A stretch of DNA of 58,807 nucleotides, counting the filler, from Circinaria calcarea (lineage: Eukaryota): NCBI GenBank assembly GCA_051942165.1. It is 7 parts of 7 records of this genome, joined end to end, with 100 filler letters (N's around TTAATTAATTAA, not from the genome) between each part and the next. Parts side by side here need not be neighbours in the genome. Positions count along the whole stretch, not along the records: positions 42,111 to 50,417 come from JAVECS010001136.1; 6 more parts are not named here. One strand, 5' to 3'. The position numbers and the translations under genes were made by a program. This document shows positions 1 to 58,807 of this stretch, in pieces; the first letter of the stretch is position 1; each line of letters starts with the position of its first letter. Under the pieces are notes generated by a model. That model was not told the DNA's origin, did no database searches, and was given only the letters and a program-made list of their open reading frames with translations.

Positions 1-1
1 C

Positions 2-862
2 ATGGACGGCCTCGGGATAGCCTGGTATACTCCTGCAGCTGGGAACTATATCAAGAGCGTGGAGGGTCCACGACCGGCTCTTTACAAGTCCCAGTCCCCT
101 CCCATTAACGATTTCAACTTTCGGAGTCTCTGCGGCAACACCGAAACCAATTGTCTCTTCGCCCATATCCGTGCGACCAGTGGCAGTGTGGTCTCACAGG
201 TCAACAGCCACCCCTTCGTCTTTGGCCGTCACGTCTTCATGCACAATGGCGTCATCTCCAACTTCTTAACCATCCGGCGCGATATGACCGACCTGATGAC
301 TTATGATGCGTACTGCAATGTTCTGGGAAGCACTGATTCTGAGCATGCAGCCGCGCTTTACATGACCAATCTCACTTCAGGAGGCACAAAAGATACATGG
401 GAGAAAGAATACCCCCTTCAAGATATGTTCAACGCAATGGCTAAGACCGTGATTCAAATCTTGGAGCTCCAACAAAAACATCTAGGTGATAATAAAGCGC
501 CCAATAGTCTCAACTTCTGCACCACAGATGGCAGAAAGCTGGTGGCGATTCGCTTCCGGAACCATGCAACACAACAGCCGCCAAGTCTGTACTGGAGTGA
601 ATTCGCAGGGAGGACTTTGAACCAGAAATTCCCAGAGAATCCGGACGCACCCGATAAAGTGAACGAAGAGGCAAGCAAGAGCAAAGAGGACCGAATCGGC
701 AAGCACACCATCGTGGCAAGTGAACCCACGACTTATGATGATGCGGAGTGGCATTTGATCAGTCGTAATTGTGCCCTTACGGTAGATGAGCATGGAACTG
801 AGAAGGAGGTCCCAATCGAGTATGACGAGAAATTGAATGCAGCAGTTGATCCATATGCTTGA
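2..862 (+). CDS. DUG3: Class II glutamine amidotransferase, DUG3/EgtC-like (5' part missing)
   Basis: ORF has DGLGIAWY, FAHIRATS, NSHPF, FMHNG, GSTDSEH and IVASEP motifs of the GATase_4/Ntn family. The N-terminal catalytic Cys lies outside the window. Confidence 0.75.
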   Translation: MDGLGIAWYTPAAGNYIKSVEGPRPALYKSQSPPINDFNFRSLCGNTETNCLFAHIRATSGSVVSQVNSHPFVFGRHVFMHNGVISNFLTIRRDMTDLMTYDAYCNVLGSTDSEHAAALYMTNLTSGGTKDTWEKEYPLQDMFNAMAKTVIQILELQQKHLGDNKAPNSLNFCTTDGRKLVAIRFRNHATQQPPSLYWSEFAGRTLNQKFPENPDAPDKVNEEASKSKEDRIGKHTIVASEPTTYDDAEWHLISRNCALTVDEHGTEKEVPIEYDEKLNAAVDPYA

Positions 863-3740
863 TGGGGGATGTGGCCCGAGCTGTGCCCTTCTCTTAGCGT
901 CTGTTCTGTCAGCCTTGGGCGCGGTGTGCCATATAGCGAGTCGCTCCTTGTACTATTCCTTGCGCGCCACTATGATAGTATCGGTCGCTATATCAAGCTC
1001 GTTCAGACTCTTTATTCCAGTTCTTAGCAATCGCGCTGAAGCCCATCAGTAAAACATCCACCTTTGTTACCTGCCATTGAATTCCGCAAGTAAAGTTCCC
1101 TGAAATCCCGAGGTGCATGATTCTTTACCCAAGTGTACCTCTTCCAGCGAAGGTGGTCATAAGTAGTCTTCAAACTGAACACAGACTAGCGCAATAAGAA
1201 CCGATATCGTTTTCCAATCTTCGATCCTATATTCTCACCCCTATTCCCTTGTCCAGAAATTGCAGACCGAAGCAGTGCTGAAAACAGTCTGAACCGTCCA
1301 CCTCGTAGGCCTGGAACCGGATCGGGCTACCTTATGGAAGGAGATAGCTAACCTAGGCCAGACGATCCAGAACTGCATAGGTCACAGTCGAAAAGTTGAG
1401 CCTCATACACACATGATATGGGCCCTCTACCGCGTTATTTAGGCCAATGGCCTGATCAGGCTTGATTGGATTCCGTGAGAGATTCCTTGGACGAGTAAAT
1501 TCACCTCAGTCCGATATTGTAATCCGGGATTGCCAGGTCAATCGCAAGTCCAAGCAGTCGCCCATTGGTGGTCGCCACTATCACGGCGAGGCTGCACAAG
1601 GAGGAACAAACAACCGTGACAAAAACTTCTGGCCCCGATGTTTTTGCCTGCTCCGCATACGGTCCGCCAAGCAAGCCAGCGAATGAATAGCGATTGTCCA
1701 ATTGAATACTATCCCACCCCTCCCCTCTCCTCCCGCTCACCAAGAGTATCAGCCTTACCTCTCCCTAGGAGAGAAGTTTTCGACGTCGGGTTTTGGAAAA
1801 CGGTTTTCTTCAACTGCTATTGTCTGCGAGGGGGCGGTGCGGTTACCGGTTTCGATGTCGATATGTTAGTGCCTTGATCTGACATACGTTAAACGGCGCG
1901 ATGCTTTGATCTTAGGCCATTTCAGCTCCTGCATTGTTGCACACTTTACAGTTGACATGTGTCTGTGCTTTACATTCTAGCGCGAAAGGAGACGTAAGGC
2001 AGCCATTGCACTCATCCCGATTCAGAAGATATCATATGGTAATGCATCATACCTGGGTTTGAGGGTGAGTTCTATAGGCTTATCGTAGTAACCCCTGCTG
2101 CTCGAGGTTCACAATGTTTCACAACATAGCGTTGGCTTTACAAATCAATACACCAGCTAGAACTTGGCCCTATATGGTGTTTCAGCCTCCGCGTGGCGTT
2201 TCCGAATTCGCCGACCATGAAAATGAATACCTTAATATAGATATCTGCACGTCATAACCATAAGGTGTCAGCATGCCACCCTAGGAAGAAACCAATCACT
2301 GTATTCTCAACATGCCACTATGCTGTCTTCATGCTGCCGTTTCTATACTAATTCGCTATTCTTTATAACACCAACATGCGGTCGCTGTCGCTATATGCTG
2401 GTATGTGGAGTAAAACGGCTGATGGGTAGGTATGCGTCGTTGACAGTGATGAGGCGTGGTGACAGGAAGGCTGCATGGCGATGCTACAGAAAGTGGGGAA
2501 CCCAGTTCAGCTGCAAAGCTTTAGTAACAACATTTCAAAGAGAAAAGCAGTGTTGTTTAGGGCAAGTATGAAACAGTCCGTTTATGATATTAAGTAGTGC
2601 TTTGCGAACTCTGGGTTGAGTCGCGTATTACCCGATATATTGAAAGGTCTTACCCTCAAACCTCAGCCCTTTTTCACCCTTTCGTCGCCATCTGCATAAC
2701 AGTTTCTCACCGCATCAGTAGTTTGTGATTCTGATTTACCGCTCCAATAGAAATGTCCTGGAGGCCTATCTAGGAACTGTCGAGTCCTAGCTTCCACGAT
2801 TTCCCCACGATCGACAACATCAGTCGCGCAGATCATTCCCTTATTTGCGTTTCCATCTTCCTTTCATTGCTCATTCAAGCCAATGAGTTCTCAGCACGTC
2901 TGACTTCCTACATGTACACGCCGTTTGTTTATCTTCTGATCTTGTGCATGAAGCTCTGTAGGCCTCTGTGTGACTTAGCCTATCCTTCACGCATTGGGCT
3001 TCACAGCCAATATTGAGTCTGTGTTTCCTTGGGAGTATCAATACGTTCAGCTGTCGATAACACCGCATTGTTTTTGTGGCAGTCCTTTACAGACCAATCA
3101 TAGCTGTAATTGGGACCTACTGCCATCTTTCCTGGCCCTCATGGATGAGGCAGCGATCGAGACTCGCTGCTGTTACAAAGAAACCAGTTACTCAAAGAGG
3201 TCGATCGAATCTCCCTAATGCAACAACACTATACCTAGTCTACCATCCAGTGAGAAGATCTGGGATTAAACCTAAATATGCCGGTAAGATATCTGGTAAT
3301 CTATGCACGAGGGTTATCGTGCTTGCAACCCTCGTCTTAGCTAATCAGTTTGCTGCACAGCTTTCCCTAGCTTTACTCAACAGTGTACAACAGTAAGAAC
3401 CTATGCCTTCAAATGGTTAGTGCTGTTGAGCTGCGTCTTTCTGAAATTGTACCGGAACCTTGCTCCATACCAGGTAAATATAGGCCTTTCACATGACTCA
3501 TTATCCGTTCTTTGCTGCACCATCACGGCATTGCTTGTGCATCAACTGGATGGCATCAGTTGACTGCTTTCAATTGGGTATATGGTGAAGCCCTTTCGTT
3601 ACGAAGTTTTTCGAGGCTCAAACAGCCTGAAAGAAGATATAAGCACTTGGGTTCCCTTCATGAACCCTCTTCACACAGTTCGTCAAATGCTACTTCTTAG
3701 ATCGTAATCGTATCCGGTAATTTCTCTTGATATCGTGATC

Positions 3741-5151
3741 ATGAACAATACCACGATCCAGTTCCTCTCAAGTACACCAGCGCTAGCGCCACCTCCAGGC
3801 GTAGCCCCGGATTTCATCCGTCCGCACGCATTCGATACGTACACAATTATTACTATTGGAGTCTTCGTACCAATCACTACGCTGCTGGTCGCTGCGCGAC
3901 TATATACAAGGCTCGTAATCACAAAATCTGTGGGGTGGGACGACTGTAAGTAAATATCTGCCTAACAAAATACCATGCTGTCGGTTTACTAAGTTCTCCC
4001 CGAAGACACTTCCTTTGGTGCATGGGTAAGATCTATGTTACCTTTTGACATGTATTTGAGTCGTTAATTCCGTGCAGCTATTGGCCATTCCTTACTTCGT
4101 TCTTGGCGTAATAGGAGTACAGCGTGGACTTGGTACTCACGGATGGAACATGTCCTTATTGAGAGCCATAGGAGCTGGCAAGGTGAGTAAAAACCCTGCG
4201 TTGGTCAGCAGGCCTCTAGCTATGTTGCTAAATGTAGAATGTCTTAACGCAGATTTCATTTGCGATAGTCGTTTTCAATAGTCCTATACTTTTGATAACA
4301 AAACTTTCTATCCTACTCCAATATCAACGGGTTTTTGTCGTTCACCGGAATCCTCGCCCGGTCTGGTTTGCCATTCAACTACTTATTTGGAGCAATCTTC
4401 TCTGCTTTACAATTCTGGAATTCGTCGGTATATTTCAATGTTCCCCAATCAAGAAGTTCTGGAATCCGTTTGTGGCTGGCAAATGCCTAAATGAAAAAGT
4501 CCTTGATTTTTCGCATGCCATCATCAACTTTATTTCCGACACGGCCATTTTCATCCTACCCCTGTACTCGGTGTCAAAGTTACGACTATCCTCTAAGCGG
4601 AAATGTGGCATAATTGCAATATTTACAATCGGCTTCCTGTGAGCAGATATTCTTCTACTTCGTTCACATTGATAGTGGCACTGTCTTTTCTAAAGCCCTG
4701 GCTAAGCTTCGGATTGAGATCTCCAAGTAGAAGTCTTGCTAACAGCGAATAGTGGTTGTGCCTCCCCGCTAGTTCGAATCTATTACTCTGCAACAACTAT
4801 CCACAACGCCGATTTAACGTACATAATTGAACCCATTGGATTCTGGAGGTGTGTAGCTTCCACCTGGACCTGTAGCGACTTAGGTACTAATCACACCTAC
4901 GTCGGAAAAGCCAAGCAGAAATAACATGCGGAATTGTTGCCGGCTGTATGCCCGTACTTCCTAGACTCTACCAAGAAGCATCGAGGACCAGTAAGAAACG
5001 CTTTCCCGGATCATTTTATCGCACGCTCAAGGGCCTTTCTAAGGGATCCGAAATCCCTCTTCCCCTTACCAACTCGCCAACTCCTACAGTCATGCATGTA
5101 AAGGGTCCCCATACTCAACTTACAGAGAATCACACAGTATCCAACGGATAG
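3741..5151 (+). CDS. PTH11-like (rhodopsin-domain, no CFEM) integral membrane protein, multi-exon
   Basis: PPPGVAPDF N-terminus, ARLYTR..GWDD, GLGTHGW, KLSILLQYQRVF, FQCSPIKKFW, NFISD..IFILPL and CMPVLP segments. GT-AG introns, first donor GTAAGT at 3946. Confidence 0.85.
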
Positions 5152-5720
5152 GAGGAGAGTACTCGTGAATCAATGGTTTACCATACATGCGTTGGAGCTG
5201 CCCAAGAGGCATGGCCTGAACATTCAAGAGGAGTTGTCAATGTTGGAAATTATAGGGTTTACCGAAGCATGTGTTGCATAGGAGGTCCATGCTCAACACT
5301 TCCTACACCCACTATAAAAGCACTTTTCTCTGCGTAAATAGCTTTAAATATTTACACACTCAGATAACATAATATGTTATGGCGCACGCCATCACAGGCT
5401 AGACTAACCCCCAGTAGAACTACTGCCGGAACAAAACGACGTGGAACCGGTGCTCAAAATACCCAGGAGCGCTTGGCATCCTGTAAGGATCCTTTACGAA
5501 AAGTATAATGATCTTACGAATAAGGGTCGGTAAATTGTGTGATAATGCGCTCAATTGGTTCGCATAGCGTATGAATTATTGCTAAAGAATTCTGGTGTAA
5601 CGCTTCATGAGGAAAACCCTTCTCGCTAAGCCAATACCTCGTGACCTCGGTATATAGTTCACCCGTAGGGTTCGTAGGGGTTCTCGGGTAGAGATCCTTA
5701 CATGAATTTACTCGGCAATT

Positions 5721-6006
5721 GGGGGGTTTTGTTTTTTTTCGCTAGAAATCTGTTATGCTCGGGAGCACGGCGCCGATAAGCTAAGGCTGATACTGTAAAG
5801 CACGGAGGGTAGGCTGGTAGAAACTGTGCATTCGTATTGGCCACACTAGGTTTATTAGTACAACATAGCTCCGTTGTGGATGTACAATGGAGCTATGTAA
5901 ACCAGGCCAAGGGGGCCTTGCAGACGAGGTATTGATTGGCCGGGAGCACTGTTATTCCGGGCCTACCTAGCAACCTCCGAGCATAACAAAAAAAAACAAA
6001 ACCTCC
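5721..6006. mobile_element. Degenerate fold-back/MITE-like relic
   Basis: GGTTTTGTTTTTTTT..TGTTATGCTCGG (5721-5763) is inverted at ~5975-6006. A central hairpin ACATAGCTCCGTTGT/ACAATGGAGCTATGT lies at 5863-5898. Confidence 0.5.
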
Positions 6007-7261
6007 TAAATAGCTGGCTGCGAAATGTTCCAATAATGTTAAGCAGTGCTTGATGAGTAGATGTTTTTTCATCCGAAGAAGATTACGAACCCGCGCAATT
6101 AGATATCAGACCCAGGTCGCGTGGTGATCTTGTTATCCCAGTAGATAAAGAGCTAGGTGGTTATGCCTGCTTTAGCTCTCTCTGAGATCCAGGACCTGGA
6201 CAGGGGAACCCAGACTTGCGGCAAAGGACCAGAAGTACGTGATTGCCCGACCTTGACTTACCATTTCAACATTGAATCAGTGGACCGGATCGCCGGGTGC
6301 GAAGGAGAGTTCTTATATCTGAGTTATCGGAGCCATCGAAGTGACTAGGGGGAGGGACATACCAGGTGCACTTCGCATCGGGCGAAGTCGCTATACTCGT
6401 AGCCCAGCTGAATCGCATCCTGGGGAAGAAGTCGATGATCCTCCCGAAATGGCAATACTTTGGGGCCAATCAACCCGTGGCTCTTATCTTATCACCTGTA
6501 AATTGACACTAGCACAGCTCGTCCTCATGGGATGATTCCAAATAGTGCGATGGAATGTTAAGCCGGGGTTGGGATAATACAGCTGAAGGCGGGGAACGCA
6601 CAAGCGGCAACATGCAACGACTTCTTGGCTTCTAAACTTCTTTTGACATAAAGTTCAACTGAATAGTCTGGTTCTGAATAGCAATGCATCCGGTCTTATC
6701 AGCTTCCATAGAGACCACACCATATTGGAACATGGGTGCAGATCAACCCAGTTATCATACTGATACCACCGTGCAGGTTATACCACTCTCGCTGCTGTTT
6801 TCGTATGATCGATCTCGTTTCACATGCATGTTAATCGTCACTTTGCCCTCATTGCTTCGTCACTTTGCCCTCAATGTTTCGTCACTTTGCCCTCATTATA
6901 TCGTCACTATTCATTCTCTCCTACAATCGCGTCAACTTATCGTTGATTGCGCAAAGGATATTTGTTCCACGAGTCGCATCCCCCGTCATCATGGGACTTT
7001 CGAGTCTCCAACCAGGTTTGAGATCAAGGGATCAATTTCCGATCAATCTTGATAGATTGGGCTGCCAAATGCAATTACTTCAGAACCCGTCATACCCTTT
7101 GCCTTTTGAAGAGAGAGTACCGTTCGGCTCCTCCGGAGTTCCAAAAAGCTTTAAACCCAGTCAAGTCCGTTTCCTCTGTTCTCAGGAAGCACACATCTCC
7201 CCTCCAGCTTATCTCCCCACAAGGTGATTAGATTAATCGTCCGAAGGCCACAGCAATCAAG

Positions 7262-8328
7262 ATGAGTAAAAAATTACCACCGTATGTCAATCTGTTGGCA
7301 AAGAATGCCAAAAAGCGGTGTGTATCTTGTCGCTGACCTTGGTCAGCCCCGTCCAAGATGTCATGTATAAGCCCCATCCGAGCGAGAAGATGCTCGCGTG
7401 TCAGTATATGGGTCCAAAGAACATGCAGATTGGCTCCGTTTCCAAGCCAATGATCACGGCTCCCAAGGATGCAATCGTCAGAATCACCCATTGCACTATC
7501 TGTGGTTCTGATCTACATATGTGTAAGTCGTTGAAATCGAACCAGAGAGCAGTAACACATGAAGATGCTAACAGCCCATATCCCGTCAGATGTTGGTGAA
7601 ATGGACTCGGCCATGCACAAAGGCGACATAATGGGTCATGAAGCCATTGGAATCGTGGACGAGGTCGGTCCTGAAGTCAAAGAAATACAAAAGGGAGACC
7701 GGGTCATAATCCTACCTGTCATCTGTTGCGGAGAATGCTTCTACTGCAAACGTCAGGTCTGTCTAATTGACCATTCCGTCGTGACTCGGGCTAGTTGCTC
7801 CTATAAGACAGCTGACCGTCTCATTATTAGGAATATTCGCTCTGCGACAGGACCAATCCATCACCAGAAATGGACAAAATGTGGTATGTACTAATTTCTG
7901 ATCAGATTCGGTATGTAGTTAAGATCCTGACTAAGATGTATCATAGGGGCCACCGTCTCTCTGGCATTTTCGGCTACACCCAGCTCTGTGGAGGATATCC
8001 TGGAAACCAGGCTGAGTATTGTCGAGTTCCCAACGCTGATATTGTACTCGTCAAAGCACCAAAGGAAGACGTATCTCCAGGCCAACTGCTTGCACTAGCG
8101 GACGTGGCGACAACAGCCTGGCATGGTTGTGAGCTGGCTGAAGTTGGGAAAGGTGACACCGTCGCAGTATGGGGATGCGGACCCATCGGGCTCAGCATTC
8201 AGAAACTCAGTTTCTTCCGTGGTGCCTCTAAGGTCTATGCAATTGATCCCGATCCACAGCGATTGAAGATTGCCGAGAGTTTCGGATGTATTCCCGTCAA
8301 CGTTACCGAACATAAGGACGTCTCGAAC
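7262..8328 (+). CDS. Zinc-dependent MDR alcohol/formaldehyde dehydrogenase (3' truncated at contig end), multi-exon
   Basis: TICGSDLH, GHEAIG, CGECFYCK, GNQAEYCRVP, LADVATTAW and Rossmann GCGPIG motifs across GT-AG introns. Confidence 0.9.
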
Positions 8329-8428
8329 NNNNNNNNNNNNNNNNNNNNNNNNNNNNNNNNNNNNNNNNNNNNTTAATTAATTAANNNNNNNNNNNNNNNN
8401 NNNNNNNNNNNNNNNNNNNNNNNNNNNN
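8329..8428. other. Artificial contig linker; also at 16754-16853, 25176-25275, 33597-33696, 42011-42110 and 50418-50517
   Basis: N44-TTAATTAATTAA-N44, which gives stops in all six frames. Genes are cut at the junctions. Confidence 0.98.
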
Positions 8429-8460
8429 CCAGCTGCCAAATTAAATAATCGAGAAACTAC

Positions 8461-8523
8461 CTTCCCCTTTTCCCCTTTTCCCCTTTTCCCCTTTTCCCCT
8501 TTTCCCCTTTCCCTTTTCCCTTT
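8461..8523. repeat. (CCCCTTTT)n simple repeat
   Basis: About 7-8 units are directly visible near the contig start. Confidence 0.9.
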
Positions 8524-8565
8524 GCTGGGCGAGTTGTTATCTAAAGACATCCGCTGATTCCATTT

Positions 8566-9261
8566 TTGAGACTGGCCAGTCCATCGTCAAGCTTATTGAT
8601 GATGAACATAGACGGCGACGGTGTGAACAAGAGACTCGTATTCAAAGGAGAGGCGTCGGGTAAAGCCTTGCTGAAAGGTTTGGAGCGAACAATTCATCGA
8701 CGAAAAGACTTGAACCGTATAGTCCTCGATGTAACCATTCGAGGCATGAAGATCCCAATCCCTTACCTTACCGAGGACGCTGAGGCAATGCGACGCCAAG
8801 AACATCTCGACATTCTGCTCAAGGTCGACTTCATCGAGAATCAGCCATCTTCTACCCTTTGGGCTCTAAATGCACAACGTTGCGATCAGGCGTATAATAT
8901 GCGTATCAAGTGTACCTACGTCCTCAAGAAAGGGGAAGAAATGCATTGGAGAGAGTTTGTGGGTAACTCGGGGACGGAAAACACCGATCCAGATGCGATT
9001 ATGTCAGATGAGATTCTCTGGCAGACCACGTGGAAGGGAGGGATAAAGAATACACTCTGTCTCAGCTACATGGATTCATTTGTGCAAATCTGTACGAGCA
9101 AACCGAACAGGTCAAGAGGAATCATTACACTATCTGCGAAGGAGGCTGGCTGCGAAGGGTGTGCGGGCATTAAGAAGACAAAGTCGTACGGAGTAACTGC
9201 AATTAGCGTTGAGCTGAGAATGATACATAGCCGGCCAAGCTTCCTTTATCTGAACGTGTGA
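8566..9261 (+). CDS. Hypothetical protein (possibly a terminal exon)
   Basis: 231-codon ORF with globular-protein composition and no recognised motif. Confidence 0.4.
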   Translation: MRLASPSSSLLMMNIDGDGVNKRLVFKGEASGKALLKGLERTIHRRKDLNRIVLDVTIRGMKIPIPYLTEDAEAMRRQEHLDILLKVDFIENQPSSTLWALNAQRCDQAYNMRIKCTYVLKKGEEMHWREFVGNSGTENTDPDAIMSDEILWQTTWKGGIKNTLCLSYMDSFVQICTSKPNRSRGIITLSAKEAGCEGCAGIKKTKSYGVTAISVELRMIHSRPSFLYLNV

Positions 9262-9328
9262 CCTAACATCCTGAGTAAGATTTTGGCCAACGTGCGCCTT
9301 TTTAATGCTGACGGGGTTGCTTCCATGA

Positions 9329-9362
<34 letters not shown>

Positions 9363-9366
9363 GAAA

Positions 9367-9451
9367 AGCCGAAGGCGGGGGTCGAACCCGCAACCTTGAG
9401 GTGACTTTAGAAATAAGAGCCACACGCTCTATCCAATTGAGCTACCCCGGC
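9367..9451 (-). tRNA. tRNA-Lys(CTT) with ~11-nt intron
   Basis: Minus strand reads GCCGGGG-TAGCTCAATTGGATAGAGC-G-TGTGG-CT-CTT-A-[TTTCTAAAGTC]-A-CCTCA-AGGTT-GCGGG-TTCGACC-CCCGC-CTTCGGC, followed by a long T tract (Pol III terminator). Confidence 0.92.
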
Positions 9452-10565
9452 GGGTTATTACCCAGCAATATTTTAATAGAATAAATAAACCATCAAAACT
9501 AATCTAAGTTTAAAATAATGTATTCTAGTCGTAGAGGAAACAGTTCCCAGTCCGATTTGCAAATACAAGGGGAGTTGATTGGGTCACTACTCACCCAATA
9601 AATCCTATTGTGTGCAAGATGGTACTCATAACTGTTTTCCCCTGCGACCACAGTATTTTACCAATACAAATATGTAAATCTAAACCCTTGTTCCATTGCC
9701 CTCGATCTCATCTCACGCGCCAACCTTTTCAGTATAGTCATCATCCAACCAAAAACCCCCCCCCTTCAGATCCAGCTCCCGGCTCGTCAACCCTATACGC
9801 CCCATTACCAATCACCATGCGCCTCACCCTCGTGACTGCACTCCTCCCACGCTCGCCTCCGTCCAGGCGTAGCAGCCTACCATACGGGCGAGAAGCTCCA
9901 AGGCTTAGGTCTCCGCGCTCAAATCACTACATCTCCTCCGCCCCGCGAGCGCGCCGTCGTACCAGCCCAAGTCCGGCACTGCTCGGATTAGACGTGATCG
10001 TCCGTGATTTGTTTCTGCGGTATCTCCGTTCGCCTCCGGGGAGTATGAATTCTTGGGTCTGGAAAAGCCATGATCTCAAGGTCGGTACTATAGCGGGGTA
10101 AACCAGACCAGTAAACAGCAGTCGGCAGAGAATGGGTCTCCAAGCGAGAGCAAGGAACGGCCCGATTTCTGCGGGTTGAACGGCCAAAAGGGGATAGATA
10201 GCAAGGGAAAGCTGGCGAGCAAGATATGGGCAGTGGAAAAACGAAAAAACGAAAAGGAGAAAGAGGAACGGACGGCGAGGGAGAAAGCTCCGAGGGGTAA
10301 CGATCAAGAGCGGAAAGGGCTGGGGGAACGGAAGACGAAGAGAATCTAACGCAGCTTATTAACCTGATACGTTACGCGCGAATGAATCAGGGATTTTTAC
10401 AACAAATCGGTGTATTTACGAAGCTTTGATTTTAGGCAATCGGAGGTATGTTGCTTTAATCAAAGCAATCGAGGGTAGAGCTAGGTAACAACCTTGAACA
10501 AATATTATGAAAACTAATATGAGCAGCTATAGCTGGCTACCAAGCCTGGGCTCCTGTATACTACA

Positions 10566-10893
10566 CCCCTTTGCTCTTTTGCTGCGCCCCCTGCTGCTCC
10601 CTCGCGCTCCCCAGGTGCTCCCTCCCTGCTCCCCCTAAAGTGGCCCTGCTCCCTTTCCATACTGAAAACGGATCAGGCCCACCCCCATCTCGGGGAATAT
10701 ATAATACATATTTTATATACACCCCGAACTTAGGATTGGCGAGTACCGTTTTTGTTCGGGAAAGGGAGCAGGGCCGCTTTCAGAGGGAGCAGCGAGGGGG
10801 GCAAAGGGGAGCACCGAAGGAGCCTAGGGGAGCACCGAAGGAGCCTAGGAGAGCACCGAGGGAGCAAGGGGGGCGCAGCAAGCGAGCAAAGGG
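10566..10893. mobile_element. GC-rich fold-back/MITE-like element with internal 21-bp tandem repeats
   Basis: CCCTTTGCTC..TTGCTGCGCCCCC..TGCTCCCTCG and AAAGTGGCCCTGCTCCCTTTCC are mirrored on the opposite strand. GGGGAGCACCGAAGGAGCCTA is repeated about 2.5 times. Confidence 0.65.
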
Positions 10894-11308
10894 TCCCGCA
10901 GCAAGAGAAGAGGTTCTGGCTCCTCGGAGAGCCTGATTTGGCTGCATCTTACTCGGCTACAGCTGCTCTTGTTTACCCAGTAGTGTTGCCTGGCTCAGCC
11001 TGCTGCTGCCTTAAATACTTTTTGACGAAGGCCCACTGCCAGGCATTATTAGGTAGGGTTCCAGCATATCTCACCAGCCCTTAAAATAAAAAGCCACTAA
11101 TGTTCGTTCATACGAATCGAAAATCCCTGCCAGCGATAGCTCCTATAACAGCCGATATATCGATTTTATCTAGATTATATTTAGGTGTGAAAAAGCGCTG
11201 ACGAGATCTTTCTTGCAGATCGACAAGCATCCGTAGCCTTAATTATACGACTATTCGTAATATTGTGGTGAGGGCGCACTCCTCTCACGAAGATTCTATA
11301 TACAATCT

Positions 11309-11751
11309 TGTTGCACAAGCCTCGTTATCGATCATGATCAGGCGAATTTGTGCGAGCCTCTTACTTATCAGTCTTCGCTTTGCAGGGAATCGAAAAAACT
11401 GTATTGCATAAGAGCTTCAAAGCAAACCCATAAAATCGAAAAACCATTGGATTTCTATCAAGTGACCATTAATCTACTACCGGAATGAATTGGCTGTTAT
11501 TTAATGAAATCACTACGGTCACGTTGTGCAAGTGCATTTGTGAGGGTAATGTGATAGCATTGAGCTATCAAAATACTATGGGTTTATAGTGGTATTTATA
11601 GTAGTCATAATCCTATAACTTGCCCACTTAGAAGCGGAGTAGCAAACATGTAAATAAAGGGTTCATTGAACCTCCGGGAGCATTCTACATGCAATGCGCA
11701 GATGTGCAGAACTTCTGCATGGAAAACCACTGGTTCTGCCATATTCCAACA
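11309..11751. mobile_element. Probable solo LTR
   Basis: TGTTG...CAACA ends flanked by AATCT/AATCC (5-bp TSD with one mismatch). The last ~140 bp are homologous to 33697-33835 on another contig. Confidence 0.55.
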
Positions 11752-11809
11752 AATCCATGGCCTAGATTCTGCGTCAACTTTCAATAAGCATTATAAAAGG
11801 TGGTCCGTG

Positions 11810-14656
11810 TTATTTTAGAGGAGTAAGCGTAGCAAGAAGGAATAAAGATCCCAACGTGTCTGGGTGCTTAGCCCCTAATTTTTTTTCCCGCCCTTCTAGC
11901 GCTCGTCGACATAATTTTTCCGCTTCTTCGAACCTTTTTTGATCTTGTAGCACGACCACAAGAGCGCTTATGCTTATTAAGGTATCAGGATGCTCAACCC
12001 CTAACACCTTTTCTCTTTTCCTTAATACTTGTCGACACATTTCTTCCGCTGTTTCATACTTTCTTTGCAATCGTAATATAACTGATAGATGGCTCATGCT
12101 GCTCAATGTTTCCGGGTGTTCAATACCTAGCATTTTCGTCCTTCCCCTCAATGCTTGTTGAATCATGTGTTCGGCTGCTTTATACTTTCCTAGCTTCTGG
12201 AGCACGATCGCCAGACTGTTTATACTAAATAGCGAGTCTCGGTGTTCAACGCCCAGTATTTTCTCTCTTATTCCTAATGCTTGTCGAATCATTTGTTCTG
12301 CTGCTTCAAACTTTCCTTGCTCTTGCATTACGATAGCTGAGCTATTCATACTGAATAGGGTGTCCAGGTGCTCAAGGCCTAGTAAATTCTTTCCACCTTC
12401 TAATGCTTGCAGACTCATTCGCTCTGCGGCTTTGTATTTCCCTTGACGTCGCAGTGCTGAAGCTAAGCAATTCATGCTCTTCAACGTGTCTGGATGCTTA
12501 ATGCCAAGCTCCTGTTTTCTTATGTCCATGACTTCTTCTAGTGCATTTTCGCCCTCAGTATACCTTCCATCCCTATATAGACACATTCCAACCTTTTCGA
12601 GTAATGCGACACGACCTTTAATATTTTGGTGTATCTTTGCTGAAAGTATCGCATAAATTGCATGCGGTAAGTAAGATCTCCATAGGATCCGATTCTCGTG
12701 CTTGTCTATTGGAAATGTTTTTGCCAAATGTTGTAGAGCTTGAGACATACATTGATACATCTTCCCATTTTCTAATAGCCAATTGCGCATTGCAAGATGC
12801 ACTAAACGGTGTAGTTTGAGAACTGAATCTGTGCTAACAGATATCCTAGTTACAAATGAGTACGCGTTCAGAACCCCAATAGCGTCGAATAGTTTCTTTC
12901 TAGTAGTCGCTGGTGGAAGAAGCGATTGCGGAATATTCTTGGGCTCAATGCAGGCCATGAAAGATAGATACTCGACCGCTAATGAGTCACGTTGCTGAAT
13001 CTGCTCGAAAGAGATTAGCCACGTCGTCACAACTGGGTTCTTCACGTTGCGATATCTGGTGTTGTCTTCGAAGTCCTGACTGAGCAACTCAACAGCCTCT
13101 TCTTCTTGTCCTGACAAGAGCGACAGATAATCAGAAAGAGTGATCCCAGTTTGACTAATGTACGCTGCGGCCTGCACAATAGCCAGTGGCAGGTAAGTAA
13201 GCTCAGCCACTAGGGAAATTGCGTCGTGCCGCTGCTTGGCGAGGTCATGATCGTGCAGGTAGCTTTTGGGCAGCTCCATGGCAGCCTCTTCGCTCAGTTC
13301 TGAGACTTTCATGACGCTGTGTGGTGCCAGCTGAGCCGCCGTCTTTCTGTCACATGTCGTAAACACTACTGAGCCCTGCTCGCTCCTCGGAATATATTCG
13401 ATTAGATCTTGGCATCGTGGTTCAGTGTTCTGGCTAGTGACTTTTACGGATCCTGGCTTGGCCATCCACATCTCGATATCGTCGGCGTTATCAAACACAA
13501 GCAGCCATGGGCCCACATCTTCATTACTCAAATACTCTTGCACAAGCCTTTTTACGTCCGCTTTTTCATCTTCCGAGCCAGGGATCTTAAGCTGCAGGGC
13601 AACATCGAGGTAAGATTGATGAAGGCTTTCTAAGTTGTTGGCCATAATCCAGATGATTAAATAGTTTTTACGCTTATCGGAAATACGTAAAAGCAGCTCA
13701 AGTACCAATTGCGTCTTCCCGACCCCTCCAAGGCCCGTGATAGCAAGCTTTGCGGTACGATTCTCGCTGAATAGCTTTTCTTCAAGCCAAGCGAGCTCGA
13801 ACTCGCGGCCAGTGAAATGAGGATTTCTTTCTAATGGCACGATCCATTTCGGACGTATTCTGGCCGCTTTTTGTTGTTCCGCAGGGAATAATATAGGTTG
13901 AACTTGAAGAGACGCATCAAGCAGATGATCTTTTGAGTACCTATCGATCTCATCTCGAAGACGACGGAACGCGTTACGTTCTCCCTCACCATAGATGGCC
14001 GGTATACTAATGTCGAAGATCCCAAGAAGAGAGTAAGCCTTGTCCTCCTTGCGCTTGGCTGATCTCTTTTCTGCCCAAGATAGCCGCTCGGCAACACTGA
14101 ACCGCGAGAGCAGCTCCCCTCGAAGCGCATGTATTGATATTCGCGTAATTTGGTGAAGTTGTTGTTCTAACGACTCCTTGTCTCCGAGTCTCAGATGCTC
14201 ACGGCAAAAGAACTCTACACATTGAGGAGCAATGAGCTCTTGCAGCGTCCAGCTTCGGGTGAACCATCTGCTCTTGCGCAACTGCGAGTCTCTATCGTTT
14301 TCGCCGCTGGGCGTTGAAACATCTGTAAGGAACACATAACTTTTTTTCGCATTTCTGTACCATCGGAACATGGAATTGATGTTTTCAGAAAGCTCTGCGG
14401 CACTCGTTTTATCGATACAACAGGTGTCCACCCAGAAATACCGTAAGCCATCTCTAGCCGCTTGTTCGCCGCAGAATTTGATCTTCTCGTATCCGGCCTT
14501 GCCTCGGCCTGAACCCTTCATCATATCTTCAAAGGTGACCTCTTGGCTCTCATCTCCCCATGTGTGAGAGAGGATGGCATATTGAGGGATCGCATCATCG
14601 AGCAACTCCCCAGTCACGCGGAAGTCTCCGTTCGGTAGAATATCTAAAAGACGCAT
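11810..14656 (-). CDS. Fungal NLR: HET - NB-ARC - TPR, intronless, ~948 aa from MRLLD
   Basis: HET domain (YAILSHTWG, FWVDTCCIDK, WFTRSWTLQEL), P-loop GLGGVGKT, Walker B LLVFDNAD, YLPLAI, LHRLVH, and six 42-aa HPDTL-type TPR repeats. Confidence 0.95.
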   Translation of the reverse strand: MRLLDILPNGDFRVTGELLDDAIPQYAILSHTWGDESQEVTFEDMMKGSGRGKAGYEKIKFCGEQAARDGLRYFWVDTCCIDKTSAAELSENINSMFRWYRNAKKSYVFLTDVSTPSGENDRDSQLRKSRWFTRSWTLQELIAPQCVEFFCREHLRLGDKESLEQQLHQITRISIHALRGELLSRFSVAERLSWAEKRSAKRKEDKAYSLLGIFDISIPAIYGEGERNAFRRLRDEIDRYSKDHLLDASLQVQPILFPAEQQKAARIRPKWIVPLERNPHFTGREFELAWLEEKLFSENRTAKLAITGLGGVGKTQLVLELLLRISDKRKNYLIIWIMANNLESLHQSYLDVALQLKIPGSEDEKADVKRLVQEYLSNEDVGPWLLVFDNADDIEMWMAKPGSVKVTSQNTEPRCQDLIEYIPRSEQGSVVFTTCDRKTAAQLAPHSVMKVSELSEEAAMELPKSYLHDHDLAKQRHDAISLVAELTYLPLAIVQAAAYISQTGITLSDYLSLLSGQEEEAVELLSQDFEDNTRYRNVKNPVVTTWLISFEQIQQRDSLAVEYLSFMACIEPKNIPQSLLPPATTRKKLFDAIGVLNAYSFVTRISVSTDSVLKLHRLVHLAMRNWLLENGKMYQCMSQALQHLAKTFPIDKHENRILWRSYLPHAIYAILSAKIHQNIKGRVALLEKVGMCLYRDGRYTEGENALEEVMDIRKQELGIKHPDTLKSMNCLASALRRQGKYKAAERMSLQALEGGKNLLGLEHLDTLFSMNSSAIVMQEQGKFEAAEQMIRQALGIREKILGVEHRDSLFSINSLAIVLQKLGKYKAAEHMIQQALRGRTKMLGIEHPETLSSMSHLSVILRLQRKYETAEEMCRQVLRKREKVLGVEHPDTLISISALVVVLQDQKRFEEAEKLCRRALEGREKKLGAKHPDTLGSLFLLATLTPLK

Positions 14657-14975
14657 GGTCAGATAGGAAATCCCAAGGCTTTGGAGGACAGTCCGTCGAA
14701 GGCAATTCAAGCTCGACAGCGACCGCAAGTTCGAGATGTGGGCGAGGATTTCTCGTGTTGGGACTTAGAGATTGGGTGAACTGATCAGCAAGAGGATTGA
14801 ATGTCTTAAAGGCCTTATCACCTTCTAGGGATTCCAGTAGCCTCCAGACGAAGCTGAGGCGTTGCGCCTGAAGCCGAAGGAAAGGGGGAGAGGCATATAT
14901 TTAGGTAGTCAATTTGGCAGAACAAATCCTTAGCTACACTACCTAGTATCGTTATAAATAACTCAGCCACACTTT

Positions 14976-15508
14976 GTGTAATGGCGCACCCCGCAGGGCT
15001 GTGCCAAGAGGTATGAGCAGTACGCGCAACAAACGTACCAGTGGTACTAGACGTACTGGACGTACTGGACGTGCTGGACGTGCTGGACGTGGTTACGTCC
15101 ATGGCGTCCATGGCGTCCACGACGTCCACCCCTTTTAGGAAGGTTCGTGTAACCTCAGAAAGATCTATATAGTCTCGGTCCTTTCCGTAGTATTTGACCT
15201 GTGTGGTCAAGACTTTATAAGTATAATAATATACTTCTATTATCATATCACTTGGCAAGTAATGAGTGACAATAGAAGTATATTGCTACACTTGTAAGGT
15301 ATTGACCACACAGGTCAAATACTACGGAAAGGACTGTGACTATATAGGTCCTCTGAGGTTACACGAAATGTCCCAAAAGGGGTGGACGTCGTGGACGTCG
15401 TGGACGTAGCCCCGTCCAGTACGTCCAGCACGTCCAGTACCATCAATACGCCTAACCCGCGTATTACTCAGACCTCTTTGCATAGCCTTGTGGGTTGCGC
15501 CATTACAC
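14976..15508. mobile_element. Long palindromic fold-back element
   Basis: Inverted arms of ~250-270 bp (GTGTAATGGCGCA ... TGCGCCATTACAC) around a very short spacer near 15257. Both arms carry 9-bp GGACGT-core subrepeats. Confidence 0.85.
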
Positions 15509-16569
15509 GCAGGGCAGGTAGGTAGTTTAAATTACCCGGAAAATTTTGGGGGGAAGTTCCAAGTCCAATTTTTTTTGATAATACGAGTGAAATAATATTC
15601 CGTTATGGAGTATGTATTCTGCCGGTCAGTAAGCGGGAGGGTTTCCCCCCCCCCCCCTGGGTTTATATCATAAACCCAAATATTCAAAAAGGTTACAGTA
15701 CAGACAGGTTTTGGGATTGTGATTGGGGGAGGAGGGGAAGAGGGGGGTGGGTGTTTGGGAATAGACAATAGCTTTATGTTGCTTCTATGGACGTTGCTGC
15801 TGGGGGAGTAAAAAAAATGTACAAAAGGGGGTAGCCAGCTATCAGGAGCGCCTGTGCTCAACCATCGTCCCCATCCGGTTCAGTCCAGTTTTTGCTGCTT
15901 TGCAAAAAGCCAAAAAAAACGAACGTAGATAGGTATCAAATGCCACCCCCCGAGAAAAGCCTGTCACAAATCTCCCAGAGAGTTAAACCCCGTATATGCA
16001 ACACGATTCCCTTTCCGAGAGAGCTCATAGACATCCAACCATCACCGCCCGTATCCATCGTGAGGGAAACAAATCGAGTGAGATACGAGAGAATCCAAAG
16101 CGCCCCGTGTGACACAATATTTGCAGTCCGCGGACTCGGTTCCGAAGCCGCGCAAACACCTTATTCCCACCATATCTTTAGGAAATATCCATTGCCCCAC
16201 CGCACCATCACGCAATGCAAAATATCAAGGATTCCAACATGACCATTAAACAAATCAACTCCAATGCATCGCTTCCCATACCAGTGTCGCAGCAAGCATC
16301 ATTTCTAAGCCAGGGCCAATGAGAGACCTTTTTATGTAGAACAGGGTATTTTCGATTTTCAATAAGATCGTGTCGCAACGGCAGCATCGCTCAACCGTCT
16401 GAAGTCGTAAGTGATACATTGAAAGGAACGACGGGTCGGTGACAAGAAAAACTCGAACGGAAGACAGTCCACCAGGGGAAAAGGATTATCGGTGGCGCCC
16501 GCCAATAGATATGAAGATGCAGCAACAGGTATGGAGAACGATGATTCGAGTTCATAAGTCGCAATCATG

Positions 16570-16752
16570 TCACCAGCGACGTGCGTACGTCTGCTGCTGC
16601 ATCCTCACGGGCGAAATCGACAGAGGAGGACTCGCCACCCGCATCCCGGTGCTGGGGTTGACAATCGGAATGGCATTACGAGTACGTAGAGCCGAGGGTT
16701 GGTGAATCTTGATCTGGTGATTCATCTGGTGGGCGTTGTGGTTTGATTGAAA
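16570..16752 (-). CDS. 3' end of a conserved fungal protein (DUF4452-like from recall); not in the ORF track
   Basis: Translates as FQSNHNAHQMNHQIKIHQPSALRTRNAIPIVNPSTGMRVASPPLSISPVRMQQQTYARRW*, open to the contig end. Confidence 0.6.
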   Translation of the reverse strand, partial: FQSNHNAHQMNHQIKIHQPSALRTRNAIPIVNPSTGMRVASPPLSISPVRMQQQTYARRW

Positions 16753-16854
16753 ANNNNNNNNNNNNNNNNNNNNNNNNNNNNNNNNNNNNNNNNNNNNTTA
16801 ATTAATTAANNNNNNNNNNNNNNNNNNNNNNNNNNNNNNNNNNNNNNNNNNNNC

Positions 16855-17383
16855 TCACAGCATGATGAAGTACGCAACAGCGAATTGAACCATGTGCAAG
16901 AGAGCCCTGATAGCCTGCTGAAGCACGGACGGCTTGAAAGGACCTGCTCCTACCTCCCCGATCGCGATTTGGGTTGCATCTTTGGACGTCGAGAGAATTC
17001 GCTGATTGAGGCCCTGATATGTTCTCACCAGATAGCGATCATATTCCTTACCGAGACGACGTAGGAACTCGAGGGATATGACGAGGCAAATGACTCCGAT
17101 ACAGCTGCCCGCAAACATGCCTTGAGAGGTGACATGCCACGACCTTGCGATGAAGCACGAATCAACCGTGTACCAGTTCCACAACATCTATGCGTATATG
17201 GCGATTAGCTCCTTGACCTGTTCAACAATTCGATGCGTGGGTTACAAATATGTTCGTTCCACTTACAGAGATCTTGCAGGAGCTATCTCCGCCCATACTC
17301 ATGCTCATTGCAGAGGTTGTTGTCGCCGCCGCCGCAGCAGTACCGGTTGCGGCCATAGCCATCGTTGAGGATGCCATATCCAT
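16855..17383 (-). CDS. Ctr-family copper transporter (3' truncated)
   Basis: Met-rich N-terminus MDMASSTMAM..MSMSMGG, CKIS-(intron 17188-17266)-MLWNWYTVDSCF, LEFLRR and AYFIML, followed by a GTGAG donor at the contig end. Confidence 0.93.
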
Positions 17384-18829
17384 AATGCCGGCGAGAATAC
17401 AGTAGTAGAACTGCGATGCAAGTTGTAAGTTGTCTCTGTCGGATCGCCGCGAAAAGAATTTGACCTTTGCTTCTTACTGCACTACGCGGAGGAGTACAAC
17501 CTATTTAAGTCCCGGTATGCAGGGAGGCAGAACATGAGGTAGGGGTGCATATGATGGTGAGTGGCCATCTGAGTAGGCAAGAAGAAAAACCATTGTCTCG
17601 ATCTACCGTCAACCCATGTGTTTACATTCACCTTACAAGGTACAAGGGGCACATCACTCAAGGAGTTCACCGAAAATCATGCAGTAGAATATGATAGGAG
17701 CAAGATTGAGCAGGTTTATATCTACCGATTAGAGTTAGCCCTGTAGGGGGGAACTAATTGGTGGGTCATTCACGTACAAGTTCGGCATAAATATCTTGAG
17801 CGGCTAAGGTATTACTAGTCTATGACGACCATGATAATCTTTATTATCATCTTGACCTTGAGTATCTTATTCGTACTTATAGCGCCTCACGAAGTTCGGA
17901 ACCATTTGACCTTGCAAATGGAAGCGGCTGGTGTCTCATAGATCATTGGGTGGATAGCTGTATCCAACCTAATCGATCGGAGAGGGCATTTGTTCCAGCC
18001 ACTTCAGTGATATGGTTCAGAATACCGTGTAGGATGTAGAGGAATTTATATAATAAAAACCATTGAACAAACAAGGGATTCAGTGCAGTGTTACGGAGGT
18101 GTATTGCATAATTCATGGCATGTGCGCTAAAAGTTTATCCGGGCTATCGCCCAGCCAACATTAGTGATGAGTACACTAAGGTTAGGTGATGACACCCCTC
18201 CGGAGCTGAGCCTACCGATAGTCCGGAGCTTTTAGCGTATATGCCATGAGTTTTACAATACACCTCCGTATGGCGCCACGCCATACTATGCCAAGGGACG
18301 TCTGGGGCCGAATAACCGAGGGGCCGAAGGTGCTCCTCGGTGCTCCCGGGGTGGAAAATTGCCAGATACTCCTGGGTGATCCCGGGGATCATAAGGATCA
18401 CTAGGGAGCATAATATTAGATAAACAAACTATTCCCGCTCTTTAGAATAACATGCTCATAGACACCAACAACTAGAATAATAATCAATACCCATTACACT
18501 ACAGATAATCATGCACCACAGAATGACTCTATCCTTTGTACAAGTCTAGCCTATCCTAGTACCCTTACACGGAGTAAAGATTATCTGTAACTTTATTTAC
18601 TCGTTAATACAGCCAATCCTAAAGCTCGCGTAGTGAATGACGGCCGCTGGACGCATCTTGCTACCTTCATTGATAGAGTGTTTGCAATCGGATAGTGAGC
18701 CGCAGTTTGTCAAGGATAAGGAACTCGTTCAGTGGAGCGATCGATTCCCAGCGTCGAGATCAAGGGGTTTTTATCTACCGACACGTCAAGAGGGCAAGAT
18801 TCGAAATATCCACATGGAATGAGCAGGAG

Positions 18830-20130
18830 AATCATAAGTAGCTTACCACCAGAGCTGTCCGTACTTCTCCATAGTTCCACCTCTTTGACCCCCGCCTTTT
18901 TCCAGAGCTGAGCCTTTTGAACATCATCATATATAGCAATCGGTAACATGCAGCCTCTCCCCGGCCCTCAAGCACACGTCCACAAATCTTACGTCGGTAA
19001 GTGGAACAAGGTACTGTGCGAGGCACCTATTAGGTTCGTCCCACTCGCTTTGCAGTGCCCAGTCTTGGCTTCGGAAAGCCTCGTACCCGAGAACGGAGTT
19101 TGCATGCTCCAATGCATTCAGGATAAATTGTTCATTGAGACCTGAAGGATCCTTGTATGCGCCCTTTTGTCCCCAGATATACAAGGATCGAGGCCGACGA
19201 TGATTGACGACTCCTTCTCGATACGATGATCCTCTGGCAATGTGTCTTGTTGCCGTAGGGTATCAGCAAAGCCTGCCAGTTACTTGGCTGCCTCGGGACG
19301 AGCGAAATTGCCAATGGAAGATCCCAAGGAGATGAGACACTTGGGCCGCTGAATGTTCTCAGGGAGTTTTAACCAGGCGCGTGCATCGTCGTATGTTCCT
19401 AGGAGGCCGTGGCAGCGGAGGTGAGTGAACCCATAGTAGCAGATTTTGCTGAGGTTTGGTTGGAGTGTCGAGAGGCAGAGGTCGAGGGCGAAGTAGTCGA
19501 TGCTACGACCCGTGCTGTTGAGAGCTTGGAGTAAGGGCATGATCTTTTCTGGATTTCTAAATCGAGAAGATGTATGTCAATGCTAATATTCCAGTGAACG
19601 AGGAAATAATCAGAGGATTGGGAAGGTCTGAGGGATCCAGGCTGGACTGGTGCAGGGCAGACAGTTAAATCTAAGACATACAGCACTTACCCACTTCCCA
19701 AATCAATCACCAAAGACCCTAGCTTGAGCCTTCGAGATATATTCCCACTTTGTTGCTCGAGTGCTTTCGTCTCGTCGCTGGTCAGGTAATACTGCTCTAG
19801 CTGCGTAATCTCTTCGAAAAGTTTTTGACCGTTCTCGTCCCAGAAAAGCAATTGAGGGATGCTCCTCCGAGAAAGGCTGCTATCTCTGCTGTTCCTCAAA
19901 CCCACCTCTTATCGAGTCTGCAAGGGAGTTGGTAGAATCCCGGCGGCCTCCGCTATATCGATGATTTCACTAGCGTTGTCGTTTTTGATCTCGAGGCCAT
20001 TACCGGGACTGTCAGCATTGTCACTGAGGCTTATGCTGTCGTCGCTGGTACTATCACTGCAATGGTTAGTACCACTGCTACTTATGCCAAATTCGACGCC
20101 TTTCTCCGGAGCTTGACTGACTCCATCTTC
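18830..20130 (-). pseudogene. EgtD/EasF-family (Methyltransf_33) SAM-dependent N-methyltransferase pseudogene
   Basis: LFWDENGQKLFEEITQLEQYYLT, IDLGSG, YFALDL, GTYDD, LGSSIGNF and FILNALEHAN motifs. In-frame TAA at ~19910 and 19280-19282, and frameshifts near 19165 and 18930. Confidence 0.85.
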
Positions 20131-21161
20131 GTCCGTTAGGTGCTGAGTGTCTCTTTTGGTTATTTTGATTCTTGAAGCTTATGGCTCTTCTTGTACAAAC
20201 TGTATATTTCGTAGAAGATCTTGCGTGTAGTAATATGACTCAATTCCTTCGAACCCACCATGACCGAATTATATATCGTCGGAAATTCCCTAAAAGCGAT
20301 AGGACTTGCAGGAACCGCAAAGCCGTCAAGTATCACTCACTAATAATCCACATCGCAAGGTAAACAAACATGGGATGGAGCTTATTAAGCCGCACCTTGC
20401 AGAGGTACATGAGGTGTGGAAAGTTGCATAGCATTCAGGCAGGAAAGATCACCCAATACGAAATCAAAAGCTTAGCTCCGGATGAAAAGAGACGATCCGA
20501 TTCCAACCACCACAAACACGTACCTGAAGCTATCCATCTCACAGGCACTGGGATTGCATGGTTTGTGACACTGTTACTCTTACCCATCATACATTAGTCA
20601 GTTTAGATGCTGCATCCCCGCGCGCCGGTGTGTCTGCTACAAGCCAGGCAAAAATGGGGGAAGAGGGCTGGCTGAGGAATGGATAGGATAATGGAGGTCC
20701 GCACCTCTTCGGAATTAAGCGAGAATCCCCACCATTGTTCCATCGTGGAAGACTAAAGACGAACTTCCTTTCGTAGCGTGCAGTAGAATGCTCGGGAAAG
20801 AATGGCCAAGAATTTATGGAGCTGATAACCATGGTAAGATTACATTGTCGCTACTCCGTAATATTCTTGTTGTATGGTGTGATCGCTTCTTTTCGTCCAC
20901 AGGTTACTCCGTAAATCCAGTCAGTGATTAAGGAAGCGGGTAGGTGAATTTTGCAGTGGTCGTTTTATTAGGTGGCCACACAGGTTATGGAGGCTTGCAT
21001 GTCATTCCGCCATATTCTGTCTCATAACCCGTCCCTTTTCCCTGGGCCCCTAAGATCGGATCGCTGCAGGGTCCACCCCGCTCATGCACGGGCCATATAC
21101 CCCGAGTACTAGAATACCCAATTTCATTCGAGCGCCTAGCTAGCCTCGATCCTACCCGCTT

Positions 21162-22198
21162 CTAAGATCTTCGTTGGTACCTGATCAATGGGTCCGTTTC
21201 CTCTGATCTACTATCGATGTCAATTTGGCTTCCTTTCCGCCTTCTATACCTTCCAGCCACGCCAAGTCCGCTGAAGACGGCCGTGACTCCCGTGAAAACG
21301 ATTAGGCTTCCGTATCTGGTTCCGTATACACCTGCGAACGCCAAATCGGTCCAATCCCCAGTGGACGATCAATGGCACAACCGCACCGCAAGTACCCGTG
21401 CCTGCCCAAAAGACCCCAGAGGCGAGGCCTTTACGTTCGATAAACCACTCATCCAGATAGAAGATGAATGGGTTATAGAGCAGAGCGCCACCTATCCCAT
21501 AAATCACTCCTTGGGTGATGATGAGATGAGTGACACGATCTGTAAAAGAGGCAGCAAGGAGCCCGATGGTGATCATAGCCAGGCCAAAGATTAATATATT
21601 CCGCCGCTGGGAGGGCCATCTTTGTAACCCCATAACGACAATTGGAGTGACAAAACATGCAAGTCCCTATTGGTCTGTTAATTACTTTCCAGCATCGAAA
21701 GGACGCAGGATCCTTACCAGTCCTGTGGTCCCAATTGCTGCGATGCCGGGCTGAGAGGAGAATGGCTCATGTTCGGCATAATACTTTTCAAATACACTGT
21801 ACGAGTAGGGAAGTCCTAAAAAAGAGTCAAACGGCCTGCTCGATGCAAGATAGAGAGTTGAGATTCGCTGTTCTGCGTTTGCAACAAAGAGTCCACTGAC
21901 CCCAAACAAGTCCCTGGATCCTATTGTCTTAATTAGCTGTTCGTGTTGCCGGTTAGAAGATGAAGTGCAATGCGAACCAGAAGACACCAAACAGAAACAG
22001 CCATGCACCTATCCCATGGTCGGCTGGCGGAATATCGGATGCTTCTGGACGAAATGTAGAATTCGAGTCTCCAGAACTTATGTCTGTAGCTCCATAAAAC
22101 CGAAAGCCTGGTACAGGAACTTTATCACCGTGCTCTAAAGAACCAGAGCGATCCGAGTTCTGACCTTCGGCTCCTTTGCTTGATTCAATACTGGCCAT
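21162..22198 (-). pseudogene. MFS monocarboxylate-transporter-like gene with internal deletion
   Basis: PPADHGIGAWLFL, PYSYSVFEKYY, LIITQGVIYGIGG and YLDEWFIERKGLASG, then an out-of-frame jump to the C-terminal YGSLIVFTGVTA helix. Confidence 0.75.
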
Positions 22199-22684
22199 AA
22201 CTACCCTTTTTTCCCCACGCTGAGGGTACTACTAAAGAGATGACGAGAAAGGTACACTCTCTGAGGAGTGAGGATCCACGTGACATGCTGGATTGGGACA
22301 GTAAGAGATACGAGTATGACGGAATGCAACCATTGTCTTCCATTTTCCACCCCGATCGTAGCGTCACGGATGCTGTGCATTGACTCGTTCCATCAATCGA
22401 TCAACCAGTCAATCAAAGGCAACGCTGCCTTTTTCCACCACCTTCCAAGCTGACATCCTCGCGATACACGTATGGCGAAGTTTGGTGGATAAGCCATGAA
22501 AGCGGCGTAGCCCGATCTAATGGTAAAAAGTAGATGCAGCGAGATCGACCTTCGACAAATCGCTCCGAACATGCCTGCAGGAAAGAACTTCTCCCGTCGA
22601 CGAATCGAATTGATGCAGCGCTTACATTCTTGCTGGTCGGCCAATCCATCTTGGTATCAGACTACCGTAGCTGGTAAATGGTGA

Positions 22685-23264
22685 CGGCGAATTGCTAAAC
22701 TACCCCCTGTAAATCCCTGTATTTACGATTCTATACACTTTTATCCATGTAACTCGCATCTTACTGAATTGCCCCTTGCCGTACCCTTGACTAATGCAGC
22801 GCCACCTGCCATTCGGCCTTTGAATTGGCTATACGGAGTAGACTTTCCCAAGCAGTTTAGCGCTATTTATTGTTATGAAGGTTTCCTACACTTTTATTTA
22901 TACATCGCAATTTTATATGAAAGTGGATAACAAGTGATAATCGCGGGGAAGGACTTCTAATATTAGTAACTCAGCTTTTATTTAGCCTTCCACCACCGTA
23001 CCGTAATAGCAAGAGGTATTGCGAAATGCGAACGCGAAAACGAAAGCGAAAGCGGAAGCGAGAGCGAAGCGAGAGCGAAGCGAGGCCGAAAGCGCGACAG
23101 CGACAGCGAGGGCGACAGCAAGGTCAATCAGCCAATCGGAGGGCGTAGAGGTGGTGGCCAGGGGGGGTGGCAAGGGGCAATTCAGTAAGATACGAGTTAC
23201 ATGGATAAAAGTGTATAGAATAGTAAATACAGGGATTTACAGGGGGTAGTTTAGCAATTCGCCG
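22685..23264. mobile_element. Non-autonomous DNA transposon/MITE with ~96-bp TIRs
   Basis: CGGCGAATTGCTAAACTACCCCCTGTAAATCCC...GCCCCTTGCC (22685-22780) is inverted at 23169-23264 with only about 2 mismatches. No transposase inside. Confidence 0.85.
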
Positions 23265-23479
23265 AAAAGCAAAAGCAAAGTCAAAAGAAAGAAAAAAGAA
23301 ATTAAGCCAAGCCCAAGAAAAGAAAAAGACCCACATACCACATACCATCCACTTTACCACTTTACCATCCCACGTACGGAGTAAAAAAAATAAAAAATGG
23401 CGCTGTAGTACTTTCGTTTTGATTAAATTGTTGAAGGACTTTTATTGGTAGGGTAGGGTAACTTAACTCCGTAGTTCTA

Positions 23480-23527
23480 CAAACAAACAAACAAACAAAC
23501 AAACAAGTATAGTATAGTATAGTATAG
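23480..23527. repeat. Compound microsatellite (CAAA)n(GTATA)n
   Basis: Directly visible. Confidence 0.85.
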
Positions 23528-23951
23528 ATAGAATCACGAAAGTAGTACAGGGATTATGGAGTTACGGAGTAACCTTCCTCAAGGTAGCCCGAGGGAAGAA
23601 AATCTCATCAATTTCCCAGCCTCCCCCTCTCTATTCTATTCACTCCAAGTTTCACAAAAATCGTCAATACCAATCACGTGATAGTCAAAATCAAGAAAAC
23701 AACCATTGTATGAGTGGGTAAATGTCATCTTCATTGAATCTGTTCTAATCCACCTTTCTAACCCTTTTTGAGGAAGGGAAAAAAAAAAGGTTCTCGGTGT
23801 TTTGGTTCCATCCAATTCCACAACATGCGTAACCAACAGCCTCCTCAATGCCAACATTATCCCGATAGCATCACATCCATACCGCCACCATTAGGAGCGG
23901 AACAGAATATATATCCCATCGTAAACAATCGAGACAAGGGGATACCGAAGC

Positions 23952-25145
23952 TTACAAGTGGAGGTCATGCCAACCTCCAACCCACTCAATATCGGCATCG
24001 TCGTCCTCATGGGATCCAGATCTCCCGTAACGATACTGATGAGGAGAGTTTTCACGACGCCAATCCTTTACTTTAACCCCAGTGTTCGGGGTATCCTTGT
24101 CCTTGCGCTCCCAGAACCCGCCTCCGAAACCGACGCCAGTACCAGCATTCCCAGAATACGCCTTCATACCGAACCCACCTTTCCAGGAACCGCCTGTACT
24201 TGTAAGCTTTCCTCCGCCCCTATTCTTGATCCCATCTTGACTCCCATACTCTGGCTTCTTCTCTTCCGCTTGATTGAACGCACGTCGACGATTACCCAAC
24301 ACTGCCCACTTGTCCAGGATAGAACGCTTGGAAGGTGGAGAATAGGTAGGCATCTTATTTGCCGTCTTGAAAGCCTGGTTCGACAGCCCCGTTTTCTCGT
24401 TAATTCCGTCATAAAACTTGTTGCGGCTCTCGTTGTCAACGTTTTTTGTCACGACATCAATGGGCGACGAAGCCTTGACTTCAGCTGACCCGTTGTGACG
24501 AATGGTAGGATCGTCGTCAATGCTCTCTTGACTCCAATTGAGTCCGTTGAATGCGCGTCGAGTGTCAACAAGCTCCTCCTCTTCATCTTCGTCCCAGAGG
24601 TCACTCCAGCTCTTCGAGACCATGTTGTCCTTGTTGCCAAAAACGGTAGACATGGCAGAGACAGGCTTCGAAGCAGTGACTGGCAAAGATCCAGACAAGG
24701 GACTCAGAACAGCACAAGGCGGATTACGAGGCGCAGGTGCACGGAAGTGCATGGACTTGACTGACGCACTGAGAGCTGAATCCAGGACCGAAGCAAGGGA
24801 AGGGGTCTGTTCAGAAGTCGAATACCATGGATTCAGATCCTTATCTGCAACAGAGCACATATCTTCTTGATAACTCTCCATGTCCGGAATGGCGGAAAGC
24901 TGACGAGAAGTCCGAGGAGGACTCATATGGAGTGCTTTGGCCCAGGGGAACGCACCCCCTTGTTCCACCGGAGGGCTTTGGATAGACGGTGTACGGAGAG
25001 GGGGACGAGCAGAACTGGCAGGTACGACTTCTCTATCTTCAGTACAAAAATCATCAAAGACCTCGTCGTCAATTGTAAAGGTTAGGACACGTTGCAAAGC
25101 CTCGCGAACGGCTGCAAGGTTACGCTTCTTCGGGTCAATTGACAT
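23952..25145 (-). CDS. Hypothetical, largely disordered protein (may extend 5' past the contig end)
   Basis: 397-codon S/P/G-rich ORF with short Trp/acidic motifs (SKSWSDLWDEDEEE, EWVGGWHDLHL). Confidence 0.7.
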   Translation of the reverse strand: MSIDPKKRNLAAVREALQRVLTFTIDDEVFDDFCTEDREVVPASSARPPLRTPSIQSPPVEQGGAFPWAKALHMSPPRTSRQLSAIPDMESYQEDMCSVADKDLNPWYSTSEQTPSLASVLDSALSASVKSMHFRAPAPRNPPCAVLSPLSGSLPVTASKPVSAMSTVFGNKDNMVSKSWSDLWDEDEEEELVDTRRAFNGLNWSQESIDDDPTIRHNGSAEVKASSPIDVVTKNVDNESRNKFYDGINEKTGLSNQAFKTANKMPTYSPPSKRSILDKWAVLGNRRRAFNQAEEKKPEYGSQDGIKNRGGGKLTSTGGSWKGGFGMKAYSGNAGTGVGFGGGFWERKDKDTPNTGVKVKDWRRENSPHQYRYGRSGSHEDDDADIEWVGGWHDLHL

Positions 25146-25275
25146 GGCGTGGACAAGAACTTCGAAGGTGTCCTGNNNNNNNNNNNNNNNNNNNNNNNNN
25201 NNNNNNNNNNNNNNNNNNNTTAATTAATTAANNNNNNNNNNNNNNNNNNNNNNNNNNNNNNNNNNNNNNNNNNNN

Positions 25276-26567
25276 GAGCCAAAATGCATCGAAGCCATAC
25301 AAGGGGTTGTAAAGGCCCTAGATAAGGCCATCGAAGAAGCTGGAGTTGACGAGAATGGGAACCAGATCAAGTCCCATGAGGTAATAAAGCTAATGAGTAT
25401 GTTTGGTTTGGAGGACTTGAATAGTGTAAGGGATTGGATGCTTGTCGTGGCACTCCCAATGTATCTATGGCAGGGAAAAAACTGGGATATGAACCTGGAG
25501 CACACTCACGATTGGGATTACTTCTGCACGAATCTGACATCGCCCTCGCCACAAAAGTCATCAAGCTTCCAGGTCCCATTGTTAGCAGGAGGTAGTTACA
25601 CGGTTAGTTCAAGGAGGAAGAAAGAGGAACCTAAGACGAACAGATATGCAAAGCTCGCAAACTACGCAAACTACGCAAACTATGTTAGAGAGCATATCGT
25701 CAAAAGATGGTGTACCTCCAACGGGGTTTCGGTGCAATACTGTTTTGATACTGACAATCGAACATTCTATGGAGACATTCGGTTAGGTCAAGTACGTAGC
25801 AATCACTTATAAAGATAGATCCTGCTGCTTTCAACTTCACCAACGAATACAAGACTTTCGCTAAGCTGTGACTCCCTAGGTCTCAAGGTTATGGACCTAC
25901 CAAGTCTGCCTCGAGGTTAGAAATATTCTAGTGCAATCCTTCATTCAAAAAAGTGCCGCTTACATTGACCTTGCTATTTCCCGATTAGTGGGAATACTTT
26001 CTCACCGCGCCTCCCGCACAGCATCCTACCCTCATATCCCGGTACCTCGATCTTCCCTACTTTAGCAAGGTCTGCCAACTTGCGTACAGCTTCCGTAAGC
26101 ACCTATTTCCAACCGGTTTTCTTTCTTCGAGTGCTCCCTTATTCTCTCCAGTTGATGTTTCGCATATATCTGTCTTCTTACAAAGCTAATACCCAAACTC
26201 CGGTTACACAGCCCCGTCCCATCATCCCAACACCACCGCAATAAACCAATATGGAAACTTCTCCCTATCACCCTCCCACCTTCTGTACATCGATGGCGAT
26301 CAAGACCCGTGGTTGTACGCCACTGTACATTCCCCATACGCCAAAGAGTATCGAGGAGGCTTGGGTGAGGAGGACGGGATCTTGATCCCTGAAGCTTGGC
26401 ATCATTGTGACGAGAATGGCCTCGGAAATACTACGGAGGAACCGCCGCGGATTAGAAAGGTGCATGAGAAGGAGATTGAGGTCGTCAAGGCGTGGATTGC
26501 CGAGTGGCATAAGGAGAGAAGGGAGAAAGAGAAGTTTGGGGGAAGGCGAGAGGAGAAGCGTCTGTAA
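25276..26567 (+). CDS. Serine carboxypeptidase family S28, C-terminal part, multi-exon
   Basis: WTYQVC, LISRYLDL, YIDGDQDPW (catalytic Asp) and AWHHCDEN (catalytic His) motifs. The 5' end is cut by the linker. Confidence 0.88.
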
Positions 26568-27247
26568 GGAAGGGCTTAGGATCTGGTGATTGGGTAACGA
26601 GGTTAAATGTAGTATAATTTAAGCGGTGTCACATATACTCCTGAATGTCTCGCCTGTGACTTCCATTCACTCATATACTGCGCGTATAAATTTTATCTCT
26701 CTAACTAGACTGGGCGATCTTAACCGTAGGAGTCTCTAGAAGGGTTATAGGTAAGGTTTGCTAATGCCATATCACAGACATAGAGTTCTGGGATCTGGCG
26801 TCCTCATTCTGTGATTGGGTGGGGCTGCTGGGAGCCAAGCTTGTCACGTGGGCTTGTCCTTATGTACGCAGCCTTGTTGGAGAAAATTTTGACACCTTGA
26901 CGCCTGGTGAGTGCCTGTTTCAAACCAGTTTAAGTAATCATCCTCCGATGGCGGCGGGAGATGCAGAGGCAACTGTCGCATACAAGAAAGGACACTGGTT
27001 CAATCATTTGCTTGGCACAGCCGCCTCTTCTGTATGTTCAGGCTGTTTGTGTCACGCCGGTTAGAACTTTACATTCCGAGTGGATTGTTGATCGCGAGGC
27101 ACCTCAAAGATGCACAGCGTAACCATAACTGTTCTTTATGAGCCACAGTCTTGCAGCTGACAGCCCGAGTGAAAGGTGTGCCGATTGCCATATTTACCTT
27201 AAACACCGAAATGTCTTTCCTTGTCCCTTTCCCTCCTTCATCTCATT

Positions 27248-29816
27248 ATGGATCCGCTCTCTATCATCGCAGGCTCTATTGCCGTTCTTGGTGCCGGCGG
27301 AAAAGTAGTCAAGGGGCTTACAAAACTCAAAGACTTGCGCAATGTTCCCGATCTATTACTGGCGGTCGTCAACGAGGTATCAGATCTCAGCCTGATCGTG
27401 CAGGAAATCAGGGCAATATTCGGGCAAGATACGATACATGGAACGATCCCACCGACGGCAACTTCTACTCTAACTCAACTCCTTGATCGTGCGCAGGTGG
27501 TTCTCCTTGAACTCGACCAGATCATCAACTACCGACTACTCTTGCCGCCAAACAATGATGATGAGATCAACGTCAGCCACTCTGCTTGGCTTGGCGAAGA
27601 ACGCCATGTTCTTAAACTTCAAACGAGACTACGTACGATCAGATTAGACATAGTGGCAGGACTCGCGACCTTGAATTTGTTAGTGACTACCACGAAGTTC
27701 AAAAGGAGTTGCTGACAAGTTGTCATACCGCTTTAGGTCAAGTGCCCTTCGCCTTGAAGTCAGACTACAAGAGCTTGGCATCATGACCGAAAATGTCCAG
27801 CAATCACAACAGCTGTGCGAAGACCATCTCAGGCAAGCTCCACGACAGGATGCGGTGGAGCAAATGTTTGCGCAACTACGTCACTTGCAAGACCTCCAAT
27901 ACCGCACTGATAGTACTCTACGTGGCCTAAGCAATGACCTCATCACGTCTAGGGAGCTCACAGCTTGTTCGAGCGTCAACCAGCAAAGTCCCAGGGGTAT
28001 ATCGACGGTGACTGGACCACTGATATCTGACAGAGTGACTCTACCCAGGTCGTCAAATGCCATAAACATTAAAGTGAAGCAATACCGCGGTGCATCCTGT
28101 CCACCGAGATGTTTATGCAAATGCCATACGAGCAAGCAGATGAGAAGTCCCCAGCTCTTAGATCGGTTAATAGGAAACCTATTTTTGGGTTACTCACATA
28201 CCCCGATCTTCGCACCTAGTTGTGACAAGGCTACTTGCGGTCAACTTCCATTCTGTTTCATCACTATTACATATCTATTCCCAACTTGGTTCCTGCATCA
28301 AATTTTGTCAATATTTTTTGTGTACACGAAACGAGATGGGCCCGCTTTAAGCTTAAGGACGCTGAGGATTCGTTCTGGAACTGATGTGATTTTTCACTCC
28401 GCTGCTATTGGCGATATTACCCGTATTAAATCATTATTTGCAAAAGGGGAAGCATCTCCTTTTGATGTTATGGCAGCGAGTGGTCAATCGCTTTTAGACG
28501 TAAAGAAAGTCAACCCACCTGCGGAAGTAATTACTTACCCGCATCCAGATGGCTATCCGCGAAACGAAACATGAGGTATGCCAGCTCTTGCTCAACGAAG
28601 GGGCAGATCCATATTTTCAGATTGGAACCACTTGGCAAGCTAAATATTCTTGGGGTTATCCTTCTTCTAATTAAATAACAGGCCAACTATTGATCTGGCT
28701 TGGAATAAAATACTTCGCGGTATTGGAGATACAAATGCATTGGCAGCTTTTCGACGCATGTTTGCCGATGACAGCTACCTCGAAGATCAGCGTTTTACGA
28801 CTTTGCATAACATAGTTCTCGGTCTAGATTATAGAGATCTGAGAAGCTATCTTCAAACATGCTCCAGGCCTGAGATTGACCGAACTGATAAATTAGGTCG
28901 AACTGCGCTGCATTGGGCAGCAGCTAGAGCTGATCTTGGCGCAGTGCAGAACCTTTTGGCTATGCACGCAGATCCTAACATCATGACTTCTCGGGGTCAT
29001 GGGCCTTTGCATATGGCTGCTGCAAATGGAGTGATTGAGATTATGAACTGCTTGATTGATTCTGGAGCTCAAGCAGACGGAAAGGATGATCACTATCAAA
29101 TTACTCCTTTGATATATATGTGTACCTTTGCGATGCTAAACTCAGATTGTCTAAAGAGACTTATTGACTCAGGAGCTAATGTTGATGCACAAGAATACCG
29201 AGGAGCTACTGCGTTGATATATGCCTCTCAATACAACGCCACCTCAGCTGTTATTATCTTACTGGAAACTCACGCCGATATCAACAAATCGAAGTTTGAC
29301 GGAGAAACACCCTTACATGTAGCTGTCCAAGCGAACAGCCACGATACTTTGGACATACTGTTGTCCCACGATACAAACTGTACATTATACACAGAGCGTT
29401 CCCGCTCGATCCTCCACGAAGCAGCCGGATACGGTGATCTGAAAACATTACAAATCCTCCGATCCGCACGCTTGCAAGGCCTAGAGACCACCAGGAAAGA
29501 CTCAGCAGGAGATACCCCAGAGCGACTTGCAAATCGACGCACCGACGAGCCGCCTGAGTGGCATACCGCTTTTTCCGATCTGTTGGCAAGTGTGACTGAG
29601 GAAATCCCTGAAACGTCACAGCCTGCGGAAAGTGATAACAGCGGAGCAGCTCCCGCATCAACAGCTGTGAGATTTGTCATAGCTGCCATGACACAGCTTT
29701 ACGAAGAGATGCAGCAGATTCACCAATATGCGTCTCAACTTCCCCGCCCGCCGAATGCCGTTCTGCGTGCTTTGCTTGTGATTTGTGTGGCTGTGGCGTG
29801 GCGGCTTCTTCCATAG
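27248..29816 (+). CDS. Fungal STAND-type N-terminal (HeLo-like) helical domain plus ankyrin repeats and a C-terminal hydrophobic helix; 4 exons
   Basis: MDPLSIIAGSIAV start, CPPRCLCKCH, and ankyrin repeats (GRTALHWAA, GHGPLHMAA, GATALIYAS, GETPLHVAV). Introns at ~27679-27736, ~28500-28548 and 28635-28681. Confidence 0.88.
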
Positions 29817-30498
29817 CTTTCCGCTCGTTGGACTGGCTGTTGACAGGGAGGGTGATGGGCGGCATACGGCGAGTTTCTCGAGGATTCGGGGAATTGAGCT
29901 TTTACAAAAGACAGGAGATTGTCAAGTCTTACGTTCTTCGAGTCATTAGTACTTTTATTAGGAGAGTAGCATAGAAGCCCATCCAAGCGTCAAGTGAGCA
30001 TCAGTAGCGTTGCGGAACATCGTGATCTTCAAAGCCAAACCCCACTCTTCCGCCGTGAAATTCCTATCCTTGGCTTGCGCCTCCATGCACCCTCTTTTTC
30101 ACCTCTTATTTCACCCGTGTTCCCAATGAAACAGCCCCGATTCTATCTTTCTTTCTAGAACGGGAGCTGTGTATAGTTAAGGTGTAGCGTCCCCAGGTAG
30201 CGAAATTCTCTGAATTGAAGCTCGTAGAACCATGTATGGATAACAGCATCTGGTTTATACTTTAATATAGGGTGGGGTTGGTTTGTAAAGTAGGAGTAGC
30301 TTGCAAGCCGCTTCTCTCTCGTGGTTGATACGGCGTGCGCCTAAGGTACATGCCATTCACCGGATAGATCAAGACCACAGTTGCCAATCAGATGTTTGAT
30401 ACCGATTCGTCCTATGCTAAATCTGTTCTCATCCAATCTCCAGCCAATTAGTTCTGTCAATTGATGGTTCTTGCCTCCATAAGGCCGCCTCTACTACA

Positions 30499-32582
30499 AT
30501 GGCATTCTGCCCCACCTGCTACGACCTAGACGGACGGAACTGCGGCTCGAAGAAAACCCCCCAAAGTGATAGTCTCTCTTTTCACTGTACCCTTCAAGCC
30601 CTCGCTCGGCAGCAAGCCCATGGCTGTCCCAGCTGCTCCCTTCTGCTCGACGGTATCCTCCCATACCGCGAGTCTTGGCGGGAAATCACGGAGAGCGAGC
30701 TTGATGTTTCGATTTGGAAGTATGAGAGGACTGCGTCTAATGTGTCGATTAATAGAATCGAGAATACAGGGGTGGGGAATATGAGTCATATGGTGCTTCA
30801 TCTTGAGTTTTTTGTTCTTGAAGGTAAGAATATGGGTTACTATAGGGGGTTTGGGCCTTGGCTGAGGAATAACTGGTTATTAACCATCTTAGTTTGAACT
30901 TGACCGCTTGTGTCTTATGTGCAATTAAGTGATAATTCGGCTGGTTTCACCATCGACACTATTTAATGTAACTACTGATATGTTTTCGTTGAATCCAACT
31001 ACAATCTTAATCCATTTGATGCTAACCGTCTAACAGGTCAGAAAAGCCCTTGGCCGACACTTTCACAGGCAGTACCTATTCCAGAGAATCCTCTCAGCAA
31101 CGAAACTAAAGTCAATGTCTTAACATGGATGCGAGACTGCGATGCTAACCATTCCGCATGCGTGGTGGGTCATTCTCTACTGCCAAAACGCATCTTAGAT
31201 CTAAGAGGTAGAGATGATAAAATGGATACAACCCTCAACGAACCTAACGCAGAGTGCGCTCCTTACATCACTTTCAGTCATTGTTGGGGAGTCAGTTGCC
31301 CGCTAACAACGACCCACGCCACTCTGAGTACTAGGAAGCAGGGCATCAAGTACGAAGATTTGCTTTGCACTTTCCAAGATGCCATTCGTATCTGCTGGTG
31401 GCTGGAGATTCGATACCTGTGGATTGACTCACTATGTATCATCCAAGATGATGTTGAAGACTGGCAGAGGCATTCCGCACAGATGGCTAATTTTTACGAG
31501 CAGTCATATTTGACAATCTCTGCTAGTACAGCATCCGACAGCCATAGTGGCTTTCTGGCCGATCGAGAGAAGACAAAAGTGGTCAGACATATCCAGGGCA
31601 ACGGCTCAGCCACTACTATTTACAGTCGTACGGCGATCAGCCATCTGCAGCTATTCAATATCTCTCAAGCCCTGTTGAGCCAAAGGATCGCTACTTGTTG
31701 TACACCCGGGCCTAGTGTTTTCAAGAGCGGTTCTTAGCAAGGCGCATTCTCCACTTCTTAATATCGGAGGTTGTTTTTGACTGTCGCAGCGGTCATCATT
31801 GTGAGTGTGGTGAGGTTATCCGAGAGTATGGCGCGGCCTTAAAGCACAGTTTTACGGCGATCAACAAAACCAACACCAATCCCGCAATTGAACTGAGCCT
31901 AGCTCCTTACGAACAAAAAGATCCTCGAGAATTCTGGCGAACGCTTGTCAAGGAATACACGGAGAATAGTCTTACCTTCTCCCGTGACAAGCTACCCGCA
32001 CTGTCTGGAATCGCCAGTCGCATGCCAGCCGCAGTGATGGGTTCTTACATTGCGGGTCTCTGAGAGCGAGATATCCCCAGCCAGCTGATCTGGTACGTTC
32101 CTAGCTACGTTAACGTCAGTTGGAGGCGACATACCTCCTATGTCGCTCCTTCCTTCTCTTGGGCATCAATCGATGGGCCTATACTATGGAGAGAATGGCA
32201 TTCTTGGGTAGAGTCTTCGGTAACAGTTCTGGAAGTGCGGCGTGAGCTTAAAGGAGTTGATCCAACCGGAGAGGTCTCGTACGGGTATATCACCTTATGC
32301 AGAGCTCTGATTACCGTCCGAATCATCCAAGTTCATGGAGTTGCCCATGTGGAGAAATCTGGATCCAGCAAGAAGGTGAAGTTGGACATACCGAGCGATT
32401 TGGCGTCCCTCGAAGGCGAATCTGTTTATTGTTTTAGACTGTTTACCTACTACGGCGTGATGGCGTTGGTACTCAGACGCTTAGCCAAGTCCGAGGACAC
32501 CTATGACCGGATAGGTCTCGTCAAGAACGCTGACAAGGTTTGGTTTCACAATGCTCCTGACAGTATAGTGACAATAATATAA
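30499..32582 (+). pseudogene. HET-domain heterokaryon incompatibility protein, disrupted
   Basis: LPKRILD, YITFSHCWG, YLWIDSLCIIQD, TRA*CFQER, DKLPALSG, YIAGL* and APSFSWAS motifs. Frameshift at ~31650-31700, TAG at 31713 and TGA at 32061. Confidence 0.88.
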
Positions 32583-33696
32583 TGGAATTGGGACTTGAAC
32601 CAGCATTTCGGTCGTTTTTTCCTACCGAAATAACCTCTTACAGCACTCGTGTGGCGCCCCTGTCAGCTGAATAATGAGAATGCGCAAGGCAGTATTAGCG
32701 CCATACTGCTAGTAGTAGCGCGCAGTAAATCAAATATGTTAGCTCTCTTTCCCAAGCTTACTTTGGTTCATTGAAGTGGGAAGGAAGATGCAGCAAATCA
32801 TGGGCTATTTGGCTTCCGCCCGAGATTGATAAGTGAAAACAGTTTTTAGCAATAGCTTGAAATGTCAGCTTTACGCTCTGTTAGTCGTCAACAAATACAG
32901 CTACTGGTCTCGGTAATGAATAGCTCAGGTCTTAGCCCTGCGCACACGCTCAAGGGACGTAGCATAATATAATGCTATCCAAAACATCCAGAATCATCCA
33001 AAACAGCCGGGTGACCTTAGAAACTCCACCACACTGACATTTTGCATTGCAGACTTTCCTACCCGCGGTCCTGGCGAGTGCTCTCAGAACAGATAGAAAG
33101 AGAGTGGTGGTCGGAGAAAAAAAAGGTATTGTACAAGAAGGAGAACGGGGGCTAAATATCTTTATAGCGTATCGGGGTATCAATTCGAAGGAAAGAAATT
33201 AGGTTTGAGAAATATTATCATCACGCTAGGATATCCTTTGACAGATTCCCCATGCAGAAAGTACAGCAGCAGTTCCTAAAATACAAGCTATTAAAATAAT
33301 GAGCTAGTGTTCGGTGGCTAGGGCTTTGGCTAGGCTAGGCTAACGATGCTCTCCCTAGCAAATTCACCTATCCACTTCATTATCTCGCAACATCGCTCCC
33401 CTTAATCTTACCTAAATAAGCTCTCTTCAGAACAAGCCATCGTTCACGTATCAACCCTTTTAAATCATTACTATGCACCGTCCAGGGGAATCTCTAACCC
33501 CATTCTCAATTCTCATTCTCGTTCCCGTCATACCCACACCCACTCCAGAGCCTCGAAAGGGCTCCTTTCTAATCGAACCATCACCCCACCCCCCCCNNNN
33601 NNNNNNNNNNNNNNNNNNNNNNNNNNNNNNNNNNNNNNNNTTAATTAATTAANNNNNNNNNNNNNNNNNNNNNNNNNNNNNNNNNNNNNNNNNNNN

Positions 33697-33835
33697 CCTG
33701 TAGCTTGCCCACTCCATGCGGAACAGCAAATATGTAAACAAAGGGTTCATTGAACCTCCGGGAACACTCTGCATGGAATGCGCGGGTGTGCAGAACTTCT
33801 GCATGGAAAACCATATGTTCCGCCACCTTCCAACA
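33697..33835. mobile_element. LTR end fragment, same family as 11612-11751
   Basis: Clear alignment (AAAGGGTTCATTGAACCTCCGGGA, GTGCAGAACTTCTGCATGGAAAACCA). Homology ends essentially at TTCCAACA. Confidence 0.7.
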
Positions 33836-35064
33836 AAAGATCAGTTTGTGAGTTTCCCTGAATCATCTTAGCCGGGAGAAAGCGAGAGACGGTGAGATTG
33901 TGATATTCTTTAAGGGTATGATTTGATAAAAGTGATGATCTAAGAAAATTTGACTCGCCGTTACAATCAGAGAATTCCTAACCTCTTAACTCTACCGCTG
34001 AATTCAAAAGCTTATCAACTGCGAGAGTGTAGGCCACATTTTCTAGACCCTTATCAATCCTCGATTACATTTCTCTTTTTCCTGGATGATCTGTAAGCAA
34101 ACAAAGAACGTCGCTTACACGATATCATAATCCAGCTCCTAAAAACTAATATGCAGTCTCAGGGATAAGGCCTGTCATTCGAATTCAATGCTAAAAGCGT
34201 CCATATAAACGTGTATTAAAGCTATTTACAAAATGTACAGGCTAAGAAGTGGGTCGCCGAAGTTTAGTAAGCCCGCGCCGGTCGCCTGACAGCCTAGGGC
34301 TACGCCCGTTCCGAAGTCCTAGGGCTTACCAAATTATGTGTGTGTTACCTATAGATAATATAGGGTCTATGCTCCATACTCTCACGCCCTACACAGATGC
34401 ATAATGCACTCACGCACGATGTAATCACACCGCAACTCAAGCTGTCAGGCTAATTACACTGCGATTATTATTATTACCAGTTAAATAGAGCTTTACTCGT
34501 TACGCCCGTTTTATAAACCGTGTTTTCTATACGGTTGACGGCAATATAAATGTTATGGGGTCAGCCCTAGGCCACCCCTGACGGGCGCACGTAGGCCCGG
34601 CGCAGCCCTACGGGCCATGTATTTACCTTCGTACAGCCATTCTGGCTGCATCCGATCCATCTTACACTGAATACACATACTATGCACTGGAGAGCACGCC
34701 TTTCACTACGTGACAGTAAAAGAAAAAGCCAATTAATAAAGCTATCTAGCTCCACCAAGCTGACTTTATTCAGCTATAAAAAATAGGTCCGACGGTTTTA
34801 TCTCTTATTACAAATTAATGGGTACAGTATACGTTTTTATTTGGGAGGTTCGATATATTGAATAAAGCTAATGAGCAGATACTATATGCAGAGTATGGAG
34901 TAACTAATTAAGAAGTTTAAAAGCTTGAATACCACGTGCCAATAATTCCCAATATCTCAGCAAGGAAAGTGGCTATGTCAGGCAATCCCGGCCGGGAGTA
35001 CAGAGTACATCAAAGACAATCGACCTTATTAAAAGATACCGACAGGCCGTTTACGCCTCTTAAT

Positions 35065-36698
35065 TAGTGAAAGTGGGCAAATTATATTTCCAATAACCCC
35101 ATAATGCTTTTCCCATGCACCTTAACAACCTGGTGAAAGATTCAGTCAGTTAATCACCGCTAGATATCTTTAAGAGTCTTCCGGATTATACAATTTCTCA
35201 CCTCAAAGCGCTGATCAGCTGCCTGGAGCAGCTGTGTGAATTCCTTCAGAGTTCGCTGCTTTGCCGCGTATCCGTTCAGTATATGGATATCAATCTGACG
35301 AAGATGATACTCCTCTACTTTAGGCTCCGTATTGGGAGGAGGAAGCAACATGTCGTTAATTAATAGACTCGTGCCTGCTGGGCACTTTTCCATGGCCGAG
35401 ACGAAGGACTTGAAAATTCTGACACAGACATTATCTGGATAGTTGTGGATGACCTGACGTAAAAAGTATACCCCAGCATCAACAACGGGCTGTGGCTCAT
35501 AGAAGCTGTATCGCATGAAGGAAACGCGGTCTTTGACTTAAGGATAATCCAATCGTTTCGGGCCTTGCTCAAACATAATTTCATTAACGTCTTGAACAAT
35601 AAGGCTCAGGTCAGGGAATTGCTATTCGTGGTGATCAGCATTCCATTCCATCAAGGCGTTATTAGAAGAAAAGAGGCGGCGTAAAATTTGATCTAGTTCT
35701 TACAGTAGCTAGGTAAATTGAAATATGCCCGCTTCCCCCACCAACATCCACGACTTTATTCTTTCCGAGGCGGGCCCATGGGAATCGGTCGCGCAGCTCA
35801 ATAGTGTCTCTGTTCACTACAAGTACAAATTAATACAACAACAAGAACAAAATAGTAAAAAACACTTATAAATTATGTCGAGTTATGGGATGCATACTTT
35901 GGACAAGCCCAGCCATAGCCGACGCGAACCTTGCCCCGCGCTCTGGGTTTTCAGCGTACCAAGTGTAGAGAGAAGTGCCGAATCGGAGATTGAAGGCGCT
36001 GTCTTCCGCTTTGGAGATGAAAGGCGTTTTTTGGATGGAAGTAGCAGTCAGCGACGACGCCTCAAACATCTCATCAGCGCTAACTAGTTAACATAGTCGT
36101 TGCATCTATAGATAGGGGGAAAAACCTACTCGAAAACAAAGCAAGACTCAATATCCTTATTGCGCGCGATGAAGGCAGACAAGACCATGTATTGGTACAT
36201 ATCTTCATCTAACTCATGAAAGCAATGCTGAGTGGAGAGAAATTCCATGATGCGTCCTAGACGATCTTCATCCATATTCGCCTCAGCTGCCATCTCCTTT
36301 ACCGACATAGGCCTATCGAGTGGTATAATGGTGAAATACTTGAAACGCAATGCCGTCTGCTATGCTGAAAGATCGTGATAACAGCAGCAGAACGTTCGGA
36401 TCCATTACAGGGGCCCCTTAGCTAAGAGCGTTAGATCTTGAGCGGCCTCAATCAGGTCGGTGCGAATAGCGTCGTATTCGCCATTTCCAGGAACGAGGGG
36501 GGACTCTGATATGAAGTCAGGCTCCTAATAACCATTGCTCTCGATATAATCAATAAGCTTCTCAGCTTGCTTGAGCGTCTCGCGAGCCTTAACTAAAATC
36601 AACGACTGTCCATTACAATTAACCTGTCAGTTCTTTCTAGCTTCACAATAACAACACGCTTTCGACTCGTCTCTCACCTGGCGCTTAGCAACTGCCAT
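35065..36698 (-). pseudogene. Class 2 O-methyltransferase (secondary metabolism), multi-exon, with nonsense mutations
   Basis: ARFASAMAG, VVDVGGGSGHIS, YFLRQVIHNYPD and KQRTLKEF motifs. In-frame stops at 36525-36527, 36405-36407 and 36360-36362. Confidence 0.88.
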
Positions 36699-37050
36699 TT
36701 TCAATCAGATTAATGAATAAGCTATATCCTCTGCTGAGAGAACGAGTAGTGTTTTCTCTCAAAACTGGTCAAGAAGCCCGCAGCATTATAGATGGATATC
36801 TCTCCTCGGTTTTTATTGAAGCGATGAGGTTTTAAAACGTAAAAATTCGCAAGTAAGCTATACGCATACGCATACGCCGTGCTAAGCTTAATAGTTTTCG
36901 TAAATAATATCGAGGTTGCCGATAATTTTCAAGAGTCTGTCGATCACTAATATTAGTTCGATTGGCCGGCATTAATTTCAATAAGGCCGTTAAATATATT
37001 CACGCCAGTGGCGAGCTAACGTGTATCAAGATCAACTTGGATTCGATATT

Positions 37051-37822
37051 AATATCCGACCTATCTATCGAAGCGCTTCGAGCCGTTTCCGGACAATACG
37101 CTTTGACTAAGGTTTTATATTGTCCGCTCTAATCAGCGTGAGGGTGGAGCGGGCATTAATTACTAAGCTCAAAAACTAACAGAATATGTGGGTAGGGGTC
37201 AAGCCTACGCTTAGACACTGCTTTTGAAAATAAAAATATTATAAAAAAAACGAGATGTATGTATAAATAAATACTATGGAACTATTAAGAAATACTGCGT
37301 ATGGAATATATATACGATATATCTATAAAAATACTTGGGGGATCTTTGAGATATGGAACGAAATGCGCACCTAATCAACGCTGTTTCATTTTTTTTTTTT
37401 TTCGGCGAAATCGGTTTTTATAGTGGCCGGGTATACCACAGCTCGCCGGATATATTATAATACAGCTCGTCGAGCGCACCCATTAATATTGGGCGCACCA
37501 ACTACGTCATAAGATCGGGGCTTATATATTCAAGCTTTAGATATCTAGCTTAATGCCCGCTCCACCCCTGCGCTGATTAGAACGGATAATATTTTGGTCG
37601 CAGGGGTATCAGCTGTTAACGTGACGCTAAACCTATTAATAATTCTAGTTAACTTATTAATCTCATTGATAGATAACGAGGTTTTAATTATATTGAGCAG
37701 TGATTCACTAACGTGACGTCAATAGCTGATTCCCCTGCGACCATAATACAAAACTTTGGTCAAAGCGTACTGTCCGGAAAGGGCTCGGAAGCGCTTTCCG
37801 AGCAGAGCTAAGGGCGGAGATT
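37051..37822. mobile_element. MITE-like element with ~100-bp TIRs, right TIR interrupted
   Basis: AAGCGCTTCGAGCCGTTTCCGGACAATACGCTTTGAC...CTAATCAGCG..GGGTGGAGCGGGCATTAA (37071-37159) is mirrored in two pieces at ~37550-37591 and 37747-37796. Confidence 0.75.
37592..37746. mobile_element. 155-bp Tc1/mariner-type MITE with TA target-site duplication
   Basis: TIR TT(T/A)TGGTCGCAGGGG.ATCAGCT.TT.ACGT. TA at 37590-37591 and 37747-37748. The empty site is seen in the opposite arm of the host element. Confidence 0.85.
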
Positions 37823-38465
37823 TTTTTAAATACGTATACCTCATACGCATGTCCTATGCACCTTGTATGCACCTACTATATAACCCTTAGCCTTTCCTCA
37901 CCGCTTCACGCCTTTAAGCATTCCTGCATCAGTTTCTATTAGGTATCGCAGTAGCTTATTGATAGCCTCAATGAGTAGCAAGTACCTCAGGGTTATAGGC
38001 AAAGGATATTGCCTTAATAATTATTAAGGGGTAGCAATGCGGGATTAATTAGCTCATTACTTTGACTTTCTTTCTAATACGGACCAGGGGAACATTTTAT
38101 CCCAACGTTTAATACAACAATAACTGGAGATTATAAATCCATTATAAATAAAACGGCCAAAACTTTTATTCGTCGACATCACGTCCCGAGATCATACGAT
38201 CGGCGCATAGGATCCGGAGCTTAAATCCAAATATGATATTACTAATCGTCCTAAAAACAAGTACTCGATTTTATCGCCATTGGTTCTTAGCACACCTAAA
38301 AATTAGAACCAACGGATCACCACACACAGCCATACGCAAGATTCTAGCGTCACGGTCCACCAGGCTATATAGATTGGGCAAACTCCCGGAAACTGGCTTA
38401 ATATAAAAAGCTCCCAGCCTCTATTATCACATCGTTAGCACAAACCAGTAACCTTTTTGGGAAAA

Positions 38466-40259
38466 ATATCCACCTTACCAGAAATATTACCTCAGATCCT
38501 CGAATCCAGCCGTATTTTCTTGGCGGCCTTTTTAACGGCCGTTGTGCTCTATATTGTTTTTGCGCAATTATACGAGCCGAAGGCTAAGAGCAGTTTTCCC
38601 TATGTGGGCGTCGAGCAGGGATTTCTCCTTTTCAAGAAGATGCGTCAGCGACTTCACTGGTTCAAAAAAGGTCCAGGTCTCATTCACAGCGCATTTAAGC
38701 AGCATCGGGATACTATTTTTACTCTTCCATCACTTAATCGCACGTCAATAGTTCTGCCCCCTCGCTTCCTCAATGAAATTAGAGATCTTCCAAGCACTAT
38801 CGGTAACAACTCCCGCGCAACTTCAGATATAAGCACTGCATCAGTTGCTTCATTTAAGAAAGTTTACAGAAAAGTGCGAAAATACCCGACCAATATATAA
38901 TTCTTCATTAAAAAATGGACAACCTTAGATTACGATATTTTCGGACATGCTACTATCGATGCTATCAAAGCGCAATATATTTCCAAAATCGGCTCTCAGA
39001 TTAAACCGGCTTTAAACGAAGCAGTGTACGCTTTTAATATGCATTTCGACAAATATCCAGATTCGTACTCTCATTACCTCCTGCATTCATCGGTATTTTA
39101 AATAGTGCCACGCATTATACTTTAAGCTTACGGAAGAATAACTTTGCCTCCCAGACTGGACTCCTATCATAATTCAACCAAGAATTCTACAGCTCGTGTC
39201 CCAAATAATAACTCGAACAGTCATAGGGCCTGATATCTGTCGTGATCCCAGGTGGACTTCGGCCGTGATCAGCTATGCGCAGAACGTTTTCAGTAGTACT
39301 ATTCTTTTAAAACTTCTGCCTGATATATTACAGCCTTTGGCGGCTTTATTCTCGCCCTACTTCTACCGCATTCATAACTGTCGCCGAATGATCAAAAAGC
39401 TCGCCGCTCCCGTCATACAACAAATGGTGGCCTGGAAGCGTGATGACCCCGAATCTTGGAAAGCACACTTAAGAAATGACAAGGTTATTGCTGTTAACTG
39501 GCTAGTAGAGACTTCCCCCCCTCAGGAGTCAACCGTAGCCATGATTGCCCATCGACTAACCGGCGTGAGCTTCGGCGCGTCTCATACAACTTCCAATACT
39601 ATCACAAACGCCATCATAGACCTGGCCAACGATTTCAATCGTTGGGCTCCACCACTGCGAGAAGAAATCAGGAATGTCCTGGGAGCCGAATCAACACAGA
39701 TCACCAACGCGGACTTATCAAAGATGTGGAAACTTGATAGTTTTTTGAAAGAGTCCCAAAGGTTTCACCCTCTATCTAAGCGTACGTATACAAGAACTTT
39801 ATTGATTGAAATTCTATAACTAATAAAACATCGAATATGATAGTATTTGTGAATCGTAAAATAATAAAACCTTACACTTTGTCCTTAGGGGACGTTCTTC
39901 CGAAGAATGCCCATATCTTATTCGCTGGCGTTCCGATCTCCATGTCTGACGACTATTTCGACAAAGCGGAAGAGTTCGATGGGTTTCGCTTTGAACGCCT
40001 TCGCCGCAATTCTGAGGGCGACCATAACGGCTTGCAGTTCACTTCGTCCTACGCAGGAAGCTTATATTTCGGGCATGGACATTACATGTGCCCTGGGAGA
40101 TTTATGGGTAGCTTAATCTCCAAGCTCCTTTTGATTGAACTACTACAACGATATGATTTGAAGTTGAACGATGGAGGGCGGCCGGAAAACATTATATTCT
40201 TTGACATGGATGTGCCTAACCCCAAATATGAGGTTTTATTCCAAAATAGAGTAGTTTAG
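38466..40259 (+). pseudogene. Cytochrome P450 with G-to-A lesions at the start codon and splice sites
   Basis: N-terminal anchor, FGASHTT I-helix, ESQR (ExxR), FDGFRF and heme motif FGHGHYMCPG. ATA at the expected start, and AT/AA in place of GT/AG at introns 1-2. Confidence 0.85.
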
Positions 40260-40782
40260 AGCTTCTTATCGGCAAAGCGGCAATAAATTTCTGCAATGAA
40301 TTTTATATTCGCGACTTTTATTTAATAAGTTTTCTCGATAGCCTGTATTAAATTGCCTTCTACATATATCATATGCCTTATTCCACCGTCTCCCCCGCCC
40401 ACGTATCCTGATTCCCTCATATGCCGTATGTTATTTTAATTAACATAGCTTTCCGTATGAGCTGCTAGTTATGGAATCCTCCACATTAATCTCCCTTTAT
40501 CTTTTCTGTTTCTCCTGCTTCTACCATCCCACAGGACTCTAGCCCCTTCTCGACACCCCTTTACCTGATGGTACACCACTACCTCCTCGCTTGCCTCTCC
40601 ACCTCATCCGACCCGTTCATTTTTCTGTATATAATCACGTAGCTTCCTCGGCAGTCTAGCACGTCTAGCCCTAGACCTAATGTATTTGTAGCTTTCACTA
40701 ACAGGACCCCTTTCCCTCATATAATTAACCTCTTCGGCTTGTTATTTAGGAAGTCAATCTTTACGTGGAACCGGCTGCAACG

Positions 40783-40969
40783 CTGCGTATCCGACACCAT
40801 CCACCTTCTCGATTAACCCCTGCATATCCAAAACCATCCACATTCTCGATTAGCCCTGCATATCCGACACCATCCACGTTCTCAATTAACCTGCATGTCC
40901 AACACCATCCACGTTCTCGATTAACCTGCATGTCCAACACCATCCACCTTCTCGATTGACCCTGCATAT
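40783..40969. repeat. Minisatellite, ~35-37 bp x 5
   Basis: Head-to-tail unit CTGCAT(A/G)TCC(G/A)ACACCATCCAC(C/G/A)TTCTCGATTAACC with no spacers. Confidence 0.9.
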
Positions 40970-41756
40970 GCACTCCACTCTTATCGTGCTGCCTCAGGCC
41001 GCGTTTAATGACTCAATTTACCCTTTAATGCCTCCCCACTTCGGAGTTCGGATCCTTTTATCTTTTGATTAGATCACTTTACATATAGTACTCCACTTTA
41101 TAATCCTATCGGTGAGAACACATACCTGGCCAGTCCAAATGATCATCGGCCGGAAGGATCGCTTTTGCTCCTCTGGTGGCAGTTTTGCCGTCAGGGATGT
41201 CTGCCGAACTCACTAACTCCGCAATGCCCTCCCGATCTCTAGCATTCACGACCGGAACTCTTCCGTTATATTAATAATATATGCTACTTATCGATAACCA
41301 CCCCTCGGTCTAATTCCGTCATCCGTATAACCGCTGACAAAAGTATTAAAATCCTTCGGTATGACCAATTTAGACGTTACGAACTCGATTAATTACTATA
41401 TGTATTTTTGCTTGGATAATAGGGCGGCAGCATAAATAATAAGCTGTTCTGTTTCTGGTGTCCTACCATACAGCCAGTACCAGGCTTAGACCCTACATAA
41501 TCACCCGGATTATATTTGCCTACTAGCTCCAGAATTTAGCACCTAGACCCAATGTTAGATGCAGCCGATCTCGGTTCGGCCCGGGATAAAGCGTTCTTAA
41601 GCTTAAGTCCGTTCCGAAATTCAAAAGCACAGTTTATGCTGCCACCCACATTGCTGCTTCACTTTTTTAAAAGCGTCCATCTCTTTGATATATTTCTACG
41701 TCAAATCTGACTGAGCAAGAAGGAATCTATCGAATCATCAGTCAAACCCCTTCATC

Positions 41757-42010
41757 ATGTCCTCACCAGTTTGGTTTATTACCGGCACCTCCAATGGCAT
41801 GGGCCTCCTCCTGTCCCTTCGTGCCCTAAAAGCCGGCCATAGGGTCATCTCTACTGTTAGGGACCCCAAGAGATCAGCTGCAGCCGTTCAGAAGATCACC
41901 AACGCTGGTGGTAAAGTCATGACTCTTGACCTAGAAGAGCCGCAGGAGAGCATTTTTACAAAAGTTCGAGATGCTGAGAAAATTTACGGACACATTGATT
42001 ACCTGGTTAA
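41757..42010 (+). CDS. Short-chain dehydrogenase/reductase, 5' part
   Basis: VWFITGTSNGMG Rossmann motif and YGHIDYLV(N); cut by the linker. Confidence 0.9.
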
Positions 42011-42110
42011 NNNNNNNNNNNNNNNNNNNNNNNNNNNNNNNNNNNNNNNNNNNNTTAATTAATTAANNNNNNNNNNNNNNNNNNNNNNNNNNNNNNNNNN
42101 NNNNNNNNNN

Positions 42111-42763
42111 CGTCAACCCAACCCCCCTTCTCCAACCGTCAATTCTCGCCTTCCACGCCCCCACCCCCTCCGATCTAACCGGCCAACTCCTCCTCCGCGC
42201 CATCCGAGATCAAATCGCCCTCCTATATGGGGACTACGGCGTCGGCGTTACGGGAGCAGGGGGCGGATTGAGCGGTACGATACTCATCCCCACCTTTGCA
42301 TCCTGCCCCTCAATTCCCCACTTTCGTTTCATAACATTAACCGACGCGCTTAGTAAAATATTTCTCCCCATCCACCTCGACCTTCATCCTCCGCTCCCCG
42401 CGCGCGCACTATCGCCTAGTCTGGGCCGCGCTGACGCTGACGACGCATCTCCCTTCAGCGAGCAAAGTCCCCAAGCCGCAGCAGAGAAGGAAGTGCGTAA
42501 TGCGGGTTGTTAGAGTTAGTGGGACGATTCGCAAGGTTGAGGAGGAGGCAATTCGGCGGGCTAGAGGGGATATTTTGAGAGCGAGGAGGGAGGAGGGAGG
42601 AGGAGAGGTAATGGGAATTGGGATAGAGGTGGGGGTGGAGAAGATTGGGCTGGATGCGATGGCGGGAGGGGTAGTAAGAGAGGGATCGGAGAGGGCGGAT
42701 GGAAACGGGGATGAGCAAGGAGAAAGTGGCGAGGAGAGTGACAGGCTGACTGTGGGATTTTGA
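42111..42763 (+). CDS. POP5: RNase P/MRP subunit Pop5 (5' truncated)
   Basis: LLYGDYG, intron, VKYFSPSTSTFILR, HYRLVWAALT and VVRVSGTIRKVEEEAIRRAR. Confidence 0.9.
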
Positions 42764-42902
42764 GGGTTGGAGGAGCTGGATATTAGCGCCTGTGGAGAAT
42801 GCGTGTCCAAGAGATCGTTTTCCTGTATTGAGGAAACGGACTGATCCCGATGCATACCAAAAGCCCGTACAGTACGCTGTAAGCATCATAAATAGCGTGG
42901 TA

Positions 42903-44075
42903 TCACCCTCGCCGTACAATTTTGACTCCACCGTCAGGAAAATGTCGCTCGATCTCCTCAGCCTCGCTATCTCCTTCCTCATCTCCAGCGTCGTCCACCA
43001 GACCTGGCGCTTCTCGCGCCCTAGCCTCTTCCTCCCACTCCTTTCTCTCTTTCTCGTCAAACTCATCTTTTCTATCCAACCACCTCTCCTGCACATCCCT
43101 TACATCCATCACCTTCATTCCGCTTCTCATAGCAACCTGCCATACCGTATCGTTCGCCCCCTCTGCGCCTCCAAATGCATACCCGCCTGCACGGTCGATG
43201 GCATGTAGGAGAGTCATCATACTCTTTTTGTCTTCTACAGCTAGTGTTTCAAAGCTGACGAGGCCGAAATCTTCGACTAATTCGATGATGGCTTTGTTTA
43301 GGCCTTCGAATTTGGAATTCGCCACAATGCCGGATTCTTGTTCCATATATGGGAGAAGGTAGGAGAGATCATGAACTTCGGTGTAGAAGTCAAGATTGAA
43401 GGGCAAGGGCGTGTACGTAGAGAGCTTGTCGATCTTCGTAAGGACGTTGAGGTGGGGGAGATCCATCTGTAGCATGGCGCGAAGGGAGAGTAAAAGTGTT
43501 GAGATGTATAGGGATGGTAGTGTCAGGCTATATGAGTCTGTCAGGTGTAGTGCGACTAGCTACCAAGAATATTCGATTAGTAAAACGTTCAACGAGAAAC
43601 GGTACGGGAGAGGGTGGGAGCAGACTCTGTACCCAAGCTTCTGTATCCGGAAAAAAATATTTCGTAATGACGAATGGTGCGTAAATAATTCCACCTGGCC
43701 AGGGCAATCAAAGAGTACATAATCCTCTATAGCATCGTCCCTATCAGCCTTCCACCCCCCAAACACCCCTGCTCATGTCTTCCTACCTCCAAGCCCCTTC
43801 AACCCATCCTCTAGCCACCCCCAATTATGTTCCAGTTCTTCGAGGGCATAAAGTACTGCTCCATTTGGTCCTAGCTCAAGATCCTCCATGGTTTCTTCTA
43901 TGGTTACAAGCTCCCGAACATCCAGCGCGCACGGGTAGGATGTATGATCGTTTGCAGGATCGAGGTTGACAACGGAGCATTTTCGTCCGATGGCGGAGAG
44001 GAATTGATGCATACCATCGCAATATGTAGATTTTCCTGAGCCAGGAGGCCCTATGACCAACTGAGCAAATGGCAT
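42903..44075 (-). CDS. GPN2: GPN-loop GTPase 2, 3 exons
   Basis: MPFAQLVIGPPGSGKSTYC, NLDPAN, LGPNG, FDCPGQVELFTHH, NVLTKID and LPFNLDFYTEV. Confidence 0.95.
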
Positions 44076-44329
44076 CTTTCTTAATGGTTATACCTCGTAT
44101 CTCTAATATATCGAACATCGGAAAATAGAAATTGCCCGAACTGACTTCGGAACGGAAAAACTGCAATGGTCTTATTCTACGTAGTAGATGTATCTGGGCC
44201 TGAGATAGGTTCATGAGGCTTCGGTACCTTTTAGAAACGCAAATTGTTAGCAACATCACGCATGACTCACCTAGAACAATTTGATTGCTTTAATCATCTC
44301 GTATCTACGTTTTTAGTTGAACCTCAACC

Positions 44330-44903
44330 ATGTTTGCGCGCAGAACCTTCCATGTCACAAAGCCATTCTTCACTCATAGATTCTACTGGTCTCAAGCCAC
44401 TTTAACCCTCCCTCCGGACAAAACACTTGAGGTCCGGTGCTCTGTTGAAAAAGGCCTAGATTGCTCGGTGTCGATTGACAGAGAGGCCGGTTGTCAGTTA
44501 GCAGGATCTGAATTGGGTGATGAGGGCACCAGAGTAGATCTGATTTTTTATGGTGGTCGTCATTTTGCCCGTGGTATGATATTCATTGCAGTCCGCTACT
44601 GCTTCTTTTTTGTTCTTATACGCGTGTCTAGATAGGTCCCAGCACTCGCCTCGCTTAACCTTGACACAGGAGGCTGCAAAGCTCATAGAGAATAACCGTG
44701 GCGCTGAGGAAAGACAGGCTACACTGTATCATTTTGGGGGTAGCAATCAGGGTTCTGGTATTGCTTTCAAAGGGACTGAGGGAGGTATGTCATCGTGGCT
44801 CTCTAGCGGAGTTCAACTACTAATGTGCATGAAAGAGGAATTCCTAAATATCACTGCCCAGGGAATGGAAAAGCTCAAGCACGTACTTACAGCCCTGAAG
44901 TAG
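44330..44903 (+). CDS. Hypothetical ~171-aa protein with presequence-like N-terminus, 2 exons
   Basis: Intron 44574-44631 (GTATGA...CTAG) joins two ORF-track frames in phase. The N-terminus MFARRTFHVTKPFFTHRFYWSQ is basic and lacks acidic residues. Confidence 0.65.
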
Positions 44904-45026
44904 CAGGTCCTTCTTCCAAACCGAACTTTAACCTTATGCCACCGAAATCTACGGTGACCAAGAGCGCACACTACTAGGCACGTAAAGCAGATCTCACGCG
45001 TGCATCCCAACTCAACTATGTATATT

Positions 45027-45485
45027 CTATGCATCGTTCGATAAAGGCTCCGCCTGCTCTCGTTGAGAGCTTGACGCCTGTCTCCAACGCGTACGATAGA
45101 TGGCCGCCAGTCCTGGTTCGTCCAGTTTGTTCTGAGCCACGTCGGAGTGGGCTTTCTCCAGCACGTCATCCATATCCACCGTCGAAGTACCTTCTTGCAG
45201 TATCATCCCATGCCGTGCCAAGAACATGTTAGCAGCCAACAATGCCGTTCTCTTGTTGCCGTTCCCAAACGCATGGTTCTTGATCAGCTTGACACTGAGA
45301 ACTGCTGCTAGCTCTGCCAGGTCATTCACTCCTCCGTAGTGCTGTTGGTTTATTGGGGATACGACTGCAGATTCGAGGAGGCCCTCATCACGGAGAACGC
45401 TTGTGGATGCGCCTTCCACATACTTGTTAAGCTCCTTGATGTGGATAGCTGCCAGGAACCGGAAGTGTATCATCTTGCTTGCCAT
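45027..45485 (-). CDS. Fic/Doc family protein, Doc (death-on-curing) subfamily, 152 aa from MASKM
   Basis: LRDEGLLESAV..P, DLAELAA and active-site loop KNHAFGNGNKRTALLA..MFLARHG. Lys where AMPylating Fic enzymes have Gly (GNGR). Confidence 0.92.
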   Translation of the reverse strand: MASKMIHFRFLAAIHIKELNKYVEGASTSVLRDEGLLESAVVSPINQQHYGGVNDLAELAAVLSVKLIKNHAFGNGNKRTALLAANMFLARHGMILQEGTSTVDMDDVLEKAHSDVAQNKLDEPGLAAIYRTRWRQASSSQREQAEPLSNDA

Positions 45486-47860
45486 AGCTACGCCACAAGT
45501 AGATGATTTCTCCTGGAGAGTGCCTCTAATTGTCAAGAGGATTGTGGCTAGCAGAGGCTTAGCGTGCTTGAAATGCTGGAAATCAAAAATTCGGGTAGTC
45601 AGCGTACTCCGATGCTAGATTTTATAAATTAGTGCTGGAGCAAAATTCTACAATGTAGTATAGAAACTATTCACCAAGAGAAGACTTATACGACCATCAA
45701 TCACCGCCGAAACCGCCCGGCACTAATCTTAGAAACACCCAAATTTTAGTAGTAGACCTAAGAGTTTCAAATTCTTGTATATTTCCATACCTAGCGTCAA
45801 TCCCACTGAATACAGCCTCCAGAATATAAGTGGCCTTTGTTCCTGTCCTGTTGCAGCCAATAAAAGACGGGATTTGACGTTGTCCCCGGGCCGTCCATCT
45901 TCCGTAGAAAGCCCGGTTTCTAGGGGGGTGGGTTTCGTCAGGTATTTAATTTTCGCCCCGGTACAGTATATAATAAAAACTAGGCGTATTCGCCCCAAGC
46001 CACCCTAAGCCAAGAGAAAGGAGGTGCACTATAGAGAGGGCGCTACGTCTTTAACAGGATGCTGTAGGAATTGGTCACATGTACTCACGTGAGTGCATAT
46101 GTAATATGCACTAGTCTATTTAATATGTAGAGATCTCGCGTAATAGAAGGCAACTTCAGGTAAGGGTTGCTGAAATACTATATTGACACTATGAAATACT
46201 GTTTGTGTGTAGAGAGTAAAGTAGAAACATAGCGCGAGTGTTAGGCAATGTAGCCTCTGTAAAAGGTATAGACCCGAAGTAGCCGAATACGCTAGACACG
46301 GGGCTGAGAAAGGAACCTAAGATCTTGGCGTCAGAAATCACTCTCTGCCTGGTAAGAGAGGTGGTAGGTATATATGAGGCATCAGTTTTATGAAAAAGTT
46401 GTATGTTTAGGAGATATCTCGGCTCATACGGAGGGGATATGAGATTGTTTAAGATGCTTCTTGTCAGTTGACGTTTGCCCTAGTCAAAAAACTAAAGTCA
46501 ACGTAAGCAAAAGCAAGGAAGACTTCCTACTCATAAGAACCAAGCTGCAAAATGGAAAAGGTGCTCGGAAATAGTGCTTGCTCTTAAATGTCTGCGTAGG
46601 AAGGGCTTCGCGGTTCGATAAGAAGCAAGCCGTGCAGTGGGCCTTATTGTCCCGATAATAGAGCTGTATCTGGACCAGCCGTTCACTTTACCAGTAATGG
46701 AGGATACCCAGAAAGAAGCAATATTTGAGTATGGCTCATTTACATCTCCTCATCCTGCATTGCCTGCCTTGCTTTATATGTATGAGTAAAGAAGAACTAC
46801 TCAGTCATGAATTTTCCTTGGTTTCTTTGATGACTGTTTCCACTGCTCGCTCGCCATTTTATGCTATACTGGTCCTAGATCTCGCTTCTTTTGACGTTCC
46901 TCGGTGTATCGCAAAACTTGAGACTTTCCCTTTCTAGAATTTCTCTCCTCGAAGACTAGTTTTCTATCCTGGGAGTGCTTCCTGATCTCTTATTTGTCTG
47001 TCACTTATATTATGTGGCATTAATGCTAGGGCAAGCCTCCCCCTTCAACAAGTCCATTAGACCCCGTACATCGAGAATCTTGGTGCGGCAAGAACAGTAG
47101 GCGGGGCGGCGATATAAATCGAGGCCGGCAAAGCAGTAAGAGAACCCAGACGAAACGAAACCCAGCAGCTAGTCCACGCTCAGGAGGCGTCCAGCTCAGA
47201 AGCGGCTTCAGAAAGTTGCAACTAGAAAAGTCTTAATTTTTGGCTGCCATAAGCACGTGCTGCTCATATTATCACACCTCTATGCGGCCTGTTGCAACGT
47301 ATAAGCTGGCAGGGTGGCTTAACACCATACGATTCCAATACGTTAACAGGCTATCTTAACTTGTGTGTTCACTGCCATAAAGCTACAACTCGTCAACCAA
47401 ATACCCTGTCACCTCAAGGTTTTATTCACGCACCATAGTAATTTGTTAAGTCATTAACATGTACTTCCTTATCTTGAATTGCTAGCTCTCCTACACACTT
47501 CAGAATTCAACCCTACACTTAAATAATTCTTTCGCATTCCCTTCATCGGCTTTCTCTTACCTTTTCATCCACACCGATAAAGAGTTTAGAAATCCATTAA
47601 CCACACCTCAGCATCAACGATACCAGAGCCTCCAATAAGTTAGTCAGACTTCTACCATCCACAATCATTCACCCAAGGACTCCTAGCTGGTCTGATTATC
47701 TGACTTAGGCGTTGAGTACATGTCGTTAACCTACGCTACATAACGTGGACAGAATTTACTGGCTCAAGGACACGAATTCTAAACCCTTCGTTACGTCTAT
47801 TGCAACAGCATTTCGATTTAGTTGGCCCTAAAGTAACACGCAGCATCTTTCACATCTGCA

Positions 47861-48575
47861 ATGCTATCCACGCAGCAAAAGCTGCATGCTCCACCCTCGC
47901 CACCACCAGGCAACGACCCCTCCAGACCAATAGAGATCATAGTCGACTCAAACAACCTCCTTACCATCAAGGCACCTTCTATCAGCTTCTCCTCCGGCAA
48001 TATCCCTCTTGCTGATCTCTCTATCATTAACAATCCTGTCCTCAACAGTACAACCAAAGAAATCGAAGCCACAACGAACTTCGTACAACACCTCCATTCC
48101 CGGGACTCGAGCCTCATATATAGCGTTACGCCCGTAATGGCTGGAGAGGCCATTTCGAACTTCATCGGCAGTCACCGTGGCAATGACCGTGGTGATGTGG
48201 GTTCGAGCGCCGAGACTGGGACTAGAGGCCACAAGGGGCGTGGAGTTAATGGTTCACGAGGCGAGGAGGGTAATAAACGGAAAAGGGATGCTGGTGGTAC
48301 TGGTGAGGGGGTTGATGGGGGGGAATGCCGGGGTAAGCAGAGGAGGGTGGAGGGAGTTGCTGAGGAGGTAATAATTCATGTTAAGAATCAACAGATCTGT
48401 GCTAACTCTTTAACAGCCAACATCATCACACACCGGAAGCGACGCAGAGGCCGAGTCCCAAGAAGGCTCTATCTTCGCACCAGAAGACGTGACTTCCTAC
48501 CAAGGATTTACAGGTGTCACACTTGAGGATGTGGTCAGTACCTCATTCTTCGACGAGGCGTTCTTTCCGGACTAA
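47861..48575 (+). CDS. Hypothetical protein with basic NLS-like patches, probably 2 exons
   Basis: ORF with KRKR and KQRR. A plausible intron at ~48368-48416 (GTAATA..GCTAAC..CAG) leads to an acidic tail ending in TAA at 48573-48575. Confidence 0.45.
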
Positions 48576-49608
48576 TACCTTGGTCCTGCGGGTACGGCTT
48601 GTACGTTACCTTTCAGCATCAGCATACTTGAAGACGATTCTAACGATGCAAACAGGTAGTCTCTTGGCAACTCAGCTCGCTCTCTTTCTTGTATTGAGAC
48701 GGTAGCCTCATATTAGGATTCAAGGGGAAGAGGTCACAGTTTGCTATATTTATAGTTTGAGAGGGACTCGAAGACGAGGGATTGAAAAGCAAGCATCTCA
48801 TCCTACAGAGGCTAGCGTTACAATTTGTACCTTCTTCCTATCACCAAAGCCCAACCAGGAGATTCCCACAAAACAATCCTCGCGCAATCCATCACTTGAA
48901 TTTCCCAATCTCCAATACCCAGCATAACCTTAAAACTTACATCTAGGATCTCCCATCCATTTCGATTCACAGACTAAACTCTCCATTTTCAACTCAACGT
49001 GTGCGTTACTACTATGATTGGGTGGTTGGGTACCTAGTAGCAGACTTTACAGCAGTTGGAATCGGATGCTGTGGTCGTGCTCGTGAGTCGATCTTACTAG
49101 GGCACTGCGGTTTTGGTTGAAGGATTTCTGGCAAGGGTACCGCATTCTATTGGGGACATACGGTTCTTCGATGGTGTTGTAGTTTATAGATAATAAGTGC
49201 GAAAGTGATAATAGAAGGGATGTACCTTGTTTGTGGAACAAGCTCTTCCCGAAAATCAGGTGTTCCGTCTATCTCTCCATCGATTTCAAAGGACTTTAGG
49301 ACGTTAAAAGATTTGCAAGGTCTTGGAAACAACATTCGAGGTGAAGGATCTCTAACGCCTGAAAACATCGCAATGATTCAATAGACTTTACTCTCCCCAC
49401 TAAACCATTCTTCCAAGATGAAGCACGCTCAAGTTTCGCAGCTGTACAACTGGGAACGAAGCAACCCTCATAGGCGATCCCGGAACGGCACTACTATTGG
49501 TCCGTGGCAGATTTACAAACAATACTCTATACAAACAAGCGAGCTCTATACAAACATTGTTCTCACTCCTTGAAGACTGGTGGAGAGTAACATCATGCAA
49601 TAAAGAAG

Positions 49609-50417
49609 ATGACCACCCGTAAGCCTGGACTTCAATATAATTGTAGAATTCCAACTAAACATGTACTAGCACAATACGAGCTCGCCGAGCCTCCCTCCGA
49701 TGCCATCTCAGCCATACAATTCGCGCCTACTTCTCTACGACTACTGGTAGCTTCCTGGGATAAGAATGTTTACTTGTACGATATCTCCAGTCCCGGTGGG
49801 CGCCTCTTACAAACCTTCGAACATCGCGCCCCCGTTTTAGATGTCTGTTTTGGCGAGAACGACGAAGAAGCCTACACGGCAGGTCTAGACTGGGATGTCC
49901 GCAAGTCCGTACCGCCCATTGCCCCATTCTTCCACCCCTCACCAAGAAACTAATCTTCCTCCCTCCTCCTTCCAGACTTAATCTCCAAACCGGCGCTCAG
50001 ACTGTCCTCTCCACCCACTCCGCCGGCGTGAAATCACTCGTCTACAGCCGCCCGCACAAACTCCTCATCTCCGCCTCCTGGGACTCCACGCTCCACATCC
50101 ATCACCTTGATGCATCTCCGCCCTCCACTCCCACGACCATCCCCCTCCCCTCAAAACCCTTCTCCCTCTCCCTCACTGCCTCCAAACTCGTCGTCGCAAT
50201 GGCATCACGCGCCCTACACATCTACGACCTCAAATCCCTCGCCGTCCTAACCTCCCAACTCTCCGCCACCTCCACTGAAAACCGAACGCATACGCTCGAG
50301 ATAGAGCCCTGGCAGCGGAGAGAAAGCAGTCTGAAATTTATGACCAGAGCGGTTGCGTGCATGCCCAATGACGCCGGGTACGCGAGCAGCAGCATCGAAG
50401 GCCGTGTCGCCGTTGAG
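49609..50417 (+). CDS. BUB3: Spindle checkpoint WD40 protein Bub3 (3' truncated)
   Basis: PPSDAIS, LLVASWDK, HRAPVLDVCF and RRESSLKFMTRAVACMPNDAGYASSSIEGRVAVE; two introns. Confidence 0.9.
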
Positions 50418-50685
50418 NNNNNNNNNNNNNNNNNNNNNNNNNNNNNNNNNNNNNNNNNNNNTTAATTAATTAANNNNNNNNNNNNNNNNNNNNNNNNNNN
50501 NNNNNNNNNNNNNNNNNGAGCGGTTGAACTATCCACCGAACGCACATATGGCAGAGCCTTCTGCCATGTAATTCCATAGTGAAGTCCATACACATAGAGT
50601 GGTAGTTACCATAGCCAATACAGCCTATTCCACCCTGTATCACATCCATTGATTAACACTGACCTTCCTGGCAGTCGGCATCCTT

Positions 50686-52344
50686 ATGTTAGGGAAGCCG
50701 ATCCTATCTTGGACTCAAAATCTGGAGACAGTATGGAGCTCAGTCGTCGTGACTCTCTATGGCGATAGGGTCCCTCTGATCTCACCCGATCTCAGCATCC
50801 TCACTGCCGTCGGGGCTCAGCAACTCCATTCTGCGGGAGGAGTCTTTCGAGACCGCTACATCGCCCCGTCCACTCCTGCGGTTGCCAACAATCGAATCAT
50901 ACGTGGCATCTCGACGGACGAAATCGACAACAATCAAATCTTTGTGGAGTCTACCATCGATCCCTTCAATGGCGGTTCCGCTCAAGCTTTCATGCAAGGC
51001 CTTTACCCTCCGACGAACGGGACTATTCGACGGTCTGATGGCACAGAAGAGCAATACCCTCTTGATGGCTACCAATATCCTCAACTCTATACCACATCTC
51101 CTTGGGATCCCAACTCAATCTGGCTAGCTGGTGGAGTCAATTGCAATGCATATAAGGATGCAAGAGAGCAATATTTCAGAAGCCCAGACTTCCAAGAGAA
51201 GGTCTCTGAATCAGAAGCTTTTTATGCCGGCCTTGAACCGGACATCTTCGCAGGGGTATTAAATGATTCCTTGGTCAACTACCGATACGCCTACGATATC
51301 TTCGACTACATAAACTATGCCTACCAATGGAACTCGACGATTACGCGTCAGCTCTCGGTCAAAACTTTGTTTACCATTCGGACGCTGGCGGATGAGTGGG
51401 AACATGCTGTCAATGGCAATGTCTCTGCTGGCAACGGAATCAGCACCATCGCAGGCCAAACTCTCTCCGCACATGTCCTTGGTCTTTTGGTCAGCAATAT
51501 CCAAACCAGTGGTGCAAATAATAAACTCAACCTACTGTTTACCAGCTTCGAGCCCATGGTCTCTTTTGCCGCTTTAGCAGGCCTGACAGATTTTCACGAG
51601 GATTTCTATGGCCTACCTAAGTCAGGCTCGTCTATGATTTTCGAGATGTTTAGCAGCGGGGGTAACTTCTCCAATACATACCTAGACCCGTCTGATCTGA
51701 TGGTTCGGTTTCTCTTCCGCAACGGTACAGATTCTCCGGACAACATAACCCCCTACCCAATTTTTGATTATGATAGGAACTCGCTTGAGATGAGCTTCAA
51801 CGACTTTGTCTCTGGCATGGAAAACGTCATGGTCGCATCAGTTGGCGAGTGGTGTGCTATTTGTCGCAGCCGTAGCATCTTCTGTGCCGCCTTCGCGAAC
51901 GATCTCTCTTCTAACAGCACCGGTTTACCTAGTTCCTCATCTGCAAACGTCAACCCCGCAACGCGCCCCGCTGTTGCTGGGATTATAGGTGCTCTCATAG
52001 GTCTTATCATGGCGGGTACCGTCTTAGCAATTGCTATGCTTGTTTTCGGCGTTCGATTTTTCCGTACAAAAACCAAGCGGCGGTCTGAGCTTGCTGGTTT
52101 CAAAGGCGCGGAGAAATTGGCCTCGGACCGGGATCTGACGATTGTGAAATCCAGCGGAGTTGGTGCAACAGTGGTGGGGAAGGGGCATGAAAGGGTTGGC
52201 AGTTGGGAGCTTGGGGAGAGTAGTCGGGGAAAAGGAGCTGGTTCACGAGAGGTCGGTGGTGGGACAAGAGCCAGCTTCGACGATGATGGGATTAGTGTTA
52301 TCGATCATCATTCCGAACCTGTGAAGGTAGTGGAGAGGGTGTAG
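50686..52344 (+). CDS. Histidine acid phosphatase-fold type I membrane protein with degenerate active site
   Basis: LYGDRVP in place of RHGxRxP, LTAVGAQQL, AQAFMQGLYPP, many N-glycosylation sequons and a C-terminal TM helix. The true start or signal exon is uncertain. Confidence 0.8.
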   Translation: MLGKPILSWTQNLETVWSSVVVTLYGDRVPLISPDLSILTAVGAQQLHSAGGVFRDRYIAPSTPAVANNRIIRGISTDEIDNNQIFVESTIDPFNGGSAQAFMQGLYPPTNGTIRRSDGTEEQYPLDGYQYPQLYTTSPWDPNSIWLAGGVNCNAYKDAREQYFRSPDFQEKVSESEAFYAGLEPDIFAGVLNDSLVNYRYAYDIFDYINYAYQWNSTITRQLSVKTLFTIRTLADEWEHAVNGNVSAGNGISTIAGQTLSAHVLGLLVSNIQTSGANNKLNLLFTSFEPMVSFAALAGLTDFHEDFYGLPKSGSSMIFEMFSSGGNFSNTYLDPSDLMVRFLFRNGTDSPDNITPYPIFDYDRNSLEMSFNDFVSGMENVMVASVGEWCAICRSRSIFCAAFANDLSSNSTGLPSSSSANVNPATRPAVAGIIGALIGLIMAGTVLAIAMLVFGVRFFRTKTKRRSELAGFKGAEKLASDRDLTIVKSSGVGATVVGKGHERVGSWELGESSRGKGAGSREVGGGTRASFDDDGISVIDHHSEPVKVVERV

Positions 52345-53304
52345 GAAGGATTTGCAACCAAATTTAAGGTACATGATGTTATGCATTGGGACGAAGGGTG
52401 TATGATTTATCTACTAGCAATATTTCCAGAGATTCTAGGCCAAATACTTGGATACTATTCTACTACTGCTCCTCCTACTAAATTTCCATGGCACTGAAAG
52501 CTCATATCCTTAGGAAGTCTCTTGGCTAGGATGTTGTCGAGGGGAATGGAAGCTAACACATTGAATCCAGTATATTTCTACGTCGCTGATATTTATTGTG
52601 ATGATCTAAACAAATTAAAGTGCACAGGACGTGTGGTAGATGTAGGAGATCTTCGAACGAGACCGTTGAATGGGTCTCAAACGTGGAGTAAACATTAAGT
52701 GGGTGGTCAAGGGAGGGGCTTCGATGATGGCTCGAGCTGCTGGGTGGTGCCTTCCAACATACTAAGGTATATGGAGAGAGCCTCCATGAAGGTTTGTTTA
52801 CATCAGAAAGAGGCTTGCCTTAGGATATTAATCTCAAAGTAAGTGTTCCCAAGCTGCACATGGCATGACTAGGTCAACCGCTCTTGCACAATTGTGACCG
52901 TGACTGAGACTGCTCCGACGGTCACCATGTCTCCGAGAGTGAACGTAGAGATCCTTCCAGAACAGTAGCTGCTCAAAGGGTAAATTAATCCGATTGGAGG
53001 AGATGAGGAGGTTGGGCCGCGCCTTGTGAGGCGTAGGGTTGCGATTTAGCGAAATGTCGAGATGAAAACAAAACCGTCCAGCGTTCAGCGTTAACATCAA
53101 CCAACAACCGTTCGTGATAATCGCCACCCCAACCAGAAATTGCTTCGTTTGCTTTGTCGTTGCTCGGCGCTCCATCTACGAGGGTATACCCCGGTAAGTA
53201 ATCTTACCTAGTCTCGCGCTGTTTTCTTCTTCTTTCCTCAAAACACTTCCACCAAAACCCACGCTGGCATTGCAAAGAGGACAACTCCAAAGAACCAAAG
53301 CAAG

Positions 53305-56300
53305 ATGGCCCAGGAGCCAGAGTCGCCAGCATTTCCTTCACCGTGCAGCGAAGATGACTACTTTGGCGTGTGTAGTATTGACTCAAGCGATTCAGGCTTT
53401 GCTACACCTGACGAGAACGAATACGACTTCGCGTCCTTGAACAACTCTCCCAACGGGTGGGTACATAACAAAGCCTCGAATATCTTCATGGCATCTGCTT
53501 ATCCTCACAGCGAGAACAACGTCTCCACTGCCATCAATACAGCGGCGCGCGCCGCAAATCAACTGATGATGAAGGCTGAGTACCAAGCGCACACAAATGC
53601 GCAGCTTGAAGCCCAAGCAACCACAACCAATTCGAGTGAGTACAGCCATTCAAAAGAAGGGACACATACTGACTAGAGGCGTAAAGACATGGACGTGCAG
53701 CATAGTAACAACATCTACCCCATAGACACCCTGATCAAGCTGGGAAAGACCAGCAGAATCTCTCGTAGAGCGCTCAGATTCAGTGAAGATGCGCCAGCAG
53801 GTAAGCTCTAGCAGTTCGCCACTCAGAGAAGTCACCCAATTTTCCAGTTACTTCTTCCTTCATGTTGCGACTGAAGCACTCGACCCAAGCCGAAAGTCAG
53901 CTGGTGCTTCCTCCACAAGTCTTGGTGCGGTTTGCTATTTGCGACCTTTCCCGGAGTCTTCAACACAGTCAATGTTCTCCTCGTGCACTTTCTAGCCTCT
54001 GGTAATTCCACAGTCTTAGTTTAACACTAAGCTCATACCATTTGCTCCAAACACTGCTCTTATATCTGAGGCTGACCCTTCCAACCGTGCGCAGAATGTG
54101 TTCTTAAAGACAATGTGATGGCGACGAACAACCAAGATGACAAGCGACGTCGCGGACTATCCATTACGTCTCAAGGTACCAATGGATCTGTTGGCGAAGA
54201 TGAACAAGTAATGTTCAAGTCTGTTGGCACCTTATTGGAGCCAGACCCGCTGTCACACCCATGCCGTCAACCGGAAGAGCAACCTAAAGACTGGACTATC
54301 GGAAGGATTGACGGGTTCCATCCTAGACCGGGATTCTTTCAATTCTTAAAAGAGCATGTCTCGCCAACTCATTCGAGGGTTAATTCTGCTGGACGCATCG
54401 TCCCATCCGGACCCAACTCACCGCCACCGACATTTCGTGTGGACTTGATTGATCGAATACTCCAATATGCGGACGAAGGGACACTAGGTAGTGAGACTGC
54501 CGTAGAGAGTACGATGTCGCCGGCAGAAGCAGTCGAAGTTACCGAGGTGGAAGACGGAAAACCCGAGATCAAAGATACAAACCCCGGAGTCGTTGAGGAA
54601 CACAGCATAGACAAGGTTAAGGACTCTCTGAACGTGCTGACCGAAGACATTGATGCAGGCTCTGGCATAGGCAATTCTTCTGTTGCGCCAATCCTAAACC
54701 AGACATCTACTCAACTTACCGTCAAAGGTAGCAGTAGTCCACCCTTGATCCCTCCAGGCGGAGAAGTAATAGGGATCCATATCGACGGGACCTTGGTCAT
54801 CTCTTTGGAGGGAGGCGTGTATCGACTCTCTTCACGTGGAGGGTTTCCGTTCTTGGAGCCGTGTCACAATCCCTTTCAACCGGTACAGGCACCTATGTTT
54901 CAGCCATCTATGGCGATCCAGCCCCTAATGCCTTTTCAGCAACTCTACCCTTATCAACCAGTGCCTTCTTTTCAACAGTTTTCCATGCCACAGCAGGCTC
55001 TTCCCCCAGCTATGAGCGGCACGTTTTATCCCTCGACGCCAAACCATACCTATGGCGCTGATGTCTTTCACACTGTTCAAGAGCCTCTTCCGTGTATGCA
55101 CTTGCGTTATCCGGCGGACGGACTAGTTTTATTCGAACCGCAGATGGCGACCCAGTCTCAAATTCAAGATCTTACTGCCCAGCACCAGGCAGTCGGAGCT
55201 GAATTGAAGAAGGTTGAAAAGAACATAGCACTAAACGAACTTCACTTTAGTCCTATGGAGCTTGTTCAAGTGACTGGTCGTCGCAAGGAACTAGTCGAGA
55301 AGCTCGACGAGATTCGTAAGGCAAAGATCCACCTCGAACGCTCGAGTCATATGTCAACCCAAGCACTCGCACATGCCGAATTACCCGCCGTAGAAGCAGA
55401 TTATCCTGTCTTCCCCGGGCAGCAGACCTTCACCGAGAAGACCGTTGCTTATAGCCGTGTTGAGCCAAATGATGGTCGTCTCGGTAATCGTACAGCGCAG
55501 GTCAACTCGTATGGCTATGAAAGTGGCGCAAATGCTCGTATGAGACATGCGTGGTTGAAGGATGGTCCCGTGAATGGTGGCAGCAAGCAACCATTCTCAA
55601 GCACGAGCAAGAACCTATCTCCCAATGCACCGGCTTTCGTCCCAAGTGCTGGCGCCTCTTCGGCCTTCAATCAAACTCCCGCTCGTGCGCTACAATCAAC
55701 TGGTCGTGATTCAGCTGCGGATTCGTTCGTTTCCGCATGTCCTAATTTGAGTCCCATGCCAAAAGTGGTGGTAGATGATGAAGAGGCCGCTTATTGCGAT
55801 GAGATGGGCTACAACGACCCGAACGATCCCAACAAGATGTATTGCTCTCGACCAGCAGAGTTCAGAGATGCCATCTATCACGTGCGCGATCATGCGAAGC
55901 GCTACGGGTGCAAAGGTGGCCAGAGCAAAGACCCCGAATGGGATGCCGAACAGGACATCCGCTTGGCTATGCACAACAAAGAGCCAATCCCGTTGCCACC
56001 GTGGACTCGCGATTATGCCGCTAACCCACGTCCGTGGGACTGGGCCGACTCCTACTTCAATGTGCGTAAAGATCACGATGCGAATTGGTCCCCTCCACGA
56101 TACCCTCAATATTCAGGCAAAGGGAAATCTCCAGAGGCAGTTCCGCAACATGACAAGACGCAATCACCCGACCCATTTATGGTTGATCCAAATCATCGTC
56201 GTAAGGATAGCTGGGACCTTCCCACTACTCCCTGGAAGCCGGTAGTTGAGCCTGACAGTCCCAACAACGGATCTTCTGACGAGAAAGCCGCGATGGTAGA

Positions 56301-57665
56301 TGGTATTCCTGGAGTTGAAACCGACGAAATGGTGGAGCGACGCGTGAGGAAGCTAATTGGTAGCGAAGTAGTGAACGCCTGGAAGCCGGGATTTAAGGAA
56401 CAGTTCATAGCTGCCTTTAGGAAAACTTCAGGCGCGGCTCAGTTAGTGGCTCCTGTGGAGAAGACAGCTGGTTATCGTCAACCTTATGCCGAGAGCGTTA
56501 CAGACGAGGGATCTGTTGGGTCAGGAAGTCGTGCGCGTAGCAAAGGCATCACAGCGGAGACACCAGGCCAACACCAGGCGGAGTGGATGGACCGTTCTAG
56601 TGGGACGAAGAGCCAGAAAGCCGATAGTAATTTCTGGAACGGTAACGGGTACCAGATGAAACAGAGGTAAGCTGGAGCAGCACTGAGAGATGGATGCGTT
56701 CGAACTGACCGTTTAGTAATGCTCAACCCGAGTCACCTTCACCCATGCCGGTCAAAGCCCCGTGGCCGTTGCCGCGTCGGCCAGTGGTAAATCCAGCCGT
56801 CGCGAAGTATACTGGTTACAATGCTCCTCAGAGGTAAGCATGCGAGTCGAGCGAAGGTGGTGAAATAATGCTGACCATCACAAGTCCTCAACATGCGGCA
56901 CCTGTTCGGGGTTCTTGGACTATGCCAGTTGGCAACCAAGTGAACGCCGCTCAGTATAATTCACTGCAGCCAGTCCAGGGTCCCTGGCCGAAGCCACGCC
57001 ACAATGAAGTGAGACCTGAGGAATTCAATGTAATTCCTGTCGAGAGGTCAGTCGAACGTGATGAAGTGAATGATATAGCCAACACTAACTTGGTGAAACT
57101 CAGTTTCCCAAACAACGGGAAGCCTCACCAAATCCTTCGTGGTGTACTCAAGACTTCGGATTCAAGCACTCAGCACCCGGATGTTTTCTCGTCGGATGCA
57201 CGGAATTTTCAGGGCAATAGCAACATGGCACCAGTGCGAGGGCTTCACCCTCTCGGGAATATGTCCAACATGGTGCCGGCTGCTGTGAATGATCAGCAAA
57301 AATCCACGTACAAGTCTCGTACTTCGATGGCGTCACCCACGTTCCAAGCTCGCGTCCCTCTGCAAACGGGCCCCTCGAAGTCTGCATATGTGAAGAAGAC
57401 ACTGGATGCAGCTGCCAACTCTCGTCAGCCACATCCCTCTCGTCGCCCCGTCGCCATGAACGAAGGCTATCCCAATTCGAACTCTCGAGTCGAGACTGCG
57501 TACAGTGGATTCCCCAACATGGGGCGTAGTTATGATCCAACCGCCTTTACGAAACCTGCCGTTCCGATTCAGTTCCGTCACGACCTTTATATACCGGGTA
57601 AATACGGATACACGCATAAAGGCAACCTCTACGACCCAGTCAACGGTCCTAATCCTGAGTTTTAA
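53305..57665 (+). CDS. Large multi-exon hypothetical protein with coiled coil and PAM2-like motif; 5' exons uncertain
   Basis: Exons at 54115-56667 and ~56880-57665 with GT-AG introns. Contains NLSPNAPAFVPS and a Cys/Trp block (YCSRPAEF..YGCKGGQSKDPEWDAEQDI). Confidence 0.7.
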
Positions 57666-58807
57666 ACTCACTGCTGTATGAAACTGAAAGGATTTGGGCT
57701 GGAGAGGGGGAGTGCGGTGGCAAAGGCTCAGACCGGCCTCGCTTCTCTTTACTTGACCATGCTCATCTTTCCTTCACGACTCCAGATACTGTAGCCGTCA
57801 GCCTGTACTCTCTTTCTTGTCTTATGGAAAAACCCACGCTGTACCTTGTCTATCCTGTTCTGATGAGAACCCCCGAGCTACCTCTAATGCTTTTTGTATG
57901 TCTTTTCCGTTTCTATCCAATCCGCCCTGTAAAGCTGCGCGAGTACGAATGTCTGTATCACATTTGATTTTCTTCATCTTAATGATAAGACTCTCATGTA
58001 AAGCATTCATTCGGAATAGTGACAACAGCAACAGGGCGGACCGGATAAGAAAGAAACTTGAGACTTCTCTTTACAAAAATCATGAGAGCGATGAGCGTGG
58101 GCATAGGAAGGAAGGGATCAAAGACTTTACGATGGCATGTTGTGCAGCTGTTTTCTCTTCTTCTGGACAGACACCAAGGCAACTTCTTTTTGCTCCCCTA
58201 CCATGCCCATTTTTTCCCTTCTCAAGTAGGGGAGCGGAAGGGAATAACGAGATCACGAACACCCCAAAAGTCGAAAATCATAAAACCCAAAAAAGCCCAA
58301 AAAAATTTCGAAAATGGTTGCAGGATTGCGAAGGAAAAAAAAGGGTGGCCGAGTAGGGCGCCATTTACGACACTTTGACGACTGTTTTTGCCCACGTCTT
58401 TCTTTCTTTCTTTGTATGTCAAAACTCGGCTCAGCTTAGATTACGCAGATAGATAAAAAAAAAAAAAAACCAGGAAAATAAAATGTGCCTTTGGGCCACC
58501 AAAAATCGGGGAGAGGTTCATAGGTTTCCTTTTTCTTGGGGGGTGGATGTGACATGTGTGATTTGTAGGATGTGTGAATGTAAGATTGTTAAAAACGTGT
58601 GTAGGGGTGTGTACGATTGTAGGATATGCCCGATATGCCCGATATGCCCGATGTGAAGCAATAGCATAGCATGTATGAGTTTTGTTTTGTTTTTGTGACC
58701 GATTAGATTCTTGGTCGCCATCCCCCCGCCCCCCGAGTGTTTTCCGTTGTGCAAGTGGCCCAAGAGGGAGTGGAGTGGCGCGTTAGGGGTTAGGCGTGGG
58801 CTGGAGA

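Follow-up and report, generated by a model that had tools for sequence, protein, structure and literature searches.

An orphan gene with a presequence-like N-terminus adjoins an intact Doc-family gene in Circinaria calcarea

Doc is known from bacteria and phages as a toxin that arrests translation. Its active site carries the motif H.F.(D/N)(A/G)NKR. To our knowledge, Doc is always held in check by a neighbouring antitoxin. In the Phd-Doc system of phage P1 (PDB 3k33, 3dd7, and 3kh2), the antitoxin is encoded upstream of Doc on the same strand of an operon. The nearest Docs outside fungi are found in the MazE/AbrB-Doc modules of Proteobacteria, in which Doc pairs with non-Phd partners, and the antitoxins of these operons are 73 to 80 aa long and overlap the toxin start. 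Stand-alone DOC family proteins are found in Aspergillus, Trichophyton, Microsporum, Pyrenophora, Xylaria, and other fungi. The fungal toxin-antidote drivers wtf and Spok belong to other families and consist of a single gene or of a gene with dual transcripts. Many fungal genomes have annotated Doc genes. Kinch et al. (2009, PMC2686095) note fic/doc sequences only in "a few fungi." A full-text literature search found no study on the function of fungal Doc.

Here, we describe a Doc-family gene of Circinaria calcarea (assembly GCA_051942165.1) and the orphan gene beside it. The window, that is, the whole stretch of DNA analysed, has a length of 58,807 nucleotides including filler, and its positions 42,111 to 50,417 come from record JAVECS010001136.1. 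As in phage P1, the window Doc has the conserved H.F..GNKR stretch and a small unrelated gene directly next to it; the model of the window Doc can be superposed on P1 Doc. Unlike the P1 antitoxin, the orphan is convergent with Doc, 123 bp tail to tail, has two introns and a presequence-like N-terminus, and encodes a protein that is not Phd/YefM-like, is about twice as long, and is predicted to be beta-rich. Among the traits of type II partners, membership in the Phd/YefM, MazE/AbrB, or RHH families was not found for the orphan, and a position directly upstream of Doc, on the same strand and cotranscribed, was not found in the window; the corresponding pair of Variospora aurantia lies on one strand. 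The locus may resemble wtf and Spok in idea only, in that a poison would be closely linked to its antidote in the genome of a fungus.

Locus layout and gene structure of the orphan

The features of the locus are as follows.

43776..44075, minus strand: 5' exon of a GPN-loop GTPase gene (PF03029 ATP_bind_1, E 1.7e-30), divergent neighbour of the orphan
44076..44329, no strand: intergenic region of 254 bp between the divergent starts of the GPN-loop GTPase gene (44075, minus) and the orphan (44330, plus)
44330..44573, plus strand: orphan exon 1, an ORF of 81 codons plus 1 base, with a GTATGA donor at 44574; its product would comprise the presequence-like N-terminus (about the first 16 to 25 residues) and the first half of the predicted beta-rich domain
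44574..44631, plus strand: orphan intron 1, 58 nt, GTATGA...TAG, phase 1; position common to homologues
44632..44784, plus strand: orphan exon 2, the best-conserved block of the family in the alignment (SPRLTLT.E.A.LI ... GSGIA.KGTEG)
44785..44835, plus strand: orphan intron 2, 51 nt, in frame, with a GTATGT donor, a CTAAT branch site at 44820, and an AG acceptor
44836..44903, plus strand: orphan exon 3, C-terminal helix EEFLNITAQGMEKLKHVLTALK, then the TAG stop
44904..45026, no strand: spacer of 123 bp separating the stop codons of the convergent orphan and Doc
45027..45485, minus strand: Doc-family (Fic/Doc fold) gene, single exon, 152 aa, active-site stretch HAFGNGNKR

The orphan reading frame starts with the ATG at 44330 on the plus strand, its first residues are MFARRTFHVTKPFFTHRFY, and it ends at the TAG stop at 44901-44903. 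The initial annotation had described a gene of two exons and about 171 aa. The existence of the gene was upheld, but its structure was revised: the in-frame intron at 44785-44835 had been read through, and the gene consists of three exons (44330-44573, 44632-44784, and 44836-44903, plus strand) encoding 154 aa. This model is the best one because intron 2 has the expected signals and the C-termini of homologues match exon 3. The complete C-termini of two homologues (P0010 and P0011) run through KGTEG into (D/E)(E/V)(F/L)L..TA.GAE.FKK.LRD, and window exon 3 showed 41 to 45% identity with them over 22 columns. After KGTEG, the aligned homologues diverge or end unless spliced. Three other homologues (P0004, P0013, and P0014) contain read-through insertions exactly at the position of intron 1. 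A BLASTP search with the 21-aa exon 3 by itself gave no match.

The distances to both neighbours agreed with those first reported. The orphan stop lies 123 bp (44904-45026) from the Doc stop codon (45027-45029, minus strand), tail to tail, and from this spacing the 3' UTRs of the two genes probably overlap. The 254 bp at 44076-44329 separate the orphan from the divergent start of the GPN-loop GTPase gene (ATG at 44075, minus strand), a further portion of which lies at 42906-43475; this region is presumably a promoter region common to both genes. Scans for Rfam families, tRNAs, promoters and terminators, and repeats around the locus returned nothing relevant. No repeats exceeding 27 nt and no element borders were detected on the flanks of the orphan-Doc pair.

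The orphan family and its predicted protein

The orphan is a genuine conserved gene with homologues that have the same intron positions, both introns of the window gene being placed identically in the alignment. Exon 1 showed 49% identity with P0012 (81 aa, E 3e-24), and exon 2 showed 50% identity with P0011 (50 aa, E 4e-12). A phmmer search returned nine matches at E <= 0.001, of which five (P0004, P0005, P0007, P0008, and P0009) were true homologues. The matches P0001, P0003, and P0006 were discounted as long, repetitive proteins, and P0002 was discounted as a long protein with no aligned stretch listed. With P0004 as the query, seven proteins among 40 candidates matched at E <= 0.01, and five of them were named. 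All five named orphan homologues came from Teloschistaceae lichen MAGs, that is, from lichen-forming fungi, and no homologue outside lichen fungi was found in the phmmer and P0004-query searches. As far as these searches reach, the family appears to be small and confined to lichen-forming Lecanoromycetes. A search with exon 1 for proteins of 143 to 2000 aa gave no match at E <= 0.01, and Protein Atlas searches with exon 1 and with P0010 gave no usable match.

The description of the gene as an orphan of no known family held in four family libraries (Pfam, NCBIfam, PADLOC, and PHROGs), none of which contained a match. No Pfam or NCBIfam family matched the orphan at E <= 1, and none matched 13 family members even at E <= 10. 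The best match of the orphan profile to PDB sequences had an E value of 0.15. A possible internal duplication in the orphan was rejected (hhalign E 0.16). The lack of matches in the four libraries, the lack of a usable Protein Atlas match, and the empty exon 1 search for longer proteins are what would be expected of an ORF that arose by chance between two genuine genes. However, this explanation is contradicted by the conserved homologues with the same intron positions, and it also fits poorly with a moderately confident predicted fold (pLDDT 69.4, pTM 0.60); we give it almost no credence.

In addition, we examined the N-terminus of the orphan and its homologues. The first 30 residues of the window orphan include four Arg or Lys and six Ser or Thr, and the first acidic residue is residue 30. 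The five homologues have six to seven Arg or Lys in the same stretch, with the first acidic residue at position 31. Because the longest hydrophobic run in the window orphan and the homologues is three residues, the N-terminus is not a signal peptide. The crude hydrophobic moment was 0.55 for the window orphan and 0.74 to 0.93 for the homologues. The composition is that of a mitochondrial presequence, being rich in Arg/Lys and Ser/Thr with no acidic residues and no long hydrophobic core. The presequence-like, acid-free N-terminus reported in the initial annotation was thus confirmed, and the trait is conserved in the homologues. From this composition, we infer that the N-terminal segment may act as a mitochondrial presequence. 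The model of P0010 showed pLDDT below 50 at residues 1 to 16, which are predicted to be disordered.

The P0010 model was moderately confident overall and placed a helix at residues 138 to 157, the counterpart of exon 3. Behind the N-terminus, the model predicts a beta-rich domain of about 130 aa capped by the C-terminal helix, outside any known family. A Foldseek search with the orphan model gave no matches at E <= 0.001, the best having an E value of 0.12. PH-like domains in the Foldseek list were weak scatter (TM < 0.3), and no fold was assigned.

The Doc gene and its relatives

The window Doc gene is an intact Doc-subfamily member of the Fic/Doc superfamily. The protein matched PF02661 (E 5.7e-12, 46.8 bits, cut-off 24), TIGR01550 DOC_P1 (59.2 bits, cut-off 38.65), and the phrog_577 Doc-like toxin (E 5e-20). 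Residues 11 to 104 aligned with residues 9 to 99 of P1 Doc (3k33, E 4.4e-6), and HAFGNGNKR (residues 71 to 79) was aligned with HIFNDANKR of P1 Doc; H71, N77, K78, and R79 were invariant in 49 aligned sequences. The AF2 model showed an all-helical Doc fold of six helices (pLDDT 77.3). In a Foldseek search of this model against the PDB, chains of P1 Doc took the first five places, with E values of 1.5e-5 to 5.9e-5 and target-normalised TM scores of 0.81 to 0.83.

The alignment with P1 Doc showed neither an N-terminal extension nor a presequence in the window Doc, whose first acidic residue is residue 18. Because Doc lacks an N-terminal extension, mitochondrial coresidence of the two proteins is not indicated. 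The earlier proposal that orphan and Doc act together in mitochondria therefore found no support, since Doc aligns with P1 Doc from residue 11 and has no presequence; an orphan imported into the matrix would miss Doc unless Doc enters by another route. The initial annotation had also recognised no Phd-like ORF near Doc, and this was borne out: among 20 stop-to-stop frames scanned against Pfam from 45312 to 48523, none matched Phd/YefM or another antitoxin at E <= 1.

Doc genes were present in at least nine named non-lichen fungi among the best 120 matches, and the fungal Doc clade also holds Aspergillus, Trichophyton, and Pyrenophora. The stand-alone fungal DOC family proteins are like the window Doc in clade, length (about 140 to 160 aa), and active-site stretch. 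They differ in that the orphan searches detected no homologue in the fungi that carry them, nor in any of the Doc-bearing non-lichen fungi listed here. The Doc homologue list consists of the best 120 matches and does not include the Variospora protein P0015 in spite of its BLASTP E value of 2e-24; because P0015 was missed, the list is not exhaustive and is silent on absence. Named Doc matches from this list and named orphan matches had no species in common. The orphan family appears to span the same taxa as the lichen subclade of Doc.

A quick-search tree placed the fungal Docs on the same side of a well-supported branch (56 rows, SH-aLRT 97), where they formed two parts, one lichen and one non-lichen. 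The window Doc and the Variospora Doc fell in different subclades of the 39-row lichen clade. Because the fungal Docs are grouped on one side of the tree, the gene looks vertically inherited rather than a mobile cassette, and on this sequence comparison fungal Doc looks like an old gene.

The nearest Docs outside fungi, those of Proteobacteria, showed 34 to 54% identity in the best segment. Of 80 bacterial Doc loci, 76 had an upstream same-strand ORF of at least 50 aa, and these ORFs, the upstream neighbours of the closest bacterial Docs, comprised 57 of the MazE/AbrB type (PF04014), four Phd/YefM, one RHH, and 14 of no family. The high share of MazE/AbrB-type ORFs raises the explanation that the orphan is a much-diverged antitoxin of this type that arrived with Doc. 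An antitoxin-like gene followed by Doc is also the order in Variospora, and hhalign aligned 16 columns of the orphan (..IPKHVGN.L) with the antitoxins (..LPKE.l..L). However, the hhalign probability against 31 Doc-linked MazE-type antitoxins was 1.3%, and the IPK stretch is missing from the window's own orphan. The antitoxin profile scored at most 1.9 bits on the orphans, whereas shuffled orphans reached up to 6.2 bits. The orphan profile gave a best E value of 0.29 among the 1983 ORFs of the 80 bacterial Doc loci, and no AbrB or MazE structure appeared in the Foldseek list, in which the best E value was 0.12. The proteobacterial antitoxins thus differ from the orphan in having no detectable homology to it. 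This ancestry was rejected as undetectable (hhalign 1.3%, scores within the shuffle range), and we consider it very unlikely.

Relationship between the orphan and Doc

A second locus was found in the Variospora aurantia MAG, which is fragmentary, with 5,327 contigs and an N50 of 8 kb (PMC9907504). Residues 2 to 54 of the partial, 189-aa protein P0015 matched the orphan profile (E 5e-17). This part is a homologue of exon 2, with 48% identity to window exon 2, and the remainder is a Doc domain with 47% identity to the window Doc (E 2e-24), from which only some 16 N-terminal residues are missing. The two genes therefore adjoin in Variospora, where a single gene model combines an orphan-like segment with a Doc domain. 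P0015 is an ab initio prediction and represents same-strand adjacency, not necessarily a true fusion. Among the 121 Doc proteins compared (the best 120 matches and P0015), only P0015 carried an orphan-like part. In Variospora, the orphan-like part precedes Doc on one strand, whereas the window genes are convergent. Adjacency was found in both loci with readable context (the window and P0015), a count that leaves out ten family members (P0004, P0005, and P0007 to P0014). Because neighbours stay adjacent after a single-gene inversion, the evidence from adjacency in two related fungi is weak.

The two genes could therefore be mere neighbours. The orphan would then be a probably mitochondrial protein that is specific to its lineage and whose function has nothing to do with Doc, and ancestral synteny with one small inversion would have kept its gene beside Doc. 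The difference in orientation between the window and Variospora is what local inversions would give, and informative loci number only two. The orphan apparently has a presequence and Doc has none, Doc occurs in many fungi with no detectable orphan, and the orphan is unlike any antitoxin family. Against this explanation, the lineages are distant, as the 47% identity of the Docs and the 48% identity of orphan exon 2 show, and gene order in filamentous ascomycetes is generally known to decay quickly. The apparent match in taxonomic range between the orphan family and the lichen subclade of Doc also speaks against mere neighbourhood. We regard this explanation as a serious candidate with somewhat less than an even chance of being right.

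The initial annotation had proposed an antidote or partner of Doc within a eukaryotic addiction, drive, or incompatibility cassette. In such a toxin-antidote module, Doc would poison translation, for example, through mitochondrial EF-Tu, and the orphan would neutralise it. The intact catalytic stretch of Doc and the lack of another antitoxin candidate nearby agree with this proposal, as do the HET and NLR non-self-recognition genes also found in the window and the Variospora order of orphan then Doc, which mirrors the antitoxin-then-toxin order of 76 of 80 bacterial Doc loci. On the other hand, the fungal Doc tree is as expected of an old vertical gene, no flanking repeats or element borders were found around the pair, most fungal Docs apparently live without the orphan, and Doc has no presequence. 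The selfish cassette was not sustained, given the grouping of the Docs in the tree, the lack of element borders, and the lack of a presequence on Doc; we judge a true toxin-antidote module quite improbable. The proposal of an antidote or partner stood in part: adjacency recurs in Variospora, but no likeness to bacterial Doc antitoxins was found.

We tentatively favour the explanation that the orphan and Doc are a functional pair, at a probability a little below one half. The three-exon nuclear gene encodes a protein with a presequence-like N-terminus, which would be imported into mitochondria. The gene adjoins an intact, apparently vertically inherited Doc-family kinase gene, in a neighbourhood that recurs in a distant lichen lineage. 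The orphan would then be a Doc-associated partner, acting as a regulator, inhibitor, or adaptor, and the pair would not be a bacterial-type selfish cassette for addiction or drive. The orphan and Doc would be in physical or functional contact. In a further extension, which we consider unlikely, a Doc kinase of bacterial origin has been domesticated in lichen fungi, where it is controlled by a newly evolved, presequence-bearing partner and serves as a translational-dormancy switch; the two genes would then make up a Doc module of eukaryotes. The partner would gate or neutralise the phosphorylation of an elongation factor by Doc (mitochondrial EF-Tu or eEF1A) in an organism that desiccates repeatedly.

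If the orphan and Doc are mere neighbours, the locus still yields a revised gene model and a new, probably mitochondrial protein family restricted to lichen fungi. If the orphan is a conserved partner of Doc, it would open a way to study how a eukaryote copes with a Doc enzyme and puts it to use, and the survival of toxin-antitoxin logic after transfer into eukaryotes would become testable.

Gene model of the orphan and its surroundings

The orphan lies between a GPN-loop GTPase gene and a Doc gene, as follows.

Features of the orphan locus
44075, divergent from the orphan: ATG of the GPN-loop GTPase, 254 bp between the two starts
44330, plus strand: orphan ATG, ORF opening MFARRTFHVTKPFFTHRFY...
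44330-44573, plus strand: orphan exon 1, followed by a GTATGA donor at 44574
44574-44631, plus strand: orphan intron 1, GTATGA donor and AG acceptor ending at 44631
44632-44784, plus strand: orphan exon 2, best model
44785-44835, plus strand: orphan intron 2, 51 nt and in frame, GTATGT donor, CTAAT at 44820 and AG acceptor
44836-44903, plus strand: orphan exon 3, TAG stop at 44901-44903
45027-45029, minus strand: Doc stop codon, 123 bp from the orphan stop

The ORF start and the stop-to-stop and start-to-start spacings given in the initial annotation hold, and both neighbours were confirmed by Pfam. The GPN-loop GTPase exons match PF03029 (E values of 1.7e-30 and 2.2e-14), and the Doc gene matches PF02661 (E value of 5.7e-12). 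The orphan itself had been described as a two-exon gene of about 171 aa. Intron 1 stands in that model, but its second exon contains the 51-nt intron 2, and the best model has three exons and 154 aa. In the family alignment, homologues retain a ...GSGIALKGTEG block and then diverge or end unless spliced. Homologues P0010 and P0011, which are complete, carry a helix-forming tail after the KGTEG block, to which orphan exon 3 aligns at 41 to 45% over 22 columns. A BLASTP search with the 21-aa exon 3 alone gave no match; support for exon 3 thus comes from this alignment together with its splice signals. The database models of homologues P0004, P0013, and P0014 (171, 154, and 183 aa) retain intron 1 or intron 2 as coding sequence, so their lengths are annotation artefacts, and the 171 aa of P0004 equals the earlier orphan length by coincidence only.

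Other frames in the window were assigned by domain or family matches.

Other features of the window
11813-14764, minus strand: open frame of 984 aa with HET, NB-ARC, and TPR domains, domain match
28671-29813, plus strand: ankyrin-repeat frame, domain match
30979-31734, plus strand: second HET-domain frame, domain match
2-859, plus strand: class-II glutamine amidotransferase frame, family match
39142-39816, plus strand: cytochrome P450 frame, family match
50653-52341, plus strand: histidine phosphatase frame, family match

By its domain matches, the 984-aa frame is built like the NLR-type non-self-recognition proteins of fungi, and with the ankyrin-repeat and second HET frames it marks a region rich in incompatibility-type genes. 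The other three belong to the usual housekeeping or metabolic repertoire of fungi. Six paired 44-N runs (8329-8428, 16754-16853, 25176-25275, 33597-33696, 42011-42110, and 50418-50517), spaced about 8.42 kb apart, appear to be masking introduced into the record rather than biology; one pair breaks a short-chain dehydrogenase gene (41757 onward).

The orphan protein family

The orphan exon 2 of the initial annotation was used as a phmmer query against 1.84 billion representatives, and nine proteins were found at an E value of ≤0.001, among which P0004, P0005, P0007, P0008, and P0009 carry the conserved block. Long repetitive proteins (P0001, P0003, and P0006) were set aside as spurious. P0002 (2231 aa) was set aside on its listing alone, which gave no aligned stretch; sequence inspection covered the other eight of the nine matches. 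A search with P0004 gave seven proteins at an E value of ≤0.01 among 40 candidates (P0004, P0010 to P0014, and P0015). The five named matches, from two species of Pyrenodesmia, Caloplaca ligustica, Kuettlingeria erythrocarpa, and Variospora aurantia, are all from Teloschistaceae lichen-fungus MAGs. Because sampling is biased, with Teloschistaceae MAGs forming part of a small set of annotated lichen genomes and only some proteins named, the lichen range holds for the sampled proteins only. Orphan exon 1 was 49% identical to P0012 (E value of 3e-24) and exon 2 was 50% identical to P0011 (E value of 4e-12), and both intron positions are common to the orphan and its homologues. Sequence conservation indicates that the orphan is a real gene; that it is not a gene at all is scarcely credible.

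As the initial annotation had it, the orphan belongs to no known family: neither Pfam, NCBIfam, PADLOC, nor PHROGs gave a match, so the family is nameless in these libraries, and its profile reached a best E value of only 0.15 against PDB sequences. Protein Atlas searches with exon 1 and with P0010 gave no usable match. An AlphaFold2 model of P0010 from a 13-row alignment (pLDDT of 69.4, pTM of 0.60) showed disordered residues 1 to 16, followed by eight strands with two short helices and a long C-terminal helix (138-157). Foldseek found no PDB match to this model at an E value of ≤0.001 (best E value of 0.12, TM of <0.3), and hence no fold was assigned. The N terminus was also correctly described as free of acidic residues, a feature conserved in the homologues: the first acidic residue is at position 30 or 31, the first 30 residues contain 4 to 7 Arg and Lys with frequent Ser and Thr, and the longest hydrophobic run is at most 3. 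This conserved composition is of the mitochondrial-presequence type, and suggests that the orphan may be imported into mitochondria.

The Doc gene and its linkage to the orphan

The Doc gene scored 59.2 bits with TIGR01550 of NCBIfam (cut-off of 38.65), and its residues H71, N77, K78, and R79 were invariant across 49 sequences. In its predicted structure (pLDDT of 77.3), the five best PDB matches were chains of P1 Doc, the phage P1 toxin, with target-normalised TM of 0.81 to 0.83. By sequence and model alike, the gene is intact and belongs to the Doc subfamily. Residues 11 to 104 align with P1 Doc residues 9 to 99; Doc thus has no N-terminal extension able to serve as a presequence.

A homology search gave 2380 proteins at an E value of ≤0.001. 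Among the best 120 of these, four named matches were from lichen-forming fungi (Circinaria calcarea [67% identity], Sclerophora amabilis, Lecanoromycetidae sp., and Usnea florida) and nine from non-lichen fungi (Durotheca, Xylaria, Pyrenophora, Pleomassaria, Trichophyton, Microsporum, and three Aspergillus species). The search was not exhaustive, as it missed P0015. A quick maximum-likelihood phylogeny was computed for 118 rows, omitting three rows below 110 aa and trimming P0015 to its Doc part; its root is a midpoint only. One side of a branch (56 rows, SH-aLRT of 97) holds every named fungal row and divides into a lichen set (39 rows, SH-aLRT of 97) and a non-lichen set (17 rows, SH-aLRT of 99), and all three named bacterial rows lie on the opposite side. 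The tool warned of long branches meeting at these joins. The topology is consistent with an ancient gain and vertical inheritance thereafter, but not with a cassette that moved recently. A repeat scan found no flanking repeats or element borders around the pair.

Linkage to the orphan was seen again in Variospora aurantia, in P0015 (LQ341_003089, 189 aa, partial). This model starts exactly at the orphan exon 2 start, and its residues 2 to 54 match the orphan profile (E value of 5e-17). Beyond ...KATEG lies a Doc domain that shares 47% identity with the Doc of the window (E value of 2e-24) and lacks only the first ~16 Doc residues. According to PMC9907504, the assembly is fragmentary (5,327 contigs, N50 of 8 kb), and genes were predicted ab initio with funannotate. 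The simplest reading of P0015 is thus that one model joins two neighbouring genes on the same strand, probably as a merged annotation, a true fusion being the less likely alternative. Under either reading of these data, the orphan and Doc adjoin in this species, in a relative orientation opposite to that in the window. The two Doc proteins fall in different subclades within the lichen set. Adjacency was thus found in both loci with readable context, and ten further family members stand outside this count.

Partner or neighbour of Doc

No Phd-like or other antitoxin-family ORF was found in 20 frames scanned across 45312-48523, in agreement with the initial annotation. Few ORFs occur in the 2.3 kb upstream of Doc (45486-47800), which held no Pfam-matching frame, Rfam match, or tRNA. 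Among the closest 80 of 501 confirmed bacterial Doc loci, 76 are preceded by an ORF of at least 50 aa on the same strand, of the MazE/AbrB type in 57, Phd/YefM in 4, RHH in 1, and no family in 14. These 80 Docs, the nearest bacterial ones to the fungal clade, are mostly from Alpha- and Betaproteobacteria, and MazE/AbrB partners are far commoner there than Phd/YefM. The orphan profile matched nothing among 1983 ORFs of these 80 loci (best E value of 0.29), profile-profile comparison with 31 bacterial antitoxins gave a probability of 1.3%, and an antitoxin profile scored at most 1.9 bits on the orphans versus up to 6.2 bits on shuffles. We therefore rejected the orphan as a recognisable descendant of a bacterial antitoxin. 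Such descent is very improbable, and a classical toxin-antidote or addiction module, as the initial annotation proposed, is unlikely.

In favour of a functional pair are the adjacency kept across a deep split despite changed orientation, the apparent match in taxonomic range between the orphan family and the Doc subclade of lichen fungi, and the lack of another candidate regulator nearby. On these comparisons, the orphan is possibly a Doc partner of some kind. That the two genes are only neighbours is just as likely: only two loci are informative, a single-gene inversion keeps adjacency for free, the orphan seems to have a presequence and Doc has none, and many fungi carry Doc with no detectable orphan. 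In full-text literature searches, no paper addressed how Doc functions in fungi or lichens, or dealt with a partner gene. A functional pairing would be a new eukaryotic version of the toxin-antitoxin theme; otherwise, the yield is a revised gene model and a new family restricted, as sampled, to lichen fungi.

Follow-up and report, generated by a model that had tools for sequence, protein, structure and literature searches.

The window, by which we mean the whole 58.8-kb stretch of Circinaria calcarea DNA that was analysed, carries on its minus strand an intronless Doc-family coding sequence of 152 aa at 45027..45485 (ATG at 45483-45485, TAG at 45027-45029). The frame at 45027-45485 contains 0 internal stops and aligns over its full length with intronless homologues. 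The first-pass annotation had described an intact, intronless 152-aa ORF with two characteristic strings and had placed it in the Doc subfamily with a kinase-type motif, and both statements held. The string RDEGLLESA occupies residues 32-40 (45366..45392, minus), in the helix-2 region that sequence and alignment mark as common to bacterial Doc, and HAFGNGNKRTAL occupies residues 71-82. The catalytic Fic/Doc motif H71-A-F-G-N-G-N-K78-R79 lies at 45249..45275 on the minus strand, and its sequence fits HxFx(D/N)(A/G)NKR. The canonical motif of AMPylating Fic enzymes, HxFx(D/E)GNGRxxR, is not present in the window Doc, where Lys78 and not Gly stands at position 8.

In the profile search, the window protein matched Pfam Fic/DOC PF02661 with an E value of 5.7e-12 (46.8 bits, cut-off 24) and NCBIfam TIGR01550 DOC_P1 with an E value of 4.3e-16 (59.2 bits, cut-off 38.65), both above the cut-offs. 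TIGR01550 was matched by all aligned Doc family members (27/27). The phage P1 Doc chain 3k33_A was the top sequence match among the solved structures (E 4.4e-6), where the search returned 7 distinct sequences at E <= 1. The profile made from the Doc alignment found a single doc copy in the window. By these comparisons, the Doc-family similarity of the ORF is far above chance level, and the gene very probably encodes a Doc-type enzyme of the Doc subfamily of Fic/Fido.

The contig bearing doc is confirmed to be fungal and not bacterial, as had been claimed from the split genes upon it. A POP5 match (PF01900, 42341-42760, plus strand) corresponds to profile positions 48-104 only, and because this is just the second half of the profile, an upstream exon must exist. 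The GPN2 domain PF03029 is divided between two minus-strand ORFs (43773-44075 and 42903-43559), WD40 pieces, which may belong to BUB3, lie in two frames at 49591-50462 (plus), and HET, NB-ARC and TPR domains share one frame of 984 aa at 11810-14764 (minus). This last frame contains many TPR_10/TPR_12 repeats and has the architecture of fungal NLR-like non-self-recognition proteins. Further HET-domain and ankyrin-repeat ORFs are found near it (30979-31737 and 28671-29816, both plus).

A three-exon gene at 44330..44903 on the plus strand, according to its exon/intron model, converges on doc, with 124 bp between its stop and the stop of doc. Its product has a basic N-terminus that resembles a presequence and whose first acidic residue is D31. 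The neighbour gene matched no Pfam family and nothing in the Atlas, and had only 2 close database matches. In three metagenome loci (L081-L083), a homologue of this neighbour lies downstream of doc, convergent and in the same orientation as in the window; GPN2 was not kept beside doc in these three loci. The neighbour was considered as a possible antidote; a complex prediction of Doc with its exon 1 only gave no answer (score 0.00), with an uncertain fold of the partner, and weighs neither for nor against an interaction.

Of the 3232 candidates in the word-seeded protein search, 2380 reached E <= 1e-3, and the exhaustive search of representatives found 1700 matches at E <= 1e-3, with 77 at E <= 1e-10. 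The best matches listed were proteins without an organism name, 76-89% identical to the window Doc, followed by proteins of Circinaria calcarea (67%), Sclerophora, a Lecanoromycetidae species (named "death on curing protein") and Usnea; five relatives are 67-89% identical. At 38-46% identity, entries named "DOC family protein" were found in Durotheca, Pyrenophora, Xylaria, Trichophyton, three Aspergillus species, Pleomassaria and Microsporum, which bears out the statement in the first-pass annotation that such proteins are annotated in other ascomycetes. All 13 of the organism-named eukaryotic entries among the 120 matches listed belong to Pezizomycotina. Cluster look-ups added the lichen fungi Bacidia, Gyalolechia, Xanthoria, Variospora and Xanthomendoza, and also Phyllosticta. 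One cluster (P0053), found on hundreds of contigs, corresponds to the Aspergillus fumigatus DOC family protein Q4WC03, which is 42% identical to the window Doc. A scan of JGI metagenome contigs yielded ten fungal-type doc loci (L081-L090). For the bacterial loci (L001-L080), 185,579 species genomes gave 514 relatives selected by pattern, of which the best 80 were taken; their Doc sequences are 32-56% identical to the window Doc over local segments.

A tree was built from 123 rows, comprising the window, 19 organism-named fungal proteins, 21 proteins or loci without an organism name, and 82 bacterial rows (79 of the 80 bacterial loci and 3 named bacterial proteins). L052, with an ORF under 105 aa, the pseudogenes L087-L089, the fragment L090 and L091, a different Fic protein, were left out; L084 was the sole fungal locus row, and L081-L083, L085 and L086 were not added. 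Nesting of the window sequence inside bacteria had been put forward as support for horizontal transfer. In the tree, all 41 fungal or unnamed rows fell together, apart from the 82 closest bacterial rows. One branch separated them with UFBoot 100 and SH-aLRT 99, values that are rough because the bootstrap correlation stood at 0.987, not fully settled. A quick tree gave the same split between fungi and bacteria (SH-aLRT 95). The fungal stem branch measures 1.27 substitutions per site. The tree is unrooted and names no bacterial donor, and its bacterial sample was chosen by likeness to the fungal proteins, which suits a search for bacteria nested among fungi and is not representative of Doc diversity overall.

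Two subclades make up the fungal side. Subclade A (18 rows, 95/85) holds Eurotiomycetes, Dothideomycetes and Sordariomycetes, plus Xanthoria and Xanthomendoza. The window falls in subclade B (23 rows, 96/95), together with named rows of Circinaria, Usnea, Bacidia, Gyalolechia, Variospora, a Lecanoromycetidae species and Sclerophora. All seven named rows of subclade B (7/7) are lichen-formers. The A/B split looks like an old duplication followed by losses, because Teloschistalean genera occur in both subclades. On this tree, the window gene sits in an old, Pezizomycotina-wide clade of DOC family proteins, apart from bacterial Doc.

Codon usage and divergence were also compared. The doc ORF has a GC content of 0.529 and a GC3 of 0.599, and the nine other window ORFs have GC3 values of 0.42-0.54; its codon index against the long ORFs of the window is 0.823, and those of the nine others are 0.809-0.849. 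The Doc proteins of the syntenic loci L081-L083 are 54-56% identical to the window Doc. By the Nei-Gojobori method, L081 and L083 differ at 42 synonymous and 26 non-synonymous positions (dN/dS 0.139), L082 and L083 at 42 and 18 (dN/dS 0.096), and L081 and L082 at 6 and 8 (dN/dS 0.40). The two more divergent pairs of this syntenic orthologue group (dN/dS 0.10-0.14) indicate purifying selection, the absence of which had been named beforehand as evidence against the first-pass reading. Between the window and L081-L083, dS is saturated and dN is 0.39-0.41, which makes dN/dS unusable. Among L084-L087, the differences (0-1.5 synonymous, 2.5-6.5 non-synonymous) are too few for a meaningful dN/dS.

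The loci L084-L089 form a second group, 51-52% identical to the window Doc, without common neighbours and partly decaying. A pseudogenised doc paralogue is identical in three metagenome records (L087:2137-2676, L088:4962-5501 and L089:2339-2878), and it has an in-frame stop near codon 30, a change of GNKR to GNKW and a lost stop codon. At L090:160-507, GNKQ replaces GNKR and the frame is truncated. Because these paralogue copies are pseudogenes, the Doc family is dispensable in some lineages; where it is kept, it is constrained. The window doc itself is a real, intact, resident fungal gene that is ordinary for its lineage.

In the alignment of 27 sequences, which are 33-86% identical to the window Doc, the residues S39, A40, P44, Y50, N70, H71, G76, N77, K78, R79, T80, A84, A85 and F88 are invariant. 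L37, E38, S39 and A40 are conserved in both fungi and bacteria, and the R and D of RDEGLLESA are conserved at 0.83 in subclade B and lost from subclade A. Both fungal subclades and the 82 bacterial rows retain the catalytic motif; Lys at motif position 8 is present in 100% of subclade B and of the bacterial rows and in 94% of subclade A. Some near-invariant bacterial positions are replaced in both fungal subclades, namely the GG..G loop preceding RD and the Arg after LLESA, which has become Ser. Further replacements in both subclades, relative to the 82 bacterial rows, are Tyr to Leu, and Gly to Lys in helix 3. These changes are compatible with antitoxin binding having been lost, with a changed substrate surface, or with both, and therefore the substrate or the regulation may differ from that of P1 Doc.

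An AlphaFold2 model of the window Doc was calculated from the alignment of 27 sequences (mean pLDDT 78.4, pTM 0.75). It has six helices, and the fold spans residue 8 to about residue 136; behind it come a short helical extension and a tail that is disordered from residue 145. With VIA-align, the model matched P1 Doc 3dd7_A with Z 17.4 and an rmsd of 1.9 Å over 120 aligned residues, and model residues 8-135 superposed on the entire 123-residue P1 Doc chain; the second-ranked entry was C. elegans Fic-1 (Z 9.4). In the Foldseek ranking, P1 Doc chains took each of the first five places (E 1.3e-5 to 6.7e-5, with a TM of 0.78-0.81 on the target). The predicted protein thus has the six-helix core fold of Doc. 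Because the fold begins at residue 8, the window Doc has no signal peptide or presequence.

Toxins of this type are in nearly all cases encoded beside an antitoxin in the nearest bacterial relatives. Directly upstream of doc, an AbrB/MazE-type antitoxin (PF04014) was found in 29 of 40 bacterial loci at E <= 0.01, and 27 of those 29 matches were above the gathering score. A cognate antitoxin profile built from 22 of these 29 antitoxins picked out the partner just upstream of doc in 37 of the 40 bacterial loci that had been held out (E <= 2.6e-14). When the same profile was applied to the 3523 six-frame ORFs of at least 25 aa in the window and in L081-L090, the best E value was 3.9. A Pfam scan of the ORFs of at least 40 aa at 45340-48526 found no family at E <= 0.01. 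By both approaches, the region upstream of doc (45486..47836) holds no antitoxin gene. Because no cognate antitoxin occurs in the window or in the ten fungal loci, the window doc is not part of a toxin-antitoxin module. The best explanation appears to be that, in the fungal lineage, the toxin was retained while its antitoxin disappeared. Longer or fused forms were also sought, and no convincing one emerged: one protein at E <= 1e-8 was found among 6503 longer candidates; none of 14 somewhat longer relatives had a second Pfam domain (0/14).

The partners of the nearest bacterial Doc proteins (L001-L080), which lie about 250 bases upstream, have the AbrB/MazE fold of PF04014 and not that of Phd/YefM. 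Three bacterial loci on long branches (L056, L063 and L071) gave no match to the cognate antitoxin profile.

The window protein can be compared with several known systems. It shares with the phage P1 Doc toxin of the Phd-Doc module (PDB 3k33, 3dd7 and 3kh2) the six-helix core with full-length overlap and the motif with the kinase-making lysine. Unlike P1 Doc, to which it is only 21-23% identical, it comes from a eukaryotic chromosome, is longer at the C-terminus by about 16 residues, and was found with neither Phd nor another antitoxin. The chromosomal AbrB/MazE-Doc pairs of Pseudomonadota and other bacteria (L001-L080) are the closest sampled bacterial sequences and have the same core of LLESA, P, Y and NHxFxxGNKR, but they carry the cognate antitoxin directly upstream of doc. 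The fungal DOC family proteins of A. fumigatus (Q4WC03/AFUA_8G06180), Trichophyton, Pyrenophora and Xylaria resemble the window Doc in clade, size, motif and stand-alone architecture; in contrast to the window, they fall in subclade A, with QDGNKR and without the RD of RDEGLLESA. Metazoan FICD/HYPE is another eukaryotic protein with the Fic fold, and it is a distant structural match (Z 8.7-9.1). According to a 2014 review, FICD differs in having an eight-helix Fic core and Gly at motif position 8 (PMC4177925). It is also described as having a transmembrane helix and TPR repeats (PMC2686095), unlike the minimal Doc of the window.

It has been reported that a Lys in position 8 of the motif inverts ATP and gives Doc its kinase character (PMC4177925), and that P1 Doc phosphorylates Thr382 of EF-Tu, which prevents the ternary complex from forming (PMC6692046). 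By analogy with P1 Doc, the window enzyme would bind ATP in the inverted orientation and pass the gamma-phosphate of the nucleotide on to a protein substrate, at a Thr or Ser. It would act in the cytosol or nucleus, and a cytosolic substrate is most likely because there is no room for a targeting peptide. In this study, we believe that the window gene is probably a resident, vertically inherited, stand-alone Doc-type kinase of the cytosol or nucleus, which would act on eEF1A or a related translational GTPase as a conditional brake on translation. For the substrate, the leading candidate is eEF1A, which corresponds in eukaryotes to EF-Tu, or else a related translational GTPase; we name this substrate only tentatively, as a possibility short of an even chance. 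The threonine of eEF1A that is equivalent to Thr382 of EF-Tu is presumably conserved. The enzyme might be a conditionally expressed brake, for example in dormant or desiccated states, and not an addiction toxin, and its control might lie in its expression or in an unlinked factor instead of a linked antitoxin. A counter-point is the toxicity to be expected of an active Doc that has no inhibitor, should eEF1A be its substrate. A more specific form of this proposal seems rather unlikely to us as a whole: a bacterial toxin domesticated in the filamentous ascomycetes would have become an antitoxin-free kinase of eEF1A at the equivalent of EF-Tu Thr382, used for reversible dormancy, with the lichen paralogue serving desiccation and rehydration. 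For relatives in subclade A, expression values have been published: AFUA_8G06180 is 3.3-fold up in a conidiation table (PMC5838799), and TERG_02161 is given as -2.25 in a drug-response table (PMC6963840).

Among the other explanations, an active enzyme with the Doc fold and another substrate or reaction, such as a signalling kinase or a nucleotidyl- or phosphocholine-type transferase acting on a non-translational protein, is somewhat unlikely but the most serious. Such an enzyme would be non-toxic, and therefore no antitoxin would be needed, in keeping with the absence of one from the window and the ten fungal loci; the fungus-specific replacements at near-invariant bacterial positions and the long fungal stem are also consistent with it, and Fic-fold enzymes are described as catalysing several different modifications (PMC4177925). 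Against it, all nine residues of the motif, the Doc-specific lysine among them, stay the same in both fungal subclades, and the nearest fold by a wide margin is not that of an AMPylating Fic protein but that of P1 Doc. We regard as improbable the idea that Doc is the poison of a eukaryotic conflict system (allorecognition or cell death, an antiviral abortive response, or meiotic drive) whose antidote or trigger is encoded elsewhere. The descent from a toxin-antitoxin toxin, the loss or pseudogenisation of copies in some lineages, the two old paralogous subclades and the HET and HET-NB-ARC-TPR genes of the same window would suit it, but the HET and NLR genes are 13-33 kb from doc and not adjacent, and no fusions to NLR or other domains were found in the search of longer relatives. 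Moreover, a syntenic, single-copy gene with a dN/dS of 0.10-0.14 is unlike fast-evolving drivers or incompatibility alleles.

The first-pass annotation had considered action on competing bacteria or on mitochondrial EF-Tu, and these targets are now disfavoured, because a fold that starts at residue 8 leaves no room for a targeting peptide. An exported effector against bacterial-type EF-Tu, whether in competing bacteria, in the cyanobacterial or chloroplast translation of the photobiont or in fungal mitochondria, is accordingly very improbable; the membership of lichen-forming fungi in subclade B, as far as its named rows go, speaks for it, and so does the bacterial EF-Tu substrate reported for P1 Doc (PMC6692046). 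The Doc fold fills residues 8 to about 136, with no signal peptide or presequence, and subclade A is present in non-lichenised fungi, and both points speak against it. A distinct horizontal acquisition at this locus had also been proposed, and it is contradicted by the well-supported fungal clade (100/99), the conserved convergent neighbour and the window-like codon usage. That doc was horizontally transferred in recent times, is a bacterial contaminant or marks a chimeric assembly is disfavoured to the point of being hardly credible. The GC3 of doc is somewhat higher than that of the nine other ORFs, but its codon index is within the window range, the best bacterial identity is only 32-56% in local segments against up to 89% for fungal sequences of one clade, and an intron-containing neighbour flanks doc in three independent metagenome loci. 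The pseudogenised copies in the paralogous group might suggest that doc is a decaying, functionless relic. This reading is disfavoured just as strongly, in view of the intact frame, the catalytic motif that is invariant in 27 sequences, the dN/dS of the syntenic orthologues and the 67-89% identity to five relatives.

From the fungal clade, the synteny, the dN/dS of 0.10-0.14 and the window-like codon usage, it follows that any bacterial origin is ancient, and in the window doc there is no evidence of recent horizontal transfer. A bacterial origin in the distant past, followed by vertical descent, duplication and loss, is plausible as the simplest reading of the sequences.

Fungal Doc proteins are already named in databases, and the family is functionally uncharacterised. 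A paper of 2009 mentions Fic/Doc sequences in "a few fungi" (PMC2686095), and A. fumigatus and C. immitis are among the eukaryotic matches of a toxin-antitoxin survey of 2008 (PMC2446400). In the full-text literature, we found no functional study of a fungal Doc of either subclade; papers in subscription journals and supplements may hold more. What is new here is the single fungal clade with its two old subclades, of which that of the window is lichen-only by its named members; the AbrB/MazE-type, not Phd-type, partners of the nearest bacterial relatives, which are absent from the fungal loci; and the purifying selection where doc is kept, beside pseudogenised paralogues. A 2014 review describes all members of the Doc family as toxins of Phd-Doc modules (PMC4177925). 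The fungal clade would be a conserved exception to this statement, with an intact motif, purifying selection, no linked antitoxin and a predicted setting in the eukaryotic cytosol. The substrate of fungal Doc would show how a translation-arresting bacterial toxin stays safe in a eukaryote, and it could bring to light a new way in which fungi control translation, also, through the sister subclade, in the medically relevant Aspergillus and the dermatophytes.

Some minor features were observed elsewhere in the window. At 38439-40259 (plus) and 41715-42059 (plus), cytochrome P450 fragments occupy consecutive ORFs and a fragment of a short-chain dehydrogenase sits between P450 and POP5. At 40001-42000, the GC skew is strongly negative (-0.23).
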